Notes under the pieces: generated by a model | Told to the model about the DNA's origin: nothing | The model's database searches: none | Seen by the model: the letters and a program-made list of their open reading frames with translations, nothing else | Position numbers and translations under genes: made by a program | Part shown: one piece after another, positions 1-64,000 of the stretch | Position numbering within the stretch: the stretch's first letter is position 1 | How the letters are laid out: each line of letters starts with the position of its first letter | Assembly (NCBI GenBank): GCA_951406725.2 | Contig: OX597841.1 | Span: forward strand, 22,506,001-22,570,000 | Direction of reading: 5' to 3' | Length of the DNA: 64,000 nucleotides | Origin: Octopus vulgaris | Lineage: Eukaryota

Positions 1-442
1 TTGCCAACCTGCGCCAGCACACATATATAGAACAGTAAACACACACATGTCTCTAAGTAGATTTTTCTCGCCCCTTATAAAACATCCAATATTCCTTAAA
101 TAGTCAGAACTTTATTCTCGGTCACAAAGAACATCTACACACCCTCACCCACAGGAATGACCGCTGCCTGACCCGTTAAAATCTTCAACCACCGGTTCTC
201 AACATACACTGATAAACAGTTTTGCCATGGGCTCTTAGGAGCCTAGTTCGATTTGTTTTGCTCCGCCTCTGTTCTGTTTTTGTTTTTTCCAACGGATTTC
301 CTATTTCTTCCTGAAGAGAAAGACACAATATGGTCTCATTATTCAATCGGATTTTGGTAAATTGTGCCTTTCGAAACACGTGTAGAATGAAATAAAACGA
401 TTTCTGTTCAATCTTCGTTCAGCTCCATTTCTTCAATTCACC

Positions 443-496
<54 letters not shown>

Positions 497-1034
497 CAAA
501 ATGGGACAAGAACGCAAAACATCCAAATAGACGAAACAAAAAACACGGACGGGTCATTGGAAGCCTTCTTCAGTCAAGAACCGGATCATCCTCGCAATCC
601 ATTTTACACTAACTTATGACGGAAAAATCGGATCTTGTAAATTTTCCGAAAGTCCCCCACCCCCCGGGTCCTTAGCGCAGTTTTTTTTTGTTTTTTTTCA
701 TATTCGTTTTCTACATAGTTACGGACAAAACCCTTTGTAACTTTTGTCCTGTGTTTTGTCCCTTTATGTTTTAATTGATTTTTGTTAGCCCTTGTGGCCA
801 ATAAACGAACGAATTATTATTATTATTATTATTATTTTGTTGTCTTTGAACGACAATAATTTCCTGAAACAGTGATTCTGTTATAATGGTTTCAATGCAT
901 TTAGGGAAGGCCATTTGCTTAGCTGATGTACTTTTTGTAGGCATTTAAACAAGAGGTCTATAAGTTCCCCTATTCATCAAGCAAAGTATAATCTCAACCA
1001 CATTTCAAACTTCACTTTCATAAATTCCACAATA

Positions 1035-1262
1035 TCATCATCATCATCATCGTTTAGCATCCGTTTTCCATGCTAGCATGGGTTGGACGGTTCAACTGGG
1101 GTCTGGGAAGCCAGAAGGCTGCACCAGGCCCAGTCTGATCTGGCAAAGTTTCTACGGCTGGATGCCCTTCCTAACGCCAACCACTCCGTGAGTGTAGTGG
1201 GTGCTTTTTACGTGCCAGACGGGGCTGGCAAATGGCCATGATCGGATGGTGCTTTTTACGTG
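1035..1262 (-). mobile_element. Short RTE-3'-type copy (others at ~4118-4258, 5428-5672, 24222-24386, 28294-28470, 35268-35500)
   Basis: (cat)n plus the ttccatgctagcatgggttggacgg...ggatgcccttcctaacgccaaccactcc core. Confidence 0.8.
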
Positions 1263-1267
1263 ATATA

Positions 1268-1307
<40 letters not shown>

Positions 1308-1439
1308 AGCGTATATATATCACACAGTTACTCGCCATACACACAAAAAAACGCACACGTACACACACACATACTACAACAAAACACACAGACGAGACAT
1401 ATACACGCACACACACATTCCTTCCTGTTTCTGATCTGT

Positions 1440-1827
1440 GACTCGCTACTGCTGCTTGCCACTAGCCTTCGCCCACCATATACACACAATACACACACAC
1501 GCCTTCACTCACACACACACCCTTGTCATCTCGCACACCGTTGTTTACCATTCCTTCTTTGAATCCGCTCTCCTGTCTTTGAAAACCTGCTCCCTCTTGT
1601 TTACCACTTCCACCTTTTCAGTATGTGACCTCGTGAAGACCACTTGCATTTTTTTTCCCTCTGTCCTCCCACCTCGGGATCTTTCCTTCTCCTATGTTTC
1701 CGACGTAGAGCTCCGCTCGAAACGTCATACCCTCCTTCTTCCCTTTTTTCCTGAGCGCCCAATAATACTTTCTTTGTTCCACATCCTTGCGTTGTTGTCT
1801 TTTTGTTTTCTTGTTTGGATTAACTTA

Positions 1828-1828
<1 letters not shown>
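1440..1828 (+). mobile_element. Penelope-like pLTR remnant with a degenerate hammerhead (related copies ~23090-23265 and 34300-34490)
   Basis: Shared tatgtttcYgWcRWagagc-loop-gctcgaaacgt...ttcctgagcg block; two of the three copies are followed by (TA)n. Confidence 0.55.
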
Positions 1829-1858
<30 letters not shown>

Positions 1859-1922
1859 TATATAAATGTTGTGCAGTAAGAATGTGTAACTGGAATTTAG
1901 AAATCTGTTAGTTTTACAAAAG

Positions 1923-2068
1923 ATTTTCTGATGTAAATATTAATAAATTAGAAAGTTCTGTTGTTCAGGTAAATGTTTATTTCTAGAGTTTATCTTTATG
2001 GAAATGTTGATTCTGTGTTTTTTTAAGTAGCCTCTATATCTTACACTGTTGTTTCTTTATTATTTCAG
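1923..2068 (+). other. Putative 5'UTR mini-exon (1923-1968) and 100-bp intron (1969-2068) of ZNF-A
   Basis: AG at 1921-1922, donor cag|GTAAAT at 1969, pyrimidine tract tttctttattatttcAG ending at 2068. The same block lies upstream of ZNF-B, C and D; only the acceptor part is present in ZNF-E. Confidence 0.6.
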
Positions 2069-2431
2069 AATATCAGATGACATTGGCATAACTGAAGATA
2101 CGTTCTCATTATTTATCATCTTTTAAAGACCAAAATGAAAATATTGTACAGAACAGATATATAAGATTGTTTCTATAAATCTGTGGCGGAATTCCTCTGA
2201 TATATTTACTCTGAAATGTGTTATTAGCAAATCTTCTGGACATCACTGGCTGGAGTGTCTACAAGATGTGTCTCTTTGCAAATTAAACTTGGGTAAATTT
2301 ACTAACGAGTTTTGGGACAAAGGTAACACTGGACAGAAATACAGCAGTCGAAATACTTGCAAACAAAAGACTATAGAAGTACAAAGAAGAAAACATATAT
2401 TTATATATTTTGTGATTTTCAAAGAAACATA

Positions 2432-3850
2432 ATGGAAAAGAGTGAGAAACTAAAGGATCTGACTTTTCCAGAAGAAAAAGGGAAACAAAAATTGTCACAT
2501 GACTGTGATGTGTGTAAAAAGTCCTTCTCTGAAAAGGGTCACTTGAATAAGCACGAGCATATTCATACAGAGGAAAAACGATTTCACTGTGAGATCTGTG
2601 GTAAATCATTCTCTAAAAATAATAACTTGACTACACACAAACGTATTCATACTGGAGAGAAGCCTTATCGTTGTGATGTCTGTGGTAAATCATTCTCTGA
2701 CCGAAGTCATTTAAATTCTCACAAACATATTCATACAGGAGAGAAGCCATTTCACTGTGACATCTGTGGTAAATCTTTCTCTGCCAGTAGGAACCTAACT
2801 ACTCATAAACATATTCATACGGGAGAGACACCATATTCTTGTGATATCTGTGGTAAATCATTCACTCAAAGTGGGAACTTAACTGCTCACAAACGTTTCC
2901 ATACAGGAGAGAAGCCATATCAGTGCAACATTTGTGGCAAATCTTTCTCTGCCAGTAGTACCCTGACTAAACACAGACGTATTCATACAGGAGAAACACC
3001 ATATTCTTGTGACATCTGTGGTAAATCATTCTCTCAAATTGGGTGTTTAACTGCTCACAAATATATTCATACAGGAGAGAAGCTGTATCATTGCGACATC
3101 TGTGGCAAGTCTTTCTCTCTCAGTAGGAACCTAACTACACATATGCGTATTCATACAGGAGAGAAGCCCTATCACTGTGATGTCTGTGGTACATCATTCT
3201 CTCAGAGTGGGTATTTAACTTCTCACAAACGTATTCATACAGGAGAGAAGCCATTTCACTGCGACATTTGTGGTAAATCATTCTCTCAAAGTGGGCACTT
3301 AACTGCTCACAAACGTATTCATAAAGGAGAGAAGCTGTATCAGTGCGACATCTGTGGCAAATCTTTCTCTCTCAGTAGGAATCTAACTACACATAAGCGT
3401 ATTCATACAGGAGAGAAGCCCTATCACTGTGATGTCTGTGGTACATCATTCTCTGTCCAAAGTGTTTTAAAATCTCACAAACGTGTTCATACAGGAGAGA
3501 AGCCATTTCACTGTGATGTCTGTGGTAAATCATTCTTTCAAAAAGGTAACTTGACTACACACAAACGTATTCATACAGGGGAGAGACCATATTCTTGTGA
3601 TATCTGTGGTAAATCATTCTCTGAAAGTGGCAGCCTAACTACTCATAAACGTATTCATACAGGAGAGACACCATATCACTGTGATATCTGTGGTAAATCA
3701 TTCTCTGACCAAAGTGCTTCCATTTCTCACAAACGTATTCATACAGGAGAGACACCATATTCTTGTGATATCTGTGGTAGGTCATTCACTCAACATGGCA
3801 GCTTAACTTCTCACAAATGTGTTCATCAGGGGAAGAAGCAATCCCACTGA
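2432..3850 (+). CDS. C2H2 zinc-finger protein ZNF-A, 472 aa, 16 fingers, no KRAB/SCAN/BTB domain
   Basis: ATG at 2432 (MEKSEK..., the start shared by all five paralogs; the track's TTG start at 2357 is not used). 16 CxxC-x12-HxxxH repeats with TGEKP/TGETP linkers; ends [11 protein letters not shown]. Confidence 0.93.
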
Positions 3851-3885
3851 TATTTGTGCTAAATCATAATCTCTAAGGGGTGACT

Positions 3886-4110
3886 GAAACCCTTTACCAT
3901 GCAGATTATTCTGTCAAATGTGAGGGTTATTTATTCACATAATTTTCAATTTGTCCTGCATTAACCCACAGCTTTCAAGTTTTGATGATATGATTGTGTA
4001 TTTTCACAATGACATTGTAGGGTAGGTGTAAGAAGCCGACTCTGACTAGTTTGATCATAAAATAGGTAGAATATTTGGGCCAGATGTGGCTGGTTTAAAT
4101 TCTAAAGAGT
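3886..4110. mobile_element. Old piggyBac-like MITE in the ZNF 3'UTR (homologs ~7130-7310, 30985-31200, 41675-41845, 54960-55100)
   Basis: Ends aacccttta... / ...taaagagt resemble TTAA-CCC...GGG-TTAA termini; the dispersed copy near 55 kb is not next to a ZNF gene. Confidence 0.5.
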
Positions 4111-4622
4111 GGACACTAGATGCACCAAGTTGTCTGATCTGGCAGTGTTTCTACAGCTGGATGCCCTTCCTAATGCCAACCAGTCTGTGAGTGTAGTGGG
4201 TGCTTTTTACGTGCCACCTGCACAGGTGCCAGATGAGGCTGGCAAACGGCTACGATGGGATATTATAAATACAGTCCTGCCCCGTCTCACTGTAGCATTG
4301 CTCTCCGCTAGTCCTGACCTGTATGTTCCACCCCCATTCCCTGTCTTACTGTATTATTGCTACTGGCTTGCCCTCAACCTATGTCTTCCACCCACATGTA
4401 ACAAGAAAACCTTTACACACCCTACCCCCAACAAACCAATCTACATCTCTTCTTCACATTCCTTCCATACACTATGCCTACCTCTCACTCCCCCAATCCT
4501 GTCCTCATGGTGCTATTCCTCTGTATCATTGCTATCCGGTAGCCCCTTGACCCTATATAATACCCAGATTGTCATCACTCAACACCCCCTACACTCTAAT
4601 CATGCTTCCTTTGCAGTATCCT

Positions 4623-4765
4623 ATTCCTTTACTACCCACAAGGGGCTAAAAACAGAGGGGACAAACGGATTAAGTCGATTACATCAACCCTAGTGCGTAA
4701 CTGGTACTTATTTAATCGACCCTAAAAGGATGAAAAGCAAAGTCGACCTCGGCGGAAATTGAACT
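4623..4765 (-). mobile_element. 5'-truncated S1 SINE monomer with 9-bp TSD
   Basis: cagtatcct at 4614-4622 and 4766-4774. Other S1 or S1-related copies lie at ~24672-24825, 51637-51855, 51930-52137 and 55105-55243. Confidence 0.8.
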
Positions 4766-7345
4766 CAGTATCCTGTCCCTTATATTATGATGTTGAAACC
4801 CCAAGGTTATGGCCTGGCCCTTGCCACCATCTATATCTCTTTCTTCCCTTACTCAAGGATCCCCATTTATGTTCAAATCCCCTCCCTAGTGAATACGCCC
4901 ATCATTTTGCCACTATCTCCATCGTGCTGTCTCCCACCCTCTATCTTCTTCTCCTGCATTTCCCTCGGGCTGGGTAACCATGTATCTCCTTTGTGGCGGC
5001 ACACCTGTTTCTGTCTTCATCCTGATCTCTCTCTCTCTGGCCTGGTAAACTTGTACTTCCTCTACAGCGACGGACAGATCACAACAACAGATGCTGCCCA
5101 ACACACAGAACCAAACCAGGAAGATGCTACAGAATTTCAACTGTGATACAACTCCCACTGTTCCAGATAGAGTTCGTTAAAACTTGCCAAACCTGTTACT
5201 TCACAATTTGTAAGACATTTGCCATGTATTTTTATAAAGAGTTGTAATAAATAATAGTTGCCTCCAATTTACCTGGTTCTTCTTGTCATTCTTTTATATA
5301 GGGTAACTCCAGGCACACAAACTAGACCAGCCACAGTTAACTCTCCAGCAAAACTCATAACCAATGCTACAGAATTTCAACTGTGATACAACTTCCACTG
5401 TTCCAGATAGAGTTCATTAAAATTTGTGATGGTTCAACTGGGGTCTGGGAAGCCAGGAGGCTGCACCAGGCCCAGTCTGTTCTGACAATGTTTCTACAGC
5501 TGGATGCCCTTCCTAATGCCAACCACTCCGTTAGTGTAGTGGTTGCTTTCATGTGCCACTGGCACGGAGGCCAAACGATGCTGGCAACAGCTACGATCGG
5601 ATGGTGCTTTTATGTGCAACCTGCACGGAGGACAATCGGGCGGCGCTGGCAGCAGCCACGTTCGGATGGTTCCTTTGTGTGTGTATATGTATATATACTA
5701 CTCGTAGTAATACCTGTCATTAATTGGGTAAATGTTTTTATTCTTTCTTGAGAGCCACATTCAAAGTATTATTATATGTATAGTTTACCCCTCCTGTATG
5801 TGTGTATTTTATAAGAGAAAAATGAAATAACTGAAGTAGGAAAAAGACCAGTTTCATACACAGGCTTCTGTTTTATTTATCAAAACACTAATGGCAATTA
5901 TATACTCTTTACTCTTTTACTTGTTTCAGTCAGTGACTTTGAGTAAGTCCTCAACACCACCGTCTTCCTTTCAAGCTCTTTTAACCATTTTTTGGGAGGT
6001 GTCAAGTCCCACACAAGAAATTCCTTTGCCATTTCAACACAAAGTTCAATTACAGTTCAAAATGTAAGAAAATAAAATAAGACACAAAAAAAGAAGGGAA
6101 GAAATAAAATAAAAAATAACAGTTCAAAAAAGAGTTCTTTTATTTTTTTAAATAAACGAAAGCTTTGAAGAAGAGAGTTCAAATCCAGGCAAAGAAATAA
6201 ATTAATTTTCGGCCGAAAAAGTACTCCTGGCCAAATGTACATAGGTTCCTTGGTATGAATCGTCTTTACCCGTAATTGGTAAAAGAAATCCAAACACAAT
6301 ACTGGCTACAGCCAACGGTAACTGTACCAGGTTCTAATCATTCGGGCGAGGATACGTCCCTCCACTGTTTTTGTTTTTTTTATGAATCCAAAATATTCAC
6401 ACTAAATTCACAAAACAGCAGCCACCGAGAGCAGGCGAAATTTGTTAACAAAAAATAACAATATAACAAATTACACCCAGCTCAGATAAAACAAAATCAC
6501 TTGCCTCGACAACCTTCTCTGTATTTCTTCTTTTTTCTTGTAATTGGCCAGAGCCAAAACACTCACGTCCACCTTGCAAAAACAGTCCTTCCTGCCTTGG
6601 TAATCCACAGACACGAAGATAATTTTCGCAAAGAAATTAATTTTTGCGGAGGGGCTACGCCTCCTCGAAAACACAATTCTCACTGCAAAGTGAGTCTTTA
6701 TAGGCAGCCACAGGCAGGCAAATGTTTGGAGCAGAGTGGAGTCTATTACTCACCAAAAAATATTAAATACAGGGCAACAAACTCCACTAAACCCTCAAAA
6801 TATACGACAAACGCCTACCTGTAGTCGAGCCTCAAAGTTCAATATTTCACGACGAAAGACGTGACATCAAGCAGCAAGAACTCTCCGCCAAAAACAAACA
6901 CGTCTATCTCCGACAAAGGGAAGCAAGCTACTTACCACACAACTACTCCTGTTTACTCAATTTGAAAACTCTTTGTATTGTCTTTTATCTCTTGTGTCCG
7001 TGTGTGCGCCTAAGTTCATATATGAGTAGTGTCCCCTTAATATCACGCAAAAATTGATAAAAATTTGAGAATTAAAATTAAATATCTTTTTTCTAATTCA
7101 TAGAATTTTACTAAACCTCTATCAATACATCCCTTTAACATAGCACATAGCCAGACTCAGCCTCTTGCACCTACCATACGATGCCATTCTGAAAATACAC
7201 AACCACATCATCAAAACTTGAAAACTGTGAGTTAATGGATGACAAATTGAAATTAATGTGAATAAATAACCCTCACATTTGACAGAATAACCTGCATGGT
7301 AAAGGGTTTCAGTAACCCCTTAGAGATTATGATTTAGCGCAAAAA

Positions 7346-9274
7346 TTAGTGGGATTGCTTCTTCCCCTGATGAACACGTTTGTGAGAAGTTAAGCTGCTA
7401 TGTTGAGTAAATGACCTTCCACAGATATCACAAGAATATAGCTTCTCTCCTGTATGGATACGTTTGTGAGAAATGAAAGCACTTTGGTGAGAGAATGATT
7501 TACCACAGATATCACAGTGATATGGTGTCTCTCCTGTATGAATACGTTTATGAGTAGTTAGGTGGCCACTTTGAGAGAATGATTTACCACAGATATCACA
7601 GTGATATGGTGTCTCTCCTGTATGGGAACGTTTATGAGTAGTTAGGTGGCCACTTTGAGAGAATGATTTACCACAGATTTCACAGTGAAATGGTGTCTCT
7701 CCTGTATGAATACGTTTGTGTAAAGTCAAATAAATTTTTTGAGAGAATAATTTACCACAAATATCACAAGAATATGGTGTTTCTCCTGTATGAATACGTC
7801 TGTGTCCAGTTAAGTTACAACTCACGGTGAATGATTTACCACAGATATCACAGTGGTATGGCTTCTCTCCTGTATGAAGACGTTCATGAGTAGTTAAGTT
7901 GCCACTTTTAGAGAATGATTTACCACAGATTTCACAGTGAAATGGTGTCTCTCCTGTATGAATACGTTTATGAGTAGTTAGGTTCCTTCTATCAGAGAAA
8001 GATTTGTTACAGATGTCGCACTGATATGGCTTCTCTCCTGTATGAATACGTTTATGGGTCATTAGGTTACAACTGGTAGAGAAAGATTTGTTACAGACAT
8101 CACAGTGATATGGCTTCTCTCCTGTATGGAAACGTTTATGTTTAGCTAAGTCGCCACTTTGAGAGAATGATTTACCACAGATATCACAAGAATATGGTGT
8201 TTCACCTGTATGAATACGTTTGTGTCCAGTTAAGTTAGAACTCACGGAGAATGATTTACCACAGATATCACAGTGGTATGGCTTCTCTCCTGTATGGGAA
8301 CGTTTGTGAGTAGTTAAGTTGCAACTCTGAGAGAATGATTTACCACAGATATCACAAGAATATGGTGACTCTCCTGTATGAATACCTTTATGAGTAGTTA
8401 GGTTCCTTCTATCAGAGAAAGATTTGTTACAGATGTTGCACTGATATGGCTTCTCTCCTGTATGGGAACGTTTATGAGTAGTTAAGTTGCAACTTTGAGA
8501 GAATGATTTACCACAGATATCACAATGATATGGTGACTCTCCTGTATGAATACGTTTATGAGTAGTTAGGTCCCTACTGGCAGGGAAAGATTTGTTACAG
8601 ATGTTGCACTGATATGGCTTCTCTCCTGTATGAATACGTTTGTGTAAAGTCAAGACATCTTTTCGAGAGAATGATTTACCACAGATGACACAGTGAAATG
8701 GCTTCTCTCCTGTATGAATACGCTCGTGTCTAGTGACGTGTATGGCTGAAAGGAATGATTTACCACAAATGCCACAATGATAAGGCTTCTCATCTGCATG
8801 GATATGTCTGTGAGTAGTTAAGAAACTGCTTACAGCAAATGATTTACCACAAATATCACACTGAAATGGCTTCTCTCCTGTATGATTACGTTTATGATAA
8901 GTTAGAGCACTTTTACCAGAAAATGATTTACCACAGATATTACAGGAATATGGTGTCTCTCCTGTATGAAGAAGTTTGTGTTTAGTCAATGTACCACTTG
9001 CAGAGAATGATTTACCACAGATGTTACAGTGAAATGGCTTCTCTCCAGTATGAACACGTATGTGAGAATTTAAAGCACTTCGGTCAGAGAATGATTTACC
9101 ACAGATTCCACAGTGAAATGGCTTCTCTCCTGTATGAATACGTTTGTGCTTATTTAAGTTACCTTTTTGAGAGAAAGACTTTTTACACACATCACAGTCA
9201 TGTGACAATTTTTGTCTCTCTTTTTTGCTATCTTCTGGAAAAATCTGTTCCTTCACTTTCTCACTCTTTTCCAT
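7346..9274 (-). CDS. C2H2 zinc-finger protein ZNF-B, 642 aa, 22 fingers
   Basis: Uninterrupted ORF from MEKSEK to HQGKKQSH with 22 canonical fingers. Conserved acceptor at 9631-9632. Confidence 0.94.
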
Positions 9275-10611
9275 TATTTTTCCTTCAACTTCACAATATA
9301 CCTTCTTTTTTTATTCTTTTTGCTTCTATAGTCTTCTGTTTACAAATATTTCAACTGTTGTATTTCTGGCCACTGTTACCTTTGTCACAAAACAATTAAA
9401 TTTATCCACGTTCAATCTGCAAACAGACACATCTTGTAGACACTCCAGCCAGTGATGTCCAGAAGGTTTGCTAATAACACATTTCAGAGTAAATATATCA
9501 GAGGAATTCCACCACAGATTTATAGAAACAATCTTATATATCTGTTCTGTACAATATTTCCATTTTGGTCTTTAAAAAGCTGATAAATAATGAGAATGTA
9601 TCTTCAGTTATGCCAATGTCATCTGATATTCTGAAATAATAAAGAAACAACAGTGTAAGATATAGAGGCTACTTAAAAAAATACAGATTCAACATTTCCA
9701 TAAAGATAAACTCTAGAAATAAACATTTAACTGAACAACAGAACTTTCTAATTTATTAATATTTACATCACAAAATCCTGTTTGAAGCTAACATATTTCT
9801 AAACTCCAGCTCCACATTCATAAATACACACACACATACACTTTTTTACTGGTTTCAGTTGTTTTGACTGTGGTCATGCTGGAGCACCAACTTTAAAGGC
9901 TTCAGTCAATAGAATCAATGCTAGGACTTATTTTTTCAGCTTAGCACTTATTCTATCAGCCACTTTTGCCAAACCACAGGTTTATGGGGACATAAACACA
10001 CCAACACTGTTTGTCAAGTGTTGAAGGGGTGGGAGGACAACACACTCACATATATATTGGGCTTCCTTCAGTTTCCATCTCCCAAATCCATTCACAAGGC
10101 CAGAGGATATTGTAGAAAATGTATGTCTGTGACTAGTTACCTAACAGCTCACAATTTCTTCTCTTTAACTACATAAAGGGAAAAAATTACTGGAAATAGT
10201 CATTACTCATTTTGCCCCATGAGGAGATTCCACGAATGATTACAAAAAGTTTATCAGCCAAGCAAATGGCCTTCCCTGAATGCATTGAAATCATTATAAC
10301 AGAATCAGTATTTCAGGAAATTATCATTGTTCTCTTTGAGTGTGTAGAAAGAGAAATTTGGCAGAGGCAAGAAAAGGTGAAATTGTCTCTTCAAATTATC
10401 CAAAATTACATTTGAAAACAAAGACTCAAACACATCAATATCTATCCTTCGACATCTTACAGATCAGAAATGCAAAAAGCTATTTAAGTATCGAATTCAA
10501 TTGAAAGAGAATCAGAGAAAAATTGCAAATGATGTGAAATTAATGAATATCGAATAAATGGGGGTGAAAAAAATCAACATAAAATATCATCAACAGTTTC
10601 TTCAAGATCTC

Positions 10612-10920
10612 TTCGTGGTTAGGGCAGCGGACTCGCGGTCGTAGGATTGCGGTTTCGATTCCCAGACCGGGCGTTGTGAGTGTTTATTGAGCGAAAACAC
10701 CAAAAAGCTCCACGAGGCCCCGGCAGGGGATGGTGGTGATCCCTGCCCTACTCTTTCACCACAACTTTCTCTCACTCTTACTTCCTGTTTCTGTTGTACC
10801 TGTATTTCAAAGGGCCGGCCTTGTCACTCTCTGTGTCACGCAAAATATCCCCGAGAACTACGTTAAGGGTACACGTGTTTGTGGAGTGCTCATCGTCGTA
10901 ACCGACGGAGTGCTTCCATC
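10612..10920 (+). mobile_element. tRNA-derived SINE, family S3 (second copy 18955-19235 on minus)
   Basis: gtggttagggcagcggact...ggtttcgattcccagaccggg A/B-box head with a shared body. Confidence 0.78.
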
Positions 10921-11276
10921 CACTGACAAGAGATTATTGAAAGTAGTCATTACTCATTTTGCCCCATCTTAGTCATGATTTTTGATAATTGAAAATTACC
11001 AAATTAGACACTAAACGGGGGGTAAAAATTGATCCGGAATCTAAGAGAGAGAAGAATATTGATGGTTAAACACCGAACATCATCCAGATAATTTATTAGT
11101 AACCTCGATTATTATCGGATTGAGAGTTGAGGGAAAATTTCTTGACAATTAAAAGGACCTGCAACTCCAACAACTATAAGGACAAATTCCCAGTCCTAAA
11201 TATATATTTCTTTACTCACCACAAGGGGCTAGACACAGAGGGGACAAACAAGGCCAGAAAAACGGATTAAGTCGAT

Positions 11277-13147
11277 CAACAGGAAGAACCGGAATAAATC
11301 CTCCAATCATCTCAAGCAAGTGACAAAAAAAGCAGTGCTTGAATTTGAACAGTGCATAGCAGCCAATCCTGACAGCAAGGTTTTCTGGAAATATGTGCAC
11401 TCAAAGCAGAGACCTCACCCTCCAGTGGGCCCTCTTCGCAACCCTCACACAAACCAGATCACTGACGACCCCAAGGAATGCGCAGAACTCATTGCCGAGT
11501 GCTATGCAAACATATTCACTGTTGAAAGTCAAAATGTACCATCTTCACCATCACTAACAGCAAACTCCATAACAACTATGGAATTTACACCTGCAATGCT
11601 GCGACGTCACCTTCAAAATAAGCGCAACTATGCCTCCCCTGGTCTCGATGGAGTTACATACCTGCTTCTCAAACGTGGCAGGCACTTCCTTTTACACCAG
11701 CTTTCTATTTTCTTCCAGTACTGTCTCAACAATGGTGCTACTCCGGAGCAGTGGAAAACTGCCAGTGTCATTCCTCTGTTCAAAAAGGGCGACCGCACAT
11801 CACCTGTCAACTATCGCCCAGTCAGTCTCACTAGCTGTATTGCAAAACTGATGGAATCGTGTGTCAGAGAAACACTCTGGAACTTCTGGAGCTCTCACAG
11901 TCTCATCCGACCCTCACAATATGGATTTGTCCCTAACTCCAGCTGCAGTGACCAGCTTGTCGAGTTCCTTGAGGACATTACTCAGATTACTGACAGTGGC
12001 TCATGGGTGGATGTTGTCTACCTTGACTTTGCTAAGGCTTTCAACTCTGTGCCACACAAAAGGCTTATGGTGAAACTCTCTGCAATGGGTGTGGGGGATG
12101 ACCTTTTTAACTGGTTGAAATCCTTCATCCTCAGCCGAAAGGAGGTAGTCACAGTTCTAGGACAGCACTCTACACCATATGAGATGTCATCGGGTGTACC
12201 ACAGGGATCTGTCCTTGGTCCCCTCTTGTTTGTGGCATACATTAACGACATAGATGCCAATTTAAAGAATGCCACAGTATTGAAATATGCAGACGACATC
12301 AAGCTGTACCTTGAAATCAAGAGGACAGATCCTGATGTCTACAACTCTTTCCTGCAATCAGACCTAGACACAATGCAGCAATGGATCACAGACTGGCAAC
12401 TGAAACTGGCTGTGGACAAGTGTACCACCATGCATTTTGGGAGAAAAAACCCTGCGTTCACTTACTCCCTCCACAACACTGATATCAAGAAATCCTCTTG
12501 CGAGCGTGACCTAGGCATCACTGTCAGCAGTGATTTGCATTGGTCAAAGCATATCTCTAAGATTGTCAGGAAGGCCGAGGGTGTCTTGGCATCACTCAGC
12601 AGGTCTTTTGTTAGCCGCTCTCCAGCCATCTATTTAAAACTGTATACAGCTATGGTACGACCACACTTGGAATTCGCATCATCAGTTTGGAACCCCTATC
12701 TTGCACAGAACATTGACCTCCTGGAATCTGTCCAGAGACGTGCAACCAAACGCATACCCTCCATCAGACACCTACCATATTCTGAGCGCCTTGTTTCCCT
12801 GGGCATGGATTCACTGAAGCTCCGGCGTTTGGCGACGGACTTGGTAAACACCCACAAAGTTATCAACCACCTCACCAACAACAACACTGAACACCTTTTT
12901 GATCTCCATGTGTCTAACACACGTGGACATGCCTACAAAGTCAGAAAACAATACAGCTCCCATGACTTTCGGAAACATTTTTTCACGCTCAGAGTTGCTG
13001 AAGCATGGAATAAACTGCCTGCGTCAGTTGTTGACTGCCATGACACTGCATCTTTTAAGGCCCTCATGCTTTCCGAAATCCGCCGAAACTACACCTGATT
13101 ATATATACACTTTAGATGAGTTGTAGTGCACCTGAGCACTGTACACA

Positions 13148-13176
<29 letters not shown>
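11277..13176 (+). mobile_element. 5'-truncated CR1/L2-type LINE with (ATT)n tail
   Basis: RT motifs NYRPVSLTS, LDFAKAF, GVPQGSVLGP, YADD and C-terminal FFTLRVAEAWNKLP. No endonuclease domain. (att)n tail at 13148-13176. Confidence 0.93.
11278..13098 (+). CDS. LINE ORF2 fragment (reverse transcriptase), open from the 5' truncation point
   Basis: Frame is open from 11278 (NRKNRNKSSNHLKQVTKK...) to the TGA at 13098, with no genuine start codon. Confidence 0.85.
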   Translation, partial: NRKNRNKSSNHLKQVTKKAVLEFEQCIAANPDSKVFWKYVHSKQRPHPPVGPLRNPHTNQITDDPKECAELIAECYANIFTVESQNVPSSPSLTANSITTMEFTPAMLRRHLQNKRNYASPGLDGVTYLLLKRGRHFLLHQLSIFFQYCLNNGATPEQWKTASVIPLFKKGDRTSPVNYRPVSLTSCIAKLMESCVRETLWNFWSSHSLIRPSQYGFVPNSSCSDQLVEFLEDITQITDSGSWVDVVYLDFAKAFNSVPHKRLMVKLSAMGVGDDLFNWLKSFILSRKEVVTVLGQHSTPYEMSSGVPQGSVLGPLLFVAYINDIDANLKNATVLKYADDIKLYLEIKRTDPDVYNSFLQSDLDTMQQWITDWQLKLAVDKCTTMHFGRKNPAFTYSLHNTDIKKSSCERDLGITVSSDLHWSKHISKIVRKAEGVLASLSRSFVSRSPAIYLKLYTAMVRPHLEFASSVWNPYLAQNIDLLESVQRRATKRIPSIRHLPYSERLVSLGMDSLKLRRLATDLVNTHKVINHLTNNNTEHLFDLHVSNTRGHAYKVRKQYSSHDFRKHFFTLRVAEAWNKLPASVVDCHDTASFKALMLSEIRRNYT

Positions 13177-13178
<2 letters not shown>

Positions 13179-13665
13179 CGACCCCGAAAGGATGAAAGGC
13201 AAAGTCGACCTCGGCGGAATTTGAACTCAGAACGTAACGGCAGACGAAATACGTCCACGCATTTCGCCCGGGGTGTTAACCCTTCTGCCAGCTCTCCGCC
13301 ATCCCCAGTCCTAAAATAAAATGTAGCAATACTCACAAAAATAAGAAATTCAAACAAATTAGGAGAAATGGGAAAATACTCATTTTGCCCCGCTTACTAA
13401 TTATGTCCCTTACCTTATATCAAGAAACAAGGGTTCGATAAATTATAATAAAGCATTGGATTCTCAGCATTTCTGTGGTTGGAGTTTATTTCAAGAACAT
13501 TTCTCCACCTAAAACACACAACAAACAAACTTAAAGAAGAAACGATGGAGCGTGTAGGAGGTTGCCGCCATAGCTAGAAATAGCAGCCAAATGTGGAACA
13601 GATCAAAGGACATCTGAGACACCAAAGTATTAAAAGATTAAATGTTTTCGTTGTTTAATACTTAC

Positions 13666-13834
13666 GGAAATGTTTTCATAAAGGATGGTGTTGTTGTTAG
13701 ATGTGCGTCAGGTGGTTGAGAAATGTATTATAAATGTATTTGGGAGTGAATTGAGAGAAATTCTGGCATCAGACATTAAATGTTTGTCGTAACGTAATGA
13801 ATGGAGGCGGACGTACGTTTAGTGCGCATGCGTA
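13666..13834 (-). promoter_or_regulatory. Putative promoter and non-coding exon 1 of ZNF-B
   Basis: NRF1-like tgcgcatgcgta at 13823-13834; donor |GTAAGT at 13665; block conserved upstream of four paralogs in the matching orientation. Confidence 0.6.
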
Positions 13835-14149
13835 TGAAATATTGGTTTCAAATTTTGGCACAACGCCAGCAATATCGGCGGAGGTGTTGGGGGGGCCTAA
13901 GTCGCATACCTTGACCTCAGTAGACAACTAGTATTTATTTTATTGTGTCCCGCCCCAGCAAAAATATTAAAGGCAAAGTCGACCTCGTCGTAATTTACGC
14001 ATATATACGTAAATATCGATTTGGGTACAACACGTGCACTCCACCGATGTCTGGGTGTGTGTGTGTGTGGGGGGGGTCCAAAAATGTTTTCGGATTCTGA
14101 TATCATCGATTTTGAATGGTTTAATGGAGAGAGAGGTATATCCCACACG

Positions 14150-17100
14150 GGGATGTATTCAGTTACTCCAGCGTTGCCTTACTGGCTCTTGTGCCCCATG
14201 CTAGTAGGGTGCTAAGACCACCATCGGAACGTGATCTTTGCCAGAGTGGCTAACTGCCTACCGTGCCGGTGGTACATAAAAGGCTCCATTCGAGCGTGAT
14301 CTTTGCCAGAGTGGCTAACTCCCTACCGTGCCGGTGGTACATAAAAGGCTCCATTCGAGCGTGATCTTTGCCAGAGTGGCTAACTGCCTACCGTGCCGCT
14401 GGCACATAAAAGGCTCCATTCGAGCGTGATCTTTGCCAGAGTGGATAACTGCCTACCGTGCCGGTGGCACATAAAAGGCTCCATTCGAGCGTGATCTTTG
14501 CCAGAGTGGCTAACTGCCTACCGTGCCGCTGGCACATAAAAGGCTCCATTCGAGCGTGATCTTTGTCAGAGTGGATAACTGCCTACCGTGCCGGTGGTAC
14601 ATAAAAGGCTCCATTCGAGCGTGATCTTTGCCAGAGTGGCTAACTGCCTACCGTGCCGCTGGCACATAAAAGGCTCCATTCGAGCGTGATCTTTGCCAGA
14701 GTGGATAACTGCCTACCGTGCCGGTGGCACATAAAAGGCTCCATTCGAGCGTGATCTTTGCCAGAGTGGCTAACTGCCTACCGTGCCGCTGGCACATAAA
14801 AGGCTCCATTCGAGCGTGATCTTTGCCAGAGTGGCTAACTGCCTACCGTGCCGCTGGCACATAAAAGGCTCCATTCGAGCATGATCTTTGCCAGAGTGGA
14901 TAACTGCCTACCGTGCCGGTGGTACATAAAAGGCTCCATTCGAGCGTGATCTTTGCCAGAGTGGCTAACTGCCTACCGTGCCGCTGGCACATAAAAGGCT
15001 CCATTCGAGCGTGATCTTTGCCAGAGTGGCTAACTGCCTACCGTGCCGGTGGCACATAAAAGGCTCCATCGAGCGTGATCTTTGCCAGAGTGGCTAACTG
15101 CCTACCGTGCCGGTGGCACATAAAAGGCTCCATTCGAGCGTGATCTTTGCCAGAGTGGATAACTGCCTACCGTGCCGGTGGTACATAAAAGGCTCCATTC
15201 GAGCGTGATCTTTGCCAGAGTGGATAACTGCCTACCGTGCCGGTGGTACATAAAAGGCTCCATTCGAGCGTGATCTTTGCCAGAGCGGCTAACTGCCTCC
15301 CGTGCCGCTGGCACATAAAAGGCTCCATTCGAGCGTGATCTTTGCCAGAGTGGATAACTGCCTACCGTGCCGGTGGTACATAAAAGGCTCCATTCGAGCG
15401 TGATCTTTGCCAGAGCGGCTAACTGCCTCCCGTGCCGCTGGCACATAAAAGGCTCCGTTCGAGCGTGATCTTTGCCAGAGTGGCTAACTGCCTACCGTGC
15501 CGCTGGCACATAAAAGGCTCCATGCGAGCGTGATCTTTGCCAGAGTGGTTAACTGCCTACCGTGCCGGTGGTACATAAAAGGCTCCATTCGAGCGTGATC
15601 TTTGCCAGAGTGGCTAACTGCCTACCGTGCCGCTGGCACATAAAAGGCTCCATTCGAGCGTGATCTTTGCCAGAGTGGATAACTGCCTACCGTGCCGGTG
15701 GCACATAAAAGGCTCCATTCGAGCGTGATCTTTGCCAGAGTGGCTAACTGCCTGCCGTGCCGCTGGCACATAAAAGGCTCCATTCGAGCGTGATCTTTGC
15801 CAGAGTGGATAACTGCCTACCGTGCCGGTGGTACATAAAAGGCTCCATTCGAGCGTGATCTTTGCCAGAGTGGCTAACTGCCTACCGTGCCGCTGGCACA
15901 TAAAAGGCTCCATTCGAGCGTGATCTTTGCCAGAGTGGCTAACTGCCTACTGTGCCGGTGGCACATAAAAGGCTCCATTCGAGCGTGATCTTTGCCAGAG
16001 TGGCTAACTGCCTACCGTGCCGCTGGCACATAAAAGGCTCGATTCGAGCGAGATCTTTGCCAGAGTGGCTAACTGGCTTCTGTGCCGCTGGCACATAAAA
16101 GGCTCCATTCGAGCGTGATCTTTGCCAGAGTGGCTAACTGCCTACCGTGCCGGTGGCACATAAAAGGCTCCATTCGAGCGTGATCTTTGCCAGAGTGGAT
16201 AACTGCCTACCGTGCCGGTGGTACATAAAAGGCTCCAATCGAGCGTGATCTTTGCCAGAGTGGCTAACTGCCTACCGTGCCGCTGGCACATAAAAGGCTC
16301 CATTCGAGCGTGATCTTTGCCAGAGTGGCTAACTGCCTACCGTGCCGGTGGCACATAAAAGGCTCCATCGAGCGTGATCTTTGCCAGAGTGGCTAACTGC
16401 CTACCGTGCCGGTGGTACATAAAAGGCTCCATTCGAGCGTGATCTTTGCCAGAGTGGATAACTGCCTACCGTGCCGGTGGTACATAAAAGGCTCCATTCG
16501 AGCGTGATCTTTGCCAGAGTGGATAACTGCCTACCGTGCCGGTGGTACATAAAAGGCTCCATTCGAGCGTGATCTTTGCCAGAGCGGCTAATTGCCTCCC
16601 GTGCCGCTGGCACATAAAAGGCTCCATTCGAGCGTGATCTTTGCCAGAGTGGATAACTGCCTACCGTGCCGGTGGTACATAAAAGGCTCCATTCGAGCGT
16701 GATCTTTGCCAGAGCGGCTAACTGCCTCCCGTGCCGCTGGCACATAAAAGGCTCCATTCGAGCGTGATCTTTGCCAGAGTGGCTAACTGCCTACCGTGCC
16801 GCTGGCACATAAAAGGCTCCATGCGAGCGTGATCTTTGAGAGTGGTTAACTGCCTACCATGCCGGTGGTACATAAAAGGCTCCATTCGAGCGTGATCTTT
16901 GCCAGAGTGGCTAACTGCCTACCGTGCCGCTGGCACATAAAAGGCTCCATTCGAGCGTGATCTTTGCCAGAGTGGCTAACTGCCTACCGTGCCGGTGGCA
17001 CATAAAAGGCTCCATTCGAGCGTGATCTTTGCCAGAGTGGCTAACTGCCTGCCGTTCCGCTGGCACATAAAAGGCTCCATTCGAGCGTGATCTTTGCCAG

Positions 17101-17637
17101 AGTGGCTAACTGCCTCCCGTGCCGGTGGCACATAAAAGGCTCCATTCGAGCGTGATCTTTGCCAGAGTGGCTAACTGCCTACCGTGCCAGTGGCACATAA
17201 AAGGCTCCATTCGAGCGTGATCTTTGCCAGAGTGGCTAACTGCCTGCCGTTCCGCTGGCACATAAAAGGCTCCATTCGAGCGTGATCTTTGCCAGAGCGG
17301 TTAACTGGCTTCTGTGCCGGTGGTACATAAAAGGTACCATTCGAGCATGATTGTTACCAGCGTTGGGTTACTGGCACCTGTGCCGGTGGCACGTGTAAAA
17401 AGATTCGAGCGAGGTCGTTGCCAGTACCACCTAACTGGCCCCCGTACCGGTGGCCCGTAAATGCACCCACTACACTCACAGAGTGGTTGGCATTAGGAAG
17501 GGCATCCAGCTGTAGAAACTGTGCCAGATCAGATTGGAGCGTGGTGCAGCCATCTGGTTCGCCCGTCCTCAATCAAATCATCCAACCCATGCCAGCATGG
17601 AAAGCGGACGTTAAATGATGATGATGATGATGATGAT
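14150..17637 (+). mobile_element. RTE-3'-type element containing an expanded 65-bp minisatellite
   Basis: Ends with the cactacactc...ggaagggcatccagctgtagaaac core and (gat)n at ~17615-17637. Confidence 0.8.
14226..17345. repeat. 65-bp tandem repeat, ~48 copies
   Basis: Unit cgagcgtgatctttgccagagtggctaactgcctaccgtgccggtggcacataaaaggctccatt, e.g. starting at 14291 and 14356. Confidence 0.97.
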
Positions 17638-18126
17638 TTATATCCAGCATGTTTAAGGGCACAATTGTAATATTCAGCAGATTGATTGGATAAATCCTTA
17701 TTGGCAGACGGTGAGGAAATCCGGGAGGAAGTGCCTTCCACAATAGACTTTAGGATGGTGGTGGGGTCTGTATTACTGTGCGTGTGCAAGTGTATGTGTG
17801 TATACTCTCTACTCTCTCTTTTACTTGTTTCAGTCATGTGACTGTGGCCATGCTGGAGCACCGCCTTTTAGTCGATCAAATCGACCTCAGGACTTATTCT
17901 TTGTAAGCCTAGTACTTACTTTATCGGTCTTTTTTTTTGCTGAACCGCTAAGTTATGGGGACGTAAACACACCAGCATCGGTTGTCAAGCAATGTTGGGG
18001 GGACAGACACATACATACAAACATATACATACATATATATATATATATATATACATATATACGACGGGCTTCTTTCAGTTTCAAACAATACTGGGAAACA
18101 AATACAGACACAAACACATAGATTTA

Positions 18127-18930
18127 TATCATCATCATTTAACGTCCCTTTTCCATGCTAGCATGGGTTGGATGGTTCGACCGGGGTCTGGGAAGCCAAG
18201 AGGCTGCACCAGGCTCCAGTCTGATCTGGCAGTGTTTCTATAGCTGGATGCCCTTCCTAGCGCCAACCACTCCATGAGTGTAGTGGGTGCTTTTTATGTG
18301 CCAGACGAGGCTAGCAAACGGCCACGATCGGATGGTGCTTTTTACGTGCTACCGGCATGGAGGCCAGGCAAGGCTGGCAACAGCTACGATCAGATGGTGC
18401 TTTTTACGTGTCACCGGCACGGAAGCCAGTCGGGGCGGCACTGGCAACGGTCACGATCGGATGGTTCTCTTACGTGCCACCGGCACTGGTATCACAGCTA
18501 CAATTTCCATTGATGTTGATTGATTTTGATTTTCACTTGCCTCAACAGGTCTTCACAAGTTTTTGTGTCCCAAGAAAGAAAGGTATGCATAAGTGGACTG
18601 AGGCCATGGGTTATGGTCTCACTTGTCCTGCCGGGTCTTCTCACGCACAGCATACTTCCAAAGGTCTCGGTCTCTAGTGATTTCCTTGGTGAGACCTAAA
18701 GTTCAAAGGTCGTGCTTCACCACCTCGTCCCAGGTCTTCCTTGGTCTACCTCCTCTACAGGTTCCCTCAACAGCTAGGGTGTGGCACTTATTCACACAAC
18801 TATCTTCAATCATGCTCGCCACATGGCCATACCAGCGCAAACGTCTCTCTTGCACACCACAACTGATGCTTCTTAGGTCCAACTTCTCTCTCAAGGTACT
18901 TACACTCTGTCGAGTATGAACACTGACATT
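18127..18930 (-). mobile_element. RTE-clade LINE 3' end: ORF C-terminus followed by a repeat-bearing 3' region and (GAT)n tail
   Basis: ERRLRWYGHV...GRPRKTW motifs at 18703-18930, contiguous with ~60-bp ggtggcacgtaaaaagcacc repeats, the ggttggcgttaggaagggcatccag core and a (gat)n tail. Confidence 0.85.
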
Positions 18931-19233
18931 ATAATATATATACATATATATATCACGTGATCACTTGACTGACCAGTCCATCAGATGTAGTTACACATCG
19001 CTGGTCACAATGCATTCGCATTGTTTTAGCCTTCGAATGACGCCACCCCACTGGCTAAGCGAGCAGGCCAACAAAAGAAAGAGTGGTGAAAGAGTACAGC
19101 AGGGATCACCACCATCCCCTGCCGGAGCCTCGTGGAGCTTTTAGGTGTTTTCGCTCAATAAACACACACAGCGCCCGGTCTGGGAATCGAAACCGCTAGT
19201 CCGCTGCCCTAACCACTGGGCCACTGCGCCTCC

Positions 19234-19264
<31 letters not shown>

Positions 19265-19267
<3 letters not shown>

Positions 19268-19680
19268 TAAAAACAGCAAGATAACAAAAGAAAGAGGCCC
19301 CAATATTATGTAAATAGAGGAATTATCACCAAATAATTGTCACATATTACATTTACAGATAAATTCCTCTATTAACATAATATTGAGGTCTCTTTCTTTT
19401 GTTATCTTACCGTTATTACCCATAAATTACCTCCCGAACGACGCTATTCTTCACTAAGAGCTAATATGGCTTTTTTGGATAATCGTCAAACATCGGTTGA
19501 GGACTCTAACACACAGAAGAATTTAATATGGACGCCTATTACATAGATTATTCTATGAAAAAGTTTTTCCAATGGCCGGATGACTGAAGAGATGGTGGTG
19601 TGGATTTCCACCTCAGCATCCGAAACTCAGAGTTTTATCTTGGCTACCAAATAATTGTCACATGTTATATTTACAGATAT
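19265..19680 (+). mobile_element. Penelope-like pLTR remnant (inverted plus direct repeats) with a hammerhead-like motif at ~19583-19634
   Basis: Inverted repeat ~19266-19327 vs ~19358-19420; direct repeat accaaataattgtcacat at ~19328 and ~19646; CUGAAGA gaug...cauc-c GAAA cuc a gag UU. Confidence 0.6.
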
Positions 19681-19778
19681 ATAAGTTCAGCAAAAATTTA
19701 GATTCAAATGAATATGGTACTTAATTTAAATGCACCAGAATTCTGTATGGTGTTAGCCATAAAAATCCGTGGGGGTGA

Positions 19779-20078
19779 TTATAATCAAAATAAGCAACAA
19801 GAATGACTCCGGTAATTTGGTACGATCGTTTCGTGGGCTCCACTACCTCAAATGTTCTTAAAATTTGAATCCACATCTTTGTCTATATATCTACCTTCTC
19901 TATAATGTTGCCACTTGATATGAAAATTTTTGTATTAATGGAAAACCTCTATAATTGACTGATGAGTGCTCAGCATTTTAAAACTGTTGTAATACTTCCA
20001 ACATTTAATAAAATGATGTAGTACGAAACGATCGTACCAAATTACCGGAGTCATTCTTGTTGCTTATTTTGATTATAT
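19779..20078 (+). mobile_element. Penelope-like pLTR remnant with ~55-bp inverted terminal duplication
   Basis: 19780-19834 is the reverse complement of 20023-20077 and overlaps a hammerhead. Confidence 0.68.
19952..20044 (+). ncRNA. Hammerhead ribozyme with canonical core and long stem II
   Basis: CUGAUGA at 19959-19965; stem II GUGCU/AGUAC extended by CAUUUUA/UAAAAUG and UGUUG/CAACA; GAAA at 20025-20028; palindromic ACGAUCGU; GUA cleavage triplet ending at 20036. Stem I is imperfect. Confidence 0.68.
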
Positions 20079-20707
20079 ATATATGAGTGATGATTATGCA
20101 TTAAATGGTTTAGTCTGTGTGCCTGGAATGACAAGAAGAACAAGATAAATTCATGCAAAACAAATTAATAATCTGGATGAAATTGCTTTTATTAAAAAAA
20201 TACCCCATAGGCAAGTTAACTTAGATGTGGTAACAAACTATAGAGTTGGGAAGCTGTTATTAGATGCAGTTCTATTTTCTTTCCTGTGTAAATACATTTA
20301 CAGTTACAGAGTGTCACCTTTTATTTTTTTTGGCATACTAGGAACTTTGACAATTACAGCAATTCCCTGATGAGTAGCTTGGTTATTGCCATGGAGAAAG
20401 CCCAGAACACTACCACCAATTTAGGAGGAGCTCAAAATGCTTATTGTTCTTATGAATTGTCACATTGATAGTCACACATCTATATGAATAGATACACATT
20501 TAGTTAACACCAGAAGTACCGAGCGGTCATTTATCACTAATTCTGCTTATTACTTTTTTAATTTCTACAACTGTATTGAATGAGCAATCATGAGCATCAT
20601 TTCATAAGTGTATAGCTATGTGTTCTCTCCAGCATGGAAACATTTGCGTGTAGCTAAGTTGCCACTTTGAGAGGATGACTTTCCACAGGTATCACATTAA
20701 TGTGGTG

Positions 20708-21232
20708 AATTCCGCCAAGGTCGACTTTGCCTTTCATCCTTACAGGGTCGATAAATTAAGTACCAGTTGCGCACTGGAGTTGATGTAATCGACTTAATAC
20801 TATGTCTGTCCTTGTTTGACCCCTCTATGTTTAGCCCCTTGTGGGTAATAAAGAAATAGGTATTTCGTCTGCCGTTATGGTCTGAGCTCAAATTCCACCG
20901 AGGTCGACTTTGCCTTTCATCCTTACAGGGTCGATAAATTAAGTACCAGTTGCGCACTGGGGTCGATGTAATTGACTTAATACTTATGTCTGTCCTTGTT
21001 TGACCCCTCTGTGTTTAGCCCCTTGTGGGTAATAAAGAAATAGGTATTTCGTCTGCCGTTATGGTCTGAGCTCAAATTCCACCGAGGTCGACTTTGCCTT
21101 TCATCCTTACAGGGTCGATAAATTAAGTACCAGTTGCGCACTGGGGTCGATGTAATCGACTTAATACCTATGTCTGTCCTTGTTTGTCCCCTCTATATTT
21201 AGCCCCTTGTGGGTAGTAAAGAAATAGGTATT
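20708..21232 (+). mobile_element. S1 SINE multimer, ~2.8 x 184-bp units, inserted at the ZNF-C stop codon
   Basis: Unit junctions at 20859, 21043 and 21227. TSD acattaatgtggtg at 20694-20707 and 21233-21246. Confidence 0.9.
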
Positions 21233-21235
21233 ACA

Positions 21236-22489
21236 TTAATGTGGTGTTTCTCCTGCATGAATACGTTTGTGATGACTTAGAGTAGTACTGGCGGAGAATG
21301 ATTTACTACAAATAACACAGTGATATGGCTTCTCTCCTGTATGGATATGTTTATGATCAGTTAAAGACCTTTTGCGTGAGAATGATTTACCGCAGATATT
21401 ACAGGAATATGGTGTCTCTCCTGTGTGAACACGTATGTGAAAAAGTAAAACGCTTCGATCAGAGAATGATTTACCGCAGATATCACAGTGATGAGGCTTC
21501 TCCCCTGTATGAATACGCTTATGTGTAGTCAAGCTATATTTTTGAGAGAATGATTTGCTACAGATGTCACAGTGAAACGGCTTCTCTCCTGTATGAACAC
21601 GTATGTGAGAAAGTAAAACACTTCGATCAGAGAATGCGGTACTGCAGATGTCACAGTGATAAGGCTTCTCCCCTGTATGAATACGTTTGTGTAAAGTCAA
21701 GTTATATTTTCTAGGGAATGTTTTACCACAGATGTCACAGTGGAATGGCTTCTCCACTGTATGAACACGTATGTGATAATTTAAAGCACTTTGGTAACAG
21801 AATGATGTACCACAGATATCACAGTGATAAGGCTTCTCTCCAGTATGAAGACGTTTGTGTGTGGTCAAGTTACCTTTTCGTGAGAATGATTTACCACAGA
21901 TGTCACAGTGAAATAACTTTTCCCCTGTATGAAGACGTACGTGAGAATTTAAAGCACTTTGGTCAGAGAATGACCTTCCACAGACATCGCAATGATAAGG
22001 CTTCTCTCCAGTATGACGACGTTTGTGTGCAGTCAAGCCGATTTTTTGAAAGAATGATTTACCACAGATGTTACACTGATGTGGCTTCTCTCCTGTATGA
22101 ATACGTTTGTGTGTAGTTAAGTAACTTTTTTGATAGAATGATTTACCACAGATGTCACAGTGAAATGGCTTCTCCCCTGTATGAATACGCTTATGTGAAG
22201 TCAAATTACTGGCTGCAGAGAATGATTTACCACAGACATCACAATGATACGGTTTCTCTCCAGTATGGCTATGTCTGTGACTAATTAAGTTACTACTTAC
22301 AGAAAACGATTTACCACAGGTGTCACAGTGAAATGGCTTCTCCCCTGTATGAATACGTTTGTGCCTTTCCAAGTCTCCCTTTTGAGAGAAGGACTTTTTA
22401 CACACATCACAGTCATGTGACAATTTTTGTCCCCCTTTTTCACTATTTTCTGGAAAAATCAGTTCCTTTGGTTTCTCACTCTTTTCCAT
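21236..22489 (-). CDS. C2H2 zinc-finger protein ZNF-C, 417 aa, 14 fingers
   Basis: ORF from MEKSEK to HAGETPH-TAA. The stop falls in a linker; a decayed 15th finger lies beyond the SINE insertion (~20615-20700). Confidence 0.9.
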
Positions 22490-23449
22490 TGTTTTTCTTC
22501 AAAATCACAAATTTTTTTTTCTTCTTTTTGATTTTATGGTCTTTTCTTTACAAATATTTCAACTGCTGAATTTCTGTCCATTGTTACCTTTGTCCCAAAA
22601 CTCTTTAATGAATTTATCCAAGTTTAATTTGCAAAGAGACACATCTTGTAGACACACCAGCCAGTGATGTCCAGAAGGTTTCCTAATAACACATTTCAGA
22701 GTAAATATATCAGAGGAATTCTGCCATAGATTTATAGAAACAATCTTATATATCTGTTCTGTACAATATTTCCATTTTGGTCTTTAAAAGCTGATAAACA
22801 ATGAGAATGTATCTTCAGTTATGCCAATGTCATCTGATATTCTGAAAGAATAAAGAAACAACAGTGTAAGATATAGAGGCTACTTAAAAAAATAGATTCA
22901 ACATTTCCATAGAGATAAACTCTAGAAACAAAGATTTACCTGAACAACAGAACTTTTTAATTCATTAAAATTTACATCAGAAAATCTTGTGTGAAGCTAA
23001 CATATTTGTAAACTCCAGCTACACATTCACATTTTTAAATACATATTATAAAAATAAACAGAACACCATGTTGAATCGTTAGCTCCTACACACATTTTTT
23101 TTTCTCTCCTTGTCTTTTTTTTCAGTGTATGTTTCTGTCGAAGAGCGTAGGCTCGAAACGTAAAAGACTTGTTTCATTTCTATTCCTGAGCGCCATACTA
23201 ATACATTTGTTTGTTTGTACTCCACCTGCCTTCGTCTTTTGTTTATTTTCGTAAACCTTCCCATTATAAAAATAAACATGTGACAGTCCATCTGTAAAGA
23301 GAAACGCTACTTCATCGATATTAAAATTAAAAGTTAATTCTTGTGTAAAATTTTACACCGAAGACAATGGAAGCGGTCCCCAACTCTATGTGCCCTGTTA
23401 ACGAAGCTGCCTGCCATTTTCCAACAGCTTTTACCCATGGTAGATCCGA

Positions 23450-24058
23450 AATAATAATAATAATAATGATGAAATTATTGTATACAGTGCTCAGGTGCAC
23501 CACAACTTGTCAGAAAGTGCATATAAAGCATATGCAGTAATGTAAAAATGCCTGGAAAGCGAACCGTGTATGAGTCACATATATGCTTGTGTGTGTATGG
23601 AGGGGAGAAAATCAGGTGTAGTGTTGGCGAATCTCAGGAAGCATGGAAGTTTTGAAGGATGCAGTGCTCCGACAACTAACAACTGATGCCGGCAGTTTGT
23701 TCCATGCTTCAGCGTGTGTATGGAGGGGAAGAGAAGATCAGGTGTAGTATTGGCGAATCTCAGGAAGCATGGAAGTTTTGAATGATGCAGTGCTCCGACA
23801 ACTAACAACTGATGCCGGCAGTCTGTCCCATGCTTCAGCAACTCTCAGCGTGAAAAAATGTTTCCTGAAGTCATGGGAGCTGTGCTGTTTTCTGACTTTG
23901 TAAATATGTCCACGGGTGTTAGACGGGTGGAGTTTGAAAAGGTGCTCAGAGTTATTGTTTGTAAGATGGTTAATAATTTTATGGGTGTCTGCCAAGTCAG
24001 CTGCCAGACGTCGGAGTTTCAATGTGTCCATGCCCAGGGAAGTAAGGCGTTCAGGATA
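23450..24058 (-). mobile_element. 3' fragment of a related CR1/L2-type LINE with an internal ~125-bp tandem duplication
   Basis: Translation YPERLTSLGMDTLKLRR...FFTLRVAEAWDRLP is homologous to the C-terminus of the 11.3-13.1 kb LINE. (att)n tail near 23450-23468. Confidence 0.88.
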
Positions 24059-25876
24059 GATCACTAAGGAAGATAATTTTTATGGGATCAACATATACGA
24101 GTTGAAAATACATGATCTGTCTAAAGGAGACCATTCTTATAAGATTATTATATTTCTTTTTGTTACAAACAAACTTTGCTTTCAATGACACAGACAATAA
24201 CATGAGTGTGTGTGTGTGTGTAAAAGCACCCACTACACTCTCGGAGTGGTTGGCGTTAGGAAGGGCATCCAGCTGTAGAAACTCTGCCAGAGCAGATTGG
24301 AGCCTGGTGCAGCCATCTGGTTTGCCAGACCTCAGTCAAATCGTCCAACCCATGCCAGCATGGAAAGCGGACGTTAAACGATGATGTAATAAACTCTATT
24401 ACTTTTTTTACATTTGTTTTGGGATCTTTTCCGTTTGAACGGCAGATTTCAACACAATTTCTAGTTAACTAAAAAATTTTAAACTTCGTATACTGGTAGA
24501 ATGTGTTACATAAAACATCTTTTTCTCTTGGCTTTCTTGAGAAAATTCTATAGTTTGTAAGATATTTTAAACTTCGTATACTGGTAGATTGTTTTTATAA
24601 AACATTTTTTTCTCTTGGCTTTCTTGAGAAAATTGTAATTCGTTTGTTTAACGTAGTTTAATTTTTCGAATTAATTCCGTCGAGGTCGACTTTGCTTTTC
24701 ATCCTTTCGGGGTCGGTAAATAAAGTACCAGTTACGCACTGAGGTCGATGTAATCGACTTAATCCCTTTGTCTGTCCTTGTTTGTCCCTTCTAAGTTTAG
24801 CCCCTTGTGTGTAGTAAAGAAATATATATCAGTTAACTAGTCACGGACTAGTTAACTAATTACCTAATTTCCCTTCAACACCATAAAGAAGAAACAATTG
24901 CGAATAGTCGTTACTCATTTTGCCCCATCTTAGACATGATTTTTGATAATTGAAAATTACCAAATTAGACACTAAACGGGGGGTAAAAATGGATCTGGAA
25001 TCTAAGAGAGAGAAGAATATTGATGGTTAAACACCGAACATCATCCAGATAATTTATTAGTAACCTCGATTACAATCGGGTTGAAAGTAGAGGAAAATAA
25101 ACAGGACCCGATACCTGACTATGTTTCGGACTGCAACTTCGACAACTATGATCACCAATTTTCACTCTTAAATATAATACAATTTTTAAAATAGGGAAAA
25201 CTAGGAAATTACTCATTTTGCCCCGCTTACTAATTACGTCCCCTTCTTTTTATCACGAAATAAACATTCGATAAATTATAATAAAACATTCATTTCTCAA
25301 CAGTTCTGTGGTTGGAGATTATTTGGGAACATTTCTCAAGCTAAAACACAACAAACGAACGTGGAAACGATAGAAAATGTAGGAAGAAATTAGGAATTAC
25401 TCATTTTGCCCCACTTACTAATTTCATCCACTTCCTTTTATCAAGAAACAAACATTCGATAAATTATAATAAAGCATGGGATTCTCAACATTTCTGTGGT
25501 TGGAATTTATTTGGGAACATTTCTCAAACTAAAACAGAACAAATGAACGTAGAAACGATGGAACGTGTAGGAAGAAATGAGGAATTACTCATTTTGCCCC
25601 GCTTACTAATTATGTCCTCTTACCTTATATCAAGAAACAAGGGTTCGATAAATTATAATAAAGCATTGGATTCTCAGCATTTCTGTGGTTGGAGTTTATT
25701 TCAAGAACATTTCTCCAACCTAAAACACACAACAAACAAACTTAAAGAAGAAACGATGGAGCGTGTAGGAGGTTGCCGCCATAGCTAGAAATAGCAGCCA
25801 AATGTGGAACAGATCAAAGGACATCTGAGACACCAAAGTATTAAAAGATTAAATGTTTTCGTTGTTTAATACTTAC

Positions 25877-26040
25877 GGAAATGTCTTTATAAAGGATGGT
25901 GTTGTTGTTGTTATGAGTGCGTCAGGTGGTTGAGAAATGTATTATAAATGTGTTTGGGAGTGAATTAAGAGAAATTCTTGAATAAGACGTTTGTCAAGAA
26001 GTAATGAAATGAGGTGGAAGTAGATTTATGCGCATGCGTA
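25877..26040 (-). promoter_or_regulatory. Putative promoter and exon 1 of ZNF-C
   Basis: tgcgcatgcgta at 26029-26040, ETS-like ggaagt, donor at 25876. Confidence 0.6.
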
Positions 26041-26157
26041 TGAAATATTGGTTTCAACTTTTCGCACAACGCCGGCAACTTCGGTGTAGGAGTGAGACGG
26101 GGGGGGGGGCTTCAGTCGATTACTTGGACCTCAGTAGTCAACTGGTATTTATTTTAT

Positions 26158-27315
26158 GTTCTGAGCTGGCGAGCTGGCAGTAACGTTAGCATGCCGGGCG
26201 AATTGCTTAGCGGTATTTCGTCTGTCGTTACGTTCTGGTTTCAAATTCCGCCGAGGTCGACTTTGCCTTTCATCCTTTCGGGGTCGATTAAATAAGTACC
26301 AGTTACGCACTGGAGTCGATGTAATCGACTTAATACCTATGTCTGTCCTTGTTTGTCCCCTCTGTGTTTAGCCCCTTGTGGGTAATAAAGAAATAGGTAT
26401 TTCGTCTGGAGTTACGTTCTGAGTTCAAATTCCGCCGAGGTCGACTTTGCCTTTCATCCTTTCGGGGTCGATTAAATAAGTACCAGTTACGCACTGGAGT
26501 CGATGTAATCGACTTAATACCTATGTCTGTCCTTGTTTGTCCCCTCTGTGTTTAGCCCCTTGTGGGTAATAAAGAAATAGGTATTTCGTCTGGAGTTACG
26601 TTCTGAGTTCAAATTCCGCCGAGGTCGACTTTGCCTTTCATCCTTTCGGGGTCGATAAATTAAGTACCAGTTACGCACTGGGGTCGATGTAATCGACTTA
26701 ATACCTATGTCTGTCCTTGTTTGTCCCCTCTGTGTTTAGCCCCTTGTGGGTAGTAAAGAAATAGGTATTTCGTCTGCCGTTACGTTCTGAGTTCAAATTC
26801 CGCCGAGGTCGACTTTGCCTTTCATCCTTTCGGGGTCGATAAATTAAGTACCAGTTACGCACTGGAGTCGATGTAATCGACTTAATACCTATGTCTGTCC
26901 TTGTTTGTCCCCTCTGTGTTTAGCCCCTTGTGGGTAGTAAAGAAATAGGTATTTCGTCTGCCGTTACGTTCTGAGTTCAAATTCCGCCGAGGTCGACTTT
27001 GCCTTTCATCCTTTCGGGGTCGATAAATTAAGTACCAGTTACGCACTGGAGTCGATGTAATCGACTTAATACCTATGTCTGTCCTTGTTTGTCCCCTCTG
27101 TGTTTAGCCCCTTGTGGGTAGTAAAGAAATAGGTATTTCGTCTGCCGTTACGTTCTGAGTTCAAATTCCACCGAGGTCGACTTTGCCTTTCATCCTTTCG
27201 GGGTCGATAAATTAAGTACCAGTTACGCACTGGAGTCGATGTAATCGACTTAATACCTATGTCTGTCCTTGTTTGTCCCCTCTGTGTTTAGCCCCTTGTG
27301 GGTAATAAAGAAATA
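26158..27315 (+). mobile_element. S1 SINE multimer: one tRNA-like head plus 6 x 184-bp units
   Basis: A-box-like tggcagtaacgttag head; a B box (gttcaaattcc) in each unit; units start at 26212, 26396, 26580, 26764, 26948, 27132. TSD ggtatttattttat at 26144-26157 and 27316-27329. Confidence 0.92.
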
Positions 27316-27662
27316 GGTATTTATTTTATTGAACCCCAGCAAAACGATTAAAGGCAAAGTGGACCTCACTGGAATTTCCGCATGCATGCATGCATAAATG
27401 TGGGCCTACGTAAAAACGTGCACCCGTCCCACGATTTCTTCGGACTTTCTTGTTTTCGCCTTAGGAGAAAACGATTTTGCCAAATTGTCGCATTTTCAAA
27501 ATTTTACTTCCCACTCCCAATCCAATTTCTTAATTTCGGTGCTACTAGCGAAGACTGGACCTGCTGCACGCACACGCACAGTCGTGCGTCCTTGCTAGCT
27601 AGTCGTAAGTAGTCGATCCTACAACGACTTGCGCGTATGCAAATGAGTTGATTGGCTAATGA

Positions 27663-28052
27663 CTCTCTCTCTTTTACTTGTTTCAGTCAGTTGACTGCGG
27701 CCATGCTGGAGCACCGCCTTTAGTCGAGCAACTCGACCCCGGGACTTATTCTTTGTAAGCCCAGTACTTATTCTATCGGTCTCTTTTGCCGAACGGCTAA
27801 GTGAACACCAGCATCGGTTGTCAAGCAATGCTAGGGGGACAAACACAGACACACGAATATATACACGCACACACACACACACATATATATACGACGGGCT
27901 TCTTTCAGTTTCCGTCTACCAAATCCACTCACAAGGCTTTGGTCGGCCCAAGGCTATAGTAGAAGACACTTGCCCAAGGTGCCACACAGTGGGACTGAAC
28001 CTGGAACCATGTGGTTGATAAACAAGCTACTTACCACACAGCCACTCCTGCG
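27663..28052 (-). mobile_element. S2 SINE monomer (other copies ~9840-10110, 17808-18080, 30180-30330, 35070-35260, 58357-58612)
   Basis: Same head, CORE-like block and gaaacaagtaaaagag tail. Confidence 0.85.
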
Positions 28053-28468
28053 TATCTATTTTAAATACATTATAATACGTACTGATTCCAACGGTTAGTT
28101 TCAATTTTAATTCAAATTCAGTATTGTCTTTTCATTGGACATTTCTACTACTCATTCGCTCTATGCTCCTTATATGGAGCTATAACTCCAATTTCCAAAC
28201 TCATCTATAAAGGGAATGTCTCCGATACCTCTTTACTTATATCTTCAAATAACCATTGAAGCCGTTATGATTAAATATCCGACATGACACCCCATCGTTT
28301 AACGTCCGCTTTCCATGCTGGCATGGGTTGGACGGCTTCACTGAGGACTGGTGCGCCAGACTCAATCTGGACTGGCAAAGTTTCTACAGCTGGATGCCCT
28401 TCCTAACGGCAACCACTCCGAGAGTGTAGTGGGTGCTTTTTTCATATGCCACCGGCGCGAGGGCCAGT

Positions 28469-28501
28469 CAGGCAGCCCAGGTTCGATTCCCGGCATGGGA
28501 A
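28469..28501 (+). pseudogene. 3' portion of a tRNA-Glu-like sequence fused upstream of the SINE multimer
   Basis: caggcagcccaggttcgattcccggcatgggaa closely resembles the metazoan tRNA-Glu 3' end (CAGGCGGCCCGGGTTCGAYTCCCGGTATGGGAA, from memory), followed by a T-rich trailer. Confidence 0.6.
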
Positions 28502-28513
28502 TGCTTATTTTGA

Positions 28514-29236
28514 AGGCAGCGAGCTGGCAGAAACATTAGCACGCCGGGCGAAATGCTTTGCGATATTTCGTCCGCCGCTGCATTCTGAGTTCAAATTCCG
28601 CCGAGGTCGACTTTGCCTTACATCCTTTCGGGGTCAATAAATTAAGTACCAGTTACGCACTGGGGTCGATGTGATCAACTTAATCCGTTTGTCCCCTCTG
28701 TATGTAGCCCCTTGTGGATAGTAAAGAAATAGGTATTTCGTCTGCCGTTACATTCTGAGTTCAAATTCCGCTGAGATTGACTTTGCCTTTCATCCTTTCG
28801 GGGTCAATATAATCGACTTAATCCGTTTGTCTGTCCTTGTTTGTTCCCTCTGTATGTAGCCCCTTGTGGGTAGTAAAGAAATAGGTATTTCGCCTGCCGC
28901 TACGTTCTGAGTTCAAATTCCGCCAAGGTCAACTTTGCCTTTCATCCTTTCGGGGTCAATAAATTAAGTACCAGTTACGCACTGGGGTCGATATAATCGA
29001 CTTAATCCGTTTGTCCTCTCTGTGTTTAGTCCCTTGTGGGTAGTAAAGAAATAGGTATTTTGTCTGCCGCTGCGTTCTGAGTTCAAATTCCACCGAGGTC
29101 AACTTTGCCTTTCATCCTTTCGGGGTCGATAAATTAAGTACCAGTTACGCACTGGAATCGATATAATCGACTTAATCCTTGTGTCTGTCCTTGTTTGTCC
29201 TCTCTGTGCTTAGCCCCTTGTGGATAGTAAAGAAAT
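28514..29236 (+). mobile_element. S1 SINE multimer: head plus 4 more diverged units
   Basis: Head aggcagcgagctggcagaaac, the same aaagaaata|ggtattt junctions; inserted into an RTE-3'-type copy. Confidence 0.88.
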
Positions 29237-29549
29237 AGGTACTGGCAACGACCACATACACAATTACCAATATGACTCTCCTAGATCCTTTTTTTCTATA
29301 TTTCCTTCTGTTCCTTGGATTACATTTTCTTTCTTTCCGACACTGAAGTGTACACTGATATTTAGTTAATTTCAATCAATCATGAATTTCTATGATGATG
29401 ATGATTATATCACTGTACGAAACGGTTGTCTGCAAGAATTATATTTCTTATAAATTTTAACAACTTGTCTCCTCCACTTGTAAGAAAATTGATGGGATAT
29501 ATGGAACTTCATTCCATAAATTCATCATACATTATATATATATATCTGA

Positions 29550-29872
29550 GACCGCCTTCAGTCACGACACTGACAATGGGATTGCACCTAGAAAGTTACC
29601 CTCCCAGGCACAAGTCCAGGCAAGGTTGTTTATGGAAGACCAGCAGTCGCCCATGCATACCGGCCTCCCCTCTCCATGCCACCAGTGTTATCGAAGGGAA
29701 AGGCAAAGGGGCTAATACAGCTTGGCACCTGTGACATCGCAACTCATTTCTAAGGCTGAGTGAACAGGAGCAACATGAAATAAAGTGTCTTGCTCAAGTA
29801 CACAACACGCAGCCCGGTCTGGGATTCGAGCTCACAACCTCACGATCGTAAGCTCAATGCTCTAACCACTGA

Positions 29873-29877
<5 letters not shown>
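29550..29877 (-). mobile_element. tRNA-derived SINE, family S4 (related fragment ~38280-38422)
   Basis: Minus strand reads tggctcagtggttagagc...ctcgaatcccagaccgggctgcgtgttgtgtacttgagcaagacact; flanked by (TA)n. Confidence 0.72.
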
Positions 29878-29912
<35 letters not shown>

Positions 29913-31201
29913 TGCATATATGTGATGTGAGATAATAGTTTCACTATTATCTCAGTTTACAATAGAGATGTTATTGTTTCACTTTTGACATGTAATACCA
30001 AAACAGTGTAGGAAATAAGAGATTGCTCCGGGCTCGCAGTAGGCAAGAAGTTGAAAAGTTTTTCGATCCACGACACTCCATGGACCCTAAGTAGTGCATA
30101 TGTAAAACTTGAATGAAATCAGTTGGGTATTTCTCGAGTTTTAGTGACACACTTTCTCAGTTTCATATATACACATACAATGAGTTTCTTTCAAATTCCA
30201 TCCACCAAATCAATTTAGGTCGGTCAGCTTCAGGTGATATTAGAAGATAGCTGACCAAGGTGCCACGCAGTGGGAGTGAACCCAGAACCATGTAGTTGGG
30301 AAGCAAGCTTCTTACCACACAGCCACACTAATTGGTTTTAAGTTTCATAATAAAATTCATGCAAAACAAATTTAAAATCTGGAAGAAATTGCTTTTATTG
30401 AAAAATAATATCCCACAGGTAAGTTACCTGAGATGTGGTGACATAAACTATAGAGTTGGGAGGTTGTTATCACACTGTTCTACCTCCTCTCCTGTGCGAA
30501 TACATTTATAGTTAAAGAGTGTCCCTTTTCTTTCTTTGGCCTAAAAGGAGCTTTGACAATTACAGCAATTCCCTGATGAGTAGCTTAGTTAATGCCATGG
30601 AGAAAGTCCAGAACACTATCACCAATTTAGGAGGAGCTCAAAATGCTTATTGTTCTTATGAATTGTCACATTGATAGTCATACATCTATATGAATAGATA
30701 CACATTTAGTTAACACCAGAAGTACCGAGCGGTCATTTACCACCAATTCTGCTAATTACTTTTTAATTTCTACAACTGTATTGAATGTGCAATCATGAGC
30801 ATCATATCAAGTATATGTGCATAGATATATATTTTTCACATGTAAATAAATGCTAAAAGAATGTATTTTCAAATCCTTTATTCAATGCATTTGCTGATAT
30901 TTAAAATAAATTGTATTAAATAAATATTTTCAATTACACTTAAAAATGACCGCTATGGTCTTTGTAAAAAGTAAGGAATTTTGGTACTTCTAAACCACCC
31001 ATATTTGATCTAATACTCTACCTATTTTATGTTCAAACTGGCCAGAGTCGGCCTCTTACACCTACCCTACAATGTCATTCTGAAAATAAACAATCACATC
31101 ATCAAAACTCGAGAGCTATGAGATAATGCAAAACAAATTGAAAATAATGTGAATAAATAACCCTCACATTCGACAGAATACTCTGCATGGTAAAGGGTTC
31201 A

Positions 31202-31840
<639 letters not shown>

Positions 31841-33328
31841 TCATGTATGGGAACGTTTGTGAGATTTTAAATCACTTTGGTTAGAGAATGATTTACTACA
31901 GATGAGACATTGAAATGGCTTCTCCCCTGTATGAATACGTTTATGAGTAATTAGGCTATTACTCTGAGAGAATGATTTGTTACAGATGTTACACTGATAT
32001 GGCTTATCTCCTGTATGAATACGTTTGTGAGAAATGAAAGTACTTCGGTTAGAGAATGATTTACCACAGATGAGACATTGAAATGGCTTCTCCCCTGTAT
32101 GAATACGTTTATGAGTAATTAGGCTATTACTCTGAGAGAATGATATACTACAGATGTTGCACTGATGTGGCTTCTCACCTGTATGAATACGTTTATGCTT
32201 AGCTAAAGTACTTCGGTCAGAGAATGATTTACCACAGATGTCACAGTGATAAGGCTTCTCTCCTGTATGAATACGTATGTGTGCAGTCAGGCTACCTTTC
32301 TGAAAGAATGATTTACCACAGATGTCACAGTGAAATGGCTTCTCCCCTGTATGAATACGCTGGTGTATAGTGAAGTTTATGGCTAAAGTGAATGATTTAC
32401 CACAGATGTCACAGTAATAAGGCTTTTCCACTGTATGAATACGTTCATGTACAGTTAGGTTACTATTTACAGAGAAAGATTTGCCACAGATATTGCACTG
32501 ATATGGCTTTTCCAATGTATGGATACGTTTATGGTAAGTTAAAGAACTGTGGCCAGAAAATGATTTGCCACAGATGTTACACTGATATGGCTTCTCTCCT
32601 GTATGAATACATTTATGATAAGTTAAAGCACTACTTTGAGAGAATGATTTACCACAGATATTACAGGAGTACGGTTTCTCTCCTGTATGAACACGTTTGT
32701 GAGATTTTAAAACACTTTGGACAGAGAATGATGTACCACAGACATCACAGCGATAGGGTTTCTCTCCTGTATGAAGACGTTTGTGGTTAGATAAGGTAAA
32801 CTTTCGAGAGAATGATTTACCACAGATATCACAGTGAAACGGCTTTTCCCCTGTATGAACACGTTTGTGAGAATTCAAAGTACTTCGGTCAGAGAATGAA
32901 TTACCACAGACATCACAGTGAAATGGTGTCTCTCCAGTATGAACACGTTTGTGTCTAGTTAAGTTATTTTTTTGAGAGAATGATTTACCACAGATTTCAC
33001 AATGATATGGTGTCTCTCCAGTATGAATACGTTTGTGTGTAGTTAAGTTACTGGCTGCAGAGAATGATTTACCACAGACACCACAATGATATGGCTTCTT
33101 CCCTGTATGGATATGTCGGTGACTAATTAAGTCACTACTTATAGAAAATGATTTACCACAGATTTCACATTGAAATGGCTTCTCTTCCATATGAATACGT
33201 TTGTGCCTATTCAAGTGACCCTTTTGTGAGAAAGACTTTTTACACACATCAGTCACGTGATAATTTCGCCTCTCTTTTTTGTTATCTTCTGGAAAAATCT
33301 GTTCCTTTAGTTTCTCACTTTTTTCCAT
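31841..33328 (-). CDS. C2H2 zinc-finger protein ZNF-D, 495 aa, 17 finger units (first lacks Cys1)
   Basis: ORF starts MEKSEK. Compensating -1/-2 deletions near 33250-33266. Stop is TGA at the Gly position of a TGEKP linker. Confidence 0.85.
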
Positions 33329-34080
33329 TATTTTTCCTTCAACTTCACAATATACCTTCTTTTTTTATTCTTTTTGCTTCTATAGTCTTTTGTTTACAAA
33401 TATTTCAACTGCTGTATTTCTGGCCACTGTTACCTTTGTCACAAAACAACTAAATTTATCCACATTCAATCTGCAAACAGGCTCATCTTGTAGACACTCC
33501 AGCCAGTGATGTCCAGAAGGTTTGCTACTAACACAATTCAGAGTAAATATATCAGAGGAATTCCACCAAAGATTTATAGAAACAATCTTATACATCTGTT
33601 CTGTACAATATTTTCCATTTTGGTCATTAAAAGATGAAAAATAATGAGAATGTATCTTCAGTTATGCCAATGTCATCTGATATTCTGAAATAATAAAGAA
33701 ACAACAGTGTAAGATATGGAGGCTACTTAAAAAAATACAGATTCAACATTTCCATAAAGATAAACTCTAGAAATAAACATTTACCTGAACAACAGAACTT
33801 TCTAATTTACTAAAATTTACATCAGAAAATCTTGTGTGAAGCTAACATATTTCTAAACTCCAGCTACACATTCATATTGTGTAACATTTATATGTATGTG
33901 TGTATGTACACTCATACACATACTTCAAACTACCAGTACCTTCCACTGACCATTCTCCTATGCACATGTGTAGGTAGACACACAACAGGAGCCACTCCTA
34001 CTATAAATTCTTCTGATGACCTTAAAGGATACTAAGCCCAACCACACATATAGATAAACAGCCACAACCACACACACACA

Positions 34081-34270
34081 GACACACTTGCTATCATTAC
34101 ACACACACAGAGACACACGTGCTATCATTACACACACACACAGACACACGTGCTATCATTACACACACACACAGACACACGTGCTATCATTACACACACA
34201 CAAAGACACACGTGCTATCATTACACACACACACAGACACACGTGCTATCATTACACACACACACAGACC
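34081..34270. repeat. 31-bp minisatellite, 6 copies
   Basis: Unit gacacacgtgctatcattacacacacacaca. Confidence 0.92.
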
Positions 34271-34534
34271 TGTGCGCATGACATGACCGCGTGTGTACCG
34301 TTGGAGATTTTCTTTCTCTGTCTTCCCTTCCTTCCTTGGACCTTTCCTTTTACTATGTTTCTGACAAAGAGCTCCGCTCGAAACGTTAAATCCTCCTTTT
34401 TTCTTTCCTTTCCTGAGCGTCCAATAACACTATGCTTGTTCCATGTCCTCGCGTTGTTGTGTTTTCTCTTTGTTCATGTTTGGATTAACTATATATATAT
34501 ACATATATGTATATGTACATACATATATATATAT

Positions 34535-35008
34535 AATAATAGTTATCGCCATACTAATATGGCATTCTTATAAAAATAAGAATAAAGCTGTCCGCTTATT
34601 AGCTCCATGAGGCCATCGCGTTAAGTTAGCTATTTGATACACAAACTGTATCCATATAACCTTCGAACAAGGGAGGTCAGTCGCTCCACACTACTTGACC
34701 GGCAGCTACAGACGCGTTTCGGGTATTGCCCCTTTTCAATGCATTGAAAAGGGGCAATACCCCGAAACGCGTCTGTAGCTGCCGGTCAAGTAGTGTGGAG
34801 CGACTGACCTCCCTTGTTCGAAGGTTATATGGATACAGTTTGTGTATCAAATAGCTAACTTAAGGCGATGGCCTCATGGAGCTAATAAGCGGACAGCTTT
34901 ATTCTTATTTTTATAAGAATGCCATATTAGTATGGCGATAACTATTATTTTCCGGGAACACTGCCGCTGTTCTCTTTTAGAGAGACTTAGTAATTTTAAT
35001 ATTTCTAT
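34535..35008 (+). mobile_element. Penelope-like element remnant: spacer-less 207/208-bp palindrome with a hammerhead motif
   Basis: Arms 34535-34741 and 34742-34949 differ by one substitution and one indel; flanked by (TA)n. Confidence 0.75.
34739..34778 (+). ncRNA. Minimal type I hammerhead ribozyme, U3-A8 variant
   Basis: gca UUGAAAA gggg-caata-cccc GAAA cgcg UC ugu, with palindromic stem/loop III ACGCGU. Confidence 0.6.
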
Positions 35009-35042
<34 letters not shown>

Positions 35043-36344
35043 TATATATATATATATTCTTTAACTTTTTTCAGATGTTTTGACTGCGGTCATGCTGGAG
35101 CACCACATAGAAAGTTTTCAGTCAATCAAATCAACCCTAGGACTTATTTTTTGAGCCTAGCATTTATCCTATCAGCCACATTTGCCAAACTGCTAGGTTA
35201 CAGAGACATAAACAAACCAACACTGTTTGTCAAGTGTTGATGGTAGACAAACACACACACAGTATATATCATCATCATCGTTTAACATCCATTTTCCGTG
35301 CTGGCACGGGTTGGACGATTTGACCGGGGTCTGGGAAGCCAGGAGGTTGCACCAGGCTCCAGTCTGATCTGGCAATGTTTCTACGGCTGGATGCCCTTCC
35401 TAACGCCAACCACTCCATGAGTGTAGTGGGTGCTTTTTACGTGTCACCGGCATAGGGGCCAGACGATGCAGGCAAATGGCCACGAACGGATGGTGCTTTT
35501 TATATATATGATAGTTTTAGATATACATCAGTGAAGTGGACAGGATACTGGGTTGCAACTGGATTCAGGCTTCTTGGTATTGGGACAGCAGCTATCTATT
35601 TCCACCCCTCAGAGGCGGAGTGGAAATAGATCTGTAGTGGGGGTGGGGAACAATTAGATTTTACAACTGATTACAAAATCTTTATCAGCCAAGCAAATGG
35701 CCTTCCCTGAATGCATTGAAAACATTATAACAGAATCACTATTTCAGGAAATTATCATTGTTCTCTTTGCGTGTGTAGAAAGAGAAATTTGGCAGAGGCA
35801 AGAAAAGGTGAAATTGTCTCTTCAAATTATCCAGAATTACATTTGAAAACAAATACTCAAACACATCAATATCTATCCTTCGACATCTTAAAGATCAGAA
35901 ATGCAAAAAGCTATTTAAGTATCGAATTCAAATGAAAGAGAATCAGAGAAAAATTGCAAATGATGTGAAATTAATGAATATCGAATAAATGGGGGGAAAA
36001 AAATCAACATAAAATATTTGAAGCTTCTTCACAATCCCTTTGTAGTAAATCTATGTCTGTGACTAGTTACCTAACAACTCACAAACACTTAATAATATGG
36101 ATTTAAAACAACAGAAAGAGAGAAAAATTAGTGGAAATGGTCATTACTCATTTTGCCCCACGTGAGCCATCACTTTGATAACTGAAAATTACCAAATTCG
36201 ACACTAAATGGTGGGGGGGGAAATTGATCTGGGATCCAACACAGAAAAGAATATTCATTGTTAAACATGATGAGCAATTCCCAGTCTTAAATATAATGTA
36301 GCAATACTCACAAAACAATAACTTCAAACAGATAAGAAGAAATG

Positions 36345-36850
36345 AGGAATTACTCATTTTGCCCCGCCTATTTATTTTGTCCCCGTCCCTATATCAAGAA
36401 GCAAACATTCGATAAATTATAATAAAGCATTGGATTCTCAACATTTCTGTGGTTGGAGTTTATTTTAAGAACATTTCTCCAACTAAAACACACAACAAAC
36501 TTAAAAGGGAAAACTAGGAAATTACTCATTTTGCCCCGCTTACTAATTTCGTCCCCTTCCCTATATCAAGTGACAAGCATTCGATCAATTATAATAAAGC
36601 ATTGGATTCTCAACATTTCTGTGGTTGGAGTTTATTTTAAGAACATTTCTCCACCTAAAACACACAACAAACTTAAAAGGGAAAACTAGGAAATTACTCA
36701 TTTTGCCCCGCTTACTAATTTCGTCCCCTTCCCCATATCAAGTGACAAGCATTCGATCAATTATAATAAAGCATTGGTTTCTCAACATTTCTGTGGTTGG
36801 AGTTTATTTGAGGATATTTCTCCAACTAAAACACACAACAAACTAACGTG
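36345..36850. repeat. ~172-bp intronic tandem repeat, 3 copies (also 3 copies ~25200-25760; single copies ~13376 and ~38050-38215)
   Basis: Recurring attactcattttgccccgc...cattggattctcaacatttctgtggttggag. Confidence 0.85.
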
Positions 36851-36979
36851 GAAAAACGATGGAGCGTGTAGAAGGTTGCCGCCATAGCTAGAAATAGCAG
36901 CCAAATGTCGCACACATCAAAGGACATCTGAGACACCAAAGTATTAAAAGATTAAATGTTTTCGTTGTTTAATACTTAC

Positions 36980-37142
36980 AGAAATGTCTTTATAAAGGAT
37001 GGTGTTGTTGTTATGAGTGCGTCAGGTGGAAGAGAAATGTATAATAAATGTGTTTGGGAGTGAATTGAGAGAAATTCTGGCAAGAGACGCGTCTGTCTGG
37101 ATGTGGAAAATGAAGACGGAATATGTTTAAAGCGCATGCGTA
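36980..37142 (-). promoter_or_regulatory. Putative promoter and exon 1 of ZNF-D
   Basis: agcgcatgcgta at 37131-37142; donor at 36979. Confidence 0.58.
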
Positions 37143-37758
37143 TGACAGTTTGGCACAACGCCAGCAATTTCGGGGAGCGATGGTGCGTAAGTCAATTCCA
37201 TGGACCTCAGTAGTTAACTGGTACTTATTTTGTTGAACCCCAGCAAAAAGATTAAAGGCAATAGACGTCAATGATTGGTTGAAATTGCAGAAATTGAAGA
37301 AAAAAAACAACAAATATCAGATCTTTTCGGTTTGAACGGCAGTTTTTTTCTAGCGGTGTCATATGAAATTGTCACCCATAATTATGATCCTAGTATCGAT
37401 CTATTGCATTTCAATCTGTTTTAGGGTTAGGGTTAGGGGTGGGGGGAAGGGTATGTTTTTTTTCTTCAGAAATGTAAATAAACCCAATGTGTTTCTTAAA
37501 CGTGGGACATATTCATACGGTACAGAATGATTTTTTTTTTTACCTCAATAGACGTCAGTGATTGGTTGAAATTGCAGAAATTGAAGAAAAAAAACCAAAA
37601 AAATATCAGATCTTTTCTGTTTGAACGGCAGTTTTTAACATAATTTCTAGGTAACTAAAAAAATTTAAACTTCGTATACTGGTAGAATGTGTTACATAAA
37701 ACATCTTTTTCTCTTGGCTTCATTGAGAAAATTCTAGAGTTTGTAAGATATTATTTCA

Positions 37759-37922
37759 TACGCATGCGCACTAAACGTACTTCCGCCTTCATTCATTACA
37801 TCTTAATAAATATCTCTGGTTCCAGAATTTCTCTCAATTCACTTCCAAACACATTTATTATACATTTCTCTTCCACCTGACGCACTTCTAACAACAACAC
37901 CATCCTTTATGAAAACATTTCC
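37759..37922 (+). promoter_or_regulatory. Putative promoter and exon 1 of ZNF-E
   Basis: tacgcatgcgca at 37759-37770, ETS-like acttccgcc at 37779-37787, donor GTAAGT at 37923. Confidence 0.62.
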
Positions 37923-38422
37923 GTAAGTATTAAACAACGAAAGCATTTAATCTTTTAATACTTTAGTGTCTCAGATGTCCTTTGATCTGTTCCACATTTG
38001 GCTGCTATTTCTAGCTATGGCGGGAACCTCCTACACGCCCCATCGTTTCTTCTTTAAGTTTGTTTGTTGTGTGTTTTAGGTGGAGAAATGTTCTTAAAAT
38101 AAACTCCAACCACAGAAATGCTGAGAATCCAATGCTTTATTATAATTTATCGAACCCTTGTTTCTTGATATAAGGTAAGGGACATAATTAGTAAGCGGGG
38201 CAAAATGAGTATTTTCCCGTTTCTCCTAATTTGTTTCAGATAATTGTATTGTGAGTATTATACATAAGTAAATGCACCCTTTTAAGGCCTGACCAGGTTC
38301 TTGAGCCCGTTTTCCCGGTTTCAATGTCGTATGTGTTCCCCAGCTGAGTGGACTGGAGCAACGTGAAATGAAGTGTTTTGCTCAAGAACACAACACGTCA
38401 CCCGGTCCAGGAATCGAAACCA

Positions 38423-39111
38423 CGGTACTACTAGTGAACAGTGGTCCCGGTGCGCGCACTCGCGCTAGCTAGTCGTAAGTAGTCGTTCCTAAAACGACTT
38501 TTTAACCCTAACCCTAACCTTTGTTTGTTTATAAAAGTAATTTATTTACTTTGTTCGAAAAATATTATTTAATTTTCGGCGATCTTTCGTCTCTAGTAGA
38601 CCTTTTCGTCGAATTCCGTAAAAATATTTATTTTTTTTACATATGGGCTTGCGGGAACTTTTGAAGTAATATACATACATATACACATACACCGAGTAAA
38701 AAATTTCAGTTATCTCTCTCTTTCACACATTACTCTGTCTCTTCACACACACTAACAGAAGTACTTCACTTACACAACATACTGTCTGTCTCCCACACCC
38801 CATCACACACACACACACACACACACACATGTACATCAATGCTTCCCATGCACGGTAACTTCAAAAGAACTTCCCTCGTCATACAATCGCTTTCTCTTAG
38901 TCCCTTTCGCTCTCATTACTTCAAAAGTTCCTGCAAGCCCATATGTAAAAAAAAAAATTTTTTTACGGAATTCGACGGAAAGGTCTACTAGAGACGAAAG
39001 ATTGCCTCATTTTCTTTGATATGTAATCAGCCTTTAAATACAAACATACGCGCAAGTTGTTGTAGGATCGACTACTTACGACTAGCTAGTGACTGTTCGC
39101 TAGTAGTACCG
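38423..39111. mobile_element. Outer TIR element with a short internal (CCCTAA)n, hosting the Merlin-like MITE
   Basis: cggtactactagtgaacagt...ctagctagtcgtaagtagtcg and its inverse ending ctagtagtaccg; a single end recurs at ~27537-27635. Confidence 0.7.
38578..39006. mobile_element. MITE with ~90-bp TIRs starting GG and an 8-bp TSD (Merlin-like candidate)
   Basis: ggcgatctttcgtctctagtagacc... / ...ggtctactagagacgaaagattgcc; flanks taattttc / tcattttc. Confidence 0.82.
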
Positions 39112-39633
39112 AAACAAATATCTTGTCTTTTACGTGCTCAAAGAGAATGGCGATAGTTTTCTAAAACAGTAATCAAATTTTGTTATAATGTTTTGAATGC
39201 AGTTTGGAAATGTTGAATCTGTATTTTTTTAAGTAGCCTCTATATCTTACACTGTTGTTTCTTTATTATTTCAGAATATCAGATGACATTGGCATAACTG
39301 AAGATACGTTCTCATTATTTATCAGCTTTTTAAAGACCAAAATGGAAATATTGTACAGAACAGATATATAAGATTGTTTCTATAAATCTGTGGTGGAATT
39401 CCTCTGATATATTTACTCTGAATTGTGTTATTAGCAAACCTTCTGGACATCACTGGCTGGAGTGTCTACAAGATGAGTCTCTTTGCAAATTAAACTTGGA
39501 TAAATTTACTAAAGAGCTTTGGGACAAAGGTAGCAATGGACTGAAATACAGCAGTCGAAATACTTGCAAACAAAAGACTATAGAAGCAAGAAGAAGAAAA
39601 AAATATCTATATTGTGTTTTTCGAAGAAAAATA

Positions 39634-41127
39634 ATGGAAAAAGGTGAAAAATTAAAGGAAGTGGTTTTTCCTGAGGATAGAGAAAAAGGGAGCAGAAAAT
39701 TGTCACATGACTGTGATGTGTGTAAAAAGTCCTTCTCTCAAAAAGGATATTTGAATAAGCACAAACGTATTCATACAGTAGAGAAGCCATTTAAATGTGA
39801 CATCTGTGGTAAATCATTTTCTATAAGTAGCCAATTAATCAGTCACAGTCATAGCCATACTGGAGAGAAGCCATTTCATTGTGGTGTCTGTGGTAAATCA
39901 TTCTCTTCATCCAGTGTCTTTGCTACACACAAGCGTATTCATACAGGGGAGAAGCCATTTCACTGTGACATCTGTGGTAAATCATTCTTTCAAAAACACA
40001 ACTTGACTAGACACAAACGTCTACATACTAGGGAGAAACCCTATCCCTGTGATGTCTGTAGTACATCATTCTCTGACCGAAGTGCTTTAAATTATCACAA
40101 GCGTGTTCATACAGGGGAGAAGCCATTTCACTGCGACATTTGTGGTAAATCATTCTCTCAAAAATGTGACTTATCTAGACACAAACGTATTCATACAGGA
40201 GAGAAGCCTTATCCCTGTGATGTCTGTGGTACATCATTCTCAGACCATAGTATTTTAACCACTCACATACGCGTTCATACAGGAGAGAAGCCATATCAGT
40301 GTAACATCTGTGGTAAATCATTCTCTCAAAGTAGTGTTTTAACTTCTCATAAACGTATTCACACAGGAGAGAAGCCATATCAATGCAACATCTGTGGCAA
40401 GTCTTTTTCTAGAAGTAGCACCCTAACTAAGCACAAACGTGTTCATACAGGAGAGACACCATATTTATGTGATATCTGTGGTAAATCATTCTCCCAAAGT
40501 GATAGCTTAGCTACTCACAAGCGTTTTCATACAGGGGAGAAGCCATATGGCTGTGATATCTGTGGTGAATCATTTTCTGTAAGTACTTACTTAATCAATC
40601 ACAGACATATCCATACAGGGGAGAAGCCATATCACTGTGATACTTGTGGTAAATCATTCTCTTCAGCCAGTGTCTTCGCTACCCACAAACGTATTCATAC
40701 AGGTGAGAAGCCATTTGACTGTGACGTTTGTGGTAAATCATTCTATCAAAAATATAAATTAACCACACACAAACGTATTCATACAGGAGAGAGGCCGTAT
40801 CACTGTGATGTCTGCGGTACATCATTCTCTGGCCAAAGTGCTTTAAATTCTCACATGCATCTCCATACGGGAGAAAAGCAATTTCACTGTGACATTTGTG
40901 ATAAATCATTCTCTCAAAAATATAACTTGACTAGACACAAACGTATTCATACCAGGGAAAAGCCTTATCACTGTGATGTCTGTGGTACATCATTCTCTGA
41001 CCAGAGTGCTTTAAATACTCATATACGTGTTCATACAGGGGAAAAACTATTTCACTGTGACATCTGTGGTAAGTCATTCTCACAAAAAAATAACTTAACT
41101 AGACACAAACATATTCATACTGGTTAG
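39634..41127 (+). CDS. C2H2 zinc-finger protein ZNF-E, 497 aa, 17 fingers
   Basis: ATG at 39634 (MEKGEK), acceptor at 39273-39274. Stop is TAG at the Glu position of a TGEK linker. Confidence 0.92.
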
Positions 41128-41676
41128 AAGTCATTTCAATGTCAGGAGTACATAGTTCTCTAACTGAAGTGGTTCAAATTCTCATGTTTACATACAAGGG
41201 AAAAGCAATTTCTCTGTGACATCTGTGGTAAATCATTCTCTCAAAAATATAACTTGACTAACCACATATGTTTATACTGGGAAGCCATATCACTGTGATA
41301 TCTGTGATACATCATTCTTTGGCTGAAGTGCTTTAAATTCTCACAAACGTGACCATAGAGCAGAGAAGCCATATTACTGTGATATCTGAGGTACATCATT
41401 CCCTGTGAGTTGTAATTTATCTAAACTCAGACATCTCCATACAGGTGAGAAGCGATATCACTGTGATGTCTGTGACAGATTGTTCTCCTGAAGTATATAA
41501 GTTGACAAACGTATTCATACTGGAGAGAAGCCATATTCTTGTGTAAATCATTCTCTCAAGGTAGCCACTTTGCTTCTCACAAACGTTTCCATACAGGTGA
41601 GAAGCCTTATCACTGATACCTGTGGTAAATTGTTCTCCTGACGTAGTTGCTTAACTATACACAAACGTATTCACAT
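41128..41676 (+). pseudogene. Heavily decayed finger repeats downstream of the ZNF-E stop
   Basis: Recurrent tgtgacatctgtggtaaatcattctc / catacaggtgagaagcc motifs with several stops and indels. Confidence 0.85.
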
Positions 41677-42918
41677 TATTTTGAATTCGTCGGGCATTAT
41701 CTGACAGCTTTCAAATTTGAATGGAGTGTTTATTTTTAGAATGACATTGTCGGGTAGGCGTAAGAGGCCAAGTCTGGCTAGTTTGATTAAAAAATAAGTA
41801 GAAAATTTGGGCTGGATATGGCTGATTTAAATTCTAAAAGATTAACACAAGAAATACCAATATTTCTTAGTGCAAGGACCATAGGGGGCCATTTTTGATT
41901 GCCAATGAAAATTTTTATGTTATAGAATTTATTTTAAATATAAACAAATGCATTGAATAAAGGATTTGAAAATACATTCTTTTAGCATTTATTTACATGT
42001 GAAAAATATATATCTATGCACATATACTTGATATGATGCTCATGATTGCACATTCAATACAGTTGTAGGAAACTAAAAAGTAATAAGCAGAATTGGTGAA
42101 AAATGACCGCTCGGTACTTCTGGTGTTCACTAAATGTGTATCTATTCATATAGATGTATGACTATCAATGTGACAATTCATAAGAACAATAAGCATTTTG
42201 AGCTCCTCCTAAATTGGTGATAGTGTTCTGGGCTTTCTCCATGGCATTAACTAAGCTACTCATCAGGGAATTGATGTAATTGTGGAAGTTCCTTCTATGA
42301 CAAAAAAGTAAATAAATAAGGGACACTCTCTACAACTGTATATTCACAGGAGAGGAGAAAGAACAGTGTGTGGTAACAACTTCCCACCTCTATAGTTTGT
42401 AAGATAACTTACCTGTGGGATATGCTTTTTAAAAACATGAGCTCCTCCTAAAATGGTAGTGTTGTGGGCTTTCTCCATAAAAATATATATCTATGCACAT
42501 ATACTTGATATGATGCTCATGATTGCTCATTCAATAGAGTTGTAGAAATTAAAAAGTAATAAGCAGAATTGGTGAAAAATAACCACTCGGTACTTCTGGT
42601 GTTAACTAAATGTGTATCTATTCATATAGATGTATGACTATCAATGTGACAATTCATAAGAACAATAAGCATTTTGAGCTCCTCCTAAATTGGTGGTAGT
42701 GTTCTGGGTTTTCTCCATGGCAATAACCAAGCTACTCATCAGGGAATTGCTGTAATTGTCAAAGCTCCTAGTATGCCAAAAAAAAAAAAAGGTGACACTC
42801 TGTAACTATAAATGTATTCACACAGGAGAGGAGGTAGAGCAGTGTGTGATAACAGCCTCCCAACTCTATAGTTTATGTCACCACATCTCAGGTAACTTAC
42901 CTGTGGGTTATTTTTTTC

Positions 42919-42924
42919 AATAAA
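42919..42924 (+). terminator. Putative polyadenylation signal of ZNF-E (homologs: ZNF-C 20188-20193, ZNF-D 30394-30399 on minus)
   Basis: AATAAA at the same position at the end of a 3' block conserved in three paralogs. Confidence 0.5.
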
Positions 42925-43124
42925 AGCAATTTCCTCCAGATTTTGAATAAGAGTTGTTTAAGGATGTTGAACAAAACACCCATGTTTCCAGAGGTGAATT
43001 ATTTAAACTCCAAAGAATCCCTCTCAACACATGGCTCTGATGCTCCCCCTCTACTTCTTTCTGGAATTGAGAATTCAAATTTCAGAAGATTAGTACTTAG
43101 TCCCTGTCACTTAGCGGTTTGGCA

Positions 43125-46041
43125 AAAGAGACCGATAGAATAAGTACTGGGCTTACAAAAGGATAAGTCCCGGGGTCGAGTTGCCGGATTAAAGGCGGTG
43201 CTCCAGCATGGCCGCAGTCAAATGACTGAAACAAGTAAAAGAGACTGATAGAATAAGTACTGGGCTTACAAAGAATAAGTCCCGGGGTCGAGTTGGCTGA
43301 TTAAAGGCGGTGCTCCAGCATGGCCGCAGTCAAATGACCGAAACGAGTAAAAGAGACCGATAGAATAAGTACTGGGCTTACAAAGAATAAGTCCCGGGGT
43401 CGAGTTGCCGGATTAAAGGCGGTGCTCCAGCATGGCCGCAGTCAAATGACTGAAACGAGTAAAAGAGACCGATAGAATAAGTACTGGGCTTACAAAGAAT
43501 AAGTCCCGGGGTCGAGTTGCCCGATTAAAAGCGGTGCTCCAGCATGGCTGCAGTCAAATGACTGTAACAAGTAAAAGAGACCGATAGAATAAGTACTGGG
43601 CTTACAAAGAATAAGTCCCGGGGTCGAGTTGGCCGATTAAAAGCGGTGCTCCAGCATGGCCGCAGTCAAATGACCGAAACAAGTAAAAAGACCGATAGAA
43701 TAAGTACTGGGCTTACAAAGAATAAGTCCCGGGGTCGAGTTGCCGGATTAAAGGCGGTGCTCAGCATGGCCACAGTCAAATGACTGAAACAAGTAAAAGA
43801 GACCGATAGAATAAGTACTGGGCTTACAAAGAATAAGTCCCGGGGTCGAGTTGCCGGATTAAAGGCGGTGCTCCAGCATGGCCACAGTCAAATGACCGAA
43901 ACAAGTAAAAGAGACCGATAGAATAAGTACTGGGCTTACAAAGAATAAGTCCCGGGGTCGAGTTGGCCGATTAAAAGCGGTGCTCCAGCATGGCCGCAGT
44001 CAAATGACCGAAACAAGTAAAAAAGACCGATAGAATAAGTACTGGGCTTACAAAGAATAAGTCCCGGGGTCGAGTTGCCGGATTAAAGGCGGTGCTCCAG
44101 CATGGCCACAGTCAAATGACTGAAACAAGTAAAAGAGACCGATAGAATAAGTACTGGGCTTACAAAGAATAAGTCCCGGGGTCGAGTTGCCGGATTAAAG
44201 GCGGTGCTCCAGCATGGCCACAGTCAAATGACCGAAACAAGTAAAAGAGACCGATAGAATAAGTACTGGGCTTACAAAGAATAAGTCCCGGGGTCGATTT
44301 GCCGGATTAAAGGCGGTGCTCCAGCATGGCCGCAGTCAAATGACTGAAACATGTAAAAGAGACCGATAGAATAAGTACTGGGCTTACAAAGAATAAGTCC
44401 CGGGGTCGATTTGCCGGATTAAAGGCGGTGCTCCAGCATGGCCGCAGTCAAATGACTGAAACATGTAAAAGAGACCGATAGAATAAGTACTGGGCTTACA
44501 AAGAATAAGTCCCGGGGTCGAGTTGCCCGATTAAAGGCGGTGCTCCAGCATGGCCGCAGTCAAATGACTGAAACAAGTAAAAGAGACCGATAGAATAAGT
44601 ACTGGGCTTACAAAGAATAAGTCCTGGGGTCGAGTTGCCGGATTAAAGGCGGTGCTCCAGTATGGCCGTAGTCAAATGACTGAAACAAGTAAAAGAGACC
44701 GATAGAATAAGTACTGGGCTTACAAAGAATAAGTCCCGGGGTCGAGTTGCCCGATTAAAGGCGGTGCTCTAGCATGGCCGCAGTCAAATGACTGAAACGA
44801 GTAAAAGAGACCGATAGAATAAGTACTGGGCTTACAAAGAATAAGTCCTGGGGTCGAGTTGCCGGATTAAAGGCGGTGCTCCAGCATGGCCGTAGTCAAA
44901 TGACTGAAACAAGTAAAAGAGACCGATAGAATAAGTACTGGGCTTACAAAGAATAAGTCCTGGGGTCGAGTTGCCGGATTAAAAGCGGTGCTCCAGCATG
45001 GCCGTAGTCAAATGACTGAAACAAGTAAAAGAGACCGATAGAATAAGTACTGGGCTTACAAAGAATAAGTCCCGGGGTCGATTTGCCGGATTAAAGGCGG
45101 TGCTCCAGCATGGCTGCCGTCAAATGACTGAAACAAGTAAAAGAGACCGATAGAATAAGTACTGGGCTTACAAAGAATAAGTCCCGGGGTCGAGTTGCCC
45201 GATTAAAGGCGGTGCTCCAGCATGGCCGCAGTCAAATGACTGAAGCAAGTAAAAGAGACCGATAGAATAAGTACTGGGCTTACAAAGAATAAGTCCTGGG
45301 GTCGAGTTGCCGGATTAAAGGCGGTGCTCCAGCATGGCCGTAGTCAAATGACTGAAACAAGTAAAAGAGACCGATAGAATAAGTACTGGGCTTACAAAGA
45401 ATAAGTCCTGGGGTCGAGTTGCCGGATTAAAGGCGGTGCTCCAGCATGGCCGCAGTCAAATGACTGAAACAAGTAAAAGAGACCGATAGAATAAGTACTG
45501 GGCTTACAAAGAATAAGTCCCGGGGTCGAGTTGCCCGATTAAAGGCGGTGCTCTAGCATGGCCGCAGTCAAATGACTGAAACGAGTAAAAGAGACCGATA
45601 GAATAAGTACTGGGCTTACAAAGAATAAGTCCCGGGGTCGAGTTGCCCGATTAAAGGCGGTGCTCCAGCATGGCCGCAGTCAAATGACTGAAACAAGTAA
45701 AAGAGACCGATAGAATAAGTACTGGGCTTACAAAGAATAAGTCCTGGGGTCGAGTTGCCGGATTAAAGGCGGTGCTCCAGCATGGCCGCAGTCAAATGAC
45801 TGAAACAAGTAAAAGAGACCGATAGAATAAGTACTGGGCTTACAAAGAATAAGTCCCGGGGTCGAGTTGGCCGATTAAAGGCGGTGCTCCAGCATGGCTG
45901 CAGTCAAATGACTGAAACAAGTAAAAGAGACCGATAGAATAAGTACTGGGCTTACAAAGAACAAGTCCCGGGGTCGAGTTGCCCGATTAAAGGCGGTGCT
46001 CCAGCATGGCCGTAGTCAAATGACTGAAACAAGTAAAAGAG
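43125..46041 (+). repeat. 112-bp tandem repeat (~26 copies) made of the 3' end of a CORE-like SINE (family S2)
   Basis: Unit gagaccgatagaataagtactgggcttacaaagaataagtcccggggtcgag...gactgaaacaagtaaaa (period 43355 to 43467); the same sequence forms the 3' end of dispersed S2 copies. Confidence 0.96.
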
Positions 46042-46111
46042 TAAATGATGCTGGTTCAACAACAATAACAATAATAATAGAAACATCGAAGAGTAATATT
46101 TCTGAAAATAT

Positions 46112-48797
46112 TTATTTGTCATAATGAAAGAAAGCAAAAGATTGTCGTCCTATGGTAATCCCAAAAACCACGAACGAAACGTCTGTAATATCAAAACCAA
46201 GAACTGTAAAGACATCATTATCATCCCATCTGAGGAGTAAATATTCTTGAATATTTTCAGATGTTTGGTGTTCAATATGTCCAGGTATTTGGTAAATATT
46301 GCTGTATTTATCTGTTATATAAACACAGTCGCCACGTGTGGTTAGATACGGTCTGTACATATTATACTCAATATCTCCTGATAGTTTCATCTTCCTGATC
46401 AGATGTTCCCTATACCAACAGACAACATACTGATACCCACCATTCATATCTGCTGGCTCAACCATTTCCCAATTCATAACAACAATATCACCATCAGATG
46501 TCGCTATTACGTCACAAAATACCTTCTCCAATTCCAGCACTTCGTTCACCTCTCCTGAACAAATTTCCCGATTGAATTTACGCGTCTCACCATTGATATC
46601 AACTAAATCTACATAGGTGTGATAGTATCTTCCAGCCTCAGTTACGGCTCTAATATAATGACCACCACACACGAGTTGATTGTCGTTGTATTTATAAATA
46701 CTGTTGTAGAATTTTTCAGTTTTGATGGTTTTTAAACGACAGAGATCCCTGTTGAAGAACATCAGTTGTTCACCAAAGACGATTATGAAACACTGATCTG
46801 TCCACCGACATATGTCTAATGATTTTTGTTGTGGTAGTTGTTCATGTTGAAGTATGTCTCCCGTTGTTGTATTAATTAATGTAACCGTGTCTCTAAACAT
46901 CAACACACTCACGTTCTCATCCAACTTAATTAGTTTACTGTTATAATCTCTATTGTCCACATAAAAATAATTAACAGGTTCCTCGAATGCAGGAATGGAA
47001 AAAGGGACCATTGCTGTCCTATATGGAAGTCTCCTCACTGATATTTCATCAGTTCCTGACATACTCTCTGCTATGTAATTACCACATCTCACCTTTACTC
47101 TACCTTTACTAATTATTTCACCTGATTTATCTCTTCCTCTCCTCCCATCTCCTCTACTGTATTTCAGTTCATTAATTAATTCATTACTGAATATTCTATT
47201 ATCCCACTGAGATGTAATGGAAGGGAAATGAAGACCAGAATCAAGATTTAATAACGACACAGATTCCAGAATGTTCACTTGGTCCCCATCAATCTTTATG
47301 CAATGACATTCAATCAATTCAGTATGTGCGCACCAGTAAATATTCCCCACTTTTCTCCATATTACACCATAAGGGATGAGACTCGACCAAACTTTATGGT
47401 TCACCAAATCTTGTTTCAGTTGAAATATTTCTTGTCTGTTTGGAAGTGTGACCATTATCTCTCTTTCTCCTGTAAAACACACACCACCAACTAAACTTCC
47501 AACATTTCTGTGACATAACAACTTCCCGTCTTCATCGAATATTTTAACATTTCCATTATTGGCTTTTTCACACACAACTGTCTTTCCTTCCTCAGAGACA
47601 TCAATATCTTTCACTTGAACAGGAAATTTGTCTGTTTGCAAACAACAGGTAGGGAATCTCTCCCTATTAACATCAAACAAACCTTCAACATACAATTTAT
47701 CTCTGTGACTTCCAACAAACCTTGGTCCTTTACAGTCTATACTGTAGAAATTTACTTCACCTTTATAAATTCTTTCATTTAAAAATATTCTGTCATATTC
47801 ACCTGTGTATGTCAAGCACGTAATGGTTTCGTACAAACCGTAAACATCATATCTTTCCCACCATGCATTAATATACATATAACAGTCATCAATTGTCATG
47901 GGCTTAATGTTACTGTTATATTCCTTGTAGTGTCTAACTGAATATAAATACTGACCATCACTACTGAGGAAATTGATGAAATTGTCATTGCTGACAACAA
48001 TATCATCATTAGCAGTAACTGTAATATTGCATATGCCTTCAACATAATCAATAACCTCACCACCTCTCGTTAATAATGTCTCAGGTATGTCTATTTGCTT
48101 CATTATATTCACAGTCGAATGGATTTCATCAATATCAATGACATACAAAGTACGTTCATCTCCATCCCAACTACATAACAGTAGATTGTCCGAAAAAGAA
48201 GTAATATGTTTATATTTATCTCTCGTTTGGTAATTTACTAATGACAATGGAAATTCCACTTTTAATGTCAACAATCGGTATTTATCATCCTCAGTCGTAA
48301 TGACCAGTGTGTTTGACTGCCATCGACACATATTGATGGGAGAGACATTCAATTTGATAGAATCCATGAGTTGACCATCAAATGTGAATAACTTAACATT
48401 TTCATTTTTCCTGTCATATCCTGCAATCAGGTTATTTTCAGTAACAACCAAACGATCAATTTTCACTCGCAATTTGTCACCCAAATGTTGAGGGAGATGA
48501 ATATGTCTGGCTTTGTCAGAAACTGTCAGGTCCTGTAGATATAAAGTGGAAGACAACATTTCACTGACAGAAATGTTTCTGGAAAATACATCCACCAGGT
48601 CGATGTAATAATTAAGTTGATTATTAGTAACGAGATCTCTCAACACCAAATTATGATCATTTATGGCAAACATACGAGTGTTGTCTATCAGATAGATAAA
48701 CATTTTATCTATACAACCACCATAGAGATTGGGGGCAGGTTTCATTTGGGATAGTAAAACACTGGGGACCGTCTTACCACTACTACTACTACTGCTG

Positions 48798-48855
<58 letters not shown>

Positions 48856-51539
48856 CACTACCACCACTACTACTTCTACGACGACGTCTACTATCATGAC
48901 CACCACCACCAACACTAGTGCAGCATTGAAATACTCTTCTCTTAGTAACAATTAATAACTTTTGTGTTTCATTTTCTATTGCTAATGCTTTCACTAGAAA
49001 AGGGATATTAATTATCTTAATTACTTCAACTTGATTAAAGTTTTTAATGGCCAAAACATCTAAATGTGATGGTTTATCACAATAACAAACAATTTCACAT
49101 TCACCCATCTTACACACCCGTACATAAGGCTGTCTTAATGATATACTTCTCACTGTCTTTGATAGGTTTCCAATGACCCTTAATTGTTTCTGTAGGGGTA
49201 ATGTGACACCTATATGATTAGAATCCCATCGACATATATCTGTGGCTGTAGACGGCAGAGATAATCTGGACACAATGTCTCCTTCCTGAGAAATGTATAA
49301 CAAGCAATCATGCTTGATGTCAGACACCACCAACTGTCCATTGAACAGATTACATATTTTGCCAATGACAAGTTTTTGGTCATTCTCCTTTTCTTTGAGT
49401 CGTAGATTTAGATTTCTGATATAAGGTTTTTACGGGTGTAAACAACAGCCAGAAGACCGGTCATGATTCTTGTATAGAAGAACCCTGTTGAGTTGAGTGT
49501 CCGGGACATAAAGAGTTCCTTGGAAAACAGCAATGTGAGGGTGAACAGGGAAAGGCAGTTCCCACTGCCATTTCATTTCTCCATATAGATCGTAGCATCT
49601 GAGAATAGAGTGTCTCCTGAAGAGGACATAGAAATAAACATTATCAGAGTAGATGTGATGAGGGTAGCCATAGAATGGAAGGTATTTTTGAAAAAGTTCT
49701 TCACCACATGTGGAATAAAATACCATTTTATTTTCGCTTCCATCTACGACTACAAAATTAATTGGAGTTGCAGCAATGCTGACATTATGATGTCCCAGAG
49801 AAATTCTTTCTATAATGTCAACTTTATCATCCTTGATCAAGAGGATATGGACCTCGTGTTTGTTTCCATTTGTGGTTAGAGCTAAACACTTATTTGATAC
49901 AATATGACATAGTTTAATGTAATCAGTATGGACTTTCATTAAAGGGCCTTTCATTAGCCCAGGACATGTGATACACTGAAATGCTTTGTTTTCACGATAA
50001 AACACCAGAAATCCTTTAGAATTCATTCTACAAAAGCAAGAAGGAATCTCAAGGAAAGTTGAATTATTTTGGTTAATTATTTCTCCAGTCTCAGTGAATA
50101 ATATAGCTTTATTATTCCTGTAGAATATTAATATAGAAGATGTAGACATAGGTAGAATATTAGTAACGTTGTAGCAATCCTCAATATAAATATAGTTGTT
50201 CAATCTTGGGGTCCATAGCTGGGAGTTATATGACTGCCTGGGCCAAAAGTCTTCATTTGTTCCAATGATATGAAGGACATCAAAATAATCGGTTACAAAA
50301 ATGTTTTTTTTGCCAACAGAAATATGGCGGCATTTCATGCCAATTTCTCTTGTTGTCACATATCCGATAAATGAATATGTCCCTGGAGGTCCTTGTATGA
50401 CAAATAATATGTCCCTGGAGGACATAAAAATGGTTTTGATACACAGAGATGTGGCTTGGAATGTCCAGAGAATTGGTATCCACCTCAAATAACTGCTGGC
50501 CATCCACATTGTAACAGGTAACCCTGTTAATATTGGAAAAGGATACTAAGAGTTTATTTTGTGCTCCTACAGCAATATCTGTTGGTGTTTCTTTGGTTAT
50601 GAATTCGTATGTTATTCTATTCTCTTCCCAGTCAATGACGTATATGGTCCGACCAAACAGTTCTACACCTATAAGCGTAGAATGTTCCAAATAAGAAACC
50701 AAGATTAATCCTAGCTGAATTCTTTTGATTTTAAAACTTAAAGGGTTGATAATAAGAATCATTTTTCTAAAGGGGAGGGTGGCCAGGACTGTGTCTTCAC
50801 TGATTCTGGTAAAGTCAGTAACAGAAGATGAGCAATGAACATCGTTTCTGTTGCCGTCTCTTGTTACACAACATATTGACATGCAGTGGCGGGAATATGT
50901 TACAATTCCCCCTTGTATGACAACAATATTGGATATTGGGTTGCTTAAGTCTTCACCAGATTCCTCAATCTTTGCTTCTCTGGTTACAACCGAAGAATGT
51001 GGCCGAAATTTCTTGATTATTTTTGGTGCTTCAATGGTTTTGTGTTTGTCTTGAAAAACATTTGTCTTAACGTATTGTTCCAGAAAACATTCAAGATTCG
51101 CAAAAATGACAAAATCTTGGCTGTAATTATACTTCTTAATGTCTTTCTGCAAAATTTCTATTTTCTGTGTAAAATCTTTTAGAAAAGTATTTTCATCCAT
51201 TCCTATTCTTTTTAAAAAAGTACATATTTCTTTCCGAGAATTTATCAACAAATCAATTTTGTCCTCATAGGCATTGAATCTTGTATAATATACACGTTTG
51301 TCCAAAATATCTCCTTTTCTAATTATTTCCCAGTTTTTATCGTCTCCTTTATGTCTTTTTTGTTTTGTTGTTGGCTGAGATGAAGATCGTTTCTGTGATA
51401 CTTCTCGCCTTGATCCATCATCTCTCCAGTATCGGCACTTTTTATGATAGACATCTTCTTCTCTTTCTGATGTTGAGCCCCAGGAGGATCTTTTCAGGGA
51501 TGCAAGTCTTCTTGAAGTATTTCCTGATTTGTCTTCCAT
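46112..51539 (-). pseudogene. Large single-exon gene, ~1800 aa when joined: basic N-terminus, short coiled-coil-like segment, then ~6 tandem NHL-like beta-propeller modules; one frameshift (~50370-50420) and one in-frame TAA (49430-49432)
   Basis: Three track ORFs (50280-51539, 49430-50509, 46112-49333) join. The last two share a frame, with 32 sense codons after the TAA. Recurrent blade motifs: DFTRISEDTVLATLP, CFCRMNSKGFLVF, DICRWDSNHIGVTLP, NMCRWQSNTLVIT, GVCFTGEREIMVTLP, DICRWTDQCFIIV. Acceptor ttttcttcatAG lies 7 nt before the ATG. Confidence 0.75.
48775..48912 (-). repeat. (AGT)n/(GGT)n/(CGT)n microsatellite encoding an in-frame Gly/Arg/poly-Ser insert
   Basis: (tac)n run on the plus strand; translation GGGGHDSRRRRRSSSGGSG(S)n in the 1073-aa ORF. 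Confidence 0.95.
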
Positions 51540-52176
51540 AGTGAATCTATGAAGAAAAATAAGAAAAACAATTAGCTTAGTGAAAGCGTCAAAGTTTCAG
51601 GGACATAATGATTCCTTCCTTATTTCAAATACTCAAAGGCAGCGAGCTGGCAGAATCGTTAGCACGCCGGGTGAAATGCTTAGCGGTATTTCGTCTGTCG
51701 CAACATTCTGAGTTCAAATTCTGCTGAGGTCGACTTTGCCATTCATCTTTTCGGGGGTCAATAAATTAGGTACCAGTTGGGTGCTGGGGTTGATGTGATT
51801 GACTGTTCCCCTCCCCACAAAATCCAGGCCTTGTGCCTATAGTAGAAAGGATTATTTTTAATACACAAAACATGTACGCATTTCTATCAAAGGTAGTCGA
51901 GTTGACATTTATTCAACTTTTCCCATGTAATCCTTTCTACTAAAGGCCTAAAGTTTGGTGGGAGGGCACAAGTCGATTACATCGACTCCAGTGCATAACT
52001 GGTACTTAATTTATAGACAACAAAAGGATGAAAGGCAAAGTCGACCTTGGCAGAATTTGAACTCAGAACGTAGCAACAGGTGAAATACCATTAAGCATCT
52101 TGCCCAGTGTGCTAACAATTCTGCCATCTTGCTGCCTTATTTTCCCAGTAAAAGGATTAGCAACAAACAACTTGTC

Positions 52177-52857
52177 ACATCATCATCATCATCATCATTT
52201 AGCTTCCGCTTTCCATACTAGCATGGGTTGGACGGTTCAACTGGGGTCTGTGAAGCTGGAAGGCTTCGTCAGGCCCAGTCAGATCTGGCAGTATTTCTAC
52301 GGCTGGATGCCCTTCCTAACGCCAACCACTCCGTGAGTGTAGTGGGTGCTTTTTACGTGCCACCTGCACAGGTGCCAGACAGAGCTGGCAAATGGCCACG
52401 AACGGATGGTGCTTTTACGTGCCACCGGCACGGGAGCCAGGCGGGGCTGGCAACGGACACGAACGGATGATGCTTTTACGTGCCACCAACACGGGGGCCA
52501 GACGGAGCTGGCAAACGGCCACGATCAGATGGTGCTTTTACGTGCCACCAACACGGGGGCCAGACGGAGCTGGCAAACGGCCACGATCAGATGGTGCTTT
52601 TACGTGCCACCAACACGGGGGCCAGACGAGGCTGGCAAACGGCCACGATCAGATGGTGCTTTTACGTGTCACCGGCACGGGGGCCAGGCGAGGCTGGCAA
52701 ACGGCCACGAAACGGATGGTGCTTTTACGTGTCACCGGCACGGGGGCCAGGCGAGGCTGGCAACGGCCACGAACGGATGGTGCTCTTACGTGTCACCGGC
52801 ACGGGGGCCAGGCGAGGCTGGCAAACGGCCACGAAACGGATGGCGCTTTTACGTGCT
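52177..52857 (-). mobile_element. RTE-3'-type element with ~8 internal ~60-bp repeats
   Basis: (cat)n tail, core, and repeats of gctggcaaacggccacga...ggtgcttttacgtg; tcacat occurs on both flanks. Confidence 0.8.
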
Positions 52858-53262
52858 TTCACATTCTATTGTATTACTACAACAGGGGCCAAGTTGATTT
52901 CATTGACCCCAGTATACAACTGGTACTTATTTCATCCTTTTGTTGTCTATAAATTAAGTACCAGTTATGCACTGGGGTCGATGTAATTGACTTATCCCCT
53001 CTCACCAAACTTTAGGCCTTTAGTAGAAAGGTTGAGTACTGTTGTAGTAATACAATAGAATGTGATAAGTTGTTTGTTGCTTTAAAGAGTAAAACTCATG
53101 ACCCACATAATACAGACATAGCCTGAAATGTCTCTGCCAACACTGCTTTTCAGTCTGTTAACCTATTTCTGTCTATAAACGACACACCCAATCGTCAATC
53201 ATTATTCACTGTTTTCTCAACCATGAATCTAGACTTTTCAAAAGCCTTTCTTGCTCAATACA

Positions 53263-53999
53263 TACTCTCTTTTACTTGTTTCAGTCATTTAACTGCGGCC
53301 ATGCTGGAGCACTGCCTTTAGTCGAGCAAATCGACCCCAGGACTTATTCTTTTGTAAGCCCAGTACTTATTCTATCGGTCTCTTTTACTTGTTTCAGTCA
53401 TTTAACTGCGGCCATGCTGGAGCACTGCCTTTAGTCGAGCAAATCGACCCCAGGACTTATTCTTTTGTAAGCCCAGTACTTATTCTATTGGTCTCTTTTA
53501 CTTGTTTCAGTCATTTAACTGCGGCCATGCTGGAGCACTGCCTTTAGTCGAGCAACTCGACCCCGGGACTTATTCTTTTGTAAGCCCAGTACTTATTCTA
53601 TTGGTCTCTTTTACTTGTTTCAGTCATTTAACTGCGGCCATGCTGGAGCAACGCCTTTAGTCGAGCAAATCGATCCCAGGACTTATTCTTTGTAAGCCTA
53701 GTACTTATTCTATCGGTCTCTTTTGCAGGGATGTAAACACACCACCATCGATTGTCAAGCGACGTTGGGGGAACAAAGACAGACAAACAAACATACACAC
53801 ATGCACACAGACACACATATATATACATATATACGACAGGCTTCTTTCAGTTTCTGTCTACCAAATCCACTCACAAGGCTTTGGTCAGCCCAAGGCTATA
53901 GTAGAAGACACTTGCCCAAGGTGCCACGCAGTGGGACTGAACCCGGAACCATGTGGTTGGTAAGCAAGCTACTTACCACACAGTCACTTCTGCGCCTAT
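53263..53999 (-). mobile_element. Full-length S2 (CORE-like, tRNA-derived) SINE with a tetramerised ~113-bp 3' end
   Basis: Head taggcgcag...gtgtggtaagtagcttgc, CORE-like ggcaccttgggcaagtgtctt, (TA)(TG) middle, and four tail units at 53263-53725. Confidence 0.88.
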
Positions 54000-54404
54000 A
54001 ATTCCACAGAACTCACCAATAATTTTTCTAAATTAAACAAATTTTAAGATAGATTGTTGTTTAAAACAAATAATTAAATGTAATTTACAAAATTATATTT
54101 AAAATATAATCCTTTTAGATTTAATAAGATATTAAAGTTTTATAATGTAAAAGGAACAATCTATAAAATTAAAATCATACTTTCAAAATTTGGCACAAGG
54201 CCAGCAATTTTGGGGGAGGTGTTAAATCGATTAGATTCACCCCAGTATTCAACTGGTACTTATTTTATCTACTCTGAAAGAACGAAAGGCAAATTTGACC
54301 CCAGCAGAATTTGAACTCAGAACATAAACACATATGAAATTTTTTCTGGGCATTTTGCCTGCGGAATAAAGTCAAAATATTAAAACATTTCAATTGTTAT
54401 TATA

Positions 54405-54907
54405 CCATAAACCCTCGAGTATAATCTGCATTTTTTTCCCAAAATTCAAAGGTCAAAATCCCTAGTGCGTACTATATACGAGGTAAAAAATGAAAAATAT
54501 TTTCTAAGCAATGTCTGAGTCTCTATTTGCTGTCCGGCAATGTTTATTCAGACGCATTTTGTGATGTCGGGCGTGAAAATACCTTAAGCTAAGCCTAAAA
54601 GCAATGAAGTCACAAAAGAATTATCCATGACTTGCAGTAAGCAACATTTATTAAATGTTATTTCTTTATTTTCTGCCAACAAAATGTACAAAAAAGCTAC
54701 ACATTTGCATTATGTTATATATACAATAATAATAAAGGACGTTACCGTATACATTTTTACAAACCATGGACGTTATATAGACCTCCTTGACTCAAGTTAG
54801 AGAAGGGGTGTGTATTATACACAAGGTTTAGGCTTTTCAGAGGTACAGCCCCTTATAACTCCCCTGCGTATTATACTCAAGGGCAGACTATACTCAAGGA
54901 TTTACAG
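54405..54907. mobile_element. Tc1/mariner-pogo-type MITE
   Basis: Imperfect TIRs ccataaaccctcgagtata / tatactcaaggatttacag with TA-like flanks. Confidence 0.55.
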
Positions 54908-55251
54908 TTAATAGTAAATGTAAAATGTAGCATATATATTAGTATTTAAACTAGTCATGCCCAGCGCTAATATTTTATGTTTTATACTCAAACCGACCAG
55001 ATCTGGTCCCTCGTACCTGCCCTTTTATGTCATTCTAAAAGTGCAACAATCATATTATTGAACTCCCAAAGCTACAAGATAGTGCATGATCACTTTAAAG
55101 TAATCCTTACTACTAAAGGCACAGGCCCTGAAGTTTTGGGTGAGGGGACTCGTTGATTACATCAACCCCAGTGTTTCACCAGTACTTAATTTATCAACCC
55201 CGAAAGGACAAAAGGCAAAGTTGACCTTGGCAGAATTTGAACTAAGGAAGT

Positions 55252-56086
55252 AAGCGAACCATCCAAATGTGGCTGTTGCCAGTGCCACCCCAACGGGCCT
55301 CCGTGCCGGTGGCACGTAAAAAGCACCATCCGATCATGGCCTTGCCAGCCTCACCTGGCCCCCATGCCGGTGGCACATAAAAAGCACCATCCAACCGTTG
55401 CCATTCTCCAGCTGTGCCGGTGGCACGTAAAAAGCACCATCCGACCGTGGCCGTTTGCCAGCCTTGCCTGGCCTCTGTGCAGGTGGCACGTAAAAAGCAC
55501 CATCCGACCGTGGCCGTTTGCCAGCCTTGCCTGGCCTCTGTGCAGGTGGCACGTAAAAAGCACCATCCGACCGTGGCCGTTTGCCAGCCTTGCCTGGCCT
55601 CTGTGCAGGTGGCACGTAAAAAGCACCATCCGATCATGGCCGTTGCCAGCCTCGCCTGGCCCCTATGCCGGTGGCACGTAAAAAGCACCATCCGATCGTG
55701 GCCGTTGCCAGCCTCGCCTGGCCCCTGGTGCCGGTGGCACGTAAAAAGCACCATCCGATCATGGCCGTTGCCAGCCTCGCCTGGCCCCTATGCCGGTGGC
55801 ACGTAAAAAGCACCATCCGATCATGGCCGTTGCCAGCCTCGCCTGGCCCCTATGCCGGTGGCACGTAAAAAGCACCATCTGACCGTGGCCATTGCCAGCC
55901 TTGCCTGGCCCCCGTGCAGGTAGCACATAAAAAGCACCCACTACACTCTCGGAGTGGTTGGCGTTAGGAAGGGCATCCAGCCGTAGAAACCTTGCCAGAT
56001 CAAACTGGGCCTGATGCAGCCTTCTGGCTTCCCAGACCCCAGTTGAACCGTCCAACTCATGCCAGCATAGAAAACGGACGTTAAAC

Positions 56087-56114
<28 letters not shown>
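55252..56114 (+). mobile_element. RTE-3'-type element with ~10 internal ~61-bp repeats
   Basis: Repeats of ggtggcacgtaaaaagcaccatccg, then the core, then (gat)n at 56088-56114. Confidence 0.82.
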
Positions 56115-56117
<3 letters not shown>

Positions 56118-57218
56118 GTAACACAGACAAAAGCTGCAAAACATTTTGTTCCGCATTTCAATGATCCTGTCAGCTTGCCACGATCATTGATTCAAAATAA
56201 TATGAAGAAATAAACTTTATATTTGATAGGAAAAATCTGAATGTTAAAGAGTTAAAATATACTAAAATTATGGTTTCTAACATTGGTGATTAGATCAAAG
56301 TTAACTCATTAGCAAGGAAACTTATAGTTAAGGAGTGACCTAGCCACTATGGCATTTAGGTCATTTGGCAGTGGTTATCTTGTATGTAATTAGGTTACAT
56401 AGCAGTTATAATGTATACCTTGTATATAATTTTTTTTGGTAATTTTATTCATATACATACATACATACATATATGTGTGTGTGTGTGTGTGAATAAAATT
56501 ATCAGGAAAATTACATTTTTATTGAAAATTTAATATTAAAATAAAAATCAGTTTTTAAAAAAAAAACTATGTTGCTCGAAAGGGTAAAAAAACCCCCGAT
56601 CCCTTGGCAAAATTGACTAAACATTAGATGAAATAACTTGTGATATTTATTCTGAGTCTCTGCTTTCTGAGTTCAAATCCTGGCATGGTCAACTTTGCTT
56701 TTTATCCTTTTGGGGTTGATAAATAAAATATCAGACTAAGGTGTTGGTTAAGCGGAACCATTAGACATAGGATGAGATGTCTTGTAGTATTTGTTCTGGC
56801 TCTTTGTAATTTGAGTTCAAATCCCACGGTGACCCTCCTGGGCAGTAGATTTAATCTATTGAACTAGAGGGTGTCCTTTTAGCAGTGTAATTCTCTGTTT
56901 TATGCATTTCTGTTAGGTCACCTGTCTGGAGGAAATCTACCTGCCACCCTGGAAATCTACCTCAGAGACCCTGGAAAAATAAAGGGTCATAGGCAGGTCC
57001 CTTCTCTCCTTGATTAAGTGTATAAATATATGAAGTTTAGGATAAAATAACTAATTAATTTTTTAGCTGTAAAATTGATTTAGAAATCATAAAATTTCAC
57101 TTGAGAATTAGAAATCCACTGCAAGCTACCAAAAATAGGGTTTCATTTGATATAAACATCTTAATTTCCTTAATTTTCATCAGTTTTAAAATAGTTATAA
57201 CCAAACTATACTTTATAT

Positions 57219-57633
57219 GGCGATCTTTCGTCTCTAGTAGACCTTTCCATCGATTTCCGTAAAAAAATTTTTTTTTTTACATATGGGCTTGAGGGAACTT
57301 TTGAAGTAATATACATACATATACACATACACCAAGTAAAAAATTTCAGTTATCTCTTTCTTTCACACATTACTCTGTCTCTTCACACACACTAACAGAA
57401 GCACTTCACTTACACAACATACTGTCTGTCTCCTACACCCCATCAAACACACACATGTACATCAATGCTTCCCCTGGACGGTAACTTCAAAATAACTTCC
57501 CTCGTCATACAATCGCTTTCTCTTAGTCTCTTTCGCTCTCATTACTTCAAAAGTTCCCGCAAGCCCATATGTAAAAAAACAACATTTTTTTACGGAAATC
57601 GACGGAAAGGTCTACTAGAGACGAAATATTGCT
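57219..57633. mobile_element. Second copy of the same MITE
   Basis: Same TIRs and interior; flanks ctttatat / ctttatgt. Confidence 0.82.
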
Positions 57634-58638
57634 CTTTATGTTATATTCTGTAAATGTAAATAAAATGATTTATTTGGTAATATAACAGTGTAAAATGTTT
57701 TAACAGTTTCTAGTCTTATAGAATATTATCTGAAAATAAACAAATTTGTATATAACAGTACAGGGATATTATTAATAAATATCCTAGAAACAGCTGTCAG
57801 ACCTTCTAACTATAAATATTCTAATATCTATACAGCCTTAGTTTTTTTATCTCATTACGCAAAAAATTCTTATATACACACGCTGACATAGAACCAACGT
57901 TGAACTCTTTATTCGCAAAATTACAGAATCTGGAACTTAACTATGGTCTGTCTACAGCACTTATTCAGCATAACCTGACACCTTTGGGTCTCAGTGACAC
58001 CATTATCTCTATATAACAGTTATATTCATTTTTGAAATAGTTCTAATGAATCTTCAGTGAGGTAAAAGTATTAGTAAATTGTCTGTTAATTAAAACAATT
58101 ATCGCAATAAGATTTATATTTACCTGCCTCAGCTATTATGTTTCAGTTTCAACCTGAAGTTTCTTTATTTCTCAGCAAAATCTTGTCAAACCACTTCAGT
58201 CCAACAGTCACATAGATATGACTTCTGCAGCAGTTGACATGGGAGTGATAGCATTCCAGGAAAAAGTTTATAGGCGTGTGTGGGCGCGTTACCATGACAA
58301 CTTTTCTGTATTTGTTTAAATGTATGGTATGTGTATATTTGTAACATATATATATATAGGCGCAAGAGTGGCTGTGTGGTAAGTAGCTTGCTAACCAACC
58401 ACATGGTTCCGGGTTCAGTCCCACTGCGTGGCATCTTGGGCAAGTGTTTTCTGCTATAGCCTCGGGCCAACCAATGCCTTGTGAGTGGATTTGGTAGACG
58501 GAAACTGAAAGAAGCCTGCCGTATATATGTATATATATATATGTATGTGTCTGTGTTTGTCACTCTAGCATTGCTTGACAACCGAAGCTGGTGTGTTTAC
58601 ATCCCCGTCACTTAATTTGAAACTGACTTATTGGAAGT

Positions 58639-58681
58639 CCACCTGAAGATTGTCGATCAAGACAAGAAACAATTGTAGTGG
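58639..58681 (+). ncRNA. Minimal type I hammerhead ribozyme (Penelope-type)
   Basis: ccac CUGAAGA uuguc-gaucaa-gacaa GAAA caauug UA gugg: perfect stems I and II and palindromic ACAAUUGU. Confidence 0.72.
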
Positions 58682-58768
58682 CGGTTTTTTTGACTATTTA
58701 TTAAAATTTTATGTATTGATTAAGTCTTTCCTTGTTTGTTTTGCAAAATAGTGGTTTTGTCTCTAATA

Positions 58769-58841
<73 letters not shown>

Positions 58842-59132
58842 CAATAAGAAAATGGAGGGGATCAATAGTTGGTATTCATCAACTTTTAGACATTATACTA
58901 TGTCAATTTATTTATTTACTAAAAGGACAATTATAACAATATACATACATAAAAATAACGAAGAAATAAATGTACCACATGCTTATATGAAAATATATAT
59001 AAGTTTGTGTATTATTGTTATAATTATATAATATAATTATAACGAGACAAACTACTGCATTAACCCTTCCTTCTAAACACATCTAATACGTATGTACCTA
59101 TGAATATGTTTGTATGGAAATATATATATATA

Positions 59133-62100
59133 TCATCATCATCATTGTTTAACATCCGCTTTCCATGCTAGCATGGGTTGGACAGTTCAACTGGGGTCTG
59201 GGAAGCCCGAAGGCTGCACCAGGCCAGTCAGATCTGGCAGTGTTTCTACAGCTGGATGCCCTCCCTAATGCCAACCACTCTGTGAGTGTAGTGGGTGCTT
59301 TTTACGTGCCACCGGCACTGGTGCCAGGCGGAGCTGGCAAACGGCCACAATCGGATGGTACTCTTTACGTGCCACCGGCACTGGTGCCAGATGAGGCTAG
59401 CAAACGGCCACAATCGGATGGTGCTCTTTACGTGACACCGGCACAGGTGCCAGACGAAGCTGGCAAACGGCCACGCTCGGATGGTGCTTTTTACGTGCCA
59501 CCGGCATGGATGCCAGGCGTGGGTGGCAACAGCCACAATCGGTTGGTGTTTGTTATGTGCCACTGGCATGGAGGCCAGTCCATGCGACACTGGCTACGGC
59601 CACATTCGGATGGTTCTCTTACGTGCCACCGGCACTCGGCACTGGCTACGGCCACATTCAGATGGTTCTCTTACGTTCCACCGGCACTCGGCACTGGCTA
59701 CGGCCACATTCAGATGGTTCTCTTACGTGCCACCGGCACTCGGCACTGGCTACGGCCACATTCAGATGGTTCTCTTACGTTCCACCGGCACTCGGCACTG
59801 GCTACGGCCACATTCAGATGGTTCTCTTACGTTCCACCGGCACTCGGCACTGGCTACGGCCACATTCAGATGGTTCTCTTACGTTCCACCGGCACTCGGC
59901 GCTGGCTACGGCCACATTCAGATGGTTCTCTTACGTTCCACCGGCACTCGGCACTGGCTACGGCCACATTCAGATGGTTCTCTTACGTTCCACCGGCACT
60001 CGGCACTGGCTACGGCCACATTCAGATGGTTCTCTTACGTTCCACCGGCACTCGGCACTGGCTACGGCCACATTCAGATGGTTCTCTTACGTTCCACCGG
60101 CACTCGGCACTGGCTACGGCCACATTCAGATGGTTCTCTTACGTGCCACCGGCACTCGGCACTGGCTACGGCCACATTCAGATGGTTCTCTACGTTCCAC
60201 CGGCACTCGGCACTGGCTACGGCCACATTCAGATGGTTCTCTACGTTCCACCGGCACTCGGCACTGGCTACGGCCACATTCAGATGGTTCTCTTACGTTC
60301 CACCGGCACTCGGCACTGGCTACGGCCACATTCAGATGGTTCTCTTACGTTCCACCGGCACTCGGCGCTGGCTACGGCCACATTCAGATGGTTCTCTTAC
60401 GTTCCACCGGCACTCGGCACTGGCTACGGCCACATTCAGATGGTTCTCTTACGTTCCACCGGCACTCGGCACTGGCTACGGCCACATTCAGATGGTTCTC
60501 TTACGTTCCACCGGCACTCGGCACTGGCTACGGCCACATTCAGATGGTTCTCTTACGTTCCACCGGCACTCGGCACTGGCTACGGCCACATTCAGATGGT
60601 TCTCTTACGTTCCACCGGCACTCGGCACTGGCTACGGCCACATTCAGATGGTTCTCTTACGTTCCACCGGCACTCGGCACTGGCTACGGCCACATTCAGA
60701 TGGTTCTCTTACGTTCCACCGGCACTCGGCACTGGCTACGGCCACATTCAGATGGTTCTCTTACGTTCCACCGGCACTCGGCGCTGGCTACGGCCACATT
60801 CAGATGGTTCTCTTACGTTCCACCGGCACTCGGCACTGGCTACGGCCACATTCAGATGGTTCTCTTACGTTCCACCGGCACTCGGCGCTGGCTACGGCCA
60901 CATTCAGATGGTTCTCTTACGTTCCACCGGCACTCGGCACTGGCTACGGCCACATTCAGATGGTTCTCTTACGTTCCACCGGCACTCGGCACTGGCTACG
61001 GCCACATTCAGATGGTTCTCTTACGTTCCACCGGCACTCGGCACTGGCTACGGCCACATTCAGATGGTTCTCTTACGTTCCACCGGCACTCGGCGCTGGC
61101 TACGGCCACATTCAGATGGTTCTCTTACGTTCCACCGGCACTCGGCGCTGGCTACGGCCACATTCAGATGGTTCTCTTACGTTCCACCGGCACTCGGCAC
61201 TGGCTACGGCCACATTCAGATGGTTCTCTTACGTTCCACCGGCACTCGGCGCTGGCTACGGCCACATTCAGATGGTTCTCTTACGTTCCACCGGCACTCG
61301 GCACTGGCTACGGCCACATTCAGATGGTTCTCTTACGTTCCACCGGCACTCGGCACTGGCTACGGCCACATTCAGATGGTTCTCTTACGTTCCACCGGCA
61401 CTCGGCACTGGCTACGGCCACATTCAGATGGTTCTCTTACGTTCCACCGGCACTCGGCACTGGCTACGGCCACATTCAGATGGTTCTCTTACGTTCCACC
61501 GGCACTCGGCGCTGGCTACGGCCACATTCAGATGGTTCTCTTACGTTCCACCGGCACTCGGCGCTGGCTACGGCCACATTCAGATGGTTCTCTTACGTTC
61601 CACCGGCACTCGGCGCTGGCTACGGCCACATTCAGATGGTTCTCTTACGTTCCACCGGCACTCGGCGCTGGCTACGGCCACATTCAGATGGTTCTCTTAC
61701 GTTCCACCGGCACTCGGCACTGGCTACGGCCACATTCAGATGGTTCTCTTACGTTCCACCGGCACTCGGCACTGGCTACGGCCACATTCAGATGGTTCTC
61801 TTACGTTCCACCGGCACTCGGCGCTGGCTACGGCCACATTCAGATGGTTCTCTTACATTCCACCGGCACTCGGCACTGGCTACGGCCACATTCAGATGGT
61901 TCTCTTACGTTCCACCGGCACTCGGCACTGGCTACGGCCACATTCAGATGGTTCTCTTACGTTCCACCGGCACTCGGCGCTGGCTACGGCCACATTCAGA
62001 TGGTTCTCTTACGTTCCACCGGCACTCGGCACTGGCTACGGCCACATTCAGATGGTTCTCTTACGTTCCACCGGCACTCGGCGCTGGCTACGGCCACATT

Positions 62101-63985
62101 CAGATGGTTCTCTTACGTTCCACCGGCACTCGGCACTGGCTACGGCCACATTCAGATGGTTCTCTTACGTTCCACCGGCACTCGGCACTGGCTACGGCCA
62201 CATTCAGATGGTTCTCTTACGTTCCACCGGCACTCGGCACTGGCTACGGCCACATTCAGATGGTTCTCTTACGTGCCACCGGCACTCGGCACTGGCTACG
62301 GCCACATTCAGATGGTTCTCTTACGTTCCACCGGCACTCGGCACTGGCTACAGCCACATTCAGATGGTTCTCTTACGTTCCACCGGCACTCGGCACTGGC
62401 TACGGCCACATTCAGATGGTTCTCTTACGTTCCACCGGCACTCGGCGCTGGCTACAGCCACATTCAGATGGTTCTCTTACGTTCCACCGGCACTCGGCGC
62501 TGGCTACAGCCACATTCAGATGGTTCTCTTACGTTCCACCGGCACTCGGCACTGGCTACGGCCACATTCAGATGGTTCTCTTACGTTCCACCGGCACTCG
62601 GCACTGGCTACAGCCACATTCAGATGGTTCTCTTACGTTCCACCGGCACTCGGCACTGGCTACGGCCACATTCAGATGGTTCTCTTACGTTCCACCGGCA
62701 CTCGGCGCTGGCTACAGCCACGTTCGGATGCTTCTCTTACGTGCCACCGGCCCACGACGCTGGCTACGGCCACATTCTGATGGTTCTCTTACGTTCCACC
62801 GGCACTCGGCGCTGGCTACAGCCACATTTAGATGGTTCTCTTACGTTCCACCGGCACTCGGCACTGGCTACGGCCACATTCAGATGGTTCTCTTACGTTC
62901 CACCGGCACTCGGCGCTGGCTACGGCCACATTCGGATGCTTCTCTTACGTGCCACCGGCACTCGGCGCTGGCTACAGCCACGTTCGGATGCTTCTCTTAC
63001 GTGCCACCGGCCCACGACGCTGGCTACGGCCACATTCGGATGCTTCTCTTACGTGCCACCGGCCCACGGCGCTGGCTACGGCCACATTCGGATGCTTCTC
63101 TTACGTGCCACCGGCACTCGGCACTGGCTACGGCCACATTCAGATGGTTCTCTTACGTGCCACCGGCCCACGGCGCTGGCTACGGCCACATTCGGATGGT
63201 TCTCTTACGTGCCACCGGCACTCGGCACTGGCTACGGCCACATTCAGATGGTTCTCTTACGTTCCACCGGCACTCGGCGCTGGCTACAGCCACGTTCGGA
63301 TGCTTCTCTTACGTGCCACCGGCCCACGACGCTGGCTACGGCCACATTCGGATGCTTCTCTTACGTGCCACCGGCCCACGGCGCTGGCTACGGCCACATT
63401 CGGATGCTTCTCTTACGTGCCACCGGCCCACGACGCTGGCTACGGCCACATTCGGATGCTTCTCTTACGTGCCACCGGCCCACGGCGCTGGCTACGGCCA
63501 CATTCGGATGCTTCTCTTACGTGCCACCGGCACTCGGCACTGGCTACGGCCATATTCAGATGGTTCTCTTACGTTCCACCGGCACTCAGCGCTGGCTACA
63601 GCCACGTTCGGATGCTTCTATTACGTGCCACCGGCACTCGGCGCTGGCTACAGTCACATTCGGATGCTCCTCTTACGTGCCACCGGCCCACGGCGCTGGC
63701 TACAGCCACGTTCGGATGCTTCTCTTACGTTCCACCGGCACTCGGCGCTGGCTACAGCCACATTCGGATGCTTCTCTTACGTGCCACCGGCCCACGGCGC
63801 TGGCTACAGCCACGTTCGGATGCTTCTCTTACGTTCCACCGGCACTCGGCGCTGGCTACAGCCACATTCGGATGCTTCTCTTACGTGCCACCGGCACTCG
63901 GCACTGGCTACGGCCACATTCAGATGGTTCTCTTACGTGCCACTGGCTCTGGCATGACAACTACAAATTCCATTGATGTTGATAT
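59133..63985 (-). mobile_element. RTE-3'-type element containing an expanded 52-bp minisatellite
   Basis: (cat)n at 59133-59145 followed by the core; the far end (ctacaaattccattgatgttgat) matches ~18498-18520 of the RTE copy. Confidence 0.82.
59587..63945. repeat. 52-bp tandem repeat, ~84 copies
   Basis: Unit ggcactcggcactggctacggccacattcagatggttctcttacgttccacc. Confidence 0.97.
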
Positions 63986-64000
63986 GTATACATGTGTGTG

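Follow-up and report, generated by a model that had tools for sequence, protein, structure and literature searches.

The genome of Octopus vulgaris contains at least 122 loci of an octopod gene family whose proteins are predicted to carry six propeller modules, and a broken copy of such a gene lies in the 64,000-nucleotide stretch of DNA analysed here (the window). The loops on the top face of two of the modules are hypervariable, and young pairs of copies differ there by an excess of amino-acid changes. The best reading is that of a ligase-less family evolving by birth and death, the members of which, derived from a TRIM-NHL ancestor, would act inside the cell as diversifying recognition receptors; as a whole, this interpretation is given about an even chance of being correct. 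The unusually rapid change of the binding face of one or two propellers among young copies makes recognition inside the cell appear likely. The sequence-only reading had proposed a multivalent scaffold for RNA or pathogens, and a family of this size with diversifying binding-face loops speaks for pathogen binding rather than for a simple RNA scaffold.

The window gene and its family

Three open reading frames had been proposed to form one long gene behind a splice acceptor, and this is confirmed by the location of the frames and of the pyrimidine tract and AG before the ATG (Table 1). The description as a single exon is right for the coding sequence but not for the gene as a whole, since an acceptor preceding the ATG implies an upstream exon. 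The acceptor is common to one of the two N-terminal classes of paralogues and precedes the ATG also in paralogues such as L021–L025. A contig of sequencing run X9, which is only guessed to be RNA, matches positions 51356–51548 and then diverges from the genome, and a DNA contig of run X1 continues through the acceptor point at which the former departs. The evidence from sequencing runs consists of contigs, the depth of which was not read as copy number or expression. The reported position beside a zinc-finger cluster is borne out by five C2H2 zinc-finger ORFs within the window.

Table 1. Features of the window gene (positions in the window)
Feature	Position	Strand	Basis or remark
Window gene	51539-46112	minus	one frameshift and one stop
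Three reading frames	50280-51596, 49430-50545, 46112-49429	minus	
Splice acceptor (pyrimidine tract, AG at 51548-51547), 8 nt upstream of ATG 51539	51547..51575	-	sequence
Start codon and basic N-terminal tail (KQKRHK), predicted disordered; possible nuclear signal	51300..51539	-	pLDDT <50 at model start
Small helical domain, three or four predicted helices	51056..51299	-	model helices, alignment A6
Module 1, predicted six-bladed NHL-like propeller; conserved, mildly basic top face; split by frameshift	50263..50984	-	paralogue model
Frameshift, net 19-nt insertion with duplicated 16-nt motif	50360..50405 (about)	-	alignments to 13 paralogues
Module 2, predicted six-bladed NHL-like propeller	49471..50206	-	model vs Brat NHL: Z 20.9, rmsd 3.3, 250 aligned
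Premature in-frame TAA, linker between modules 2 and 3	49430..49432	-	sequence, paralogue alignments
Module 3, propeller-like	48664..49366	-	first three or four blades of moderate confidence, remainder poor
Expanded poly-Ser microsatellite in module 3 of the window copy	48775-48879		
Module 4, predicted six-bladed NHL-like propeller; hypervariable Tyr/Trp-rich top-face loops	47686..48508	-	Brat NHL: Z 23.0, rmsd 4.0, 253 aligned
Module 5, degenerate or partial propeller (about four blades suggested) with low-confidence Gly/Arg-rich insert	46960..47614 (lower bound approximate)	-	
Module 6, predicted C-terminal six-bladed propeller; hypervariable central top-face loops	46112..46936	-	stop codon 46112-46114

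The two lesions suspected earlier could be characterised as a 19-nt net insertion and an in-frame TAA, and the letters around each are private to the window gene (one of 122 loci). The window copy is broken and probably a pseudogene. Among the contigs listed for runs X1, X2, X10 and X9, none spans either site at 98% likeness, which is uninformative either way as to lesion or assembly error, and one X5 contig lacks the 19-nt insertion but shows 25 further differences and may come from a paralogue.

On the window's contig (C28) lie 96 of the loci. An open frame of at least 1600 amino acids is kept by 36 of the 122, while 65 are near full length but broken and 21 are partial, the latter two classes making up 86 loci (about 70%). 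Among 60 broken loci, 48 have a frame-shifting gap of more than one base and 20 a one-base gap in a run of five or more, a tally that is unreliable in the variable loops. Frames of 5.4 kb are open in about 35 diverged copies. The expectation of intact homologues under purifying selection was upheld: such homologues are present in Argonauta and in three species of Octopus, with dN/dS of 0.32–0.46 in modules 1–3 (five divergent ORFs excluded). A six-module relative beyond octopods was absent among 36 profile matches, which unannotated squid or vampire squid genes could escape. The copies retain the intron acceptor and common flanks, as in segmental duplication, and for a transposable-element origin no transposase, reverse transcriptase or helicase Pfam domain was found in the gene.

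The family has been overlooked because Pfam does not recognise its members and all 53 of its database records are unnamed. Searches by title or abstract start returned no publication on it, although orthogroup tables of genome papers could hold it as an unnamed expansion; six of its LOC ids gave 0 papers, six are absent from three supplements of PMC9712504, and four terms looked for in PMC13218726 do not occur there.

Predicted folds and ancestry

The six module starts read from the DNA were recovered to within 10 bases, the first strands lying at 50930, 50161, 49366, 48460, 47614 and 46936. The proposal of six propellers stands for modules 1, 2, 4 and 6, which are confidently predicted as such in models of an intact paralogue, modules 2 and 4 being closest to Brat NHL; modules 3 and 5 are of low confidence and partly below pLDDT 50. 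The module 1 model matches PknD (Z 20.3, rmsd 3.0, 232 aligned) and TRIM2 NHL (Z 19.7). In module 6, with pLDDT mostly 70–90, the propeller matches extend over model residues 802–1092 (Z 17.5, rmsd 3.2, 229 aligned) and are to propellers other than NHL, whereas the top matches of modules 1, 2 and 4 are NHL domains. The pLDDT of module 3 is about 60–78 and then falls below 50; that of module 5 does not exceed 73, with long stretches below 50.

Comparison of the modules by hhalign relates M3 to M6 (E 4e-9), M4 to M6 (1e-7), M4 to M5 (3e-6), M3 to M4 (2e-5), M2 to M4 (2e-4), and M1 to both M2 and M3 (1e-3), the best of 15 column-shuffled comparisons being 0.015; M1-M6, M3-M5 and M5-M6 are within the chance level of these controls. 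Modules within one gene are about 20% identical and the repeats are old. Between genes, the DNA of module 2 is ~98% identical to that of the nearest paralogues.

At the N-terminus, the basic tail described from the sequence was retained, while the supposed coiled-coil-like stretch is predicted instead as three or four helices of 10–21 residues each (pLDDT 50–74). This helical domain is confined to the family, all 42 matches being Octopus records, and is present also in Argonauta P0057. It shows no consistent Pfam or PDB match and no profile match that would tell whether its helices are a coiled-coil remnant, and an Atlas feature search gave leads below 0.9 only. RefSeq-type models from other Octopus species start with a similar N-terminus. 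A K[KR]x[KR] cluster occurs within the first 100 residues of 22 of the 34 intact ORFs, and a signal-peptide-like hydrophobic stretch in none of them. The reported lack of RING and B-box domains agrees with Pfam, which matched neither in the three window frames, P0002, P0057, P0060 or L061.

Outside the family, the nearest relatives are single-propeller TRIM-NHL proteins of cephalopods that carry RING and B-box domains. The module 1–4 profile matches the cuttlefish RING/B-box/NHL protein P0076 (E 5e-8), which in the reverse search matches module 4 of the window (E 8e-5). In addition, an octopus B-box protein without introns has an NHL domain to which module 4 could be aligned across 204 columns at a probability of 93.6. 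Brat is matched by profile at E 0.0017, and the Atlas feature search leads from P0013 to molluscan TRIM2-like NHL clusters at 0.93–0.94. Pfam found nothing above cut-off in the window frames; its NHL entry is not reached by the window or L021, the best family member having E 0.002. Sequence profiles and structural matches agree on NHL-type propellers akin to those of molluscan TRIM-like proteins, as had been suggested, and the family is likely derived from a TRIM-NHL gene. Two bacterial-type DUF5122 repeat matches were set aside as generic propellers, and the 1838-aa RING/B-box frame L175 was rejected as a multi-propeller TRIM, having no module match.

With TRIM-NHL proteins (Brat, Mei-P26, TRIM2/3, TRIM71/LIN-41 and molluscan forms such as P0076) the family has in common the six-bladed NHL-type propeller (Z 20–23), first-blade motifs and reciprocal sequence matches, and with their octopus representatives also the one long coding frame. 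It differs in the absence of RING, B-box and filamin domain, in the short helices predicted in place of a long coiled coil, in having six related modules rather than one C-terminal propeller, and in its more than 100 copies with variable top loops. The RNA-binding top surface of TRIM-NHL proteins is electropositive; by residue counts only, module 1 top loops are net +2 to +7 in 16 of 16 proteins, and those of modules 4 and 6 are mixed.

The fungal HET-E/HNWD NLRs with WD40 sensors, as described in PMC4986451, likewise combine cytosolic propellers with a diversifying interaction surface and exchange between members. In contrast, the octopod proteins have NHL-like blades and old, not near-identical, repeats, and no HET domain; NACHT/NB-ARC had no Pfam match in the family, and the models leave no space for an NTPase domain. 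Tandem clustering on few chromosomes is also a property of the octopus expansions of protocadherins, GPCRs and C2H2 zinc fingers discussed in PMC9795677, whose main text does not contain 'NHL', 'propeller' or 'tripartite'; zinc-finger genes are interspersed at the window locus, their proteins being unrelated to the six-propeller family. Foldseek on whole models returned only generic multi-propeller matches, headed by LRP2/LRP4, DDB1, IFT-A and UTP proteins, and with whole-chain TM-scores of 0.12–0.24 and 7–11% identity only the fold class is common to them; the octopod chains lack EGF spacers, signal peptide and membrane helix. The absence of any described family matching end to end is supported by Pfam, PDB and the protein collections.

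Variation on the top face

Modules 4 and 6 have top-face loops of variable length and sequence; in module 4, ten of the 11 occur in 22–26 distinct versions among 27 genes. The variation sits in the b-c and d-a loops, which form the ligand-binding top surface in Brat NHL according to PMC4015489. dN in modules 4 and 6 is 0.35 at the top and 0.13 at the bottom, as opposed to 0.15 and 0.14 in modules 1 and 2; five divergent ORFs and two near-twins were excluded from this comparison and from the whole-tree likelihood tests. Of the 102 top positions of module 4, 24 differ between two Argonauta copies, against 7 of 177 elsewhere, and the corresponding counts for L045 and its O. bimaculoides partner are 39 of 75 and 31 of 176. 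These loops of modules 4 and 6 are long and aromatic and not consistently basic, their net charge ranging from -27 to +7 (residue count only). Microsatellite insertions are also present in loops.

Young copies were compared in disjoint pairs over equal-length segments only. The module 4 top loops of 10 pairs contain 131.5 non-synonymous and 8.5 synonymous changes (pN/pS 4.2, p 5e-7), the ratio being 3.2–5.2 across a range of site counts. For module 6 the 11 pairs gave 176.8 and 24.2 (pN/pS 2.05, p 3e-4), a signal that becomes non-significant (p 0.06) at a synonymous fraction as low as 0.17. The corresponding ratio for module 1 top loops is 0.28. In modules 4 and 6, the strands and the bottom loops give ratios close to 1 in young pairs, which points to weak constraint overall.

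In the whole-tree likelihood analysis omega is about 1.6–1.7 for the module 4 top (2dlnL 16–18), dropping to 1.0 with only the 38 codons of fixed-length loops. The bottom loops of module 4 have omega 0.29. The module 6 top has omega 1.0 overall and 0.46–0.49 in fixed-length loops. Gamma models fitted worse in six of eight sets and were dropped. Pairwise and whole-tree dN/dS gave no positive selection outside the alignment-dependent module 4 loops. Amino-acid changes are in excess on the binding faces of modules 4 and 6 when young pairs are compared, and the signal is weaker across the whole tree; saturation may account for this, as may relaxed constraint together with misalignment.

The family tree was built with five short proteins excluded. 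Trees of the modules have 2–9 of 24 splits in common, and along the gene the identity to a single paralogue changes abruptly. Because trees of short modules are noisy, low split sharing is no proof of conversion.

Candidate functions

It is hypothesized that fast-changing foreign ligands, most likely virus or intracellular-parasite proteins, would be bound by modules 4 and 6 through the loops on their top faces, and that the conserved modules 1–3 and the helical N-terminus would bind constant host partners and relay a signal or recruit a ligase in trans. The repertoire would be renewed by duplication, segment exchange between copies and frequent gene death. The absence of a known effector domain in the family proteins counts against this receptor reading. 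Nor does the basic function have to involve an arms race, since the members that occur as single copies on C2 and C9 share 94% and 92% identity, respectively, with O. bimaculoides. A bolder and rather doubtful version would credit octopuses with dozens of six-propeller intracellular immune receptors, each recognising and marking a different invader protein. Two propellers would bear antibody-like variable loops, exchanged from gene to gene, and in one subfamily splicing would place the protein behind MIB2-like ankyrin-RING ligase exons; when independent evidence for the MIB2 junction was sought, only the query was retrieved.

To our knowledge, the recognition of intracellular pathogens by cephalopods is poorly known. 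The family makes it directly testable, as it supplies concrete genes, a defined variable surface and the conserved single-copy controls on C2 and C9.

The variable faces might instead recognise transposon RNA or proteins, the family serving as nuclear or germ-line proteins that silence selfish elements in parallel to the neighbouring C2H2 arrays. Such a role, which we regard as unlikely, would fit the RNA binding of NHL top surfaces (PMC4015489), the basic clusters of many N-termini, the conserved basic top face of module 1 and the zinc-finger ORFs of the window, and an arms race with transposons would likewise yield pN/pS >1. However, the long and aromatic top loops of modules 4 and 6, of widely ranging net charge, differ from the uniformly basic Brat surface, and co-location on a gene-dense small chromosome requires no functional link. 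Multivalent RNA or protein scaffolds of normal development or neurons, with paralogue diversity tuning endogenous targets, as the RNA option of the sequence-only reading would imply, would explain the best structural matches (NHL domains of Brat, Mei-P26, TRIM2 and TRIM71) and the conserved single-copy members; the high share of broken or partial loci and the concentration of amino-acid changes between young copies on one face make this improbable, as endogenous targets seldom drive such change.

The majority of loci being broken would also be expected if the expansion merely accompanied segmental duplication on a chromosome rich in repeats, with few old members of importance and loops drifting through relaxed constraint and slippage, and the whole-tree loop omega near 1 and the microsatellite insertions are in line with it. 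Yet drift predicts pN/pS of 1, not 3–5, the equally exposed bottom loops of module 4 are conserved, and the long frames are still open in diverged copies, which renders this account very improbable. Self/non-self and reproductive recognition systems also show duplication and positive selection, and gamete recognition, sperm competition or allorecognition signalling from within the cell could be considered, if as the least probable reading of all. The fungal HET-type propellers are an example of such a system (PMC4986451); against this reading stands the absence of a secretion signal in all 34 ORFs. Moreover, runs X4 and X5, from two studies, both contain 508 nt of module 4 without a difference from the window, and so the variation seems to separate paralogues more than it does individuals.

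The gene family and its age

The multi-propeller gene and its family are real. The three frames, the splice acceptor and the six module starts of the window copy lie where the sequence-only reading had placed them, as judged from the sequence and from the mapping of modules. A net 19-nt insertion and an in-frame stop disrupt this copy, and neither occurs in any other locus (1 of 122 loci). Its poly-Ser repeat in module 3 is expanded, and a 112-bp satellite lies 70 bases from its end.

One search of the octopus genome, in which 107 of 241 candidates were scored, found 122 matches; a second, with 150 of 155 scored, found 147. Merged, they amount to at least 122 loci: 96 on the window's contig C28, 8 on C27, 7 on C31, 2 on C29 and a single locus on each of nine further contigs. 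Scored on 121 fetched loci and the window, 36 of the 122 contain a frame of at least 1600 aa from a Met (one of these stops early and one begins at an internal Met), 65 are near full length yet broken, and 21 are partial. All 53 protein matches to an intact paralogue are unnamed Octopus records. Searching 1.84 billion representatives with a family profile returned 36 matches, including intact full-length members of 1913 and 1925 aa from Argonauta hians, as well as a divergent single-copy gene from C2. A search of openly readable literature did not find this family, nor did a term search of PMC13218726 or a search of supplements of PMC9712504.

The C2 gene (L061) and a gene on C9 (L047) each have six modules, are single and conserved, lie on large chromosomes and share 31% identity. 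Their identity to O. bimaculoides is 93.9% and 91.6%, respectively, while the intact paralogue L021 is ~70% identical to its best matches there. Both would serve well as controls, and they are candidates for retaining the ancestral function. In a FastTree tree of modules 2–3, with five short rows dropped, one-to-one old lineages are basal and the window copy falls within a young shallow clade of mostly own-species genes. The copies retain an intron acceptor and shared flanks, a pattern that fits segmental duplication rather than retrocopying. A set of partial copies with modules 4–6 only (L095, L109, L110, L112 and L131; C28, 6.9–10.3 Mb) was apparently amplified after truncation. Two N-terminal classes, L026–L031, L033 and L035 versus L021–L025, share only ~30% identity in their first 200 aa, yet both are joined to near-identical module 1–2 sequences; one class has no acceptor right before the ATG.

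Predicted fold and probable descent from TRIM-NHL genes

AlphaFold2 models of L021 (residues 70–970, mean pLDDT 65.6; residues 690–1781, mean pLDDT 63.1) predict all-beta modules with blades of four strands. The closest match of module 4 is the Brat NHL domain (Z 23.0, rmsd 4.0, 253 residues aligned), followed by Mei-P26, TRIM2 and TRIM71. Module 2 matches Brat (Z 20.9), module 1 matches PknD (Z 20.3) and TRIM2 (Z 19.7), and module 6 matches other propellers (Z 17.5). Of the six propellers originally proposed, modules 1, 2, 4 and 6 are borne out by the models, while modules 3 and 5 contain long stretches with pLDDT below 50 and are of low confidence. An identity of ~20% between modules marks the six-fold repeat as old. 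As P0057 from Argonauta scores for the helical domain and all six modules, the repeat was, on sequence grounds, already complete in the Octopus–Argonauta common ancestor.

NHL descent cannot be established from the fold by itself, since other six-bladed propellers score just 1–3 units below the best matches. The family profile matches P0076, a cuttlefish RING/B-box/NHL protein (E 5e-8), and other B-box proteins; reciprocally, P0076 matches window module 4 (E 8e-5). An Atlas feature search ranked molluscan TRIM2-like NHL clusters first (0.94). Scattered through the octopus genome are TRIM-like genes in which one long frame encodes RING or B-box together with one propeller; an alignment of module 4 with one such gene spans 204 columns. 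These sequence links point to TRIM-NHL ancestry. The proposed course is that an intronless TRIM-NHL gene shed the zinc fingers while its propeller was repeatedly duplicated, and such an ancestor would explain the single coding exon. With six modules and neither RING nor B-box, the family is by definition excluded from TRIM-NHL, yet it appears to derive from it.

Several dispersed TRIM-like genes (L176–L189) have one long frame of 430–1124 aa, and some of them carry RING or B-box along with NHL. L175, on C21, is an 1838-aa single frame with RING and B-box at its start; in its long remainder Pfam gave nothing at E 0.001 and no propeller module was matched.

Variable loops, selection and possible ligands

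Loops were assigned to the top (b-c, d-a) or bottom (a-b, c-d) from the model strands; the ligand-binding surface of Brat, as described in PMC4015489, is the top. In a set of 27 intact genes, module 4 has 22–26 distinct versions at 10 of its 11 top loops, several of which vary in length, versus 3–13 at its bottom loops; in module 6, the central loops of the top face reach 26–27. In modules 4 and 6 dN is 0.35 (95% range 0.31–0.40) for top and 0.13 for bottom loops, versus 0.15 and 0.14 in modules 1 and 2. The variable loops are of mixed charge; compared with those of the C2, C9 and L046 genes, the loops of the expanded clade and of Argonauta are longer and contain more Tyr/Trp. Along the gene, identity to one paralogue switches abruptly within a range of 30% to 96%, and the trees of single modules have 2–9 of 24 splits in common, which suggests segment exchange between copies.

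Over the whole family, synonymous change in the variable loops is high too, giving an omega close to 1; by likelihood, module 4 reaches 1.6–1.7, but this rests on variable-length loops and drops to 1.0 without them. In young disjoint pairs from 34 ORFs, restricted to equal-length segments, module 4 top loops show 131.5 non-synonymous versus 8.5 synonymous changes (pN/pS 4.2, p 5e-7), nearly all from five pairs, and module 6 top loops 176.8 versus 24.2 (pN/pS 2.05, p 3e-4). Module 2 showed no significant excess (57 versus 11, pN/pS 1.65), and the counts for module 1 were 20.5 versus 24.5 (pN/pS 0.28). When site-count assumptions were varied, module 4 was significant throughout and module 6 was not at the lowest. 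The same bias is seen in protein pairs of other lineages. We read these results as real diversifying selection on module 4 and probable selection on module 6, with saturation likely blurring the signal at depth.

The combination of a conserved front half with two variable faces for presumed ligands, exchange of segments and frequent gene death matches an arms-race recognition repertoire such as that of fungal HET-type propeller sensors (PMC4986451). By analogy, the family may function like such known diversifying sensors. No secretion signal was found in family proteins, so a cytosolic or nuclear location is likely from sequence. Pathogens are our first choice as the source of ligands, at about an even chance; selfish elements, the second choice, seem rather unlikely. 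As to expression, in runs guessed to be RNA (none recorded as such) and drawn from three studies, locus-specific stretches of modules 4 and 6 are matched by contigs with 0–5 differences. One contig departs from the genome precisely where the acceptor lies, and a DNA contig continues through this point, a weak hint of spliced transcription of the window locus.

MIB2-like exons and neighbouring sequence

A subfamily on C31, C28 and C4 has no helical domain and starts at a phase-1 acceptor. In 4 of the 8 loci that were examined, MIB2-like ankyrin and RING exons precede the propeller exon by 12–45 kb on its strand; they are diverse, the propeller exons are near-identical, and short linker exons are repeated between them. 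Two gene models fuse MIB2-like exons with the propeller exon, but C31 is dense in MIB2-like genes, O. sinensis models contain a short upstream exon only, and no transcript confirming the join was found; a ligase-propeller fusion is possible. The MIB2-like ankyrin-RING expansion itself amounts to at least 155 exon matches (150 of 605 candidates scored) on C31, C29, C27, C1 and C9, and is dense on C31 and C29.

Features of the window and of related loci (window coordinates unless a contig or locus is named)
Feature	Position	Remark
Insertion, window copy	~50360-50405	net 19 nt
Stop, window copy	49430-49432	TAA
Satellite array	43124-46041	112 bp
Satellite array	52345-52856	62 bp
Satellite array	53266-53724	113 bp
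Satellite array	55412-55938	63 bp
Satellite array	59588-63954	52 bp
C2H2 zinc-finger ORFs, five	2327-3850, 7346-9310, 21236-22498, 31841-33364, 39334-41127	14-22 fingers; both strands
621-aa frame, reverse transcriptase domain	11233-13098	RVT_1, E 1e-37
MIB2-like/propeller locus	C31:4675714-4706076	L079, L080, L155, L156
MIB2-like/propeller locus	C31:3147952-3196693	
MIB2-like/propeller locus	C31:10462647-10512441	
MIB2-like/propeller locus	C28:8157393-8187569	
Single six-module gene, C2	L061:1400-6478	
RING/B-box frame, C21	L175:1971-7484	

The frame with the reverse transcriptase domain is probably a LINE fragment. Long plus-strand ORFs at 59153-63998 were rejected as genes, being the translated 52-bp array.
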